Positions 1-64,000 of a DNA stretch of 64,000 bases are shown here, in pieces. Within the stretch, counting starts at the first letter, position 1. Each line of letters begins with the position of its first letter. Origin of the DNA: Massalongia carnosa (Eukaryota). The stretch covers positions 434,001 to 498,000 of the forward strand of contig OZ287088.1 of assembly GCA_965645245.1 (NCBI GenBank), written 5' to 3'. Below the pieces are notes generated by a model, which saw only the letters and a program-made list of their open reading frames with translations, was not told where the DNA came from and did not search any database. The translations under genes were made by a program, and so were the position numbers.

Positions 1-799
1 CAATGCAATGCAAAAAGAAGAGAAGCCGGATTGTCTGAAATGATCGTACAGGAAGATAAGGCTCCGTCTCATGCTTCCAAGCATCAGATTCCCATCTTCT
101 CTCGTCATGGCATCGAGCGTCTTTTATGGCCCGGAAACTCTCCTGATCTCAACATGATTGAACCCTGCTGGCCCTGGATGAAGCGACGTACAACTGCCAA
201 AGGTCCTCCTAGTTCTCGGTTAATTGCTGAATCTATGTGGCATCGCACTTGGGACGATCTACCTCAGGAGAATATTCAGGCATGTATTGAAAGAATTCCA
301 TGTCACATTGCAAAAGTCATTGAATTGGAAGGTGGAAATGAGTATTGCGAAGGACGTTTGGACGTTGATGGACGGACCAAAGAAGGAAAAATGCGACTTC
401 AACAGCTGAGGGAAGAATTGCTCAGTAATACAGCAAAACCAGCTTCTTCTTCTTCTTCTTCTTCTTCTGTGGCGTCAACGAGACCATCATCCAGACAATC
501 AAATGATGATACACCCAGCCCGTTGAATGTCAGGGCAGTTACCCCTGAGCCCCCTACACAGAAGCCATTGACACCCCCCTTATTGAGAAAAAGAGCCGTT
601 TTATCTCCGAAAAATCACCTTCCCCCACGCATTCAAAAGGTGGTTCGTACTGCAGCCAGTTTCAGACCAAAAAGACGTTGATTAGATGGTTGGTAATGGC
701 ATTTGTAGATAGTTGGTAGAATTTCAGGCTCGGTATGGAAAATCTAAATTACAGCGCTAGTCTTTAGCGTATTATCATTACTTTTGAGATTCGCCTCCG
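1..799 (+). mobile_element. Tc1/mariner transposon, 3' part (begins before the window); ORF 31..681 is the DDE C-terminal part plus a low-complexity tail
   Basis: QEDKAPSH...WPGNSPDLNMIE motifs. Ends ...CTTTTGAGATTCGCCTCCG followed by TA at 800-801 (TIR-like; partner TIR not in window). Confidence 0.8.
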
Positions 800-3301
800 T
801 ACACCGGGCACTTGATACATACTATGTATACACCCTCTTCCCAAAAAGGTAAAGGGCCGGCACATTTCGCACAACTTTACCTTTCTTGGTTAGCAGATGA
901 AAAATCAGATGGTGATTTGAAAACTATGCGGCAATGAAGTTTTCAGCATTGATCTGTTGCATCTCATCAAGATTGATAAGATGACATCTTCTAGCTACTC
1001 GGTCGCAATTGCCTCGTCAGTCCTACCCCTTCTTCCCCTGCCCGCCCTGCCCCCCCTGCCCGCCTCGCCGACCTTTTTCGCCTTGTCCGCCCTGTCCGCC
1101 CTGTCCGCCCTGCCCGCCCTGCCCGCCCTAGTTGCTGCTTGAGTCGCAGGCCTGGATGAGGCACGAGTGCCTGCCACCTCACCTTCATCTCATTGTCGCT
1201 CGCGCCCGCGCCCGCGCCCGCGTCCCGCTGATGTAGCCTCGGCTCTTGCCAGAACTCGTTCGATATTCGCTGGCAGTTCATTCCCATGTTGCTCTGCTAT
1301 TTCACCTTCAACGATTTCGAATTGAGATGGATTCCGATAGGTGGAGTTGTCCAATGCTTGTCTACGATTCTCCGCCCCTGCAGGACGTCCTCGAGGTTGG
1401 ACAACTGCTGGTTTTTCCACCTGAAGTAGCGGATCGAGAGCTGGATCATTGATTGGATCAGGTAAGGAAGATCTTTCAAACCTCCAATGAGGATGGACAT
1501 CTTCCAAAATCAGACATCCCTCAGGTCCGAATAAACGTTCCTGCACTTTGTGACTGTATGGTAATCCGGTAGTAGTTGTAAAGCTTCCAGTGCAACGATT
1601 GACTGCCGTTGCTTGGTCCGTCAACAGTCTGTATTGATCATCAATTCTTCTCAATGCGTATGGGGTTACGAACGCCGCGATGCGATTGAAAACTGGTTTT
1701 CGAAGATCCATAGGGTATCGCATCTTCGCTTCGTCAAAGGCTATCATGTAATTTTGTCGCTCGTTGATTAGAAGTAGGTTGATGCCATCTACAACTGTTT
1801 TTCAAATCTCCTACAGCTCAGTCAGTATTGAATGTTTCTTAGGGTTGTACTCATTACCTGTTGATACTCCGAGATGACGTTTAAGAGTTGCGTGCCCCCC
1901 CTCACCTCTAGAAGTAGTTGTGGTTCCGAAATGTAACACCTGATCGGTTTGAAATTTCACGAAGCGACGATGAAAGGACATGATGTACGTTTCTCGCAGA
2001 TAATCCAAACATTCTCCATGCGTTAGATAGTAGGTGTCATTCATTCTCTGCCACGCCGACTCGTAATCAACTCTGGAAGCGGCGTATACAACAGAAGTCC
2101 AGGCGGATATGAAGTCATCCCATTTTTCTTTGGTATTGAAGTCCTTCTTGCAATTTGCCGTCACATTCTTGTTAATATGCCAAAGACAGAGCAGATGATT
2201 CGTATTGGGAAAGATCAATCGCACGGCATTCATCAACCCACGCTCCATGTCGGTCACAACAACCACCGGATCTGGAAGTTGCAACTGCGCATACAACGAC
2301 TTCAATTGTCCCAATGTCCACTCATAATCCACCTGCTTCTCCTTTGCCATGAAGCAAAACGCGACATAGAAATTAGTATGTAGGGCCGTTTGCCCGCTGA
2401 TGATCAGCAACGGAAGTTTATATCTGTTGGTTTTGTAGGTGCAATCCATGACTAGAACTTCATGATTGACCTTCAGTAGAGTTTGGGATGTTCCTCTCAC
2501 GAAGATTAAGTGGGTGATCTGATTGCGAATGTCTTTCTGATAGTTGTACGTCCAGTCGTTTTGATCAAGTTCCTGCATCAATGCCTGAACCGGGGTTAAA
2601 GGACCTAGAGTATCTCGTCTCAGCTGTGCCTTGATGTTGTAGATATCTCGAGGCTTGAATAACGGATTGTTGTTATCGGTGTCAATACGAAGGGTGGAGA
2701 GAATCTTAGAAGGAGCTGTTTGCACGGTCAATTGTCTAGAGATGTCGTTCTTAATCTCTTCAGTCATAGACATTTTGCGTAACGTTGGATGCGATCCAGC
2801 AATTGTAGCCTTATGCTTATGGAATGGGTTGATTACTTCCAATAACCAGGTTCCATCCACTCTGTTTCGCACCGCCGTGACCTTGAACTGACAATCGATG
2901 ATTCGAGTACTGGTATGACGTCTATCTCTGCCTCGAGGTATTCGATTGCTACCTCCCCTGTCGCAGCGCAACCAGACTTTTCTCTTGATGCCAAGATCTG
3001 ATTTCTTTGATCTAGCTGTAACCACCGCGTATCCTTCGGAGCCGGCGTGAGTATTGACGCTGAGAATGAGTTCTTCCAAGGTGGAAAAAACCTGGTCATC
3101 GTGAGGAGGAGCCAGAGGCATGATTTGAGAATGATTGAGAAAGATGATGCATCAATTGAAAATTTCAAGATCTCATCTGATTTTTCATCTGCTAACCAAG
3201 AAAGGTAAAGTGGTGCGAAATGTGCCGGCCCTTTACCTTTTTGGGAAGAGGGTGTATATGTATCAAGTGTCCGGTGTACATGCATCCTACGCGGTGTCCC
3301 C
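800..3301 (-). mobile_element. Mutator-like (MULE) DNA transposon with ~110-bp TIRs
   Basis: 800-911 is the near-perfect reverse complement of 3174-3279. The right end probably extends to GTCCCC at 3301. Encodes a MULE transposase. Confidence 0.9.
995..3121 (-). pseudogene. MULE transposase (FAR1-like N-terminus, DDE core, RG-rich tail) with a 47-nt intron at 1811..1857, one frameshift and one premature stop
   Basis: MDCTYKTNRY, VVVTDMERGLMNA and HLLCLWHI motifs. Intron GTAATG...CTGAC...TAG. One extra A at ~1800 breaks GDLKTVVDGINLLL. TGA at 1190-1192 is in frame with ORF 995..1177. Confidence 0.85.
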
Positions 3302-3326
3302 GTATCCGAACCCTACTTTTATTATC

Positions 3327-3497
3327 TGTGACGAAGCGAGATAGTGAATAGATTTCTACCATTACGCCCCCTGTCCTTCCCGACCAAAAGGCAAAATACT
3401 TAGTCCGCAGACCAAGCTCTATTCTATTATAACTGGGACTACTGTTATGTTCGCTGTAGGTCCTGCCGTCCGCACCACGCATGGTCGAACCGTTACA
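3327..3497 (-). mobile_element. Solo LTR, family S1 (171 bp)
   Basis: TGT...ACA ends, TSD TTATC (3322-3326 / 3498-3502), further copies in window. Orientation assigned arbitrarily. Confidence 0.9.
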
Positions 3498-4319
3498 TTA
3501 TCGACAAGTAAACGAATTTTGATTTCAATTATACTAATTTTAAATATTAAAGTCTTGTTCTCGATTTTTTTTTTCAGTATCCCGAAAAACAAAAGTAAAG
3601 ATTTTAACATTTTTTGACTCAGCTTTATCGTTTCCATTAACAACAGTTTATTTGAAAATTCTTGATCGCGATTTTGATCAAGAATTAAGCATTTTTCGAT
3701 TCCGATTAAGAATCGAAACCGATTTTTTTTTTTTTATTACGTTAAGTTTTCTCTTTTTGTTTTGAGAACACATTGAATCGCTTTTTCGATGTTTCGATTT
3801 TCTGCAAGTTCAAAAATTATTCTGAACGAATAAGATTTCTCGATCGTCGTTCTTCAGTTTATTTAAAACTCGAGTTTGAATCGTATCAAGAATCTATTCA
3901 ATTTATTGGTTTTATAATCGTCGAGACGGGTTTGATGCTCGAACGATTCTCAATTTTTTGATTTGATGAGAGGAGAAATATAAAGACTTTTCCTTAATTG
4001 ATTATTTTCTCAAGAAGTTGTTCTCTTTGCCGACGTTCTTCGACGAAAATTGTTTTTCGAATCGAGAGAAGTGTTAAACGATATTTTTTCGAAGATTCTC
4101 GATTCTTCGAAGCTCGTTTAATAGAGAATAGAATTCCGTGAAGACCGAACTCATCAACGAGCTAAAGATGCTCGATTTCAATATCACGAGAAATTTCTCA
4201 ATTTTTTCGTCGACAAAAGTCTTCGCCTTTTTTCAGAACTTGAAAATGCGATGATAATACGCGCTCACGTTTTCGCCTTCTTTTATAATAATCGCGAAGG
4301 GAATAAACTAGATATTAAT

Positions 4320-7110
4320 CGTTCAGAACTGGCTAGTCCTACATTATTTAGATGACTTCCTCGTGATTGTCAAGACGAGCGAGAGGCATCACGTTGCGGG
4401 TCCGCGTTCGACACGTTATGCGACGAGTTAAGCATGCGTACAAACGCATAAAAGGGAGAGACTGGGTAAATCTGCGATTTTCCTAGGTTAACACTAGACA
4501 CTAAACGCATGGAAGCCCGCCTACCTCCCGACAAATTAAAAAAGGCCATCGAATGGGTCAACAGCGCATTGACGTAAGACTATATGTCCAAAGACGAACT
4601 ACGTTCCCTTCTGGGGTTTCTATCATTTACGGCCAAAGTAGTCAAACCAGGCAGAGCCTTTTTACGCCGCCTATTTACCGCCCTCGGCGAAGACACGGGT
4701 CGGATCCGCATAGCCGGCGACATGCGACTAGATCTATTATGGTGGCGATACTTCTTGCCCCGATGGAACGGCGTTCAAATCTTACGATCGCTGAACACTA
4801 GAGAGGAAATTCGTCTATGGACAGACGCTTCGGGAACATGGGGAATGGGCGGGTACTATTCGGTGCACCGAACCCCACACTCCACCGAAGCGGGCACGCT
4901 TTCTCGTTATTCAAATACACAAACACTAGAGACAACCGAAACACAGCGTGCGTTTGCCGAGGTATCTCTCCCAAGACGAGGTGTTCTCACGAGACCATCG
5001 CATTGGATGCCTTCAAAGAAGAAGAACTCAATCTCTTTCGAGACGTCTTCAGACAACGAGTTGAGGATACAAGATGTCCGGGTCTCGCAGTCTCAGGGGA
5101 TAGTCGGGGTGATAGACGACGAGAATTTCAACGAATTCCTAGTCACACCTGCTGAGAAGTCAGCCATACGGACCTCGTCCGGGGACATCGCAATGCGCAC
5201 CTTTAAGTCCGGGACAACCGAGATAACCGAAGAAGGAAATTACAGCGAATTTCTGAAGGTGTCTGCCGAGGTTTCTTCGATGCGGATGGCCGGGATGACA
5301 GACGAAGAAAGTTCCAAAGAATTTCTCGCTGCATCTGCTCGAGGTATCAAAGGTTCATCGGACCTCGTCCAGGAACATGCCGCGTCACGCATGACGCATA
5401 GCAAAATAGTCGGAACGATCGACGAAGGACATTCAAAGGAATCTCTAGTCTCGTCCGCCGAAGTATTCTCGATAAGGACCTCGTTCAGAGACATGAAGAA
5501 ACATATCAATGTCAAAGAAATGATGGCTGTATTACACGCACTGCGCAAATGGTTACCTATTTTTAAAAGATCCAAACTCGTTATATATGGCGACAATCAA
5601 GCTCGTAAATGGACTACGCAACGGCTCCATACGCGGCCCGGCCATGAAACCCCTACGGGATATTGCCATGCTACTAGCATTACATGACATCGTCATTGAA
5701 TCACATTGGATCTCATCAAGACAGAATACTCTGGCAGATATGCTTTCCCGTGGTCAATGGAACAAAATTGCTGACAACTATCCTTTACTACAGGACTTGA
5801 TATTAGCCCATGGTGCACAATCGGTGAACCACCGGAACACTGGTTCCAAAACCAAGAACTGTCAATCTCAGCAGCGAGATATCTATGGTGGGGCCTAGCT
5901 GTAGGGACTAGAACATCGTACGAGCAGGCACGACGAAGCTACACCGAATACTGCGTGATATGGAATCACGTCCCCTTTCCTCCGTCCATTCGCTCATTAT
6001 GCGACTGGGCAGCTCTTTTAGGCGACAAGGGAATTAACCCAAAACCCATAAAACAATACTTAAGCGGCATCAGATCTTATCAAGTCGACCGAGGCGCGTC
6101 GAAGGCCGAATTAGACATTTTCCATCATCCCCAACTAGAGAGAATCGTGGCAGGCATACGCCGGCTCCGTCCCGCCGCCCAGCCGCGAGAACGTCGTCCT
6201 ATATCCCGATCCATCCTAAAAGAGATCGTTAGTACTTTTGATCAAAATTCCTTAAGGGGAGCCACACTGCACGCGGCCTTCTGTTTAGCCTTCGCGGCCT
6301 TCTTACGTATCGGAAAATTCACATGGGAAGAAAACATGTGGGGAGACGACTTTGTTTGCCCAATGGCACATAACCAGAGGTTCACTATTACTGAGCGAGG
6401 ACAGATTACAGCTGACCCTTCCCGCCTCCAAGACGGATCCCTTCCGGCAAGGGGTCACAGTTACAGTAGCGGCCGTCAACGACGAAGCCTGCCCAGTCCG
6501 ATCATTAAGAAATCTGATTGAACGTTTTCCAATAGATCTCCCCCAACCTCTGTTCTATCCAAAAAAGGCTTTCACATGAAACTTTGTCACTAAAGCATTA
6601 CGAGACGTTCTAAAAGACAAGGGATATCAGGGAAATTATTCAGGTCACTCCTTTCGGAGAGGGGCCGCCACCTCCGCGAAAAACGCCGGCCTAAACGAGG
6701 ACGAAATCAAGCTGCTAGGACGCTAGAAACCAGACGCTTACCGATTATACATACACACAAACCCCTCAATCATATGGAATGCCTCGAGACGACATCAAAG
6801 AGGCTGAATACCACATGTCCCGCTCCTCACCCGAACCCTCACCACATGCACACCGCACCCGCACCATCGCGAGACTTCGCACGCTCTAAACCATTTCTCT
6901 GCGAGAAACACGGTTTTGGGGTTTTGGGAGTGTGTCTTGACCCCAGGGTTTGCATCTACAGCGTTCATGGACCCCGTAGCCTACCCGTTGCGGCTCCGTA
7001 CCCGGCGCGGACGGCGCACGAACGGTGTCATGCCACACCCTAGGGTCAGGACTTTGCCCAAACACTAGAATAGCAATAAACACAAGGTGGCTACGTTTCA
7101 CTAGCGTGGA
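4320..7110 (+). mobile_element. DIRS/Ngaro-type tyrosine-recombinase retrotransposon, degenerate; its 5' part has probably decayed into the AT-rich tract 3500-4320
   Basis: RT VLHYLDDFLV (~4335), RNase H LWTDAS...HINVKE...N.LADMLSR, then a tyrosine recombinase. Boundaries are approximate. Confidence 0.85.
5890..6790 (+). pseudogene. Tyrosine recombinase of the DIRS/Ngaro element
   Basis: AFAAFLRIG, ASKTD, GHSFRRGAAT and LLGR*KPDAYRLY. Frameshift at ~6350 and in-frame stops. Confidence 0.85.
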
Positions 7111-7819
7111 AAATACAACACTCATGCTGATGCGTGTGACCGAGTTAAATATTAATAATCCGCCTACGGAAACTGTAGATGAAAGTTCAGTAAACCTGTC
7201 AGGTGCTCAATTCACATCATGACATCATTGGACTGGTAAACACTAAGAAATGCCCTCTCATTCCGAAAGTGAGTAGCACGAATAGTCAGTTGGTTACATC
7301 TTATGTGGGGAGCTAATCAAAGGCACTGGGACGGGGGAGGACTCGATTATTGATAGATGGGGAAAGACAGTTGAGGGGTTTGATAATCCTGTTGACTGGA
7401 ATTTTGAAAATTACGTTGACTCGTTCCTCTTTTCCTCAATCCGCTTTTCGTCTTTTTGCATGACAGAAGAATTTGAACGAGAAATTGCTGATGAAAAATG
7501 TATAATAATCTCAAAGTCAAAATAGAAGTCAAGGAAATGGAGAGAATATAAGTGTCGATAGTAGCGGTAAATTCAACACATCGTATTCACATACGACCAC
7601 AGATTGAGGCAAACATGGTATCCCCGTCCGCTCTGCCGTACTGAAGACTCAGATCGATCGATTTTATCTTCGCTCAAGTTACTATCTCTCGACTCCGATT
7701 TTCCAACATGGTAAAATCACTAGAATACTTTGTTAGCTGCGCGATCGACAGTAGATCCACAGGCAAACATACAAGTTGCGCACAGATTAGTAGCATCAAA
7801 TAGTTCCACCTCAATATCC

Positions 7820-8167
7820 TCATCCGCAATAGTCGTTTTTACCGGCTCCAGCATCTATGCATAGATTCTTGCCGCCGCAGTACTTCAGATATTTGATGTT
7901 TCCCTCAGGGCCCCCACTGCAATGGAAGAGAAAGTCTCTGCCTTTGTCGATGAGGCGTTGGCCGTTGTCCTCCAGAGACTGCGCGATTTGTGGTTCGTAT
8001 TTGCCTGTTTATGATTAGTTGGGCAAGACGGGAGGCTGGAGCGAACAGAGTGCCAGACCTTTATTCAGGAGGTTATAGCCGCAGTAATCTAGACCCAGGT
8101 GACAGTTCTTGGCAGCAACGCTGGTTGCAAGCGCAACGAGTGCTAGGGTTGCGTAGGTCAATTGCAT
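7820..8167 (-). CDS. Small secreted cysteine-rich protein, 97 aa; exons 8167..8059 and 8004..7820
   Basis: CACC-ATG start and a 54-nt GT..CTAAT..CAG intron. Splices to MQLTYATLALVALATSVAAKNCHLGLDYCGYNLLNKGKYEPQIAQSLEDNGQRLIDKGRDFLFHCSGGPEGNIKYLKYCGGKNLCIDAGAGKNDYCG*, with a signal-peptide-like N-terminus and 6 Cys. Confidence 0.88.
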
Positions 8168-9600
8168 GGTGAACTGATAGGTCTTGGGGTATTTCTTTGA
8201 ATGAGAATGCCTTGTGTTGTTGGGGAGATGTTAACTCAGGGTGGTTTTGAAGTTGCTGGTGTGAAGTTCCGAGTTGTGGAAGATGTGTCTTGTAGTGAAC
8301 GAGAATATGGGAGAAGGGCTGGGTTGATATAGCCATGGAAGGAGCAGGCATGATCGTGAACGTTGTTTACATCTTCTTCCTATCGCTCATTGCATCGCAG
8401 AGTTTGCTTGCTTCGAGAAGGTCGGCTCCCGAGCATGCACAAGACCATGTACGAATAATTTTCCAAGACACTCGCTTCTGACTCGCGTGCCTTACTGAAT
8501 ACTATAGCCGTACTTTGCGATTCCCAGCGATTTCATACCTACTCAGACGCAGTGCGCTCATCCAACTGGGCTCGCACTTTATCCCTCCTCCCAATAGCAC
8601 GACCCACGTCCCGAGTGGAGTCCCATGGCAACTCTGAGGTCTCCAATTCTTTCAACACATGAGCACGTCGACTGGTGGCAGCTCGTCCTGGCAATTGGCG
8701 CTATCAGCAAAACAAAACAGACGTTATCGATAGCAAGCTCTGTTGTCGATTGACAGCATGTTCGACTAAATCCTTAGGTCAAATGTGCGTCCGATGCTAT
8801 GCAAGCGACGGAAAAGGTGCTTAGGTAAGAGAGGATCACATTTGCTGTCAAGTTGTGACAGTTACTTTACTTACCCTTCCTAGACGCGCTTGATGGTGGG
8901 AGGCGGGTGCGGAGAGGATTCTTGCTGAATGCGGGAAAATGAGTAGGTCTGAGGCTACTCTGGAAGTTACCACGACGCCAAACGACGAGTGACAGCTTGG
9001 AAGGAAGATTGCTTCGTCAAAGCGAATAGACGCAGATTTTACTTTTTCCGTGGTTGATTCTTGATGATCTTAGAAGTGGGAAGTTGAATTCTTTCCCCGG
9101 GTGTACGGCAGTACGATCATGTCCGTTGAACCCGAGTCCATTCATTGGAAACTTTATCTTTGATTATCACACGCTCGATGTTGAGAAATCATCATATGCA
9201 CGAAAGCAGATGTACCAGTGATGCTTGGGGCTGTGATAATTCTTACCTCGTTTATTTGATCGCTCGATTCAGACTTCAGCAAGACTTTGCCAGCTGATGC
9301 ACTGATTTGAGCAAAGGATAGCGCCAAGGACAGCGCGCTAATTAGAGTTTGACTGTTTGCGTGATTTAATTTGAATCGATGCTTTTAAACTGTAGCGAGA
9401 ATCTTGATTCATGATTAGAATTATGCTACGCAAGGATTGCGTTACTCGTATACACCGCCATTTGCAACACGCTAGTTAGTAAGCACCCCGCATTAAAATC
9501 CTTTACCACCGGTACATCAAGTTTTTTACATTTCTCCCTCTTCTATCTGCATTATCAACTCAGTTAATTTATTAAAAACTCAGCAGACGAACTATTCAAG

Positions 9601-9658
9601 TACGCCGCGCAACGGGTCGGGTTTTGACTAGTCCAACCAGACCCGCTACCGGGTTGGG
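9601..9658. mobile_element. Terminus of a hAT-like element related to the 152-bp MITE
   Basis: TACGCCGCGCAACGGGTCGGGTTT matches the MITE TIR at 53733 / 53884. Confidence 0.65.
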
Positions 9659-9726
9659 TGTAACGGTTCGACCATACGTGGTGCAGACGGCAGGACCTAC
9701 AGCGAACATAGCAGGAGTCCCAGTTA
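9659..9726 (+). mobile_element. Truncated S1 LTR (opposite orientation), interrupted by pogo-1
   Basis: Reverse complement of the last ~68 bp of 3327-3497; stops at a TA. Confidence 0.8.
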
Positions 9727-10614
9727 ACGTAATTTACCCTCATTCGGGTCAGCCCCCCATTCGGGTCAGCCACCCAATCGGGTCAGCCCACCAAAAAAAA
9801 AAACCTTCGCCCTACACCAAAGAAAAATATTACATTGCTTCCACCATCCCCAAAGCTAACTAAAAACATCACTATCCATCTGCATTTCCTTCCATACGGC
9901 CTTTGCGAACTTTACTTTACCATTTAAAGCATGGTACCGTTCCTTTTGTTTGGCCAATGCTTCTTCCTTCCTCTGTTTTTCCTCCGCAATCGCCTGCCTG
10001 TCAGGGCATAGAAGGAATAAGGGCTAAGCTAACTAAGCGGGGCTTAGTTCTACGGCTAGGCTTAGTCATATGGAAAGCAGTTGGTCTGCGTTACGCGGTT
10101 GGTATCTACTGCCGAGAGTATAGTACGAGCGATCGAGATATACGAGGATGCTCGTACGATTAGTGAGCGGATGGTACGATACAGTCAGCACAGTGTCCAC
10201 GATACAGTCAGCACAGTGTCTACGATACAGTCAGCACAGTGTCCACGATGCAGTCAGCAGAGTGTTTAGCCGGCTTATCCGGTAGGAGTAATGGGCGGTC
10301 AAGATAGTTACAGTATCAAGGGCCCAGAGGGTCAAGGGCTTCGGTCCGGGTATATAAGGAGGCTGCTCGAGGGAGATGCAATCTTCAACGATTAGTCTTC
10401 CGCTTTACCTACATACTTCTTTTAGTATATTAGTATAGCAAATCATTAGTGTCTTCACATTGTCACATATCCCTAGGCCTGGTGTCTGATAATCGCCAGG
10501 TCTGACTCTTACACTGCCCTTCACCCACAGTCAGCACCCTCGCTTTAACACCCCCCTTTCTGGATGCTTTTTGACGTCCCTGAGCCTTTTTAGCAATCAG
10601 TTCTTGATTGGTGT
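9727..10614 (-). mobile_element. pogo/Fot1-like transposon 3' fragment (pogo-1), containing a solo LTR
   Basis: TA|ACGTAATTT TIR with three TCGGGTCAGCC repeats. Peptide TNQELIAKK...KARVLTVGEGQ resembles the pogo-3 C-terminus (TNNELL...KARVLSLED). Confidence 0.75.
9999..10513. mobile_element. Solo LTR, family S2 (515 bp), with ~4 internal 23-bp repeats (10176-10266)
   Basis: TGTCA...TTACA ends, TSD CTGCC, repeat unit ACGATACAGTCAGCACAGTGTCC. Confidence 0.88.
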
Positions 10615-13600
10615 CATTCCGTATGAAGTGATGCTGAATGTCGATGTGCTTAGTCCTTGAATGTAAGACGGGATTATTGGCCAGTGCTATAGCACTCTGA
10701 TTATCACCTTTCAATGCTATAGCGCCTTCCCTTTCAAGTACATTCACTGTCGGAGTAGCATCATCCTGCATCAGGCCGAGTTCTGTCATCAATAAGCGTA
10801 TCCATATGGTCTCCTTAGTAGCTAAGGTGAGTGCCATATATTTGGCTTCTGTGGATGAGAGGGCAACGGTTTTCTGTCTTTTTGAGGCCCAACTGATTGG
10901 TCCATTGTTCAGCATGAAGACGTATCCGGAGGTGGACTTGCGGTCTTCCTTGTCACCGGCCCAATCAGAATCGGAATAGCCCTGTATAGACAAATCTCCG
11001 CCACCAAAGGTAATGCCTCTGTCTCTGGTTGCACTGAGATATCTGAGAATCTGCTTGGCTGCCTCCATGTGTGATTTGCCAGGATTTTTGGCATGCCGGC
11101 TGACCACTGAGGTCGCGTAGGCAATGTCAGGCCTTGTTTCTATCATAGCAAACATGATGGAGCCGACGATTGCTTGATACTGTTTAATGTCTGATTCTGA
11201 GGCCTGGGATTCATTTCTGAATAGACTGCCTTCTTTCATTGGGGTGGTGGTAGTTTTCGCGTTCTGCATATGAAACTTCTCCAGGACCTTTTCGATGTAG
11301 GTAGATTGAGATAGTTTGATTGTTCTGTTATCGCGATTTCGTTCTACCTTTAGGCCTAGACAATGACTGATTGAGCCCATGTCCACCATCTTGAACGCAA
11401 TGTTCAGTTGTTTCTTGACTTCAGATATCATAGGAGATCCCTTTGGACCTATGATGTTCAGATCATCAACGAAGGAGGTAACAATTGGACCTCTTATTCC
11501 TGCCGAAGAAGAGAAGATACTATGATCTGCGTGAAGTTTGGACAGACCCAGCTTGGTAAGTAGAAATTCGGATAGCCTTTCATACCATAGGCGTGGAGAT
11601 TGTTTCAGGCCATAGAGAGCCTTGTTCAGTTTGCAGATCATGCCCGCTTTTTCATATCCTTTGGGCATTTGGACGTAAATCAATTGATCTATTACCCCAT
11701 ACAAGAATGCTGTGACGACATCAAGCCGTTCGATGTCCAAGTCATGATGAGCTGCTATGGCAAACAATAATCGGAAGGCCATTGGTTTCACTACGGAGGC
11801 ATAGGTCTGTTCGAAATCTACTCCGTACTGCTGGAGATAGCCTTTCACCACCCATCTGGATTTGTACCGTGTGATATTTCCATTGACGTCTCGTTTCAGT
11901 TTGTATACCCATTTTCCACTGAGAGCAGTATGATTGGGCTCCATATCCTCGGTTCTGACAAGAGTCCATGTTTCGTTCTCGAGAAGACTGTTGTGTTCAT
12001 TGTCCATGGAACGACTCCAGCTTTCTGAATGTGGACCTTTCATAGCTTGATGGTATGTCTGAAGTTCAGCTATGTCGAGTTGAGACAGTGCGTCATAGTC
12101 TTCCAATCCTGATGATCCTTCCTTTTCCAAGGTTCTGGCAAGAAGAACGAGTGGATCCTCTGTGTCTATGTCATCGTATGTAGGAGTATGATTGGGTTCA
12201 TCTAAAGCTGTGTCTGATAGAAGAGACAATGCGTGCTCTATCTGAGCATGCTTTCTGGGTCTGCCACGTCCACGTTTTGGAATCGTTGTGGGGGATGAAA
12301 TGACTGTTGATTTTGATGGAGTGACTGTATCGGGAGTCATGATGGCCTCGTATGTAGGAACGTTGGTCTGGTTTTTGGAGATGGCGTCTCCGTGAATGCG
12401 CAGATCTTTGACCCTGATGACCCTGTAGTCCTTTTCCAGAAAGACTCGATAGATCGTGCATCCATCGTACCCACACAAGACTCCGCGTTGGGCCCGAGGT
12501 AGAAATTTGGCCGATTTGCTGTTGGCGCCTTTGCGTTCTTCCTCATGAATGAGGACATACACGGTTGATCCCAACACTCGCAGATGATTCAGAGGAGGTG
12601 ACTTTGACTCGTAAATTTCAAATGGGGTCTTTCCGGATAAAGCATTTGTAGGTCTGACGTTTTTTGTGTGAACCATAGCTAAAACCACCTCTGTCCATAG
12701 GTAGTCCGGAATGCCTCCTGCAATGATGGTACATCTAGTCATGTCCATGATAGTTCTGCCTGTTCGTTCAGACACACCGTTTTGTTCCTGTGAATACGGT
12801 GCGGAGGGTTCAAACGTTATCCCTTCTTTCAGGAACCAATCATCCGATTTCAGACTTCGAAGTTCTGTGCCGAAATCAGTTCGAAAGATGTTTATTGGCT
12901 TGCTCTTTCCTGTCTTGTTCTGAGCTAGACTGTAGTATGTCAACAGATGATCAAACCATTCGCTCTTCTTGATGCCTGTATACACATGAGTGTATCTGCT
13001 GGCATCGCAGGTGAAGGTAAAGAAGTACTGTTCTTCAAGAAGTCCTGCTGGTTTGATGGGTCCTACTAGATCGGAATGAACCCTTTGAAAGATGCCTGTT
13101 GCTCTCTCCTGAGGTGTCCGGTTGTATATCTTAGTGGCCTTTCCGAGTTCACAGGATGAACAGTACCAATCTTTGTTCACGTTGTCTGAATACGACACAT
13201 CGAGTCTTTTCAGAAAAGCTCGGCAGGTGATCAGGTTTAAATGACCAAGACGCGCATGCCATGTTGACAAGTCTGTTATGGCTGACGTGTGGTAGACTGA
13301 TGTGTTCGGCCACTGAAAGATGCTCTCATCTGTCTGCATAAGATGTGTAGCCACGTCTGGGGCGTCCAAGGTCTTTAGTACAACGTTTGTATTGACTCTT
13401 GGCACATAGCCTATGATGTTCTGACTAATCCCGTTGAATAGGGTCCAGTTAACATTGTCATAGTAGACGTTGTTTTGGTTGAGTAGTGCCAGACTGACGA
13501 GGTTCACGGGACACTGTGGAATGAAAAGAACGTTGTTCAGTATTAACACTGACGAGGGTGAGTCGTCCTGTAGTGCCAACGTTTTCCGGATCATTCCCCT

Positions 13601-13777
13601 CCCTGGAGACGTGCCATCTGATGTAGATCCTGCCAGACCTGTGGAGCGTGTTATGTAATTGATGAACGACGGCCTGTGATTGCATACGTGCATGTCCGCT
13701 GCGCTGTCTAGTAGCCAGGTGTCTCTGTTGAGATGGTTTATGGTCATGACCTTCTGTAGAGTGGTAGTCATGACCAC
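10463..13777 (-). CDS. Copia-1 Pol (protease, integrase, RT, RNase H); last ~50 codons derive from pogo-1 and S2 sequence
   Basis: WLLDSAA, WHARLGH, HSDLVGP...QNGVSER, FVDD and YSDSDWAG motifs. Confidence 0.9.
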   Translation of the reverse strand: MVMTTTLQKVMTINHLNRDTWLLDSAADMHVCNHRPSFINYITRSTGLAGSTSDGTSPGRGMIRKTLALQDDSPSSVLILNNVLFIPQCPVNLVSLALLNQNNVYYDNVNWTLFNGISQNIIGYVPRVNTNVVLKTLDAPDVATHLMQTDESIFQWPNTSVYHTSAITDLSTWHARLGHLNLITCRAFLKRLDVSYSDNVNKDWYCSSCELGKATKIYNRTPQERATGIFQRVHSDLVGPIKPAGLLEEQYFFTFTCDASRYTHVYTGIKKSEWFDHLLTYYSLAQNKTGKSKPINIFRTDFGTELRSLKSDDWFLKEGITFEPSAPYSQEQNGVSERTGRTIMDMTRCTIIAGGIPDYLWTEVVLAMVHTKNVRPTNALSGKTPFEIYESKSPPLNHLRVLGSTVYVLIHEEERKGANSKSAKFLPRAQRGVLCGYDGCTIYRVFLEKDYRVIRVKDLRIHGDAISKNQTNVPTYEAIMTPDTVTPSKSTVISSPTTIPKRGRGRPRKHAQIEHALSLLSDTALDEPNHTPTYDDIDTEDPLVLLARTLEKEGSSGLEDYDALSQLDIAELQTYHQAMKGPHSESWSRSMDNEHNSLLENETWTLVRTEDMEPNHTALSGKWVYKLKRDVNGNITRYKSRWVVKGYLQQYGVDFEQTYASVVKPMAFRLLFAIAAHHDLDIERLDVVTAFLYGVIDQLIYVQMPKGYEKAGMICKLNKALYGLKQSPRLWYERLSEFLLTKLGLSKLHADHSIFSSSAGIRGPIVTSFVDDLNIIGPKGSPMISEVKKQLNIAFKMVDMGSISHCLGLKVERNRDNRTIKLSQSTYIEKVLEKFHMQNAKTTTTPMKEGSLFRNESQASESDIKQYQAIVGSIMFAMIETRPDIAYATSVVSRHAKNPGKSHMEAAKQILRYLSATRDRGITFGGGDLSIQGYSDSDWAGDKEDRKSTSGYVFMLNNGPISWASKRQKTVALSSTEAKYMALTLATKETIWIRLLMTELGLMQDDATPTVNVLEREGAIALKGDNQSAIALANNPVLHSRTKHIDIQHHFIRNDTNQELIAKKAQGRQKASRKGGVKARVLTVGEGQCKSQTWRLSDTRPRDM

Positions 13778-15290
13778 CGTGAGTCAACTGCTCACTGTGG
13801 GAGTTGTAGTGACTGTGGTGTCTGGAGTTGACGTGGTGACTTCTGGCTTGGAGTTCTTTTGTCTCTTGACCCTCCCTGATTCAGCCGTGTCTCCTCTCGC
13901 CCGTTTTAGATGGGGGAATTTCTGGAAACACTCATCTGGCCAATGTCGTGTTCTGTTCCTATTTATACACTCTGGAACGGTGCAACTTCCGATAGGTGCT
14001 CTACCTCTGTTGGAAGCGCCAGTGTGAAAAGCCTTGACAGTTAGGTTTCGTGCATAGGCTATGAGGATTTTTGTTGTTTCCGAAAGGTTTGTGGTGTCGT
14101 GCGTCCAGTCCCTGCGGAGTTGTGCAATGAGCGGGTCATACTTGTCTGTGCAGTTACCAAGCAGCATTCCCTGAACTACAAACTCTATGGAGTCGACGTT
14201 CACCTTGACCTCTTCGATCAATGTTGAAACACCAGGCTATTGATCATGAAACGGAAGTAGGGCAAATAAGAAGCATACATGTCATTGAGGGTTATTATCT
14301 ATGTGGGCTATCTACCTGCTTTTATAGCAGTCACACAGCAGTAATGCTGTAGGCTTCCCATAGCTGCCTGTTAGGCACCTCCATAGGTGCCTGGTAGACA
14401 CCCGTGTGACTCACGATGGATGCCTATATTGATGGTAGCCTGACCATCTAACCAATGGTAGCCTCACCATCTAACAATATATTCCGTTTTGCCTCCCTTA
14501 GCTGGCAGATGGATGACATCTCGAATGATTAGTGATGTGTTGCCACGGCCGAAATAACCCTTAGTGCTTGATCCGCATTCGGTTAGTGCTCTTATTAATA
14601 AGCAGACATCTCGGCTCAATTCTCAACAATCAACATGCCCTTGATCTGATTGAAGGCACCGTCATACTCTGAACAGTATTGACTGACTGTGTCGAAGTCT
14701 CTCATCTTTTTCGTACTAACCCTCAAGATGACATCCGTGATGCTCATTGGTGCCACGTCCTGGAATCTATTCTTCAGAATGGCCCACATCTCGGCAGCGG
14801 TCTTGTTATTGATGAGGTTGTAGTGACATGGTGCAACCAGTCCATGGATGATTCCAATAGCCTTGGTCATCTCGGTTTTCTGTCTGTTCTTATCATCCCG
14901 AAGTTCTTTGACGAGGATGCTGGTAGTAAGACTGGCCGGAGTAAACCCTGATACGATGAGGCTCTCTCTGATGGAGTCCAATGAGATCTCTGGTTGGGTT
15001 TCCAGAATGGCTGTGTCACAGTTATTCTTCAGCAGAATACATCTGGTGTAACTAGCCCATGCTGAGTAGTGTTCCGAGTTCTCTAGAAGGTGAGGCTTCT
15101 CTGTAGAACTGTTGATGTCAGGAAGAGACATGATGAAGTCAGATGAAGAGAGTCAGATGAAGATGAAGAAGAGGTCTCTAGTAAACTTCTGTAGATTGAA
15201 AGGTATCTAAGTTTCTGAGATTGGTGCAGGAGTAGGATGTGCACTGGAATGAATGGAGGAGATGGAAATATGTGATCTAGTTATAGACAA
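10615..15290 (-). mobile_element. Ty1/copia retrotransposon (Copia-1); no LTRs found, 3' end truncated
   Basis: gag 15131..13784 (split by solo LTR S3), followed by pol in PR-IN-RT-RH order. Confidence 0.92.
14222..14628. mobile_element. Solo LTR, family S3 (407 bp), inserted in Copia-1 gag
   Basis: TGTTGA...TCAACA ends, TSD ATCAA. Removal rejoins QIKGMLI|EEVKVNV. Confidence 0.9.
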
Positions 15291-15499
15291 AACATTTCCC
15301 TTCCTTTGTCATCAAACTGTGATGTAAAAAGGAAAAGGCCCGAATGAAGCGGGCCAAAGAAGAAGCTCTCCCCTTCTGGCCTCTCAGGGCCTCCCCAAGG
15401 GAGACCCTAAATGGTCAGGAACAAGAACGGAGCAGTCCGCCGGCATCGACCACGCCGACGGTCACGACAAGCAGTGAGGTGACCCCAGCCTCAACCCAG

Positions 15500-15667
15500 T
15501 ATCAAAAGGTAGTATAGTAGATAGAGGATAGAACGCTTGCTATTGTTCTATATAGTGGGAATAGCTAGATTTATAGACAATGTACGGTATGCTAGTATTA
15601 GACCATACTCGTGCGGTAGAAGCTGAGTGCGGCTGAAATGAAGTAGCCTGATTCGTACATTCTAACA
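15500..15667. mobile_element. Solo LTR, family S4 (168 bp), in the LINE-1 ORF1 remnant
   Basis: TAT (probably decayed TGT)...ACA ends, TSD CCCAG. Removal restores PASTQ|VEQGPRK. Confidence 0.8.
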
Positions 15668-15959
15668 CCCAGGTGGAACAGGGCCCTCGAAAGGGCTCTG
15701 TACGAGAGAAAGATTGGCAAACCGTGCCAACTCTCCGCAAGGGGAAGAAGCGGGCGCATGGGGAGGTAGAGCCCCTGGCAGACAACCCCAGCTCTACCAA
15801 CAGGAGCATGGCACAAGCAGCTTCTAAGAAGGGAAAGAAGAAACCCTCCTCGAAGGCTGTGGAGGTCTTGAGCGATAAGGAGAACGACCATAGTTCTTCA
15901 ATGACCACCAGATCGGCAACCCATCGCTTACAGCCCAGTACTCAGACAGAAGAGGAACT

Positions 15960-18900
15960 ATGAGTGAATACAACCACTATCTGTCCATACTTCAGTACAA
16001 CTGCAACAAATCCAAGAACACTGTCATGGCGGACTTCCTTCGCAGGGAGGAAACCATGAAATACGGCATCCTGGCCATCCAGGAACCCTGGGCGGGGAAC
16101 CCCTATCAACACACCACGCACAATCCGGTCAAAAATGGTTTTCACCTTCTCTATCCCCCCGAAACAGGAGAACAAGAGCTCCCTCCGAGAGTATGCATGT
16201 TCGTCAACAAAGACATAGCAAGCGCCTCTTGGAAGGTAACCTTCCACTCTCCCGATCTGATGACTTTGCACTTGGAATTTCCTGGCGAAACCCAGCGAGT
16301 CATCAATATCTATAACATCTACAATCCCTCCCCCTCTCAGGGAAACTACAGCACCATGCTAGACCTAAGCAAGGCGCTAGAGGTGGAGGGAGAACACATA
16401 GTGGTAGGGGACTTCAATCTTCACCATGCCCTATGGACTAGCGAAGACTACCATCATCAACATCCTGAGGCAGACCAACTACTGGAGATTCTCGATCAAA
16501 GCGAGCTAGAACTTCTGCTCCCCTCTGGCACCATAACATACGATCATAGATCAGCGCAGAGCACGATAGACTTAACGTTCGCAACCCCCGCAGTGGCTTC
16601 AGCCGTACTCATGTGCGATGTGAGAAGAGAGTTGGATAGTGACTTAGATCACTACCCTATTGGCACAGCATTCGATATCACCACGGTTAAGAGGGCCATA
16701 AGGTCCTCTCGCATGTGGTCTAAGACTGATAGGAAAAAGCTACTAGACACGCTGACAGACAAGCTCCCGGCACCTAGGAGCGTGAGCACAGTTCAAGAAC
16801 TCGACAATTTGGCCCATGAGTTAGTTGAAGCTATCCAGCACGCAGTGGAGACAGCAGTCCCACTTTCTAGAGGGTGCAATCATTCAAAACCTGGCTTTAC
16901 CCCGGAATGCAAAGAGGCAGTCACCCTATGCAGACGTCTCAGGCGCAAGCATAAGGAAACGCGCTCTCTGGAAGACTGGGAAGCCTACCGAGAGGCGAGA
17001 AACAGCAAAAACAAAATCGTACAAAAAGCTCTCAAGACAACACATAGGGACAGGGTAGAGGAGGCCACCAGCACCCCAGATGGTCTCTTGAAGCTTGCGA
17101 AATGGGCTAAGAACAGGTCGACCCCATTCCAAGCCTTCACCCCAACCCTAATGAATGGCGATGGCTCCAAAGTGACGGAGGCCTCGGGCAAGGCTGAACT
17201 GCTTCGCAGACAGTTTTTTCCTATCCCGGACGCGACCAATCTTGAAGACATCGCCGATTATCACTATCCAGAGCCAATCCAATTTGCTCCCATCTTAGCT
17301 CGGGAAATAACTAAAGCCATCACAAAGGCAGCACCACCCTCGGCCCCAGGCCCCGACGGACTGCCTAATAGAATCCTCAGAGATGTGTTACCGCTCATCA
17401 TGCCCACACTTGTAGCTCTGTATAACGCCAGCTGGGAACTGGGTCATCACCCCAATGCTTTCAGAGAATCCACCACGGTGGTTTTCAGAAAACTAGCTAA
17501 GGCCGACTACAGTTTGCCGAACTCATACAGACCCATAGCCTTGCTCCACACTTTAGGTAAGACTATGGAGAAGATCATTCCAACCAGAATTAATCACGCG
17601 GTGAAGACCGAGAGCCTACTCCCCATACTCCATATAGGCGGCAGGCGAGCTAGATCACCCGAACACGCCCTCCATCTGCTCCTAGAGGTCATCCACGCAG
17701 CCTGGCTTAACAACGAAGTGGCCACAGTGCTCATGCTGGACATCTCGGGTGCTTACGATAACGTATCCCACAAAAGACTACTGCACAACCTACGGAAGAG
17801 AAGGATAGGCGGCAACATAGCTAAATGGATCGAAAGCTTCTTTCAGGAAAGGAAAACGACCATCGCCATGCCCGACTACACCTCGCAATCATTCACCACG
17901 AACTTTGGAGTCCCTCAGGGATCCCCTATATCTCCTATTCTTTATCTCTTCTACAACGCCGACCTTATGGAAGAGGAAGGGCCCAAAAAGATGAACTTGG
18001 GCTATGTCGATGACATATCCAAACTAATTATTGGAACTTCAGCAGAACAGAACTGTAGAAATCTCGAAGCCTCGTTCATGACGAGGGAGCAGAAATGGGC
18101 GGACACACACGCCTCCAAATTTGCCCCCGCCAAATTCCAGCTCTTGCACTTTATCAAAGGACCCTCAGAGACGGATTTGAACCCCCCGGAGAGAGCTATC
18201 TCCCTAGCGGGCAAAACCATCAAGCCACAGCATACCGCCTACCTGGGCGCCACATTCGACGACAAGCTCAAATGGCACGCCCATTTAAGGAAACTGGAAG
18301 CCAAAACCTCAAAGAGACTGGGGGCCCTAGGCAGCCTTGCGGGCTCCACATGGGGCACCAGTCTTGCGAGCCTTCGAAGGATCTATCAAGCCACCATACT
18401 ACCGCAACTCACCTTTGGATGCTCTGCATGGTATGTTCCCGAGGGCGGATACGGGACTCTCACGCAAGCAACCGCCGTGCTCAAAGCCGTCAGATCTATT
18501 CAGCGACGGGCGGCACTGATCATTTCAGGGGCGTTTAGAACAACCTCGGGCCCGGCCTTGGATATGGAGCTTCACCTCCTGCCTGGCCGGCAACGCATGG
18601 AGCAGGCAGTGAACGAGTCACTACTGCGCATACGTTCAAGCCCCCTTTACGCCATAATACGTGAGATCCGCGCCTGGACAAGCCAAGCGGACTCCCACTA
18701 TCGATACTGGAGCCCTCTAGCTAAGCTAGAGTCCCGCTTAATGACTTCGGGGAAATGCCCTCAACCTTGGCGGTTAGAGGTCATTCTTCCATTCATAGTG
18801 GAACCATGGTGGTCTCCCCCCGAAACGCACATTGCTTCCAGTAAAGAGGAAGCAATCAAAGAGCATGACAAGATGACATCAGAGCCGAACCAAATAGTCA

Positions 18901-19811
18901 TATACACGGATGGGAGTGATAACCCCTTCGGAGTTGGTGCGGCAGCGGTCATCCCCAGCGACAACACACGGGTAGTAACCCGCCTCGGAACGAACAAAGA
19001 AGCCACAGTTTACCTCGCGGAACTAGTGGGCATCGACCTGGGACTGGCGGCGGCTATTGCACGATGGCAAGGGGAGATAATAATGGTTTTTGCAGATAAT
19101 CAATCAGCCATCAAATCAGTAGCCGACCCCGGAACTCAGTCAGGTCAGTTCATACTACGCGAGATTATTGGAAAACTCCACGCATGCCGGGAGATGCAGG
19201 CCAGAGTCAGACTCTGCTGGATACCTGGGCATATGGGAGTAGAAGGCAACGAGATAGCAGACCAAGTAGCAAAAGAAGCATCAGGCTGGTTAGAACCTAG
19301 CCAAAGTCCCTCCATCACCCACTTCGACTTCCTCGGACACACAGTGAAGTCGGCGATAAAACGCAACATGAGGACAATGATTAGCAAAGAATGGGCTGGG
19401 GATTGGGAGGCAGAAAAACGCGGACAGATGACAAAAAAACTCCTCCCCCAGCCCACTAACAAGGTCTTGCAGCTCTACCAGGGGCTTCACAAGTCAATGA
19501 GTTCCACCCTGGTGCAGATGAGAACAGGTAAGATTGGTCTCCGCAAGTATCTCTCAGATATAGGCCGCACCGAAACGGGCGAATGTCCATGCGGCTTCGG
19601 TTATCAAACAGTTCACCATGTGCTTCTGGAGTGCGTCAGGTACCATCGACTGCGCATGGAGACTATCTGGATAGGCCGGAAGGTGTTCGATCTCCAAGAA
19701 ATTTTTTGCGCCCCCAGACTGGCCAAGGCAGCATCCAAATTCATGCTATCCTCACGTCTCCTCGGCCAATTTGGAGACGTGAGGATAGCAACCGAACAAT
19801 CCACGAGTTAA
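15960..19811 (+). CDS. LINE ORF2: APE endonuclease, RT, RNase H, CCHC knuckle (1283 aa, uninterrupted)
   Basis: AIQEP, GDFNLHH, GVPQGSPISP, YVDD, YTDGS...WIPGH...GNEIAD and CPCG...HVLLEC motifs. Confidence 0.95.
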   Translation: MSEYNHYLSILQYNCNKSKNTVMADFLRREETMKYGILAIQEPWAGNPYQHTTHNPVKNGFHLLYPPETGEQELPPRVCMFVNKDIASASWKVTFHSPDLMTLHLEFPGETQRVINIYNIYNPSPSQGNYSTMLDLSKALEVEGEHIVVGDFNLHHALWTSEDYHHQHPEADQLLEILDQSELELLLPSGTITYDHRSAQSTIDLTFATPAVASAVLMCDVRRELDSDLDHYPIGTAFDITTVKRAIRSSRMWSKTDRKKLLDTLTDKLPAPRSVSTVQELDNLAHELVEAIQHAVETAVPLSRGCNHSKPGFTPECKEAVTLCRRLRRKHKETRSLEDWEAYREARNSKNKIVQKALKTTHRDRVEEATSTPDGLLKLAKWAKNRSTPFQAFTPTLMNGDGSKVTEASGKAELLRRQFFPIPDATNLEDIADYHYPEPIQFAPILAREITKAITKAAPPSAPGPDGLPNRILRDVLPLIMPTLVALYNASWELGHHPNAFRESTTVVFRKLAKADYSLPNSYRPIALLHTLGKTMEKIIPTRINHAVKTESLLPILHIGGRRARSPEHALHLLLEVIHAAWLNNEVATVLMLDISGAYDNVSHKRLLHNLRKRRIGGNIAKWIESFFQERKTTIAMPDYTSQSFTTNFGVPQGSPISPILYLFYNADLMEEEGPKKMNLGYVDDISKLIIGTSAEQNCRNLEASFMTREQKWADTHASKFAPAKFQLLHFIKGPSETDLNPPERAISLAGKTIKPQHTAYLGATFDDKLKWHAHLRKLEAKTSKRLGALGSLAGSTWGTSLASLRRIYQATILPQLTFGCSAWYVPEGGYGTLTQATAVLKAVRSIQRRAALIISGAFRTTSGPALDMELHLLPGRQRMEQAVNESLLRIRSSPLYAIIREIRAWTSQADSHYRYWSPLAKLESRLMTSGKCPQPWRLEVILPFIVEPWWSPPETHIASSKEEAIKEHDKMTSEPNQIVIYTDGSDNPFGVGAAAVIPSDNTRVVTRLGTNKEATVYLAELVGIDLGLAAAIARWQGEIIMVFADNQSAIKSVADPGTQSGQFILREIIGKLHACREMQARVRLCWIPGHMGVEGNEIADQVAKEASGWLEPSQSPSITHFDFLGHTVKSAIKRNMRTMISKEWAGDWEAEKRGQMTKKLLPQPTNKVLQLYQGLHKSMSSTLVQMRTGKIGLRKYLSDIGRTETGECPCGFGYQTVHHVLLECVRYHRLRMETIWIGRKVFDLQEIFCAPRLAKAASKFMLSSRLLGQFGDVRIATEQSTS

Positions 19812-21057
19812 CGGCAGGCCGGCTCTTGTTTTATCCCGCTCACAGAATAGTCTCTACCATGGTAGGGCTTGCATGGATCAACACCAAGCACAGGGGCCCA
19901 GGAGGGTGGCGTTGGAGTTCTATTTATCGATTTGTCTCAAGCGGTTTGTCCCTATGTTCGTGTCTTCTTTTCCCTCTTCCTTGCATTCGCAACCCCTTGT
20001 ACAGCTAAAAGAGTTTTTGTATTTTTTGTACTTTCAGCGCTTAGTGCAGCAATTCTGCCCTCAGCAGACTTAGATACCCATCCCCTGGGACACCCCCCCG
20101 ATGTAGCTTAGCACTCCCGCAAAAGGGCCTTCGGCCCTTGGATCGGTGTATGAATCAATTAATCAATCAACATCCATTTGCAATCTCTTTGCAACTTTTT
20201 TATTATTATTAATTCATTAAACGTATGCGTCCTAAGGATATGACGCTGTGACTGCTATTTATGTACACAAAGAACAGTCAGGAATCGGAAACTTGATCCT
20301 CAGGATAAAATCACTCCCTTATTCCATATTGAACGCAACGAAATCGTTCTTCTACGACGCGGTACATACATCTAGATCTTCAAGCGCTAGGAATCCTGTA
20401 GACTCGATGAACTAGAAAGTGTATATTTACACATTCGATGAACGTTCTCTCGTTTTAATCGTATTGACTCAATAAAGGAAAGACTGACCGTGATCGAGGG
20501 CAGATCATGATGTCGTATATAAAGGCGTGGAGGTGTGATTATTCCGAATGAATAAGCTTTTTCGATATGATGAGAGGCTGTCGTTTGAGAAGTGTGGTCA
20601 TTCCGAATGAATGGGCTTTGTATGTCTTCGAAGTAGTGAATGATCAGTAGAGACGTTGATCATTCAAACGGTCATCAAGATGGCTTCCGCGTTGGCGATT
20701 TCAGATATTGGCCACCTCCGACGAGGTATTGATAGCCTACATCACGTGAAGTTTCTGATCTAGCAGGCCCCTTTGCAACTTAATCACCGCTCTGTCGCGA
20801 TACTTTCTGCTCTTTATACGGGATTTTACCAGCAGGTTCTGCAGATCGATTAACGATAGAGGAGATATTTAATATGTTTTATCGATCCGGATTTTGGTGC
20901 TTGACAGGATTTACTCGAGAAGCCTCCATTTTATCTCAAGCAGAGTAGGCAACAACAAGATGAATATATTTTACTATCTATTTTACTATCTAAATCTGCC
21001 AAATCAAAGAACCGGTATCCGACGCTCAAAGCTTGCACTCAGCTTCTGATACACATA

Positions 21058-22481
21058 ACGTAATTTACCGCTATTCGGAACACCCGCTTAGTCGGAACTA
21101 ACAAATTTGATACCAACCTTCGTAATTTTTTATCACCGCCGCATCCGCAAAATTTCTAGCACATGTACTCGGGAATTGATGAACAGGTTCTAGTGAATAT
21201 ATATAGCTAGCATTAGCTTGTAGAGCTACATTTTACGAGTGCTACAGATGACACGACCGCGCCAACTAACCCGAACCTTTAAAACTTCCTACTTCTCCCC
21301 CTTTCCTACTATTTCCACATCACCTTATACCAACCTAGTGATATTTTTCTTACTTGGTATACCTTTTCCTTTATTTCGAGCAGTTTTTATAAACCCTAGG
21401 TCACCCTCAACTGTCTCCTTTAAAATATGAGGTGCAATCTAAATAAGGTCGTGAAAAGCGTTTTGAAAGATAGAACCGTCACGTTTCTTATTTTTAAGTA
21501 AAGATCAAGATATTACAAGATCAGGCACGTATATTAAGTCGGATTCAAATCGTATATGGTCTTTAGATACCTGAAAAATAGTCGATCATTCTATTTTTTT
21601 CCTTACCTGTGATCCAGGCTCTTTCTCCTTTTTCTTATTTTCAGCTAGTTGTCTTCTTTTCTCCACATCTTCTAAACTCAATACGCGAGCCCCTTGAAAA
21701 TCGTATTGAGTGCCCGTACGTTGAGCTCGATGTTTTTTTCGTGTATTGGCTGCTAAAAGCTCCGTACTAGTACGATTCAAGAGAATACGATTAGTCATAG
21801 CAAGCCTAGCTGCTTTAAGGGTTTTTTGTAGAAGAGTAAGCTTAGAGGAATCAAGAGTCTGTGGCGAAATAGTAATTTAAACTCCTCAACCTCTGAGACT
21901 TGTACTGTTTTTCCTGATATTAGTGATATTTGGCCTGAAAGATAACGCGTTTAAATAAGAGTACTAGCGCTATGTAGAGTATCATTGTCCGTATAAGGAT
22001 TAGCTGATATTTTATCAAAGGCCGAGTCTAGTAGCTCTAGTTAACCCAGCTCTGAAGAGATCCCTCCTCCTCGGGCGTTAACCTCTGCTTTGAAGTAACG
22101 TACGATACCTGGTACTGGCGACTATTTATCCTGTGATACAGTGTTGTTTTCGGTACCGCATGAAGTCAAGCAGTTTACCTAATAGATAATGTGACGAAGC
22201 GAGATAGTGAATAGAATCTACCATTGCGCCACCTGTCCTTCCCGACCAAAAGGCACAATACTTAGTCCGCAGACTAAGCTCTATTCTACTATAACTGGGA
22301 CTCCTGCTATGTTCGCTATAGGTCCTGCCGTCCGCACCACGCTTGGTCGAACCGTTACAAAAACGACCCTTCTGCCTTCTCATAGACCTTAACTGCCTAT
22401 TTTAAACGCTCTCTAACCTCGTCTTTCAAGGTCGTACGTAATCCCGATTTTATTACTCGAAACTGCCGGGAAGAAGCCATT
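21058..22481 (-). mobile_element. Degenerate, internally deleted pogo/Fot1 element (pogo-2)
   Basis: TA|ACGTAATTT TIR at 21058. C-terminal ORF 21586..21798 resembles pogo-3. N-terminal HTH remnant (PKTTLYHRIN...KQRLTPEEE) at ~22050-22480. Confidence 0.75.
22190..22359 (-). mobile_element. Solo LTR, family S1, inserted in pogo-2
   Basis: Near-identical to 3327-3497; no clean TSD. Confidence 0.85.
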
Positions 22482-22584
22482 TCAGCAGTGTAGTTTATCG
22501 ATAATCAGTTATTATAATAATTATAAAACCCTTCACCTTATAAAATCAGTTTTAGGGTTTTCTTCAATAAGTTATAGAAGAGAT

Positions 22585-22871
22585 TGTCAGGCCACGCACG
22601 TCCTGAAATAAGCGAATCGGTAGTTATAACCGATCTCCGATCTCCGACTAGGACACGGCTCGTGTTCGTATTCTTCTTTTCATTATACCAATCATAATCA
22701 CTGTAATTAAATCAACGGACTCGCGACCCGAAGAAGTGGGGCTATAGGATAAAGACCTGATCGCCCACTTCTTTCGAGGGGTCACTGATAATTTATTGAT
22801 TTACCACTCTCTATTCGTACATTCATCACGAATCCATATAGTAGTCACATTGTTAGACTTGACCCCTTACA
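22585..22871 (+). mobile_element. Gypsy-A-family LTR in inverted orientation, abutting truncated integrase
   Basis: Reverse complement of 27072-27359 with scattered substitutions. Confidence 0.9.
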
Positions 22872-25800
22872 GTCAATCGTCCAATTTTATCTAGGCCCTT
22901 TTGATACGGTTGATGACAACGAGTACACGTTTCCATATAATGCTTGATGTCCTTTACCATTTTGGGCCAATAATATTTCCTCTGGATCAATTCCAACGTT
23001 CTGGAATAACCAAAGTGGCCCGCATTAGGATCATCATAATTCTGCCGCAAAAGTTCAGCACTTAATAGACCAGGGGGAATATACTACCTATTGTCCCTGC
23101 ATAGGATATTATCCTTCATGTGCCATCGGGTTTTTTCTAGGTCTCTTTCGACTTCGCCCTCCGACTCCCGCCCGTCTCGGAGCTGAGAGCCTGACGAGTC
23201 TTCGTTACCCCCGATTTATCCCTCGACGCGTCATGTAGTCGTCAAATAGAATTCCGCCCCTCATCTATCGACGATGCGATGGAGGGCCGTTTCTTCTGCA
23301 CTAGTTGATCAGGCTCTTGCAGAACTTGTAAAACTGTGCGTAGTTCTATTGGGGCGGCCTCAAACGCCGAGTCTTTCTCAGAGACATTTTTATCTCTTTC
23401 CGAGAAATTTCATACTTCTCATCCGAAGTTTCCACGAGTTTGACTCCAACTGATTTTAAATTAATCAATTTCTCGTGTAACTGAGAGGTATCGGAACTAC
23501 TTCCTGATTTTTTCCCCTTAGTTCATCCAACAACCGCAAGAATTTCAGGAATTTCGACAATTTCTGCCGAATCAATTCCAATTCCTTCAGTAATTTATTG
23601 GGTCTGCGCAGTACTCCGACAATTTTTGTCGACAACGGGTGGACTTATCAAATTGCGATTTGCCCCGTCTGATAATTCATTTACAGTAGTTTCCCAATCC
23701 GTAGCATCGTCAGCTACTTGAGATTCATCATTCACAAGGGCTATTGTCCAATTTGACGTAATGAACTCCTCTATCCCACCCCGATTCCTCTCCGAGACCC
23801 CCCCGAATATTCCAGGAATTATAGCTCCGGCTTGATAAGACAAGTCGTGCCTTTCTTCCATATAATCCGGGCGTCTAGAGAGTCTATCGGCTGGATTATG
23901 ACGACCTGGACGATATTCAATGACGAGATCAAGACTAGAAAGTCTTTCCCACCATCTCGCCTCTCGTCTAGATAAATTTTTGGTAGTAAGAAAGGTACGA
24001 AGATTACAATGATCGGTTATTACCCGAATCCAATGTATCGCCCCCTCAAGATAATGTCTACACTCTTTACATGCTTCAACAATGGCCAACATTTCTGTTT
24101 CGCCAATACCGTAGTTTAATTCGGCTGCATGCATTTTTCTTTACCAAAAAGCAATAGGATGCCACTGTCCCGTCGATTTAACCAATTGTGATAAAATAGC
24201 TGAAATCGCGACTCCGGAGGCGTCCGTCTCTAATTGTATTTTCCGCTTAGGGTCAAAATGCAATAACATAGGAGCGGTGGTAAAAGCATGCTTGAGACGA
24301 CGAAATGATTTCTCTTGCTTCTTCGGTGAATGAGAATTTAATATCGAACTTTCCTTTCTTTCCCCCTTTTAGTAGCGTCGTTAAGGCGGCCACAATGCGC
24401 GAGAATTCGTTGATAAATCGCCTATAGAAATTTGCAAACCCGTGAAATACTTGAACATCTCGATAATTTTTGGGTTAAGGCCAATCTATAATCTTCGCCA
24501 CCCGAGACGAGTCCATAAATATACCATTCCGATTTACAATAAATCCCAGAAATTCAATTTCAGTCTGGTCAAGAGGCACTTGGATAATTTCACCTGTAGA
24601 CTGAATTTCCGTAATTTCTCCAGGACTAGTATGACATGAAATGTATAATCTTTCATCGATTTGGAAAATATCAAAATGTCATCCAAGTACACCACTACGA
24701 AGTTATCTAAACATTCCCGTAGGGCTTCATTTATGTTTGCCTGGAATGACTCAGGGGCGTTGACTAGTCCGAAAAGCATAACCCGGTATTTAAATTGACC
24801 GTACCTGCATCGAAAAGCCGTTTTCCATTCGTCACCGGCCCGTACCCGGATTTTATGATATGCATCCCGGATATCGAGTTTAGTGAAGTAGACGGCGCCA
24901 ACAAGAACATTTAATAGGTTTATGATCAAGGGTAAAGGATATCGATTTTTGATGGTAATAGCGTTTAGTCCCCGATAATCAACATATAGTCTCAGATTAC
25001 CATCCTTTTTCTTGACGAATAAAATAGGAGCACCGGCCGATGAGTGCTAGGAACTATAAATCCTTTGGCCAATTATTCGTTGAGGTACTCCCGTAATATT
25101 TGTAACTCGGTCAAGGATAAATTGTATATTGGGCCGAATGGAGGCTGTTTTCCTTCCGTATCGATAGCATAATCCTGAGGTCTATATTCAGGCAACTTCT
25201 GTGCATTGTCTTTCGAAAAGACGTCATGGAAATCTGAATATTTGGAAGGAATTTCTATATAACCTCCGTCACCGAACCGACTACGGTTCCTGCCCGATCG
25301 AGCTTCTCGATATCTAAAAGGAATGCTTGAACTCCATCTTTTTCACAAATGTCACAAAGTTTGTCCCTGCTCACCATCGCTACGTCCGCTTGACTACTGG
25401 TATTTTACTTCGGGGGGGGGGGGGGGGGGTAACCCCCCCGTCTACAGGCAATTCAGTCTCGAGAGGTAAAATCTCATGCAGACAAGCCCCATCGTCGCCA
25501 CTTTTGGTCCGACGAACATGGAACAATTTGCGCTCATGCCAGCGGATAACCGGGTCCACCCAATTTAACCAGGGTAGGCCTAGTATCATATCTACCCCGA
25601 ACATGTCAGCACCCACGAACTTATGTTCCGTTCGATCCTCAATACCCCTACTATGAACAACCCCAACTAGTAGGGAGTGATTCGATAGGTACGCAGAGGT
25701 GTTCCATCCAGAGTCTTTAAATCGGACGGCGGTGGCGAGTCGGGGGTGAATTGGATACCGAGTTCTTTGACCTTGAGTTGTGACACGAAATTCCATGTCG

Positions 25801-27359
25801 AGCCGCAGTCAATCTTGGCCCGAATTCGTAGTATGACTTGTCCTAGATATAAAGTTATCATAGTAAACAAGTGAGTTATTTTTTCACCTCTCTTTTGACG
25901 AGCCAACACAATCGAGGCAATATCGATTGACTCTAGGCTTTTCCCGCCTTCCTTGTTGGGGCTCGACAGTCAGATTTTTTATGACCCTTCTTACCACAAT
26001 TCCAACAAGTGATTTTTGGAGGGTCGGTGGTGTCTTCTCGGGGTCGTTTACGACTCGGGGAGTTAACGGCTGCTTGAGCGGTACTAGCCTTGGAAGTTTC
26101 GCTCGTCTTTGAACTCGAGGCCTTGTTGTAGGTCACGGTTCGTTGGTGACTCGGGGCCCTCTGCGGCCTTTCTTCGTTTGTAGATCGATAATGGGGACGA
26201 GTGGCGTTCCGAACGAAATCGGGTTTAGGTTCCACTCTTTCTGCTACTCGGGCCGCTTCAATTAATGCAAGTCGTGTTGTGCCCTGAGAATTAGCTCGAA
26301 TAGTAGCTCTCTGTAGATAATAATGAAGAGAATTTAGAAGATTATTATGTCTTTGTGATTCGGAAGGTATTTCTGGAAGTTGATCTTCCAGTATGTCGAG
26401 ATAAGAAACTAACTCCACTGTTTGTCCTGGTCGTTGTTTGAATTTCTTCAATTGTCCTCCGAGATCCAATAGACGAAGATGTTTTGATTTTAGCTTTTCC
26501 TGGAGAAAGTCAACAAAATATTTCCAGGCAAGAGAAGACTTCTCAAGTGTGGGCTTCTCTCTATGCCAGTCATCTGCTGGAGTTCCTCCAATACAATTCT
26601 CCTTATACAAGACCTTTGTTATGTTCTTTTCAGAGGTGATAGGTTTTTGATTGAAGGTACGAAGGCATTCTCTGATGAGTTGTTTGTAGTCCTTCTGCTT
26701 AGTTCCTGTATAGGTCTTTAGGTCAGCAGTCTTGAACGATTTTTCAAGACTCAATGGGTCGATTTCTTTCGGACGAATAGTCAACGTCGTCGGGAGGAGT
26801 TCGGCGGGGAATCCGGCGTCTCTGTCTGCTCTGGCTTTTTCTAGACTAGTAGTCAGCTGGACGCGTCGTCTTTGGGCGTTTATCTCGTCTAATTCACGTT
26901 GCATATCGTCCATGGAGGACAGAGGCGGGTTAGTCGTCCCGGAGTCGGGCGTGTTTTCCACTGTGGCCGACTCGTTGTTTCCAGAGGAATTACCTCTCAC
27001 CTCAGCTGAAGTCGCACGTCGGGGTGCCATAGTATCGTCGGGCTGTTACTAGGTAATAAGACTGATCAAAATGTAAGGGGTTAAGTCCAACAACGTGACT
27101 ACCATACGTATTCGTGATAAATGTACGAATAGAGAGTGGTAAATCAATAAATTGATCAGTTACCCCTCGAAAGAAGTGGGCGATCAGGTCTTTATCCTAT
27201 AATCCCACTTCTTCTTGTCGCGAGTCCGTTGATTTAACTACAGTGATTATGATTGGTATAATGAAAAGAAGAATACGAACACGAGCCGTGTCCTAGTCGG
27301 AGATCGGAGATCGATTATAACTACCGATTCGCTTATTTCAGGACGTGCGTGACCTGACA
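22872..27359 (-). mobile_element. Ty3/gypsy retrotransposon (Gypsy-A): 5' LTR 27072..27359, degenerate pol truncated in integrase
   Basis: gag with CCHC, protease IDCGS, RT YLDD, RNase H and integrase HHCC fragments. Confidence 0.92.
25933..27030 (-). CDS. Gypsy-A Gag (365 aa)
   Basis: Open ORF ending in the CWNCGKKGHKKSDC zinc knuckle; homologous to Gypsy-B gag. Confidence 0.85.
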   Translation of the reverse strand: MAPRRATSAEVRGNSSGNNESATVENTPDSGTTNPPLSSMDDMQRELDEINAQRRRVQLTTSLEKARADRDAGFPAELLPTTLTIRPKEIDPLSLEKSFKTADLKTYTGTKQKDYKQLIRECLRTFNQKPITSEKNITKVLYKENCIGGTPADDWHREKPTLEKSSLAWKYFVDFLQEKLKSKHLRLLDLGGQLKKFKQRPGQTVELVSYLDILEDQLPEIPSESQRHNNLLNSLHYYLQRATIRANSQGTTRLALIEAARVAERVEPKPDFVRNATRPHYRSTNEERPQRAPSHQRTVTYNKASSSKTSETSKASTAQAAVNSPSRKRPREDTTDPPKITCWNCGKKGHKKSDCRAPTRKAGKA

Positions 27360-28063
27360 CTAGCTGTGAATTCTATCGCTAATAAAGGGTCGAATGTACT
27401 ATAATAGTTAAAGATAAGAATCAACGAGATTTTAAGCGGCAACACATATGATTATGTTAACATCGATTCTTTTTGTATTCGTTTGATATAACATAATAAT
27501 AAATTAAGATAATAAACTAATACTTTCAAAAGTATAACGATAAACTGATATCTTACGTGAGTTTAATATCCTCGCTATAAAGTTGTTAACTGATATCCTA
27601 TAGAAAACTCATCTTCAGAATAATAAAAAGAAATAGTGTAGGACTACAACATATTATCTAGATATTAGTTAGGCGCTCTATACGTCGACCTAGATAGAAA
27701 TCTAATACAGACTATGTACGAAAACTAGTAAGATGAAGAAAGAAAGTTATGTACAGATCGCCGGTTAATAAACACTCATACCCGTGCTAAACCTAATGCA
27801 GGTTTTCTGAACCGTCGTTGAACTGCTCATATCACGAGTATTAATAATGTCACTTAAAGCAGTGCTAGTTCCGTTTTTGGTTAGATAAGGTGAATAGCAC
27901 TACGTCATATGCTGCCTGAGGTTAGAGCGTTGTAATCCGTGACACTTTACATTATTACTACGCATCTTTATCGATACGTTTTCATACTGACATCAATAAA
28001 AGACACGATATACGTAATCGTGAGAATTAATCGCTCAGTCGTAAAAGACGTAGAGTCTTTTAA

Positions 28064-28168
28064 CGTCGGGTTTTTCTTTTAAAACTCCACCCGGACACCA
28101 AAAATTATAGGGTTCGTCACAAACGGGTTGGATTATCAGAACAGAAACCCGACCCGTTGCGCAGCGAC
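28064..28168 (+). mobile_element. Partial copy of the 152-bp MITE
   Basis: Matches the 3' two-thirds of 53733-53884. Confidence 0.75.
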
Positions 28169-28647
28169 TGCATATGTTATCTTAAATGAGATATAATAAC
28201 TATTAAAATAAGAATATAACTATGACTATATAATAAAATAATAATTAGTATATGTATAACCGTGATATTAAGAATTAAGAGTACTGTTCAGCAGTCTTTA
28301 TTCTAATACTAGTTATCTTTTGCTAAACGAGATTATCTTAATCTTATCTTAAGACTAGATATAATGCGACTTCAACCTGGGTCGTTCTACCCCGCTGCCG
28401 CGGATTGCCCTATGACAATTAAAAATAACAAAGTAATCGTAAACATACAACGTCTTAAATCCGACAAGGCTCCGGGCCCTGACGGGATCACCAACAGAAT
28501 TCTCGAGGCATGCTCTATAAAGCTAGCAGAGCTTCTAACCCCTTTATTTCAGGCTTGCGTCACGCATGCGTATCATCCCCGCCAGTTTAAAAGAGCAAAC
28601 ACGATCGTGCTCAGAAAACCGGGAAAGAAAGACAATACCAGTATAAA

Positions 28648-31600
28648 TGTCAGGACAGCTTCCTACAAGACATGAAGCGGTCGCACACTTCTGCAGGGGT
28701 GCGCGGGAAGACACCCATGCGATAGTCTCAACCGGTCCAATCATGTAATAGTAATTAGTTTGACGAACGTGGCCTGATCAAGGTAGGGCTATAGGATAAA
28801 GAGCCCTTCGCCCACCTCATTCGGAGGGCCACTGATCAATCTATTGATTACACTCCACTTACTGCTATTCCATAGCAACTCCTATTCTATTGTTCTACTA
28901 CCACTGTAGAGCCATATAGTCACACTGTTCGTACTTCGCCTCATATATTGATCAGTCTTAAAACGAAGAACGGTCCGACTACGATATGGCACCACGAGGT
29001 CGTCCTGCTACATCTGCTAGAGGTAACCCCATTACCCAACCTGAAGGAACTGACGGTTCTTGTACAACTCGTACCTCTGGCGAGGGGCCTGGTAATGACC
29101 AGCGACTACCAACTATGGAAGAGATGCAACAAGAGTTGGATAATATCAACGACCAGCGCGCCCGAGCCCAATTGGCAACTAACCTCGAAAAGGCCAGGGC
29201 CGAACGAGACGCTGGTTTCCCAACAGAACCTCCTACTATGACAATACCCATCAGAGCAAAGGAAGTGGACCCTCTTAGTCTCGAAAAGTCCTTTAAAGTT
29301 GCTGACCCTAAGCTTTACACGGGTACTAATCAGAAGGACTATGAGACCTTTATTAGAGAATGTCAACGGACGTTCGAGACTAAACCCATCACTTACGCGA
29401 CTGACAGGGCAAAGATTCTCTATGCTGAGAACTTTATTGACGGCACCCCGGTGAATTACTGGCATCGCGAAAGAGCAACCCCAGACCAACCCTCCTATAC
29501 GTGGGAACATATGACTCACTTTTTACAGGAGAAACTCAAACCCAAACACCTCCGACTATTAGACATCGGCGGTCAATTAAAGAAGCTTAAACAACGTCCG
29601 GGTCAATCCGTCTCGAATTGGTTTCTTACTTAGAAACTCTCGAAGATCAACTACCGGAAAGGCCTTCGGAGTCACAAAAGCATAGTAACCTCTTACATTC
29701 CCTACATGACTACTTGCAACGAGCTATGATTCGTGCCAACTCACAAGGCAAGAATCGTGTAGAGTTGATCGAAGCCGCACGAGTAGCCGAGCGAGTGGAG
29801 CTGAAACCCGACATTCTTCACACCACCTCTACTAGAACACAATCTCGTTCTGAAAATGGAGAGAGATCCTCACGGCCGTCGTACGCCCGGCGATCCTCTA
29901 CCTATATGAGAACCACCTCTTCTAAACCCGATGAGCCCAAGAACGCTAACACGACACAGGCTGTTGTTACTCGGCCTAATTCCAAGAGGCCTCGTGAAGA
30001 AAACTACGACAACTCTGGAATTACATGCTGGAATTGTAACAAGAAAGGTCACAAACGCTCCGAGTGTAGAGCACCATCTCGAAGGTCGAGAAAAGCCTAG
30101 AGCCAATCGATGTTGCCTCGATTGTTTTGGCTCGCAGACAAAGAGGTGAAACGGTAAAACATCTATTTACTGTAGTGACATTATACATCGACAAGGTACT
30201 TCTGCAAATACGCGCCATGATCGACTGCGGTTCTACATGGAATTTTCTTTCCCAAATAAAGGTGAAGGAGGCTGCCTTACGAATCCTTGTCGAGTCCCCA
30301 CCGCCGTCGGAGTTTAAGACACTGGATGGAACGCCTCTACAAACTTATCATAATCACACTCAACAAGTTGGAGTCGTTGATGATAAGGTGTAGAGGTACG
30401 AGCGGATCCAACATTCGTGGGTGCTGACATGTTTGGCGTTGATATGATACTGGGAATGCCCTGGCTAGATCAGGTTGATCCGGTTATCCGCTGGCATGAG
30501 CGCAAATTGTTCCATATTCGTCCATCGGAAAACGAGGACGGTCAGGCGTGTCTGCATGAGGTCTATAACCTTGAGACTGGTGAGCCTGTAGTCGAGCGAA
30601 CACAAGTCCCTCGAAGTAATACTTCCAATAGTCATCCAGATATAGCGGGAGGGGACTCGCAGGGGATAAGTGTAATAGGGTAGGCCTAGTATGCGTTCGT
30701 TGAACGTAAGACTGGCCTATGTGGCTCTGTGGGATACGTACAGCCAAAACAACTACCAAGACAATAAGGTCCCGCCTAACCCAGTTCGGCATAGTGTGGG
30801 GACTTAACTTATTATGGAGGTGTTTTCGTAGTACACGAAGTATCCCCTCGCCTCGCCTCACCTCCCCTAGCTCACCTGCCTAGTCTTATCTACCCGTGTC
30901 TTTCGGTGTCCGAAGTATTTCGGAGTCCGAAAATACCAGGTAGTATGGGCAAGGTATGGAAGAAGAGCTTAGGTTATGGATTGTCCTATCCTATATAGAT
31001 CAATGATCAAGCACTTTAAAAGGGTAGCATTTAGTCTACCCTTTGACCCGACCCTACCTATTTTGTACCTCTATTGTGACCATCACGTTGTGTAGCCCCT
31101 GTGGATCCCATCTTCCAGTAGTGAATGCCTGCTAGGAGAAGGTCTCCCCGTTTCAATAAGAAGGCTGTGCGTAGAAGAGGGAATACAAGCATTTCTTCTT
31201 AATGTTCAAGATCTCGACCAAACGGGAACAGTAATTGGTTCTGTGACTGAAGTACCAACTGAAATCCCTTCCAAATATGCCGACCATAGTAATATGTTCT
31301 CCAAAGAGAAAGCACATAAACTACCGGAATATAGACCTCATGATCATGCGATTGAGACTGAAGGAAACATTCCCTTCGGGCCTATTTATAATTTATCGCT
31401 GACAGAATTAAATGCACTCCGTGAGTATTTGGACGAGCAATTAGCTAAAGGTTACATAGTTCCAAGCAAGTCCTCGGCTGGAGCACCAATATTATTCGCG
31501 AAGAAAAAAGATGGTGGCCTGCGACTATGCGTCGATTATCGAGGTCTTAATGCAGTAACGATCAAAAACAGTTATCCACTCCCATTAATTCAAGGATTAG

Positions 31601-34600
31601 TTGAAGTGTTGATAGGAGCGCTAATCTTTACCAAATTCGACATTCGGGACGCCTTCAACTCTATACGTATTAGAGCCAGCGACGAATGGAAGACCGCGTT
31701 CAGATGCAGGTACAGTCACTACGAGTATCTAGTAATGCCTTTTTGGGTTAGCGAATGCACCTGCCACGTTTCAGGCGTATATTCACGAAGCTCTAAGGGA
31801 ATACCTGGACGTATTCGTAGTAGTGTATCTGGACGATATTTTGGTGTTTTCTAAAAAAAATCGAAGAGCATGCAAATCACGTTCGAATAATACTCGAGAA
31901 GCTTCGGAAATATAATCTGCATGCGAAACTCTCCAAATGCCTTTTCGATAAGTCCGAGATTGAATACTTAGGATTTATTTTGACTCCAACGGGCATAAGA
32001 ATGGACCCCTCTCGCATAACGACGATAACAAACTGGCCAGAACCCAAAAATCATAGAGACGTGCAAGTCTTCTTGGGTTTTGCGAACTTCTATAGACGAT
32101 TTATAGACGGATTTTCGCGGATAGTAACTGCCCTTACTACCCTTTTCAAAGGAGGAAAAATGGGTAAATTCGACGGCCAGTTTACGTTCACAAAGGAAGC
32201 CAAGGAATCCTTCGAAAAATTAAAACTTGTTTTCACGACTGCTCCCATGCTATTGCACTTCGACCCGAAGAGGAAAATCCAATTAGAAACGGACGGCTCA
32301 GGAGTCGCGATTTCTGCAATTATATCACAGTTAGTCGAAGAAACCGGACGCTGGCATCCTATCGCCTTTTGGTCAAGGAAAATGGCCCCAGCTAAACTCA
32401 ATTATGGAGTGGGCGAAACTGAGATGTTAGCGATCGTCGAATCATGCAAGCAATGGCGACAGTATCTTGAAGGGGTAATGCATCCCATTCGTGTGATCAC
32501 CGATCACTGCAACCTTCGTACGTTTCTCACAACCAAGAATTTATCGCGAAGAGAAGCGCGATAGTGGGAGAGACTCTCTAGTCTCGACTTGGTAATTGAA
32601 TACCGACCAGGGCGCTATAATCCTGCGGACGGGCCTTCAAGGCATCCAGACTATGCTGGAAATGAACCCAACTTGTCTTATCAAGCCGGTGCAGTAGTTT
32701 CCAGTGAAGCAGGGGAGCCTCTGGGTATTCGACAGGGGACAGAGAAACTCGAAGAAAAGTTCGAGACGAAGAAGTGGGTTGTTGCGTCGATAACCGGCAT
32801 CCCTGTAACTGCTCCTAGGGGAAATGTTATGGAATGGGAGCCCACTGTTGATAGCACTATTGTGCATGGATTCATAGAACCTGAATCTGTTAACGGAACT
32901 GATTATGAATCAGGGGACTCTTCCGTTGATGAGACCGAAAATGGTCCAAGCGCGTGTTCCTTGCTGGCTACTGAAGGGACTGAGAATGAAACTCTCGAGG
33001 TTCTTGGAGCAGTAAGAAGGGTTAAGGAGAAGAGAAAGTCTTCACATAAACTGGACGAGGGAAAGGCCGATTCGAAGCCTACAGAGTTCCAACTCGTGGA
33101 GACATCCGAGAAGGAGTCTCGAATTTCTCTAGAACAATCAAAGGAAGTTTCAGAGAAGGACTCAGCCTTTACTGCTCCACCGCTCGAGTTACGCACCGTC
33201 CTTCTGGCACTGCAAGAGTCTGATCAACTCGCGCAGCAGAAACGGCCCCTTGCCGCTTCGTCGGCACAGTGGGAGCAACACAAGAGGGAGAGTTTGTATG
33301 GAACGCTGGAAGTCAACAAAGGTGTCCAAAGTCACTCGCAGGTAGATACCCTGGCATTGGAAGGGAAACCGTGGGGAGATAATAAAGACAAAGAAAACTT
33401 TTGGCATATAGAAGACGACCTTTTATGCAGAGAAAATAAATGGTACGTACCTTCAGGCATATTGAGAGAAGCGCTACTACGACAGAATCATGACGACCCC
33501 AATGCGGGCCACTTTGGAGTTAGGCGGACAGTGGAATTAATTCAAAGAAAATACTACTGGCCTAAAATGCGAAGAGACATCAAAAGTTATGTCGAAACCT
33601 GTACTCGTTGTCATCAGGTCAAGGCTCCAAGACATAAGCCTTACGGAGAATTGGTGTCGTTGCCAATCCCCCAAGGACCTAGACAAAATTGGACAATGGA
33701 CTTTATAACCGACCTTCCGCTAAGCATTCGGCGGGGGCAAGTTCATTACTCCATCCTGGTAACGATAGACAGGTATACGAAATTCTCTCGATACATACCC
33801 GCACGAAAGGACTGGGAAGCTGAGAACATGAGCGATGTCCTTGTCGAAGAAATATTTACCTAATTCGGTATGCCAGTGTCGATTGTAACAGATCGGGGAA
33901 GTCTTTTCACCTCCAAATTCTGGTCGCACTTCTGTTATCACCTCCGAGTACGGCTCAATTATAGCACAGCCTTCTATCCTCAAACCGATAGGCAGACGGA
34001 GAGACAAACCAAACCTTAGAACAGTACCTGAGGTGTTATGGGAACTATCAGCAAGATGACTGGTTATATTGGTTACCAATGGCTGAGTTTGCTTACAACA
34101 ATAGCTTACACAGCGTTATCAACATGACACCGTTCGAAGCAATGTTCGGGGAAGCCCAAGAGTGGGAAGATAGTATTCTCGAAGCAAGGGAGAGCGAGAC
34201 CCCAGTAGCTCGCCTTCGGGCGGTGAACATGCTGAAATAAAGAGAAAAGTTGCGGAAACTTCTCAATGAGGCTGTAAACTCTCAAGCTAAGTTCTATAAT
34301 GAAAACCATATGCCCAAGAAATATAAAGTAGGTGAGAAAGTCCTGCTGAGCGCTAAAAATATCAAGTCTACTAGGCCATCCAAGAAATTGGATTATAAAT
34401 ATTATGGACAATATGAGATAATAGATCTCGTGGGGAAGAATGCTTACCGCCTGCGACTGCCCAGCTTACTGAAGGGAGTACATAATGTATTTCATGTCTC
34501 CTTGTTAGAACCCTACATTATAGATCCAAAAAGAGGATCAGAAGAGCCTCCCGCAATAGAGATCGCGGGGGAAGAGCAATGAGAAGTAGAGAAAATCCTA

Positions 34601-36106
34601 GACAGTAGGATTCATTATGGTAAACTCTAATACTTAGTGAAATGGTTAGGCTACTCAGACACAGATAATCAATGGTTACCAGTCGAAGACATGGAAGGAT
34701 CTCAGTACCTGATTAGAATATATCATCAGCAATATCCAGCAAATCCTGATGATTCCCACGTCAAGAAAAGACGGAAGAGGAACAAGAAATAAGAGGGGAT
34801 AAAGATTGAAAATCTAGAATTTCATTCTATCTAACGGCCGTCGTATCTCTTGCTAACGCCCTGAAAAAAGCAAATCACTCCTCATTGACTTTGTAGCCAT
34901 CAAGGTCAATCCCCTCCCATTCTTCCCACGTATCCTCGTGAGGAGGGAAGGCAACACCGCGCGACCCGCGAGAGGCCGAAGAATGCCTGGTGGGGGGAGG
35001 AGCCACACGGGAAGGAGGCGCACGCACACCATCTCCTGAAGGCCCGCGATAGGCCGGCGAGCCCGAGGCGGAGCGAAGCCGAAGTTGACCCTCCCTCTAT
35101 ATAAAATCCGGACGAGCTCTCACCACCAGACGAACGCCCACTGGGTTACGAAAGACACAGAAGGCCGACCGGAACGGGAAGGAAGCGACCGCAGGGGCGG
35201 AGGAACCGGGGACGGAGGAGCCGAGGACGGAGACACAGAGGACGGCGCAGAGCGAGAAGAAATTGATATGGCCTCACCAACCGCAAGAGAACGAGCAGAA
35301 GACCGAGCAACAGAAGGGGAATCGCCAGGAACACGTACTTCCCTCAGACCAGAAGGCGGAAGACGTCATCCACTACAGCGAGGTTGTATGGAATCCCCGA
35401 GCTCATCAGGGGACAAAAAAGGGGCTGAAATAGCACGGTGTTCTGGAGTTTTGGGCATTATGATTGTGCTTGTAGAAGGGAAAAAGGAAAGAGAAAGATG
35501 GGGAGTCTTATGAGAAGTGGGGGATTATTCACACTTTCTTCACGAAACCTCACTGGAATTCACTACACTGGCCGATAACTCATCAGTTCTCTTGGAGATA
35601 TGACTCATACGACATGAATGGAGATTCTGGATGCAGAGCTTGAGTCGCATGTGCGAGACTCTGAAGGCAAAAGCATGAATCATGTTCGGAATGTCAAAGG
35701 ACTCATAACAGGGGACTCGATCGGGGTTAGGCTGAGGATGGATTGAGACTATACAAAACGCGACAGCAAGCTCATGAGGACATGAGCCCTAGGAGGAGGG
35801 TACTGTCAGGACAGCTTCCTACAAGACATGAAGCGGTCGCACACTTCTGCAGGGGGTGCGCGGGAAGACACCCATGCGATAGTCTCAACCGGTTCAATCA
35901 TGTAATAGTAATTAGTTTGACGAACGTGGCCTGATCAAGGTGGGGCTATAGGATAAAGAGCTCTTCGCCCACCTCATTCGGAGGGCCACTGATCAATCTA
36001 TTGATTACACTCTACCTACCTACTGCTATTCCATAGCGACTCCTATTCTATTGTCCTACTACCACTGTATAGCCATATAGTCATACTGTTCGTACTTCGC
36101 CTCACA
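28648..36106 (+). mobile_element. Full-length but inactivated chromovirus-type Ty3/gypsy (Gypsy-B); LTRs 28648..28945 and 35804..36106
   Basis: Paired LTRs, TSD ATAAA, PPT AGGAGGAGGG. gag-PR-RT-RH-IN and chromodomain (EVEKILDSR...YLVKWLGY), with stops and frameshifts. Confidence 0.95.
30671..31155. mobile_element. Solo LTR, family S5 (485 bp), in Gypsy-B pol
   Basis: TGTAA...TTTCA ends, TSD ATAAG; absent from the sibling Gypsy-A. Confidence 0.88.
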
Positions 36107-37381
36107 ATAAAGGCATACAGACCCATAGCTTTACTGAACACAATGGGTAAGGTAATAGAAGCAGTCATCGCAAGGAAGATCACTCATATAGCGGAATAGC
36201 ACCGGCTCCTACTGGACACACAAATGGGTACTCGGGGTGGCCGATCTACCGAGTCTGCGCTTGAACTAACCGAACAGGTACACACTGTATGGGGACAAGG
36301 CAACAACAAGGTAGCAACTATCTTTAGCATAGATATAGCAGGCGCATTCGACATAGTGTCTCATCCCAGGCTGATACAAAATCTGCGAAAAAGGAAAATC
36401 TCGAAATGGATCACAGACTGGACGGCAAGCTTTCTGAAGGAAAGAAGAACTACGCTAACGATAAACCGGCGAGTAACCGAGGAGTTCGCAGTGCGCACGG
36501 GCATTCCTTAAGGCTCGCCTATTTCCACTATTCTCTACTTGTTCTACAATGCGGACCTTTTAGAGATATGCGAGAGACCCGGCCCAAACACGAGTGCGCT
36601 AGGATTTGTAGACGACGTAAATATGTTGGCATACGGTAAAAGCACGGAAGAAAACTGCATAACCCTCGAAAGAATTAACAGAAAATGCGAACTATAGGCG
36701 GCAAGCCACGGGTCCGTATTTGTACCCGATAAGTATGTATCAAGCTGTATGGGCTTATATGGAATATGGGTGAAAAGGAGTGGTGTGTATTGATCTATGG
36801 GAGGTCTAGGCTAGCTAACTGAGGGATATCTCATAGGGGTTCGTGGGTCATGTGACCCATGGCGGGTCATGTGACCCCTAATCGCCTGACACACCCCCCC
36901 AGCTTTGACCAAAGCTGCCATGACCGAAAAACCTATATTAGGTGAAAATTTCTATGTTTTACCTTGATTTCTAGTGATTTTGGCCGATTCAATTTATGGC
37001 CGTATTTCCCTTCTTCTGATTGGCCAATTTCTTCTAATTGTTGACCAGGTCTATGGCATTGACTAGCCCTAATAGCTTGACGAAATGTTGATGCTTTTGA
37101 GGAGGTAGGATCTTGGTTAAACCATCTGCGACTATCTGATTGGTCGGCACATAGTCAACACATAATTCCCCCCTTTGCACAGATTGCCTAAGCCAGCATT
37201 GGGCGACGTCTATATGCCTCAATTTAGTGTCAGTTTTTCCCATTTCGGAGGTTAAAATGCGAATTGTCTGTAGGTTATCGTTATAGATAACTATATCTTG
37301 ATCCGGGTTAAATTTTAGATTTTCAAATAGATGTATATACCATATGAGCTCTTTACCCGCATGAAGCATAGACAATAACTA

Positions 37382-39711
37382 ACGTAATTCACTAGTCAAC
37401 GGGACAAACCGCTCAACGGGACTAACTAAATTTCGCTTAATTCTTGAAGCCTCCCTCCCACCCATTTTACATACAGTTTCGGCTTCAATGTCTAATAATT
37501 GTAAAAATGATGATCATCTGCATGTAAGTTTACTAAAACAATCACATTTTACGTGGTGGACGAACAATACGACCCCGTCTGGTAGTTTGAACCTCCTTCA
37601 CCACCTCAACCACCTCCACCACCTCCTTTGCCCCTTCCACCGTCTCTGTCACCTCCGTGATTGGATGAAGCATGAAGGGGGGTAACAAACACTCTTTTGA
37701 AGGACTTACAGGCCTTCTTTGTGAATTACAGGGAATTTTTTGAGGACTTTTCGTAGGGGATTTAAACGTTTGTCCTAGTAAATCAGGCCCAAATCGACAC
37801 ATTTCTCTGAAGGTTTTGATAAGATCCTGCTCCGCTCGTTTCAACTGAGCTGCCTTCTTTTTGTCATCCTTTACCTTCTGTTGAGTTTTAGCCCATTGCT
37901 GTCTTTGTTGAACGTCTTCGAGGCTCAGGACTCGAGCCTTTCCACCATAGTGAGCCCCGCTACGATTGGCTCGATGATGCCGCCGTAAATTGGCCTGAAG
38001 AAGCTCGTTATTGGTAATTCGTAGCAAGGTAGAGTCGGCAAAGGCGTATTTGGCCCCCTTTATCAATTTGTTTAGCGCTCGGGCGGGTGTCGAGTCTGAA
38101 TTCTCATCAGATCGAATTCGACGAATCAATTGATCTAATTGATCGATATTTGCAGGTGTCTTTTCCACCTCGATGACAGCCTTCTGAGAACTCTGAATTA
38201 TCGGAGTGTCAGGGTCAGAGACCGACGTGGTCTCCGGATCAATTCCGAAATTCGTAAAAGTGGAAGTAGTGGTGGTGGTAGTGGTGGTGATGGTAGTGGT
38301 AATTATGCTGTCAGTGTTTCGCAACACCGATTGTTTATTAGAGAGTTTCTGAAGAACTAGAGAAGGATTGTATGGCACTAATCCGGTGACTCTCCACGCA
38401 GTGAGCACGTTTTTTGTGTTGATTGCTTCTTTTCTTGCTTTTTTATGATCTTCAAAAAGTCCACCTTGTCAATCGAACAAACGTTGAATCGAGTGACGGC
38501 CTCCAGTTGTTTTTTATACTCCCGAGACAGGGGACCGAAAACGCTCACGTCTAGAGGTTGTAGTAAATATGTAGTATGAGGAGGTAGACATAGAGGAATT
38601 ATTTTCTTTTCATTGCAAAACTTGATAAATTCAGTAGAAATATGAGAAGCATGACCGTCTACCATCAGAAGTCGATAATCACCATGTAAATATTTTGCAG
38701 TAGCAGGTTCAAAACATCTTTTCAACCAATCGACACCTAGTTCGTTATCTGTCCATCCGTTTTCGCTGGTGGCAATTTCGCTGTGAATATCTTCCAGAAC
38801 ATCAAACCAGGCCTTTAGTTTGTTTACCCCTTTGAAAATGACGAAGAGGGGTAGACTGCGTCCAGTAGCAGAAATGGCCTCGATTAATGACACCCATTCT
38901 CGATTACCTGATTGTGCTGAAAAGGCCTGCTTTTCGTGCTTAGGTATTACCACTTTAGCACTAGCGGCCACCCCCATCATGAACCCTTTTTCATCCATAT
39001 TGTAGATGTCTTCATCAAGAATTCCGTGTTTTTGTTTAACGGAAAGAAAAAGCTCGAACCAATGTTTAAAAATCTCTTCGTTCTCCGCAAATAATCGTTC
39101 CTGATCCAATGTGCGACTATATTTGGCCTGCAAATCGGGATGACGATGTAAAAAATGCTGTTGCCAATTAACTCCCAGGGCAGTATGATTTCCCCTTGCT
39201 CGCAATAATTCGATGGCCATTTGACGCAATTGAGCGACTTTAGCAGGCCAGCCCCAGGCGTACAATTGTAAAACACAGTCCTTCAAAGTGTCCTCTTCTT
39301 CAGGTGTCAACAGCTGTCTGACTTGATCGGATGAAAATCGTGGTTGACGACCCTGAATGCGAGCATGAAGAGTGGACTTTGAAACGCCATACAGAGCAGC
39401 TGCTTTCGTGATGGAAAGAGTCTTGTCGGTCTGTTTCCAGGCCAGAAAAGCTGATTGTAATCGTTGTTGATACGCGGAGGTAGGGTGGGAAGAAGGAAGC
39501 TTGGAGGTTTTTTTAGAGGTGGATTTTTTACAAACAGCCATGATTATACTCTTTAATAAGATGATATTGATTAGTTTTATTATTTGAAGCTACTTTTGTA
39601 TGGAAAATGTATGATGAAAAGGCTTCAACATGTAAGATAGTCCAAATATTGATATTTTCGGATTTTCTTAGTCCCGTTGAGCGGTTTGTCCCGTTGACTA
39701 GTGAATTACGT
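37382..39711 (-). mobile_element. Full-length pogo/Fot1 transposon (pogo-3, 2330 bp) inserted in Copia-2 RNase H
   Basis: Perfect 44-bp TIRs (ACGTAATTCACTAGTCAACGGGACAAACCGCTCAACGGGACTAA) and TA TSD. Confidence 0.97.
37542..39541 (-). pseudogene. pogo-3 transposase with a single frameshift at ~38440
   Basis: HTH, NMDEKGF, VDGHASH and QPLDVSVF motifs. Adding one A to the A6 run joins ORFs 38378..39541 and 37542..38408. Confidence 0.9.
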
Positions 39712-42700
39712 TAGGCCTCAGTGGTTGACGTGGTCACGGTCAGTTGCTTCCTAGCGGCCTTGTCAATCATCCTACCAAATAACTTGAATTTATAGCCCTC
39801 GGGGCTTTTCCTATCTGGGTTATTTGAATATGATACATCAGCCGTTGCCTCAAAAACCTGCTTATTAGCCGGAACCGGTCTATGATTTGCCATAGTAGTA
39901 ATTTCACCGCCCCCTTTGGCCGAGTACTGGATTCCCAGATATTTCGTCCCATATAGATAACGTAGGCAATGGACTGCAGCCCTCATATGACTAGGTCTCG
40001 GGTTGGTCAGATATTCAGCTAATTTTGAAGCTGATTTTGCTATATCTGGCCGAGTCATAATAGCTGGGTAGCATATTGATCCAACTTTCTTCCTATATAG
40101 ATGCATTCTGGCCGGATCAACCTCCCCCTCATATGGCGCCAGTTCTTTATTGAATATGGGCGTTAGAGGTGTTTAGCCTCCGACTTTTCATCTATGTCAT
40201 ATTCCTTGGCTAATTTGTTCATATAAAAGTCCTGAATCAAATGGATCGTCTTTTCCTCTATTTTATGAATGACTCGTACGCCTAGAAAATAGGTTAATGG
40301 ACCCATATCCCGTATTTCGATTATCTTCATGAAACGTTGCACATATTCCTCGACTTCGGCTTCGTTTTTGGGCCGATACGCTATTACTATGTCGTCCACA
40401 TAGAAGAATAGTATGATTCCCTCCGTATAGAATAGGCATGGTTCGCCTGGCACCTGTTTTAACCCTAGTTCTATGCATTTGCCTATTAGCATTCGTAGCC
40501 ATAGAAGGGGTGATTTTCTTTGACTATATAGCGCTTTTATCACTTTTAGCACCTTCTTTCTAAGCTTAAAACCATCAGGCAAAAAGCAGTAAAGAGGCTC
40601 GTCATTGTGAGCGTTTAGAAAGGCGTTAATACCGTCCAACTGCCTCGTTTTCAGCCCGAATGCAGCAACTAATGCCATTATTACCCTAAACACCTTGAAG
40701 GCTAATGTAGCTGCATAAACATCTTGAGCATTATCTTGCTATAAGTCACCTCTAACAACTAGACGTGCTTTGAACTTTGCCAAATAGCCGTCCTAATCAG
40801 TCTTATAGGTGAACCTATTTGAGGGGCAATATTGGCTGTATAGCCTCATCTTGATCAACTATTTCCCATGTTTCTTTGTGGAAAAGTGCCTCCCATTCAC
40901 GTTAGCTGCTTTCATGAACTCATCTGCATAGGGATGCCTTAGCAGAGCTCGCCAATGAGATGGGGGGTCGGGCAAATCATCAGTTCGGAGCTGATTAGTC
41001 ATTCTCGCCGCCCCCGCCATAAACGCTGTATGAAATTGAGGAAATTTCGACATTTCTTCTGCTGACCAAGCTCCATTTGCAGCGTATCTAGGGTTTGGTT
41101 TCCTAGTACGTTTTCCCTCTATAACGTTTGCCTCATTTATCCCATCGCTCCTTTTTCCTGATAATTGCTCTATTTCCGTCACATTGAGGGGCGTTCGGCC
41201 CGTTTGCGGGAGTTGTGGAGGGTCAATTGTTGATGCCCTCACCTTTTTGGCCCTTCTTTTATCTATGGAGACATTAGGGCTGATATCTGGTTCAGGTGTT
41301 TCTATCGGCGTTTCCAGTTGCATTGGTGTTGATGAGCGAGTTATTTTCTCCCGTATTTCGTCCTGACTAGGTGAGTTATCTTCTATGGTCAATTGCTCTA
41401 TACGCTTATTGACTGATAAGTCTAGCCATTCTTCTTCCTTACTATCTATCTCCTGAAATGCGGGGCGTGGTTCAACTACATGAAACTCTATAAAGCTCGC
41501 TTTTTCAGTCTCCTTTAGCAATAGCTCCTTATTCGACGTATAGGCGCTATAAAGCTCATCTTCGTTGAATATGACGTCTCTATAACCGCTGACATCTCCC
41601 TTTTCTGGATTCCATATCCTGAAGATATTGGTTGAATTATAGCCAACCAAATAGCCAACAAATGCCCTAGGTTTCAACTTATTGCTTTTGGGAGGAGCAT
41701 CGGCCCCTTTTAGCAATGGATACGCCTTGCAACCAAACACTTTTAGATGAGCCAGCTCGTATCTGATTGATTGACCCGGATTGGTCAGTTTCTGCAATTT
41801 GACCAATGGGGAGTCCCATTCCAGGGCTTTATTAGGGGTTCGATTCATCAGATAGGCTGCAGCTAAATAGCACTCCGGATACAGGTCTTCTGGCATTTTT
41901 GTATATTCCCTGATGCATCGAGCTTTTTCAGTTAATAGGGCTCCGAAACGCTCCGAAACGCCATTTTGCTCAGGGGTATTCTTTGCTAACCATGACCATT
42001 CTATGCCTTGCTGACTGATCCATGCTTCTAGGGCTTTTCCTATTGATGTTTCTTGCCCCGTGCGAATCGTGGTTACCATTGAATTAATGGAAATGCCAGC
42101 TCTATCGCATTGATTGATCAAGCTTTTGAAGATGGGCAATAGGGTCTTTTCCTTATGATCATTCAATGGATAAACCCATACATATAAGGTAAATTCGTCC
42201 GTAAAATGAGTTATACAGCTCGTTCCATCGAACCCCTTATCATTGATGGTTAGGTCAAAATGAAGCACCTGATATGGCTTGATGGCACGCCCTGGCGGAG
42301 CTTTATTGATGACTCTATGCATTTTGGAGACTGCACACGTTTCGCATTGAATGGTCCTAGGTGCGTTCTCACCCCCTACGCCTTTTGAAACTGTCACCTC
42401 ATCGATCTCCTTTAGCTGGTCAATCACCTCTGGCCGGCAATGACCGAGCCGAAGATGCCATTTCCATGGAGTTGCTTTTGACGTATCGCGTGGCTGCACT
42501 GAGTTAGCAAACCCTATATCTATGGATTCAGGGTTATATTCTATAATTGAGAGCCTATAGTGCTCCTTTATTTCACATATTTGTTGCCCTGTCTCCTTAA
42601 CTATAAGGGTATCAGTGAACATATCCCAGAAAAAGCCTCGTTTTTTCAACTTATTGGCCGAAACCAACGTCACGAATGAATCAGGAATATAAGCTGTTCC

Positions 42701-44966
42701 TTCGAATAATAGCTCCCTTTTCTGGCCATTCAATAGGCCATTTACCCTCATTGTGCCATGACCATGGATTCTCATCTCCCCGTCGGGGGTGTCTACCCAT
42801 ATGTCTGACGAAGTTAGGGTTATTTCTCCTATAAACCGTGATTTATCATAGGTCAGAGGGTTATCGTATCCAGAGTCAAAGATGACGCCTTTATGCAAGG
42901 GTTTATTTGCCCTAGATGTAACGTTCGCAAACGAGAAGGATTGACTAGGCAGTTCAATGTGATTGCCCTGATTATGTTGATCATTCTCTGCTTTTTGGGA
43001 GCTCTTTTTGACTGACTCCTCAGTTATTCCATCTAGTATTTTGGTGTCGGTGACCTTCTTAATAGCCACGAAAAACCGAATGTTTGACTGAATTTTCTGA
43101 CGTATTTTATTGCGTACGGTTTTATCTTCCTTCCATGCAGGGGGGCGAGCTGATTTGACGATATATGGGCATAGCCTGAACAGGTGTATTTTCCCACATA
43201 CGCACTTTCTATCCTTGAATCTGGCCTCTTTTGATTGGCCATTCTATTGACTTGATTGGCTAGGCCCCGGACCTTTATTTTCGTCTTGCATTTGCCCCTG
43301 CAGCGAGGCTGCATTAGCTTGATTTCTAGACGTTGATTGTGCCTCATTCAGGAATGATTCCACGGCTAAACGATATTCCCTGGTTGTCTCGTAAAATTCA
43401 ACCGTCGTCTTAGCAGCCCTATGCTGCATTACCCAGTTTTCACAGAAATTGGGCGCCCATTCCTTCCCTGATTGGAGAAATTCATTGATGAATATGGTCT
43501 CGGAGCCAAATAGGCCCGTTACATTGAGCTCAACAATTTGTCCCTTAATATTCTCCCAATCAGCTACCCATGCCTCTATTTTACTTTTAATGGGCGGGGT
43601 TTTTAGGGCTAGAAATTGCTCATGCAATTGCTCTATGACTTGGTCATCTGACCGCTTATATCTTGCAGCCAGAATTTTCACTATTTCCCTAACCGATGAA
43701 GCTATCTTATTTGGGGGGATGTATGCTCGTGCGGAGCTCTTTAGTGCATTTTCCACTATTCTGAGTCCTTGGGCGACCTTCTCCACCTTGTTTTCCTTCA
43801 TCTTATAGGCTGATATCTCCATTTTATAGTCCTCCTTTTGCTCAGCCGATAAATCGCCGTATTTCTAAGCCGATTTCGTGGCTATTACAACTCCACCTTC
43901 TATAATGGGGTAAGCAATTCCACCTGCTGGCTGTGCTTGAATAGGGACTTGATATTGTGAAACTTCCGGATATTCTCCCTCTTCGGGCTCCGGTTTTGAA
44001 CCATTGGGGTCCACATATTGCCATACCTTCGCTTTCTCGGATATTCCTTGTAATTCCCTAATCTATAGATGATAATTCTTGGGAGTTAGGGCGATCATCG
44101 TTGCTTTGTTGGTCTCCTCCATTTTGATCGTTTTGTTGGATCGTTTTGGGAAGAGGGTTTTATTCAACTAGATCAATGAATAGGAATTGAAGCTTCTATG
44201 CTCTCCGGGCTCATAACTAACAAGCTGTATGGGCTAATGTGGAATATGGGTGAAAAGGAGTGGTGTATATTAATCTATAGGAGGTCTAGGCTAGCTAACT
44301 GAGGGATATCTCATAGGGGTTCGTGGGTCATGCGACCCATGGCGGGTCATGTGACCTCTAATCGCCTGACAGTATGAGCTCATTTATTTGTCCAGAAATC
44401 CAAAGAAATTCGACATGTCGGCTACTATTCAAATAGAAAACAACCTAATAGAACCGAAAATGGACATACGAGCTCTGGGCCTCCAAATCACACCAAATTG
44501 AAATGGGGAGCCCACATACGGAAAACACTAGAGATGATGACGTCGCAGTCGCTGGCGCTCAACAAAATATCAATATCTACCTGGGGAGCTTCTTTCGCGA
44601 AGGCCCGGCAGGTTTACACCGCTGTCGTTTGCCCGGCAATGACTTATAGAAGCACCGTGTAGTACACACCCAGGGAAATCAAGAAAAACAAGGCCACGAC
44701 GTCTAAACTCAGCGCCATGCAGAACAAATGCTTACGTACCGTGAAAGAGGCTTTCAAGGCAATCATCACAACTATAGTAAGGCTTCTACGATTTCTTACT
44801 TTTTTAAACTCGTAAGTGTTTATTATACTGATAAAAGTTTAATATTCATAAATCTTGATTGATTGTTCGTGTTTTACATATGCAGCTGTCTGATAATAGA
44901 AAAGAATTTCACTTAAGTCAATGACTTAATCAGGTCGTTCGTTATCATCTTTTTCGTCAATATATG

Positions 44967-45118
44967 TACCCCGCGCAACGGGTTGGGTTTTCGCCACAAA
45001 AGTGCTTTTTCGCCACCGGGTTTTTCTCTAAAAACTTAACCAGGACACCAAAAATTATAGTACTTGCAATAAACGGGTTGGGTTTTCAGTAGAGAAACCC
45101 GACCAGTTGCGCGGTGAA
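44967..45118 (+). mobile_element. 152-bp hAT-like MITE, diverged copy
   Basis: Colinear with 53733-53884. Flanks AATATATG / GATATATA are a possible decayed 8-bp TSD. Confidence 0.8.
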
Positions 45119-45417
45119 GATATATAGAATAGACTAATTCGTTAATCGATAAATTCGTTTCAAATGAAGTGATATTAAATACTTATTTGTTTTGTTCTAG
45201 AATTTAAAACAAAATTAGTGACTAATAAGATTGCATTTTGACTGTCAACTTTTAAAGGTATAACATATTTCTTTTTCAATAAGTTCAATATTGAAAAATA
45301 TTATCTGTCTTTTTTATATCCAGATCAATCATCAATAAACGTATTCATATGATTTCCTTAATAAATCGGGAAATCGAGAGGACCCGCGAATTGGTCAAAT
45401 GGTCAACTAATAGGCTA

Positions 45418-46753
45418 CAGTCCCATGTCAAAAGTTTCCGACTCTACCCACGATTTTCGTGATTTCGCGTTTCAACCCCTCCAACCCATCAACTTTGACC
45501 TCATCATTTCACCATGCCACGCACTCCGTTGGCTTCAATTTCTGGTAATAAGCCTCGTAATACCGAATTAAATCAATGTTAAAGAGGAATGATTATTGGA
45601 GCCCAGGCGTTGGGGCATGCACCGGCCGAAACTGCAAAGATATTAAATGTGCCTCGAACCACCGTCTATTACACTCTTCAAAAGCACCCAGAACGCAACA
45701 ACGAAAAGTCCAAATCGCGATCGGGTCGGCCTGGAATATTTTCGGATCGCGATAGAAGACGTACCATCAAATTTGCACAAATCAATCCACGCATCACCTA
45801 TGCGCAGCTGCGTACGGAGGCCGGGGTGCAATGCAGTCGATACACTCTCTATCGGACGCTCAAAGACTACGGTCTAACAAACTAGCTGGCTAAAAAGCGG
45901 CCTTTATTGACGTCCGAGGTGGCAAAGAGGATATTGGAATGGTGATTGCTTCGGCGTGAGTGGACTTCTGAGCAATAGTCATTATATGGTCAGACGAGTG
46001 TTCGGTGGAAAAGGGGTCAGGAAAACAGCGTCAATTGATGTTCAGATTTCCGGAGGAAAAACGGAAAAAACCTATGATACAACCGTACGCCAAAGGCAAC
46101 GAGGTCAAGGTTATGGTATGAGGGGCTTTTTGGAGGAGAGAAAGGTCAGATCTTTACAAATTGGCCCGCGATATTGAAGCAAAGAAGATGGGGTACTCCG
46201 CGAATTCATATTTGGAATTATTGAACGATAATCTGCTTGGAATTTGGGAACCGGGCCTCATTTTCATGCAGGATAATGCATTGATTTATACTGCCAAAAA
46301 GGTGAAGAAATGGTTCGATGAAAACGGTATAACAATCATCGATTGGGCCACCTTATTCTCCTAATTTGAACCCCATCGAGCACGTTTGGTATGTGCTCAA
46401 ACAGCTCGTTTATTAAGTCAATCCGGATATCGATTCGGTGACTGGTAGTGATGATAATATCCGCGAGGTACTTTCGAAAGCGTTGGAATAAGCATAGGCC
46501 TTGATAGATGAGGAATTGTTGAGAAGTTTAATAGTGAGCATGGAAAGGAGGATTGAAGCTTGCATCCAATCGAAAGGATAGTATACGAAATATTAAAAAT
46601 ATATTTCTCAGCCCAAAGTCGTTGCTAGAATGTATTTAATCATCTTACGAAGTTTCAAGGCATCAAAATAAAAACTTGGTAGTTGATAATTCAAAGCAGT
46701 GGGGGGGGTAAAAAGTTGACGGGGGGCTGTCGGAAACTTTTGACCTAGTACTG
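45418..46753 (+). mobile_element. Tc1-like transposon (1336 bp), degenerate
   Basis: TA|CAGT...ACTG|TA with imperfect ~25-bp TIRs. Transposase has many stops; sibling of 57452-58787. Confidence 0.92.
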
Positions 46754-46769
46754 TATCAGTACTCTTTCT

Positions 46770-46866
46770 GTTGGGTAACCCAACGATAACCCAACCAAAC
46801 CCAAAACCCATTGGGTTGGGTTCTCATTTTAATAACCCAACCCAACCCAACCCATTCCGCGGCCTA
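46770..46866. mobile_element. Probable hAT-like element terminus with AACCC/GGGTT subterminal repeats
   Basis: Ends CCCATTCCGCGGCCTA, similar to the MITE end CCCGTTGCGCGGCGTA. Confidence 0.5.
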
Positions 46867-47078
46867 TATATAATCTTGATTTTAAGAATAAAGAATAATG
46901 TTTAGCAGTCTTTTTCTAATACTAGTCATCTTCTTTTAAACGAGAGATAGTAGTTAAATATTCAACATAAACTTATTTTCAAGTTTCTTTCGTCGTTATT
47001 TTCTTCGTTAACGATATCGACAGTAATATTCGAAGCGAGATTTCTCTAAAGAACTTCAAAAAATATCAACTTGATTTC

Positions 47079-50000
47079 TGTTATAATCTACCTAGAGACA
47101 AGTCATAGGGGTACTAGAAACGAATACAATAAAAAGAAAAAGAAAAAAAAAGAAAAAGACAATCGACAACCCGAACCTGTCCCTATATATCCTCTACTGC
47201 GCTAGTATCCATATATTATAGTCGCGGTAGAATCTTCTCGTGACTGCAGGAACAAATCCGAAGGTACGGGAACGTATCGAAAGTTCCTACGCGTTTCCAT
47301 CTACGGTTTGGTGCCGAATTTATCCGAGTGCCGAGGTCGTGCCGAGTAGAATCGTGACACTACCCGCTTCAGATCGCGAGTCACCTGACCGCGATAAAGT
47401 CCGCGTTACCTCCAGGGTTTGATTGTCGAGCAGTTCCTTTTTTGTTGATCCGTTTAATCGGTGATTAATGCGGTTAGCGTGCAGATGATCATCGTGGCTT
47501 CACTGGGTTTCGTTTGTAAAATTCTTCCACTATCTCTTTTGCATTTTCGAAGCCTTCGGCTTCATACCATGTCAGATCTTCGTCTATTCCCTTCCATTTG
47601 ACCTTGAATTGAATCCTTCGGTAGCGTCTTCGTGCATCCAGGATGTCATCTAGTTCCCATTCCTCGTTCCCTTCAACCACTACTGGCGGTGGTGGTTCGT
47701 TAATCTGGCCTGGAAGTGGCTCGTCGGAGGCCTTCCGAAGTAGACTGGTGTGGAAGACATCGTGGATTTTCATTTACGGTGGGAGTTCTAATTGGCAGGA
47801 AGATCCTACTAGTTTCTTGACTCTGTAGGGACCAATCATTTTGTGATCCAGCTTTTTGGAGGTACGCTCCGTCTTGATGTTCTTTGTGGATAGCCACACC
47901 ATGTCTCCTTCGCTGTATGAGACTTCAGTTCGATGCCGGTCTGCCGCTATTGCTTGTCGTTCTTGGGTTTTTTTCATGTTTTGTTGAACGAAGTCCCATA
48001 CCTTTTTCATGTCGTCAGTAATGGCTCTGGCTTTTTCGTTAGCTAGTCTTTCCCTAGTGGAGTCTGCGGAAAGCTCGGTCGGATCGAAGCTCATTCTTGG
48101 CTCATACCCTTTGGTGGCCATGAACGGTGAGAGCCCTGTGGTGGCTGAGGGTGCGTTGTTGGCGGCGAACTCGGCTATCGGAAGTAGGTTCATCCAGTCG
48201 TCCTGGCTGTAGTTCACGAAACTCCGGAGGTGGCGCTCCATTTCTTGATTCGCGATTTCGCTCTGTCCATCTGTTTCCGGGTGATAGGCTGTTGACAACT
48301 TTGCTGTAATTCCGAGAATTTTGCACCAAGCCTTCCATACTGCTGAGACGAACTGCGGTCCTCGGTCCGATACCATGCTGATTGGAAGGCCATGATATCG
48401 CCATACGTTGTCTACAAGGAGTTTTGCTACATGGAATGTAATGTCTTTCTTTAGATAGCCGGTCCACTACCATCAGAATGGCATCATTTCCTTTGCTTTT
48501 CGGAAGACCCGTCACATAATCCAGGGTGATATCCCTCCACGGTCTTTCCGGTATGGGTAGGGGTTTCAATAGTCCGTTGTACTTGTCCCGAGGTGCTTTT
48601 GCTCGTCGACAAACATGGCAATTTCGCACGTAACGACGAATTTCCTTGTTCATGTTTGGCCAATAGTAGTTCCGGGCGATTGTATGAGTAGTTCTGGCCA
48701 TTCCGGGATGTCCTACCGCTACTTGATCGTGAATTTGCCGGATAACCTCCAGGATGGTTTTTTTCTTGTCCGGTACCCATAAGCGCTTTTGCTTATATAG
48801 CTGTCCGTTTTCCACAATGCAATTCTTAATGTCGGGTAACGAGTCGTCGGTGGTGTCGGTTCTTTCTATGGCTTTTCTGATTCTGGTACAAAGTTCATCC
48901 TTCAGGTTTTCCTGTTTTATTCATTCGTCCAGGGTCGGTGGGTCCTGTTCGGGAATTTCTTCTGGTTCCGTTGCTTCTTCGATTGGTTCGAGTTCAAATT
49001 TTTCAGGGAGTAACAGTGTCTGCAGCTGATGTTGCTGCCTTTCGTCATCATCGTCCTGGGGTTTGTCATTTGGCCTTCGGGTCAGGGCGTCCGCTTTCTC
49101 ATTCTTCTTTCCGGGTCGGTATGTAATGAAGAAGTTGAATTCCGAAAGGAACTCTGCCCAGCGAGCTTGTCGTCTAGTTAGTTTCTTAGTTGACATGAAA
49201 TATTCTAGACTTCGGTGATTGGTGAAGATCTTCACTGGCAAGTCCGTACTTTCCAGTTCGGGTTTCCATTGCTCGAAGCAGCAATTATCGCTAGCAGTTC
49301 CTTGTCATATATTTCGTAGTTACATTCAGCCGGGCTTATGTTCTTGGAAAAGAAGGCTACCGGGTGAAGTTCTCCATCGTCACCTTCTTGTGATAGCACT
49401 CCTCCATTGACATGATCCGAAGAGTCAGTTTCCAGATAGCACTGCTTGTTTCGGTCGAAATGAATCAGGATCGGGGCTTCCCTAATTTGATTCTGTAGAG
49501 TTCGGAAAGCTTTTTCACATGCCGAGGTCAATTCGAATATTCGTTCTTTCTTTGTCAACGCATTCAGCGGTTTAGCAATCTTTGAAAATCCTCTAATAAA
49601 TCGGCGATAAAAATTGCAGAAGCCAATGAACGAACGGACCTCCCGTAGGCATGTTGGTTGCCATTCCTGAATAGCCTTGACTTTGGCGGGGTCCATACGA
49701 ATGCCATCAACACCGATAATCAGTCCCAGATATTTCGTTTCCGTCACGTGAAACTCGTATTTGTCCACGTCCGCTCGGAGTCCTGCCTCTCGAAGTTTTG
49801 ATAGAACGGCACGTACATGTTCTCGATGCTCTTTCAGATTCTTGCTATAAATTAGGATGTCGTCCAGATAAGCCGTGCAGAAGTTGTCCAAATATTCAAA
49901 GAGCACGTCGTTGATAAAGTGCTGCCAGGTCGATGGTCCTCCGGAAAGTCCAAACGGTAATACCTTGTATTTATAGGCACCGAAATGGGAGTTAAACGTG

Positions 50001-53000
50001 GTCAAATCTTCAGATTCCATAGCCATTCGGAGTTTGTGAAACGCTTGTCGGATGTCGATTTTCGAAAAGATCTTGGCCTCTTTTAGCTGTGCCAACGTTT
50101 CTTCTATCAGAGGGATCGGATAGCGGTCTCTCTTTGACAACTGGTTCAACCGTCGATAATCGACACAAAAGCGAAGTCCTCCATTAGGTTTCCTCGCTAG
50201 AAGAATCGGGGACGAGCAAGCAGCGTGACTGGCCTCGATAAACCCCTTTCGAAGGTTGTCCTCGAGGTATTTCTTGACGAATTCGAGCTCTCTTTGCGAC
50301 ATACTCCTAAGTGGGCTATGCCCGTGATCTTTTAATCCTTCCAGAATAATTCGGTGGTCATATGGTCGAAGAGGTGCCAGCGTGTCCGATACAGCCTTGG
50401 AAAAGACGTCCAGAAACTCGTGATATTCCGGGGGAACTACCGTCTTCGGGTCAATCGGTGGGCGGTCTTCTTTGTTGAGCTGATACTCGATGTCTTTCAA
50501 AGAGATGGAGAAAAATTCGACGTCCTTTCGTCTGGAAAGCAGTCGGTAAGCAGCAGCCCCTATCATGGCCATCTCTATCGGCTTATCTTCGGTTGAATGT
50601 CCATCCACGGTTTCCGTAGATGGTAAGTGTGTTAGTCTTTCTGATTGTCTAACATCAGCCTTGTCAGCTACCACATTCGACTGCATGGACGGTTCTGGTT
50701 TGATCTTTTTGGGTTCTTTATGTTCAGTCTTTTCTTCTTAGGTCCGTGTCAATATCATGACCTTTCTGGGTTCTGTAGTCTTCGGGGTCTTCGTCATTTC
50801 TGACTTCTGAAGTGGTTTGGGTGCGCCTGGATGGGAACAGTGGCCGGGCCTGAAGATTATCTTGTCCAGGGCCATGTCGATAACTACTCCATGTTTCCTC
50901 ATCCATGGTTTGCCCAGGATCATCTTATGTTGGCCTAGAGTGGTGATCAGAAGAGGCGCCACCGTCTCTTTGTGGTCTTGTACGGTGAGGGTGGGGTAGA
51001 TGGCATGAGTGATGTCTTTACCCCGTCTAACATCAAAGCCTATCACCGATTTCGGTCGTGTCAGTTTCTGAGGGGAAATTTGAAGCTTTTCACAAACTTC
51101 ACGCGCTGTTGCTTCATCAATAAAAGCATGTCCTGTAGCACCAGTGTCCAACAGTCCCATTACTTTCATTTCTTCGCTGTTACCTAGCCTACACTGTATG
51201 ACTAGAGGTTCCTCCGTAAATAAATCGCCTGGTAAACAGCTAGATGAAATCAACAAAGGTTCACCTCCATCCGCGCCTTTGGTGAAGGTCATTCTTTTCC
51301 CGAGTCAGCAACCTCAGCGATTTCTTGTACTTTCGCTGGCCGATTCTTCTTTTCGCAGTTCCTCGATATATGTCCAGTTTCTTTGCAAAAGAAACAACGA
51401 CCTTCTCTAGTCAGTCGTTCCTTCTCCTTCTCCGTCATGTAAGAGGTGGTTCTAGTGGTCGGAGTGCTGGTGATGGGTCGAGGTGGTACGTAGGTCTTGG
51501 TGGAAGTCGTCGTTTTCGTGGCCGTGGCGCTGGGGGTCGGAGCCGTGCTAGAACGTCTTTCAGCATAACGTTCCATACTAGCCTTACTCCGGTCTGAGTC
51601 CTTGAGGTCCTGGTATAAGCGTTGGTACTTTTGCGCAAACGCATAGAGGTCGGTTGGTGCCTGGTCGCCGGTGGCTAATTGTCGTGATATTTCCCAGGAA
51701 AGCTTGTACTTCAACTCGCTGATTAGCGTGGCCCCGTTATACTCTAACTCAGCTGCTAGGCGCTGGAACTCAGCCCAAAAGGTGTTAAAGTCCTTGTTTC
51801 CTTGCTTGAGGGCTCGGAAGCTGTTCATTGCATTTTGTTTTCGGTTGGGTCGCCGTAGGTGCGTTCCAATTGGTCAAACATTTCTTCGGCCGTCACAAAG
51901 GGGCGAATTGCACCTTTTCGGAGTCGAGGTTCCAGGTGCCCCATGGCTTCTCCTCCGACTCGGTTCTCCACGTACGCCTTCTTAAGCACTTCTGTTGGCA
52001 TGTGGTCCTCGTTGGCCGCTAATTTGCTTCGCATCTTTGTCAGCCAATGGTCAATGGAAATCTCCTTTCCATCAGTAAAAATGGGAGGGTCAAGAAGTTT
52101 CATGGACTTCTTCTTGTCGATAGTGCCCTCGGTCCGTTGGGTGCTTGGTGTCCGAGAAGGAGAGCGAGGGCGCGACCGTTCCCGAGTCTTGTTGGTTAGT
52201 GTTGCGGAGGCCTGGCGACGTGCTTCCCTCGGTTCTTCCTTTTGGTATTCGACAATTCCTTCTAGCTGGTTCATTCTTTTCTGGAAGCTTTCGGCCATGT
52301 CAGTGGCGAGATTGCTTCTGTCGATGGAGTCGTTATAGGCTTTCTTCAGTTCCTGAAGCATGTCAGACAAAGCCTGGCCGTCGTGCTTCATCCATGCCTT
52401 CAGTTGTCGAAAGTTCTCAATCATCATGCGACGAAGCGAGATAGTGAATAGATTTCTACCATTGCGCCACCTGTCCTTCCCGACCAAAAGGCACAATACT
52501 TAGTCCGCAGACCAAGCTCTATTCTACTATAACTGGGACTCCTGCTATGTTCGCTGTAGGTCCTGCCGTCCGCACCACGCTTGGTCGAACCGTTACACAT
52601 CAGAGGTTCCGTTACATCCAATTCGTCATCTGTCTCTTGGGTTGTCGGAATCATCGATTCTCGTCGGGTTGGGAGTTCAATCCCGGTTCCTGTGGATCAT
52701 GCCATCGCTATAGGGGAGGCCTCCTTCGGTGTCTATGTCTAGTTCTGGTTCGGTTCTGGTTCAGTCCTGGTACGGATTCTGGTTCGGGTTCGGATTCTGG
52801 TGCCAACACTGTGGCGATCTTCGGTTTCTTTCGGTTCTTCGTGTTTCGTTCAATTCGTCGTTTGGGTTCTGGGTTCTTCTGATTTCGTTCTTCGGGTGAG
52901 TTCTTTTATATCCCTCACGTAGGATAGCAGGGTAAGTATGATCTTTATTGTAATGTTATGATCTACCTAGAGACAAGTCATAGGGACACTAGAAACGAAT

Positions 53001-53231
53001 ACAATAAAGATAAAGAAGAAAAAGAAAAAGACAATCGACAACCCGAACCTGTCCCTATATATCCTCTACTGCGCTAGTATCCATGTGGTATAGTCGCGGT
53101 AGAATCTTCTCGTGACTGCAGGAACAAAATCGAAGATGCGGGAACGAATCGAAAGTTCCTACGCGTTTCCATCTACGGTTTGGTGCCGAATTTATCCGAG
53201 TGCCGAGGTCGTACCGAGTAGAATCGTGACA
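47079..53231 (-). mobile_element. Full-length inactivated chromovirus-type Ty3/gypsy (Gypsy-C); LTRs 52954..53231 and 47079..47359
   Basis: Paired LTRs, TSD ATTTC / ATTTA (4 of 5). gag CFFCKETGHISRNC, LLDTGA, YLDD, integrase and chromodomain (WELDDILDARR...VKWKG). Confidence 0.95.
52427..52597 (-). mobile_element. Solo LTR, family S1, inserted in Gypsy-C gag
   Basis: 171 bp, TSD CATCA (52422-52426 / 52598-52602). Confidence 0.92.
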
Positions 53232-53732
53232 ATTTATTCTTGAATAGAATCTCGAAACAAAAATTTTAACATCGAACAATTCTATAATTCGAGATTTCGA
53301 CGAACGAGAGATTAGAATCTTTTGTCATATTTTGACAGACGCCTATATTATCTTCAGTTTTTACTAGCTTCGCTGAAATAATCGACTGCTTTTTTATCCT
53401 TTCGCCCGCAAAAAAAATCTAATATCAAATAAACTTCGTTATTAGAGTTCTATTATTGGTTCTCGACGATGTACTCTTGTCTTATGTAAAGATTAATCAA
53501 TTCATGAATTAAAGAAAAGATTTCCTCGGCAAATGTTGAGATAAGTAAAATTCATATATATATCAAGATTTTTTATGTTAAACTTGTTAGACATATCTTA
53601 CTCGCAGCTTTTCTGTTCTTGATAGATTTCACGCAAGAACACGATGCTTTTTTAACATTTACTGCGTTCACGATTAGATTATCGATTTTCATTTGAAAGA
53701 GTTGTAGAAGAGTCGTATCGAAGACCTATAGT

Positions 53733-53884
53733 TACGCCGCGCAACGGGTTGGGTTTTCGCCACAAAATTGCTTTTTTGCCACCGGGTTTTTCTTTCAAAA
53801 CTCAACCCGGACACCAAAAATCATAGGGTTCGCCACAAACGGGTTGGGTTTTCAGTAGAGAAACCCGACCCGTTGCGCGGCGTA
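53733..53884 (+). mobile_element. 152-bp MITE, hAT-type
   Basis: TIR TACGCCGCGCAACGGGT...ACCCGTTGCGCGGCGTA. 8-bp TSD CCTATAGT / CCTACAGT with one transition. Confidence 0.88.
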
Positions 53885-53969
53885 CCTACAGTAGGTAAGT
53901 TTCGATAATCGCTAAGTAGAATATCGAAGAAAATTCTGATCTCAAATTACTCTTTGTGCTTATATTATG

Positions 53970-55205
53970 ATTATGATGATGTATTCATACTCCGATATGT
54001 CACCGGCCGTAGGCCGGCCCATGCGGGTAAAGCTATCTAAGTTATGTTATATGGAAACCCTTTTTCAGGTGTAAAAACCATATCCCTTGAGACCTATCCG
54101 ATGTGACACCGGGTCGACGTCGGACAGGAGACGCAGAGCGAAAATTATGTGAGAACTGTGACGTCTTGTGAGATAAGGAAAAGAGAAAGTGAAACTACTG
54201 TTAATTGTACAATAGTATAGATGCCAGTGAGAATTGGGTCAGTAGACCTGTTTTCATTAGCCAAGTAGTTAATATCTTTAGAGTTTTTGATGTTTTGGTC
54301 AGCTGTTGATAGTTGTTCGTGCCGGCGGCGCGAAACATCTGTTCTCTATTGTCAATAAGTCTACATAACATACTTACGTGTTCTGGAGTTTGTCTGTGCC
54401 AGCCACATGGGCAGGCCGGTGAGGTGACGGCGGGGACCCGTCGCTGGTAGAGGAAGTCAGCTAGACCGATCTTACCGGTGCGGATCTGTGTTGTCAGGGC
54501 GCTTTCTGCCTTTTTTAGCAGCGTGTGTATTTTCAGTCGTTTTTTGCTCAGTGGGACTGATTGCGCTATGGAGGGTTCGGTGACGCGATTTTGATATGCG
54601 CTTCACGAGTCGTTCCAGACTTTCAGCTGTCGTGCTTTAATTTTCTGCATTTGTTTTTGACGAGCCAACGGTGCTACGGAGACTTCGCGGAGATGCGCTG
54701 GGGAGGGGTCGGACCATGGTGGGTGTGCTTTGGGTGGTTGAACGATTTTTGCGTCGATCAGTAGGTTTTTGGCCCAGATGTGCTTCAGCTCTCCCGGAGT
54801 GGGTTTTTCAAGGCGTTTGCGACCTGCCTTGCCTTGAAGTTTGTTAAATATTTTGTTTGCTGCATGCGGAAGAAATGACCTTCGATTGACCTCCAGCTCG
54901 GAGTCGATGTCTGGCCTGCGCCTGTAGCGTGTCGAGGTGTACATCTATGGGTACTATGTATGTCTCTGCTTCAAGAACTGGAATGGGAGTGGCTTTAAAG
55001 GTACCTGCTATGGTGCGAAGGCAGTTGTTTTGCATAACGGAGAGCTTGCTCGTCGACGTTTTTGACTTTTTGACTTCTTTGGGCATGTGCCGTACGGTTG
55101 ACCCGTATGTCATGACCGGACGCACTACGGCGCTGTAAACTTGCCTTGCTTTGGTGAAGGTGGCACCCCAAGTCGATGTGGAGATTTTTGTCAATGCCAT
55201 GGACT
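53970..55205 (-). mobile_element. LINE 3' fragment (LINE-2 family, no RNase H) with 3' UTR and CAT/AAT tail
   Basis: ALTKISTSTWGATF...QIRTGKIGL...CPCGWHRQTPEHV; homologous to 44540-44770. Confidence 0.88.
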
Positions 55206-56026
55206 AAGAATGATAAAATAGAGTTGACATCTCCTTCGTGAAGTCTCCATCCCAGTTTTCGTTCACCTCACTAGTGCGTTTTACGGCCCAAGACTATTGA
55301 TGAATTCTACGATTGGGGTGAACGACGTCCTTTTCGCCCAGGTCAAACCCAGTTTACTCCTTAAGCATATATCAAGGGCGAGTCTAGCCGTAGCCCATGC
55401 GCCAGCGAACAGACGGGGTCTCGTTACGAGCGAGATAGACATTCCCTGCTCTATATACACCAACATGCGCATACTGTCCTCTCGGGCTATGCAGACGGTC
55501 TCCGTACGGTGGCCGCCATTGCATACCACGCCTCACGGGTTTTTTACGCCCACTTCGCGTTATTCATAAAGGTCTCCCGTTTATGAACCGACCATGTCTC
55601 GCAGGGATTTCGACCACTATGCTCCTGACCAGGCAGTATAGTATCGATTTTCCGTCCCTACTAACCAAAACGAGTCGAGGACAACTCGGAGGGGTGCTCG
55701 TTTGAAATTCGTCTATTAGCTCAGGGCCTAGACTGTTAGCAATTAACGGGTTCCTCGTATATTGCCCTCTTCTTGCCCCAAGGGTGTCCTATTTGATGAC
55801 TAGGTTGCCTCCACCATCCCCGGTACGACTCCGGTTCGGGCCGTGTTGCTCACGGTAGCCATCAATCGGATGGTTTTCATAACCCAAATCCCTTGTATCG
55901 TGTAGGGTGTGACCCTACACTATGTGTCTATATGTTTTATTTCTTTCAGCCGGAGGGCTCCGTGTTGTAGACGAAGGAGACCCGTGTGATAGACATAGCT
56001 GACCCGTGTCGTACGTCTTTAGCTCT

Positions 56027-56757
56027 CAGCCGATGACTGCATGAAAGGACTTGAACCTTTAAGAGTATGACCGAACGTTGTTAACGAGGTCTATGAAAAT
56101 CTTATTAACGAGGTCTTCGAGAATAATATAAACGAAGTTCCGCTGAACTCTTTTCATTCGTTTTGTGATCCATCGAGGTCTACCCGTGTCAAATCCACAC
56201 CATGCCCGTGTCAAAATACATTATTTTCAGCTGATGACTGCTAGAAAGGACTTGAACCTCTAAAAATATGTACTCCGATATTAACGGGGTGCAGGTCTGT
56301 CTTAACGAGCCCCCGCAGAACCCCCTTCACAGGGACGTGTTATTGATTTGTGACTTTGTTTTTTGTGACTGTGTGTTTTGTGACTGTGGGTTTTGTGACT
56401 GTGTTTTGTGACTGTATGTTTGGGACTGTGTGCTTTGTGACTGTGTGCTTTGTACAATGTGTGATTGATGACTATGTGTTTTGTGACTCTATGTTTTCCT
56501 CGATTTTATTTAACAGGCCGGGCCTATTAAATGGGATATTGTTATTCTGCTCCGAGATGGAGTTTTCTTGAGGTGACACCATTCGCCCCGGTGCCTTTAC
56601 GCGTTCTGTTGATCCCAGCTGATGACTGCATGGGGAGACTTGAACTCTCAGGAGCTAGAACGCGTGTCGACTTTGCCCGGGTGGGGGATGATGCGGCTCC
56701 TTTGGTCCACATCTTCTTCCAGCTGATGACTGCATGAAGGGACTTGAACCCTTAGAA
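56027..56757. repeat. Four copies of a ~35-nt structured motif (cores start at 56027, 56228, 56616, 56720)
   Basis: Consensus CAGCTGATGACTGCATG-N5-ACTTGAA-N5'-A with complementary, covarying arms. Confidence 0.85.
56348..56495. repeat. Degenerate TTTGTGACTGTGTG-type minisatellite (~10 units)
   Basis: Directly visible tandem repetition. Confidence 0.85.
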
Positions 56758-56937
56758 GCATGGTGCAGGGACGCGCACATTCTACCCCCGGGCGGTTGGC
56801 CTTCGTATCCTCTTCCGTACGTACGTCTGCGACGCGTGTGAACGCGTTAAATTAGCATTGTTTTGATGCGAATAGATAGGAGCAAATCTATATGTTTGAC
56901 GGTCGCCCCACGGTGAGGCCTTTGGCGTCTCCGTGGT

Positions 56938-57361
56938 GAGGACCGATAGTGTAGAAGGAGGAGGACCGATAGTGTAGAAGGAGGAGGACCGATGGTGTAG
57001 AAGGAGGAGGACCGATGGTGTAGAAGGAGGAGGACCGATGGTGTAGAAGGAGGAGGACCGATGGTGTAGAAGGAGGAGGACCGATGGTGTAGAAGGAGGA
57101 GGACCGATGGTGTAGAAGGAGGAGGACCGATGGTGTAGAAGGAGGAGGACCGATGGTGTAGAAGGAGGAGGACCGATGGTGTAGAAGGAGGAGGACCGAT
57201 GGTGTAGAAGGAGGAGGACCGATGGTGTAGAAGGAGGAGGACCGATGGTGTAGAAGGAGGAGGACCGATGGTGTAGAAGGAGGAGGACCGATGGTGTAGA
57301 AGGAGGAGGACCGATGGTGTAGAAGGAGGAGGACCGATGGTGTAAAAGGAGGAGGACCGAT
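56938..57361. repeat. Tandem array, 18.4 x 23 bp (GAGGACCGATGGTGTAGAAGGAG)
   Basis: 424 bp of near-perfect head-to-tail units without spacers. Confidence 0.97.
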
Positions 57362-57451
57362 CTGTGCTTATATTATGTTTATCATGTTATTATTAAAAAA
57401 TTGATGAGGAAAGACGCAATTGAATCTTTAATATTCTTTTTATTTAAGTTA

Positions 57452-58787
57452 CAGTACTAGGCCAAAAGTCTGCGGCCCCGCACCCCACCAACATTTCAAT
57501 CATTCTATTCAATCGACAATCAACCACGTCACGATTGCTGAAATGTCTTGAAACTTCACATAATGATTACCTACATACTAAACAAGAATTCCCCCAAAAA
57601 TTGGTTTTTGATATTTAGTATACCATCCTTCCGACGCTATACACGCTTTTATCCTTCTATTCATGCTCTCTATTAACCTCCTCATCATTTTCACATCTAT
57701 CAACGTCCAGGCTTCTTCTAACGCTTTCCAAAGTACCTCACGAACAGTTTCATCACTGCCGATCACCAAATCTATGTTCGGGTTGACTTGATAGACGAGC
57801 TTTTTGAGCACATACCAAATATGCTCGATGGGATTTAAATCAGGTGAATAGGGGGGCCAATCGATGACCTCTATGCCGTTCTCATTGAACCATTCCATTA
57901 CCTTTTTAGCCTTATATATAGGTGCGTTATCCTGCATGAAAATGAGGCCCGGTTGCCAAATTCCAAGCAGATTATCGTTCAATAATTCCATATATGAGTT
58001 CGCCGAGTACCCCATCCTCTTCGCAGCAAAATCACGAGCCAATTTGTAAAGATCTGACCTGTCATCTCCCCAAAAGCTGCCCAGACCATGACACTGAATC
58101 CTTTGCCTTTGGGGACAGGTTGTATCATCTCTTTATTCCATTTTTCTTTCGGCAATCTGAACACCCACTGACGCTGTTTTCCTGACCCCTTTTCCACCGA
58201 GCACTCATCTGACCATATAACTCTTGACCACTGCTCAAAAGTCCACTCACGCCGCAGCAAGCACCAATCCAATCGTTTCTTGGCCACCTCAGGCGTCAAT
58301 AAAGGTCGTTTTTTAGCCACCCAGTTGGTTAAACCATACAGTTTGAGTGCCCGATAAATAGTCGTACGACTGCAGCCGAGCCCCACTTCTAGTTTGATTT
58401 GTGCATAAGTGATTCGTGGATTGATTCGTGCATGCTTGATGATATAACGTCGATCGCGTTCTGACAGCACTTCAGGCCGTCCAGAACGTGATTTAGACAC
58501 GCCGTCGTTGCGAATTGAGTGCTTCTGAATGGTGCTCTGCACGGTCGATTTAGTGAAATTAAGAGTCTTCCCAATCTCGGTCGGTGTGTGCCCCAACGCC
58601 TGGGCCCCAACAATCATACCACGTTGATATGGCGTCAATTCAGTGTTACGAGGCCGATTACCACTTATGGGGGTCAAAGAAGCACGAAGCATGGTGAAAT
58701 GATGAGGTGGAAGATGGGGGTTGATGAGTTGAAAACGCGAAATCACGAAAATTACGGGTTGGGCCGCAGACTTTTGGCACGAGACTG
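57452..58787 (-). mobile_element. Tc1-like transposon (1336 bp); transposase ~58692..57578 with one frameshift
   Basis: TA|CAGT...ACTG|TA with ~27-bp TIRs. WSDE, QDNA and SPDLNPIE motifs. One T missing at ~58073. Confidence 0.93.
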
Positions 58788-61250
58788 TAGGACTTAAAAT
58801 GCTCAACATGCAATAAAAATAATATGGCAAACGATTGTCTTAAGCTGTCATTTAGAAGCGTTATGATAAATTTCTACAAAGTTTCATGTCGAGTACTTGA
58901 TCAAGGCGCCGTTCAACGTAAGATTCTTGTTCTTGAAATATCATGCACAGGAAGAAACAGTACTCGATCGTTTTTGATTAAGCAGTTCTTGCTAAGAGAT
59001 AAGTCACTTGATACTTTTTCTCTCGTGTCGTCTTCGCGTATCAGTAATCTCACGCTTGACATTTTAACGTTATCTGAGAATGAGCGATATAGCGGTAAAT
59101 CGAAAGAATCGAGACTTTCTACATTTAGTGATAGCAGAAACTCCACGAAAGCTGTCAGTCAAGCACAGTCGAGCTCATCAATTATTGTGACAATTAGCAG
59201 CTTTTTCTTGAATATCCATGTCATAATTAAAATGATTCAAGTCAGGGTTGAAGAAGCTGTCGCTTTTGAGTATTTCAAAATCGAGTGATTGAAATGATCG
59301 GAAATCAGATTTCGGAAATCAGTGAGGTAAAGATTAAAGTGTTTTGAAGTTAAGATTTTGGCACAAAGACTGACAAGAGCTCTTCATTGCTGTAATGCCG
59401 GCGTATAATTGTCTGATGTTTCGCAAAGAAGACAAAGCTCTCAAAGCATTTGAGCAGAGTCCATATTGTCATACACCGTCGAAAGAGAAGCACATAAGCC
59501 CACACATGCAAGGCCTTCTTCAGTTTCCGCAAGGTAGGTAACGATGTGCTTTATTCCAAAGCCAACCCAAATAACATTGCCATACGAGCCATTTTCTTAA
59601 GCTTTTGAATAGCCTCCGTGAGACGCATTAGAGCTGCCTGGTCAAGCGCGAAATTGGAGCATATCAGACGGCCCATCCCGATGGTAAAGGCATCGATGTG
59701 TTGTGCAAAGCTTGCGCTTGCGGGAACGACTGATGAAGAAGCCATTGTTTGTTATGAGTGTTTCTTGGCTGGTTATGTTTAATAGAAGAAAAGCTCTAGG
59801 ATTTGAATAGGACTTAAAGCCTCGTGTTTAGCTAGAGGATTAGATAATCCATCATCGGCAAATGACAGCATAGACAGCATTCTTAAGGCGAACCTTTATA
59901 GACGGGAGCGGTGTAAAGATTATCGTGCACAACCTCAATCGTCGATATTTTCTCGTTAAGATCTGCATCTGTAAAAGTATTGGAGTGGTCGCCGACGACG
60001 AGAACGCTACAGCGATGACGATCTTTGCTGACTAGAAGTCGACTTGGTCAGAGAAAAGTACAGTAGTAAGAAGCCTCGCCTGTCATGACAGATTTGGTCT
60101 TATCTTAGCTTTCGAGAATAAACTCCAGGAAGCAAACCCGTTCTTTTCCCATGAGCGGTATTCCTTCGAATCAATGGTCTGTCTAAAGTAGGATCTCGAG
60201 CGAGTAACGTGGCACTCGCGAGTTTCCTCTCATCTTTATTGATTTGATCGAAGTAAGTTTCATCGCGTCTACGACAATGCAAGCTTCAGGAAAGTTATCA
60301 CTATAACTCTATATAGTATCTCATATTCATCATTTCCTTTCGCTTCTTCACTGCCGCAATGTTTAGCTCGACAATCTGTTGCTTTAGAATCTTGATCTCG
60401 AGATCCGCCTTCAATCGCTGTAACTTGCTTTTTCTAAGTTGATTATACTCTCGGGAATATACGAGAAAAGTAGCTGAAACACATGTTACGAGTTTGCCTG
60501 AATGCAAGAAATGTGAATGAGAAGCAAAAGTGAGTTCAGTCGAGAGTGAGAGCTTGACAAGTAGATCAGATGATAAAGATAGAGAGATGTTAACTTCTAT
60601 TTTACTCTCTTACAAGAAGACATTAAATATTAACTTTGTCACTCGTCAACGTCACGGAACGAAAGAATCAAATAAAAAATGTATCACAAGACTCGCGTGA
60701 CGTTCACTGATAAGATACATATACTCGAATGCAATTCGCAAGCGAGCTCTCGAGAGTTCCATTTCCGTAAAAGCGCTTTTGTCCTCTATGCTCTTCTTGG
60801 AAGTCACTCCAGAAAAACAAAAAAGCCTTGCCGGTCAAGATAGCTGAATCATCGCGGTTTTTGTCAGTCCACCACGATGGATAAAACACACCGAACTCAA
60901 TCGCCAGAAAATCAAGGTATATATAGCATTTGCGGTAGAGGCATTGAAGACGCTATAAACAGATGAAAAAATCTTGTAAAAATCCAAAGTCGACTGGGAT
61001 GCAGCGAGGAATGCGACTGACAAGTCAGTCCAGTCTCACGAGATCGGCGATCCCTCGCTCCGTGTTGCATGTCACCAAACTCGTCTTGCACCAATACTTG
61101 TGATAAATCCGAGTGTCTTTTCTCAAGAGTCCATCAGCTACAGATGGTAGTCAGTAGTGTTTCCTATTAGCGAGATCGTTCCAGTGCACGTGAATTAGTC
61201 TCTGGATAACATTAGATAAACTACATATTATAACGCCCAATTCCGATTTT

Positions 61251-63992
61251 TCAAAACCTGGACAAGCTGCGAAGCTCATATTCAAGTTCCTCAGGATCAA
61301 GATCTCTTCTCTCAGGCGTCCGAATAGGATTTTTATTCAATTGTTTTCCATTCCTCCACAGATACCACGTTCTCTCGAGTATGACCAGTGCGACAATTCC
61401 ACATATCGTATACGTCCATTTAACTCCAAATGACGACACATATAAACCTTGTCCTATAAGTGGAAGCAAGCCCCCGATGCACGCCCCTAAGAAATTATCA
61501 GCAGCTAGAGCATCAGCAGAGTCACGAACAAATATATCGACAAGATACGCCTCTATCGTAAGTACTGTCAGTGACGTTCCAAGGCTCGCCAATAGAGTGG
61601 CCACGAGAGGCACGATGAGCTGATTCGCCTTTACTACGCTCCATCCAAAACTAATGATTCCATAGCAAACAATCAGGCTGCCCGGAACCAATGGTAGCTG
61701 CCGGTATTGTGCTATGACTTTACCCCTCCCTTCCATCTTTTGATCAATCCAATCACATGCCCATTGAAATAGCCCGCAACCAATAAGACTGCCTATAATG
61801 TTCCCGATGAAGATTCCTAAGAACGATAGACCAGCCTTTCCTGGGGCAAGGTGCCACTTTGTTGCATAGCTATAACTGGGTGTGAAGATTGGCGTAAGAG
61901 TCGTGTAGAGGAGGTACATATAGCCCTTCATGAGAGCTAAGTAAAGGACTAGGATGGTCACTGTCCGCGAAGACTTCAGTAGCCTAGTTGGTCGGCTGAT
62001 AGCCCGACGGAAGGAAAGTTTGAAAGGAACGCCATAATCAAGCCAATGCCGAAAGGCCTGATAACGCGGTAAGTTCTGTTCACGTGCTATTGACCTCCGG
62101 AGAATTTGTCGTTCGTTGGTCTCAGACATAAAGGCCGAGGTTGCAAAGTGAAGGAGTCCGCCCTGCCTTTAGATCAGGATTTAGTCGAGAGAAGTGGAAT
62201 GACTCACCATAATTGCAATAGCTCTAAAGACCCACCGCCAGCCTGCATGTTCTGCCAAATATCCACCAGGGACAGGGCCAATGCTGGAACCTAGCATTGA
62301 AGCTATCGTAAGGGCAGCTGTTGCTTGGCCTCTTTCCTTAAAGATAAAAAAGCCTTTGGGACCTTCGACGGAGCTACGATGGCGTCCGAGGATCTCCAGT
62401 CTTTGAGATCTCTTCTTGTCAAGATACATGTCTTCGATGGATCTATGGCCAACGGCGGGGGTGCAGGCAGCAGCGCACCCCGCAAGAAAACGGATTATTA
62501 TCAAGGCACTCGTGGTTGGCGCCACAGCACAAGCGACGTTAAAGATGATAGATAGAATGTTGCAGATTTTGTAAACAACGCATCTTCCATACGCATCTGA
62601 CAATGGCATGAGCAAAAGCGGCCCAGTGATCTGCCCAAACACGAAGATAGAAACGATTAAGCTGCCTAGCGCATGGTTGCTAGAGCGAAGATCTAGCATT
62701 ATTAGTGGAACGCTTGGTGCGACCATAGTAGAGGCGAAGCTGTTTAGAAAAGTGAGTGAGAGGATAATACAAAAGTTCTGGCGTTTCTGCCACGGATTCA
62801 ATTTCATAGCGTTGCTAGGATCGCTTTGACTGCGCCAAGGTATTCCGGATTCGAAGTTGTCTACATAACTCTCGGACTCGAGGGCATTTATAGGGCTCCC
62901 GCCCGTTAATCCGTCCTCGATATTGTGATTATCATCTGGATCCATGCTTATAGGACGTAATGTCACAACGTCCTGAATCCTCGCTGCTGGTGCAGGACGA
63001 TGGCGCTTCTTGGGCAAGATCGAGAGCCTACCGACCTTTCGCCAACGTCCGCGTATATTCTTACTTAGGTCAGTAGAAGGCGCGGTCTCCAGGTTGTTCA
63101 CAGGTTGAATTGAATCGTGAGCTACCTCAGCTTCAAATTCCCGGACACGATCGGGCATGTTGGGAGGTGAACTAGACGCCCGTCCTACAGCTAGGTTGTC
63201 CTTTGTTAAGTCTCTGAGCTCGTTGCCAAACTTGACTTTCTTGCCGTGAATAGTCTCCATTTCTCTGAATGCATGTTCCATAGTAACCATGAAGCAGGAC
63301 CGCCCTAATCCGGTTATGGCCACGACATAACCACAGACGTTGTTTTCACGCACAACCCATGCCCCAGATGCTCCAGAAGAAAGTGGTTTGTCAAGTAAGA
63401 CTTCTCGGACATCCATCACTGCCTGCCCTGTATTAATAGAGACGCTGGTCTGAGTGAGGAAGCCGCTGCAGCGTGTATTCACAGTGTCCATGATCTGGAC
63501 ATCGCCTGGGGAAAGTTCCAACGCTGGAATGACTGATGACATCTTGGCAGATGTCGCAAATTTTGATAACAGTGGATGCGTGTTTAGAACTTCGAATAGA
63601 GCCCAATCCGAGCTTGACGGATCAAAGCTTGTAGAATTACCTATCGTTATGACTTCCCCTAGGAATGAATAAGCTATAGCAGCCTTGATCTTTGATGTCC
63701 ACAAAGAGGTAAAGTTCATGGCGTTGTGTGGAGAGGATGGTACCGAGAAGAAGGAGGCTTCTACAGGATCGGCTTCACCGTCTGAGTCAGAGCTAGGATC
63801 TATAGGAGTTATGTCGTCCGAATTTGAGGCCTCGTTCGCGCTGCGCACGTCTGCGAGAAATGTATGCGCAGTGGTCATGATGAATAGAACTTCGTCAATA
63901 CTTATGACGCCACCAAGGGTTGCGTAGCGTTGCTGGACAGTGCCAGCCTGTAAAACATCGAATTTCATTTTGAGGCCCGAGATGGCTAGCAC
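61251..63992 (-). CDS. Trypsin-like serine-protease domain fused to a DHA1-like MFS transporter; intron 62163..62207; 5' end beyond the window
   Basis: One open frame carries TTAH, DWAL and GASGAWVV, then MFS helices (PLSDAYGR, GWRWVF). A 45-nt GTGAGT..CAG intron joins in frame to ORF 61251..62129. Confidence 0.85.
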
Positions 63993-64000
63993 GTCACTTT

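Follow-up and report, generated by a model that had tools for sequence, protein, structure and literature searches.

The closest described systems to the locus considered here are the MINE elements of Magnaporthe grisea/oryzae (Gogvadze et al., 2007, and Fudal et al., 2005, cited there; PMC2104539), in which a full-length non-coding RNA known as WEIRD (1113 nt) is fused to a variably 5'-truncated copy of the LINE MGL. In the account given there, which names EF585235-EF585237 as deposited MINE/WEIRD records, these chimeras are flanked by 10-20 bp repeats, GCC*A/U is reported at the switch sites and no solo WEIRD copy was found, and the passages that deal with WEIRD leave its function, origin and relatives open. 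Two 20-nt WEIRD primers have also been published (PMC3978060). A second precedent, outlined in the same account, comes from mammals, where U6 snRNA-L1 chimeric retrogenes consist, as here, of a full RNA joined by template switching to the 5' end of a truncated LINE, with a target-site duplication (PMC2104539). U6, in contrast, belongs to the host, where it has a function and solo genes of its own, whereas the partner here is long, is seen in chimeras only and carries repeated units.

Structured 5' RNA elements include retroviral packaging signals, the R2 5' RNA, which binds the R2 protein, and the Alu domain, which binds SRP9/14. These share with our units conserved hairpins, invariant loops and a 5' non-coding location, but there is no sequence or Rfam relation, and while they bind proteins, binding is here a proposal. 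The mouse L1 5' UTR is made of roughly 200-bp monomers, which likewise occur as tandem repeats, in numbers that vary, within the 5' non-coding sequence of a LINE-type element; these, however, are DNA promoters with no RNA covariation, whereas the stems described below covary with a strand bias.

The locus lies in a 64-kb window (the whole stretch of DNA analysed) and resembles MINE in having a non-coding 5' part with a constant 3' end, a LINE cut at many points and a target-site duplication. As in the published account of MINE, no solo 5' part is seen and the junctions fall at G/C-rich ends, the module here ending in GGC or GCC (PMC2104539). The likeness is one of architecture, drawn by description: WEIRD is 1113 nt long and the module here ~1.0-2.2 kb, and the passages on WEIRD report no structured motif, T-loop hairpin or homologue in another genome (PMC2104539). 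The published WEIRD primers, with up to 5 mismatches, match neither the window's module nor the other loci, which is uninformative at such divergence (PMC3978060), and searches of an open-access literature collection turned up no description of WEIRD relatives or of a structured motif in WEIRD. Judged from its sequence, the architecture is of the MINE type, hitherto described only in the rice blast fungus.

Four conserved units in the window

A preliminary description of this DNA had reported four covarying copies of a three-way-junction motif, an observation that holds. The pattern CAGCYGATGACTGCNNGRRRGRACTTGAAC has four matches in the 64-kb window (at 56027, 56228, 56616 and 56720, with 0-1 mismatch), all on the plus strand, and none in 100 dinucleotide shuffles. 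The arms are in the sequence as quoted: the inner ones read AAAGG/CCTTT, AAAGG/CCTCT, GGGAG/CTCTC and AAGGG/CCCTT, and the outer ones GCTCT/AGAGT, TATTTT/AAAATA, TCC/GGA (extended by ACGCGTTCT/AGAACGCGT) and CTTC/GAAG. The observation of four conserved folded RNA units is confirmed.

56000..56090 (core 56017-56071), minus strand: motif unit 1, 69.2 bits
56202..56287 (core 56218-56272), minus strand: motif unit 2, 64.7 bits
56599..56665 (core 56606-56660), minus strand: motif unit 3, 64.5 bits
56710..56764 (core), minus strand: motif unit 4, 68.7 bits, minimum-energy fold a three-way junction

Unit 1 comprises a closing helix (CUCGU/ACGGG), an outer stem, the T-arm-like hairpin and a small hairpin (CAG-UCAUCGG-CUG), and unit 2 has a closing helix (CCCGU/ACGGG) and a long outer stem, both of which appear in its minimum-energy fold. 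Unit 3 is of a variant type, with an outer stem lengthened by ACGCGUUCU/AGAACGCGU, and this ACGCGT-flanked type also occurs in two other loci (L005 and L008).

A covarying RNA read from the minus strand

There is good support for an RNA unit of ~90 nt that is read from the minus strand of the window and of which each copy forms the apex. It consists of a 5-bp closing helix (CYYGU/ACRRG), in which one U.G pair is conserved and near-constant, an internal loop containing a conserved stretch (UAAUACUGG), 4-11 bp of outer stem and a three-way junction bearing two hairpins. The first of these has 5 bp and the canonical T-loop sequence G-UUCAAGU-C, the second 3-4 bp and UCAUCAG as its loop. The number of units per module is one to four or more; their periods are 104-388 within the window, and in one subfamily the period is 183.

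The evidence for pairing comes from a wider set of copies. A scan of metagenome contigs with the exact pattern yielded 35 further loci, and a relaxed pattern gave 87 instances, reducing to 48 distinct 55-nt cores; the loci were retrieved via the motif itself, so that modules without it were invisible to the search, and many of the copies are related to one another, hence not independent. Across the 48 cores the loops are invariant while the stems are 93.2% (outer stem P1, 4 bp), 98.6% (small stem P2) and 97.1% (T-arm-like stem P3) paired, against only 44-55% in a control where partners were slid by 1-3 columns. Change is double-sided in 15 of 18 pairs, and no shuffle out of 500 reached the observed pairing or covariation score. 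In 20 whole units the closing helix is 91.9% paired, one of its pairs being U.G in 17, and another CG in 10, UA in 5 and UG in 2. The earlier proposal of a structured RNA with compensatory change is therefore upheld, and covariation is present in additional homologues, with the proviso that these are related and were found through the motif.

The strand follows from the wobble pairs. Read on the minus strand, G.U outnumbers A.C in P3 (27:4), P1 (13:3) and the closing helix (19:3), as well as in the 3'-terminal domain of the module (11:0), which indicates an RNA read from that strand and agrees with the minus-strand T-arm-like hairpin originally proposed. The outer extension of P1, in contrast, is paired in only 48-72% of cells and has no strand preference (G.U 28, A.C 37). 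Conservation of the loops points to selection rather than to a mutational cold spot, since decayed copies with loop mutations exist (L015 and L027, for example) and the loops are unchanged between subfamilies whose block A shares only 65-77% identity. Single-sequence minimum-energy folding was dropped as evidence for the structure, being weak and inconsistent between copies: minus-strand folding-energy z values for the four window copies are unremarkable (0.22, -2.39, -3.09 and -0.05), and only unit 4 and one further locus (L035) return the full structure as their minimum-energy fold. A partner complementary to either loop was sought elsewhere in the module and none was found.

The unit corresponds to no known Rfam family, as anticipated. 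Against Rfam 15, the window gave no match at gathering score; by E value, the only matches were an unrelated one outside the motif (SpR10, E up to 10) and a chance one to mir-506 in an AT-rich flank (E up to 1). In hammerhead ribozymes, the strands that join the three helices include CUGANGA and GAA, and cleavage is at NUH. Such a ribozyme was rejected for our motif, where CUGAUGA is found only on the plus strand, as a hairpin loop, with no stem II and GAA in register (copy 3 has no GAA in register). Readings of CUGAUGA/UCAUCAG as a C/D-box k-turn or as an anticodon loop were rejected by eye, the defining strands not being in place.

Comparison with tRNA is closer but partial. The 5-bp, G-C-closed stem and 7-nt loop UUCAAGU correspond to G53-T54-Psi55-C56-R57-A58-N-N-C61 of a T arm, or to a B box, whereas D arm, anticodon arm and A box are absent, loop positions 59-60 are invariant and, from the alignment, it is the 5' strand of the outer stem, not the 3' strand, that continues into the T-like stem.

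A non-coding module fused to a truncated LINE

The motif does not stand alone: its copies lie inside a module that is carried by a retrotransposon and joined to a truncated LINE.

53955..53978, no strand: candidate target-site duplication TGTGCTTATATTATGATTATGATG, beside the LINE 3' end, 92% identical to 57363-57386
53979..57362, minus strand: whole composite of MINE type, non-coding 5' module plus 5'-truncated LINE, bounded by direct repeats matching at 22/24
53979..55203, minus strand: 5'-truncated LINE part, ORF2 C-terminal remnants plus 3' UTR (tblastn)
55204..57362, minus strand: non-coding module, WEIRD-like 5' partner, ~2.2 kb, conserved in order and orientation
55204..55276, minus strand: 3'-terminal domain of the module, with a fold predicted by RNAalifold
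55289..55669, minus strand: conserved block A (blastn, 66-77% to 23 sources)
55771..55927, minus strand: conserved block B (blastn, 71-77% to many loci)
56347..56497, no strand: 15-mer tandem array TTTGTGACTGTGTGT, ~10 copies, between units 2 and 3
56938..57361, no strand: tandem array of a 23-mer at the module 5' end (18.4 copies, 99% matches)
57363..57386, no strand: candidate target-site duplication, beside the module 5' end, partner repeat of 53955-53978

In RNA sense, the module thus runs from the 23-mer array through the four motif units, which sit in its 5' half, to block B, block A and the 3'-terminal domain. It is conserved at 65-77% identity with 23 of 36 sources, in constant order and orientation (blastn), and its ORFs have no Pfam match. 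Its length, including the tandem arrays, is ~2.2 kb in the window, against ~1.0-1.3 kb in some subfamilies and ~1.95 kb in one, and ~860 nt precede the first unit in one subfamily; the 5' truncation points differ among the module copies themselves, as in retro-copies. The 3' end is itself structured: given 7 divergent copies, RNAalifold predicts 15 pairs, of which 9 show compensatory change, and the terminal ...CUUAG (elsewhere CCUUGGC) pairs with a CCARGG located upstream, with helices of 6 bp and 4 bp lying between the two.

The LINE part consists of a thumb-like remnant (55203-54847) and a CCHC region (54602-54204), which by tblastn match aa 789-875 and 1166-1276 of the intact EN-RT-RNaseH LINE of the window (15960-19811). 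Matching pieces of LINE protein adjoin the module in other loci too, and the order motifs, block B, block A, LINE is constant in every source showing these parts (block A is present in 23 and a downstream LINE in 17 of the 36). What varies is where the LINE begins. By tblastn on the reference ORF2, it starts at aa 7, 307, 480, 626, 681, 709, 714, 779, 789, 1126 or 1172, that is, at 11 distinct points, while the module end stays fixed at ...CCTTGG(C), corresponding to 55203|55204 in the window. Contigs of three sequencing runs (X2, X5 and X6, library kind unspecified) break at this very position, in one contig the module continues into a shorter LINE part, and in one subfamily 11 copies follow an identical course up to ...ATCTATCCTTGG(C) and diverge after it. 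Downstream ORFs match Exo_endo_phos_2 in one locus (L005) and RVT_1 in another (L008). That the module is fused, in the same sense, to a variably 5'-truncated LINE encoding an APE endonuclease and a reverse transcriptase is well supported.

The candidate target-site duplication, in which 22 of 24 positions match, is known from this single element, the flanks of other loci being short; in this one case, it argues that the composite was inserted as one piece. Contigs of other copies part from the window left of about 53973. No module without a LINE was seen among the loci, most of which have short flanks.

Several other origins for the module were considered and rejected. It is unlikely to be the LINE's own 5' UTR, since its fixed end is joined to many LINE positions, including some inside ORF2. 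An origin as the 3' UTR of another LINE, lying ahead of this one in a head-to-tail array, was dropped because LINE protein matches are absent upstream of the motif arrays, and a decayed RT domain as the source of blocks A and B because these have neither a Pfam match nor a tblastn match with the intact LINE. A first idea, that of a large DNA virus with tRNA-like genes, was dropped when Pfam returned genes of Copia, Gypsy, LINE, MULE, pogo and Tc1 elements. The preliminary description had itself named a tRNA-SINE or a transposon subterminal repeat as sources that would speak against it, and the finding comes close: the motif is borne by a retroelement, but one that is neither a tRNA-SINE nor a DNA transposon with a subterminal repeat. 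Taken as a whole, the interpretation offered there is partly supported.

What the unit may do

The best explanation as a whole, which we hold tentatively and at slightly less than an even chance, is that the structured unit, carried by a MINE-type module, functions as RNA, as a handle to which proteins bind. The LINE reverse transcriptase would copy part of the LINE RNA, jump onto the module RNA at its 3' end and go on copying as far as its 5' end. The motif, with a tRNA-elbow-like or packaging-signal-like fold, may retain the module RNA in the LINE ribonucleoprotein, either via ORF1p/ORF2p or via a host tRNA-binding factor at the ribosome, which would make the module a preferred acceptor in template switching and later allow its mobilisation in trans. 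With the unit duplicated in tandem, avidity would be higher, and the inheritance of arrays of 2-4 units at different insertion sites would fit such a binding role and argue against efficient cleavage.

A wider reading, which is doubtful, is that WEIRD-like RNAs form a widespread, unrecognised family of structured fungal non-coding RNAs that spreads only via the 5' ends of LINE cDNAs, with the ~90-nt unit as a new T-loop fold and the paired ...CCUUGGC as the landing site.

The alternatives fare less well. It is unlikely, to begin with, that the units are DNA-level promoter 'monomers', that is, tandem internal promoter or enhancer elements whose loops GTTCAAGTC and GCAGTCATCAGCTG (E-box-like CAGCTG) are factor sites. 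Such a role would suit tandem units in the 5' part of the module whose number varies from 1 to 4, and an RNA-copied retroelement does need an internal promoter, as established for LINEs, but factor sites leave unexplained both the two-sided, pairing-preserving changes in the stems and the strand-specific excess of G.U over A.C, and in one subfamily the first unit has ~860 nt of module ahead of it.

We regard as decidedly improbable the idea that the hairpin is one of an array of B boxes recruiting TFIIIC, for Pol III transcription or as a chromatin boundary guarding the element. The B-box fit noted at the outset is real, GGTTCRANNCC being found in 31 of the 48 distinct copies, the relaxed RGTTCRANNCY in 43 and the T-arm pattern GTTCRANNC in 45, and several modules (4 of 10) have no T4 run on the sense strand. 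A Pol III promoter is otherwise unsupported, however: an A-box-like match (TRGYNNARTGG-like, up to 1 mismatch, 15-75 nt upstream) occurs in 1 of 56 units, exactly as in the shuffled control, T4 depletion relative to shuffles is not significant (P = 0.03-0.94 per module) and the window copy has 5 such runs. ARAGORN calls no tRNA gene in the window or in 19 loci, and Rfam tRNA gives no match (E up to 10 in one search, up to 1 in another). Positions 59-60 and the entire second hairpin show the same invariance as the core of the B box, which TFIIIC binding does not require, and it is on this second hairpin and on the wobble pattern that a B-box array fails as an explanation. A module of 1-2 kb, finally, would exceed by far the Pol III transcripts known to us.

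Just as improbable is a site-specific LINE for which the module would be a multi-copy target, with the motif belonging to an unrelated repeat that receives the LINE at ...CCTTGGC. A constant upstream flank followed by a variably 5'-truncated LINE is also typical of R2-like LINEs, and every junction seen is at one module position. In the window, however, the sequence past the LINE 3' end is not module but repeats, at 22/24, the 24 nt upstream of the module 5' end, module copies are themselves 5'-truncated at different points and no LINE-free module was seen, most flanks being short.

Least probable of all, to the point of being very unlikely, is the ribozyme or processing signal suggested in the preliminary description, in the form of a self-cleaving RNA or an RNase P/tRNase Z signal that would free the element RNA from read-through or release small RNAs. 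In its favour, small catalytic RNAs typically have a three-way junction with many invariant unpaired nucleotides (~25 here), the plus strand has CUGAUGA and ribozymes are known at retroelement 5' ends (HDV-like ones in R2 and other LINEs). Against it, Rfam holds no matching ribozyme even with E allowed up to 10, CUGAUGA sits on the strand disfavoured by the G.U evidence, the conserved bases lie in hairpin loops rather than junction strands, the topology is the mirror image of the acceptor/T-arm stack that RNase P and tRNase Z read, and arrays of 2-4 units appear to come through retrotransposition intact, which would be a poor fit to efficiently cleaved units.

Significance

The window and the 35 metagenome loci together present MINE-type architecture in several divergent subfamilies, whose 5' partner is a structured RNA under selection, with a repeated, strand-specific, covarying T-loop unit and a paired, fixed 3' end. 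One consequence is that tRNA-like hairpins in repeat-rich fungal DNA are not necessarily tRNA relics or Pol III elements. The covariance model built here from the motif (R1) can be used on fungal genomes.

If the wider reading given above were true, doubtful as it is, these RNAs would have a way of life of their own, a '5'-end hitch-hiking' in which a three-way-junction mimic of the tRNA 'elbow' takes hold of the LINE ribonucleoprotein or of the ribosome and thereby directs the jump of the reverse transcriptase here and not to other RNAs. The repeated unit and the paired 3' end are in any event defined elements that can be mutated, and they bear on how a LINE reverse transcriptase picks the RNA to which it jumps and on whether these RNAs parasitise LINEs.

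A conserved fold on the minus strand

The preliminary description had reported four copies of a three-way-junction motif combining a T-arm-like hairpin and a small hairpin. All four are found by a window scan with the pattern CAGCYGATGACTGCNNGRRRGRACTTGAAC (units 1-4, at 56027, 56228, 56616 and 56720, all on the plus strand), against none in 100 shuffles, and the inner and outer arms read exactly as quoted there. That observation can now be extended considerably. Exact matching of the loop-anchored pattern to metagenome contigs gave 35 loci (L001-L035), several of them overlapping or near-identical (L013/L018, L005/L017, L032/L033, L002/L028, L003/L024/L026, L004/L010 and L006/L016), while a relaxed pattern gave 87 instances, corresponding to 48 distinct 55-nt cores. 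The covariance model built from these (R1) has 77 strong matches and two chance-level ones in the 28 sources searched, and recovers in the window the four known copies and no others, all on the minus strand.

In the minus-strand sense, the 48 cores are 93.2% paired in the 4-bp outer stem (P1), 98.6% in the small stem (P2) and 97.1% in the 5-bp T-arm-like stem (P3), and for 15 of the 18 pairs at least one copy has both partners changed, with C-G to G-C exchanges even in P2 (two copies from L030). Neither the pairing nor the covariation score was attained in 500 shuffles, a control that ignores the relatedness of the copies, and shifting the 3' partners by 1-3 columns lowers pairing to 44-55%. 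The whole unit is about 90 nt long, its base being a closing helix, CYYGU/ACRRG, built from conserved boxes (plus strand TTAACGAG and CCCGTG) and 91.9% paired in 20 units, where one pair is U.G in 17 and another is C-G in 10, U-A in five and U.G in two. An A.C combination on the minus strand corresponds to G.U on the other strand, so that wobble pairs distinguish the two, and the excess of G.U over A.C in the minus-strand reading (P3 27:4, P1 13:3, closing helix 19:3) identifies the minus strand as the RNA strand. Pairing is poor (48-72%) in the outer extension of P1, which has no strand preference (G.U 28 : A.C 37).

Single-sequence folding is unpersuasive by itself (z-scores of 0.22, -2.39, -3.09 and -0.05 for the four window units, with the full fold as minimum-energy structure in unit 4 and L035 only), so that covariation carries the case for the fold. 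Neighbouring sequence differs by 23-35% between the subfamilies compared, and loop mutations do occur in decayed copies, so the invariance of the loops does not reflect a mutational cold spot.

What the units are not

Of the 48 copies, 31 have the B-box consensus, and the units may hence bind TFIIIC at the DNA level as an added property, but this would leave unexplained the wobble bias, the second hairpin and the invariance of positions 59-60. A Pol III array or type-2 promoter is not supported: an A box occurs in one of 56 units, the same as in the shuffled control, and T-run depletion is not significant. Nor is the motif a tRNA, ARAGORN finding none in the window and the topology being the mirror of a tRNA's, because the 5' strand of the outer stem leads into the T-like stem. 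The motif belongs to no Rfam family (no match for the whole window at gathering score, nothing relevant over 55400-57400 at E up to 10), nor is it a ribozyme of a known class: in a hammerhead reading, CUGAUGA would fall in a loop of the disfavoured strand, without a GAA strand in register.

A module fused to truncated LINEs

The units lie in the 5' half of a non-coding module that adjoins a 5'-truncated LINE, the two forming one composite.

Features of the composite (LINE and module on the minus strand)
53979-57362: composite
55203-54204: C-terminal third of LINE ORF2, beside the motif array
55204-57362: module
55289-55669: block A
55771-55927: block B
56347-56497: 15-mer array TTTGTGACTGTGTGT, about 10 copies, between units 2 and 3
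56938-57361: 23-mer tandem array GAGGACCGATGGTGTAGAAGGAG, 18.4 copies, 99% matches, extreme 5' end of this copy's module

Blocks A and B, left of the motifs, are 65-77% conserved with most loci in constant order and orientation, the RNA reading motif units, block B, block A, some 200-300 nt and then LINE ORF2. In the last 50-odd nt of the module, a terminal CCUUGG pairs with an upstream CCARGG and encloses two more helices; nine of the 15 predicted pairs show compensatory change among seven divergent copies, with G.U to A.C at 11:0, so that the module as a unit is a structured RNA and shares the sense of the LINE. One subfamily has about 860 nt of module ahead of its first unit, with copies whose 5' ends are cut off at differing points, like retro-copies. 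The 23-mer array was not found in the metagenome relatives examined and is thus a recent expansion. The 15-mer array repeats the hexamer TGACTG, which also lies within the motif's conserved GATGACTGC (plus strand). Near the 5' end of the long-form module, L021 (about 630-730, RNA sense, reverse strand of the locus) has a second tRNA-like-looking stretch, GCCTC...GGTTCGAATC...GAGGC, called by neither ARAGORN nor Rfam.

The 3' end of the module is fixed, and what follows it is not. Eleven copies of one subfamily are common up to ...ATCTATCCTTGG(C) and diverge immediately beyond, other subfamilies have the identical end ...(C)CTTGGC, and across L001-L035 the module ends in GGC or GCC, often with T or A next. 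The window junction between 55203 and 55204 reads ...AUCAUUCUUAG/UCCAUGGC..., and contigs of three other public runs match exactly up to this point, with different sequences beyond; in one 8.2-kb contig the LINE part next to the module is shorter. The LINE start varies widely from copy to copy, and the downstream ORF contains Exo_endo_phos_2 in L005 and RVT_1 in L008.

First LINE residue after the module (tblastn, with the window's own intact LINE as query)
L005: aa 7
L008: aa 307
L012: aa 480
L034: aa 626
L022: aa 681
L035 and L007: aa 709 and 714
L013/L018: aa 779
Window: aa 789
L002/L028: aa 1126
L001, L019, L021, L027, L029: aa 1172

The 24 nt past the LINE 3' end (53955-53978) recur at 22 of 24 positions past the module 5' end (57363-57386), a target-site duplication around the composite, which was therefore inserted as one piece.

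Within 53955-53990, the LINE 3' end reads ...ACAUCAUCAU in RNA sense and has UCAUCA in common with the small hairpin loop UCAUCAG, which may be chance or mimicry of the LINE tail. In public run X1 (library kind unspecified), contigs over 53950-56900 number 5641 pieces with a summed depth in the hundreds of thousands, so that this data set contains the composite, or parts of it, in extreme abundance.

Genomic surroundings

The window is repeat-laden eukaryotic DNA of fungal appearance, its long ORFs belonging to Copia, EN-RT-RNaseH LINE, Gypsy, MULE, pogo and Tc1 elements, plus MFS transporters.

Repeats in the window
10463-13777: Copia pol ORF, 1104 aa
15960-19811: apparently intact LINE ORF, 1283 aa (endonuclease, RT, RNase H)
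28058-28166, 44961-45114 and 53726-53891: MITE in three copies, about 166 bp, terminal inverted repeats of 31 nt (90% complementary)
45415-46606 and 57598-58790 (latter element from about 57578): Tc1/mariner-like transposon, two diverged copies in inverted orientation (71-84%)
47079-47359 and 52954-53231: LTRs of a Gypsy element near the motif

The Tc1/mariner-like copies, 11-13 kb apart, have the Gypsy element and the composite between them. The LINE family is represented again by a second fragment (44549-44761, plus strand), which has 67% amino acid identity to the thumb-like piece and no adjoining module. Several metagenome relatives are heavily AT-mutated; the long open frames of the LINE and Copia elements suggest that repeat-induced point mutation is little or absent in the window's genome.

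A MINE-type element

The same architecture is known from MINE of Magnaporthe, the likeness being one of architecture. The published account describes a full-length 1.1-kb non-coding WEIRD RNA of unknown function fused to MGL LINEs with 28 different truncation sites, with 10-20 bp direct repeats flanking the chimeras, and attributes them to RT template switching; it reports no solo WEIRD copy and no WEIRD homologue in other genomes (PMC2104539). Its switch-site consensus, GCC*A/U (PMC2104539), resembles the GGC/GCC end of the module, suggesting that 2-3 nt of microhomology may guide the template jump. Two published WEIRD primers (PMC3978060) have no match at up to five mismatches in the window's module or the loci, which says little at such divergence, and neither relatives of WEIRD nor a structured motif within it are described in the literature searched.

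As in MINE, the reverse transcriptase would jump from the LINE RNA onto the 3' end of the module. The units might then (i) offer the LINE ribonucleoprotein, or a host tRNA-binding factor, an RNA handle, (ii) give module RNA privileged access to the RT and (iii) gain avidity by duplication. Functions of the cleavage type fit poorly, since arrays of 2-4 units are inherited intact. The anatomy and context of the composite can be held with considerable confidence, the binding handle is rather unlikely, and the explanation combining the two is tentative, somewhat short of an even balance.

In conclusion, the earlier interpretation stands as far as it saw a new structured RNA, which lies on the minus strand, but the motif is part of a chimeric LINE retroelement of the MINE type and not a free-standing gene.

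Follow-up and report, generated by a model that had tools for sequence, protein, structure and literature searches.

A conserved fusion of a trypsin-fold protease with an MFS transporter in Massalongia carnosa, and its head-to-head partner gene

Can a protease of trypsin type and a membrane transporter be encoded in one uninterrupted frame, and what might such a protein do? This question is raised by the last part of a 64,000-nucleotide stretch of Massalongia carnosa DNA (G000:C22:434001-498000), here called the window. A preliminary description proposed that the frame may encode a single-chain transceptor-protease. The window is almost entirely occupied by transposons, mostly LTR, LINE and DNA transposon ORFs, whose classes are presumed from their motifs. 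It also contains a 23-bp tandem repeat at 56938-57361 (18.4 copies, 99% matches), a Tc1/mariner-type transposase in two frames at 57578-58839 (HTH_Tnp_Tc3_2, DDE_3) and, at 4578-6521, an RNase H-like segment followed by an ORF without a Pfam match, which is presumably a relative of the tyrosine recombinase of DIRS/Ngaro-type elements.

Gene model and domains of the fusion

The frame is located on the minus strand (62181..63998), contains no stop codon and runs off the end of the window. In the organism's own genome it continues for 943 bp to a first ATG at G000:C22:498943, and 315 further N-terminal residues are encoded outside the window. The frame comprises 921 codons from stop to stop, or 920 from the first ATG; as a chance control, the same stretch was base-shuffled 200 times, and no frame without a stop exceeded 230 codons. 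The predicted spliced product has 1,215 amino acids, of which 303 are added by exon 2. The features are listed below; all dN/dS values come from one pair only, the M. carnosa gene and its 72%-identical relative L006.

Beyond the window, within G000:C22:498001-498943, minus strand: N-terminal residues 1-159, hydrophilic and fast-evolving, with no signal-peptide-like stretch; dN/dS 0.77
Beyond the window, within G000:C22:498001-498943, minus strand: pre-protease alpha/beta domain, residues 160-290, aligning with the domain that precedes the protease in NAL1; dN/dS 0.47
63231..63998, minus strand: trypsin-fold (PA clan) protease domain, residues ~316-571, from fold model, structure matches and triad; dN/dS 0.35, CI 0.24-0.50
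63864-63866, 63606-63608 and 63366-63368, minus strand: catalytic triad codons H360, D446 and S526
62790..63230, minus strand: hydrophilic linker of ~145 aa, open and in frame, ending in a remnant of a DHA1 N-terminal tail; dN/dS 1.13, as in neutral evolution
62208..62789, minus strand: MFS N-half (TM1-6), DHA1-type, with diverged TM4 and TM5, from Pfam and alignment
62340..62417, minus strand: 26-aa charged insert in the TM4-TM5 loop, before KERG, from alignment with canonical DHA1 proteins
62163..62207, minus strand: 45-nt GT..AG intron with an in-frame stop, splicing predicted from sequence
61251..62162, minus strand: exon 2, MFS C-half, 303 aa
G000:C22:499295-500410 (L002:5295-6410), wholly past the window end, plus strand: head-to-head partner gene, 371 aa

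The claim of an in-frame fusion of protease, linker and MFS was upheld, and the lengths first given for the linker (~140 aa) and the insert (~27 aa) were close to those measured here. Assembled contigs from all four public runs were free of substitutions, indels and joints across the gene, which two of them span in one piece; these runs represent at most three samples from two studies, and two may be the source of the same assembly. Nor was a splice joint seen in the four runs, none of which is on record as RNA. The intron occupies the same codon position and phase as in two of the three stand-alone DHA1 paralogues compared. A scan for GT-AG borders with a branch site yielded no candidate for a cryptic intron in the linker or in the TM4-TM5 insert.

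All three motifs first noted for the protease, TTAH (H360), SDWAL (D446) and GASGAWVV (S526), are present in the translated frame. The trypsin fold, named beforehand as a point on which the proposal could fail, was supported by a structure model. The model of the protease region (pLDDT 84.9, pTM 0.87) had 58 Foldseek matches at E<=0.001, those listed being NAL1 and S1-type proteases, and the top 50 matches in the VIA structure search were trypsin-fold chains, as judged by title. In the VIA alignment, model range 30-428 falls on NAL1 90-461, and the NAL1-like layout, a pre-protease alpha/beta domain and a protease, is present in the model. In sequence searches, Pfam gave no match for residues 1-581 at E<=1 and hence none to PF08192 (peptidase S64); the nearest sign of S64 was a neighbouring Atlas cluster (score 0.95), 15% of whose members are S64. 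No PDB entry was matched to the protease by phmmer, the best 60 of 64 matches in a PDB profile search fell in the MFS region only, and PADLOC had no match for P0001 or for the partner.

The triad is strongly conserved among homologues. In a first set, His was found in 62/62, Asp in 62/62 and Ser in 61/62; in a wider set the figures were 82/82, 80/82 and 81/82, with the complete triad in 79 of 82 diverse members. The residue preceding the catalytic Ser is Asp in only one of the 82 and Ala in 48, so the doubt about activity originally attached to GASG in place of GDSG was unfounded. By its modelled fold the domain is a PA-clan serine protease, NAL1/Ssy5-like, and its activity is predicted from the conserved triad. 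No hydrophobic segment occurs before residue 724 of the fusion, and the N-termini of MFS proteins face the cytosol. These two facts would place the protease in the cytosol, tethered to the membrane, as had been supposed.

In the tail, Pfam MFS_1 (PF07690) covers residues 728-912 (E 1e-25). The domain is nested among fungal DHA1-like proteins and has the DHA1-type intron; the assignment to DHA1 with a diverged TM4 was borne out, and TM5 is diverged too. The best family profiles, TIGR00880 and TIGR00710, were both below cut-off, as was also the case for two stand-alone controls. In TM4 the glycine run GGG[ST] is replaced by GHRS, and in TM5 the first half of the motif is lost (ASMLGSSIGP for GPL[ML]GP[VA]IGP) while the second GP-x-x-GG is retained. 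The fused DHA1 domains in general lack both the TM4 glycine run and the first half of the TM5 motif. TM4 and TM5, which carry named antiporter motifs, line the transport path. The loop insert of 26 aa is reduced to 15 aa in P0008 and absent in P0036, P0044 and P0104. Both MFS halves are under purifying selection in the comparison with L006 (dN/dS 0.61 and 0.49). The MFS part appears whole but altered; the motif changes suggest that it may have lost transport, which in DHA1 proteins is drug/proton antiport.

Homologues and the variety of their tails

The homologue search was scored on residues 160-590 only, and 62 proteins passed. In 35 of the 62, PF07690 was found in one ORF with the protease; the fusion is thus present in relatives, where its absence had been foreseen as a counter-argument. 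The named members among these homologues are lichen fungi, and two NCBI models from Cladonia borealis (KAK0507431.1, KAK0511515.1) contain the protease and a full MFS. The spacing between the Ser motif and TM1 could be measured by pattern in 30 of 36 proteins; it ranges over 171-242 aa with the frame intact, implying that insertions and deletions have kept the frame. These data also bear on the possibility that two separate proteins are made here, the MFS being translated from its own start within the linker, or that the frame is an assembly artefact. Three Met codons in the linker could provide such a start, but they are not conserved among homologues. The lack of variants in the four runs, the 35 homologues fused in one ORF and the frame kept over a varying distance make this explanation very improbable.

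How did the transporter come to be attached? In a quick tree of MFS N-halves, which took in 19 of the 53 fused and 45 of the 78 MFS-only rows, a single clade with long branches (support 97) united 18 of the fused domains with two fragments. Outside this main clade, on a very long branch, was the Exophiala fusion KIW17453.1, and two Dothideomycete models (KAF2728232.1, KAF1993486.1) contain a DHA2-like MFS tail. Since the tail is DHA1-like here and DHA2-like in the Dothideomycetes, MFS domains must have been captured at least twice. A protease and a complete MFS in one chain recur in three fungal classes, and the DHA1 tail is stable across a whole lichen clade in a protease tree that was likewise a quick one.

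Other members of the family have quite different tails. Pfam matches among 52 proteins scanned were to MFS, DUF7025, Zn_clus, transglutaminase/Rad4, a Zap1 finger and ankyrin, most proteins having no match; HET, PigL_N and CorA tails were also found. The types can be summarised as DHA2-type MFS, CorA, PNGase, Zn2Cys6, HET and ankyrin. Tails longer than 150 aa occur in 121 of 163 core-bearing proteins and fall into 30 BLAST clusters, several of them consisting merely of low-complexity sequence. Many records are single exons, and tails are therefore undercounted.

Some records are incomplete. P0007, P0033 and P0016 end early, through error or decay, and the same two causes may account for single frameshifts in the partner and in MFS exon 2 of L006 (L006:3639-4771, 7995-8896); the partner of L007 is split in the same way. 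P0103 was ruled out as a shortened allele, as it sits on a 1,921-bp contig, and P0173, P0184, P0215 and P0234, which matched through the MFS alone, were left uncounted as fusions. At L010:5153-7303 an apparent TM helix separates the pre-protease domain from the protease; it would alter the topology and may be a mis-read intron.

The variety of tails could mean that the tail is a passenger or an anchor: protease and partner would work as a unit, the gene would tolerate fusion to whatever lands downstream, and the MFS would merely tether the protein. Such a view agrees with the very varied and partly unstructured tails, the neutral evolution of the linker, the homologues that end early, and the intron and N-terminal tail kept by the captured DHA1 gene, as DNA-level capture would leave them. 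It is nevertheless rather unlikely. A single helix would suffice as an anchor, yet dN/dS is below 1 in both MFS halves, the MFS is whole in the two Cladonia models, and MFS capture has recurred.

The partner gene and a possible sensor module

The start codon of the partner gene is ~350 bp from that of the protease-MFS gene, on the opposite strand; a short-chain dehydrogenase gene lies downstream of the partner (L002:7454-8292, minus strand). The partner consists of a globular domain, one hydrophobic helix (318-336) and a short tail, and its structure model is mostly helical with a pLDDT of 87.5. Family searches gave no family match and structure searches no fold match; in the search with the whole chain, no gasdermin was among the fold matches listed. 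A weak search among longer proteins found no fusion of the partner to another domain. From hydropathy and the known MFS topology, both products would expose large domains at the cytosolic face of the membrane.

Head-to-head pairing was read directly at seven loci: the M. carnosa gene, the only other protease paralogue found in its genome, L006, L007, L010, L011 and L024. L006, L007, L010 and L011 are all of the metagenome loci with enough upstream DNA, four of nine fetched; L006 and L007 are near-identical, and L010 and L011 share 24-25% identity with the query. In the second M. carnosa pair, on G000:C21 (L015:7649-10000, L016:190-1134), a GDSG protease with a CorA-like tail faces a partner paralogue. 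L024 was found with the partner alone; the gene opposite it gives a match to the protease profile, and after this come DnaJ and phosphatase segments that may be in the same frame. In this gene (L024:418-5040) the protease has Cys for the catalytic Ser (GDCG), and the phosphatase segment is of Ser/Thr type. L024 was the one locus found among GTDB genomes, in a gammaproteobacterial bin; with split genes and eukaryote-type neighbours it was read as fungal DNA, and a bacterial partner homologue was rejected.

Further pairs were indicated by shared contigs. For 25 of 66 partner matches the longest contig equals in size that of a protease record, which shows a shared contig and not orientation, and 10 of 14 further cluster members likewise share a contig with a protease, as judged by eye. 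The Stereocaulon locus tags 006796/006797 (one of each family) are adjacent. Contigs of 66648, 28125, 51816 and 1137110 bases contain two partner types each (~72% and ~40% to the M. carnosa partner), which suggests two clustered pairs in Cladonia-like genomes. The divergences of protease and partner are correlated over 21 pairs (Mantel r 0.89, 0 of 5000), as would also follow from shared descent; these are 18 of the 25 above, seven ambiguous or truncated ones being dropped, together with the M. carnosa pair and two from the further cluster members. Over the same pairs conservation is higher in the partner (mean identity 0.60) than in the protease (0.43).

A third copy of the partner, matched weakly over two segments (E 2e-9 and 3e-6), is opposite an NB-ARC/TPR gene. 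At this G000:C2 locus, an NLR-like gene (DUF7708, NB-ARC, TPR; L017:954-4134, minus strand) is head-to-head with the diverged partner-family copy (5530-6826, plus strand), and no protease match was obtained in the 10-kb stretch. This copy is relevant to the idea of a toxin-antidote or inhibitor pair, in which the partner restrains the protease or the reverse, at a selfish or incompatibility locus. The tight divergent linkage with co-divergence, the transposon-rich setting and the tandem second pairs on some contigs would be expected of such a locus, but conservation is far stronger in the partner than in the protease. Together with the copy that faces an NLR-like gene, this conservation fits a shared output better than a dedicated inhibitor, and we consider an inhibitor pair quite improbable.

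The transceptor reading is less likely. Under it, the MFS would bind a small molecule, such as a lichen metabolite, and activate the protease in ordinary signalling, in the way that Ssy1 activates Ssy5 in yeast. The fusion, the fold, the presence in relatives and the tethering are all supported, the protease is S64/NAL1-like, and the MFS is complete, with altered TM4-5, a loop insert and persisting selection. Its SPS-like part has lost ground: most kinds of tail found in the family are something other than transporters, the protease is constantly accompanied by a separate partner gene rather than by an MFS, and Pfam S64 has no match. No Ptr3- or Stp1-like neighbour appears in the ORF lists at the locus, though yeast does not cluster these genes either. 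Ligand gating through the MFS is possible, while the transceptor as a whole is distinctly unlikely.

When a variable gene for protease plus tail faces a conserved one, the layout is that of a sensor and its executioner. We give a probability of roughly 50% to the reading that the M. carnosa gene provides the sensor in a module of two genes, for defence or nonself recognition, and that its product would cut the membrane partner encoded head-to-head with it. The cytosolic protease would be held inactive by its own N-terminal domains. The MFS part would be a captured copy of a housekeeping protein, serving not as a pump but as bait or reporter of perturbation by a drug, toxin or foreign protein; such perturbation would switch the protease on. 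The active protease would cleave the partner, whose conserved domain would be the output, probably growth arrest or cell death. The kept triad, purifying selection on the protease, swapped tails, repeated MFS capture, lost DHA1 motifs with long branches, pairing, higher conservation of the partner, the partner copy opposite an NB-ARC/TPR gene and the transposon-rich surroundings are consistent with this module. Against it, the partner resembles no known death effector, purifying selection on the MFS halves is also expected from a working transporter or a plain anchor, and the DHA1 tail is stable across a lichen clade, unlike fast-turnover alleles. The low-complexity tail clusters, the correlation expected from shared descent, the frameshifts in L006 and the homologues that end early also weigh against it.

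A more general and clearly tentative proposal is that an innate-immune system of filamentous ascomycetes has gone unrecognised. Host targets might be guarded by NAL1-like proteases whose integrated decoys are interchangeable (drug pumps, CorA channels, PNGase, transcription-factor fingers, phosphatase); once triggered, such a protease would cleave a membrane executioner of new fold, encoded head-to-head with it, that NLRs may drive too; the M. carnosa gene would be a protease receptor with a whole transporter as bait. If this is true, the list of tails would name host proteins attacked by antagonists. A literature search, made largely outside subscription papers, found no description of a protease-MFS fusion or of the protease-partner pair, and the architecture of a protease and complete MFS in one chain was not found described there. 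Of greater value is a defined module of two genes, found among Pfam-blank proteins, whose orphan partner is modelled with confidence. This module allows direct testing of a possible new fungal route to cell death or defence by proteolysis, and it bears on whether fungi use integrated decoys as plants do.

Relation to known systems

Plant paired NLRs with integrated domains (PMC10883720) offer one comparison. As in the M. carnosa pair, a variable sensor with a captured host domain is head-to-head with a conserved second gene. The M. carnosa pair differs in that neither gene contains an NB-LRR, and the signalling step would be proteolysis.

Rice NAL1 (PDB 8pn2, 7y77) is described in the available text as a soluble hexameric cage that cuts transcription regulators and has no membrane tail (PMC12012508). 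It shares the protease fold and the pre-protease domain, named after the same source, with the M. carnosa protein, which has a membrane tail. The yeast SPS sensor Ssy1-Ptr3-Ssy5 (S64) is similar in its cytosolic chymotrypsin-like protease with a long N-terminal region and in its transporter-derived membrane domain. In the available parts of the sources, however, the SPS components are separate proteins, Ssy1 derives from amino-acid permeases, and S64 is described as single-domain; in M. carnosa there is one chain, the transporter is DHA1, and PF08192 has no match (PMC5567314, PMC6761765, PMC12958826). The Pezizo3 subfamily of S1 is reported from Pezizomycotina with the motifs H[V/C], DW and gDSGs and a few members with extra domains, and the supplement, as far as available, gives no MFS fusion or partner (PMC5567314). 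DW is common to both groups, while the present family has H[T/P/S] and mostly GASG; the two are set apart by their described motifs.

Among fungal gasdermins, 80% adjoin a protease gene and are activated by cleavage, as in het-Q1/het-Q2 (PMC8851545, available text). This system resembles the M. carnosa pair in clustering two genes, one for a multidomain protease whose long termini vary and one for its separate partner. Its proteases are S8 or CHAT, the word trypsin not occurring in the available text of PMC8851545, whereas the M. carnosa protease has a trypsin fold. Cleavage of the gasdermin partner is established for het-Q; the M. carnosa partner, with no gasdermin among its listed fold matches, may be cleaved by analogy.

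In bacteria, trypsin-like proteases paired with MBL pro-nucleases occur in Hachiman, AVAST, Lamassu and DRT, where a protease fused to different sensors activates a separate pro-nuclease (PMC12799240, in the portion available). The interchangeable sensors of a trypsin-like protease and the separate, adjacent effector gene are common to both systems. The bacterial effector is a nuclease and the sensors are defence enzymes, in contrast to the captured housekeeping domain that would form the tail in M. carnosa. The M. carnosa fusion is real and conserved, and it is a variant of protease-partner systems.
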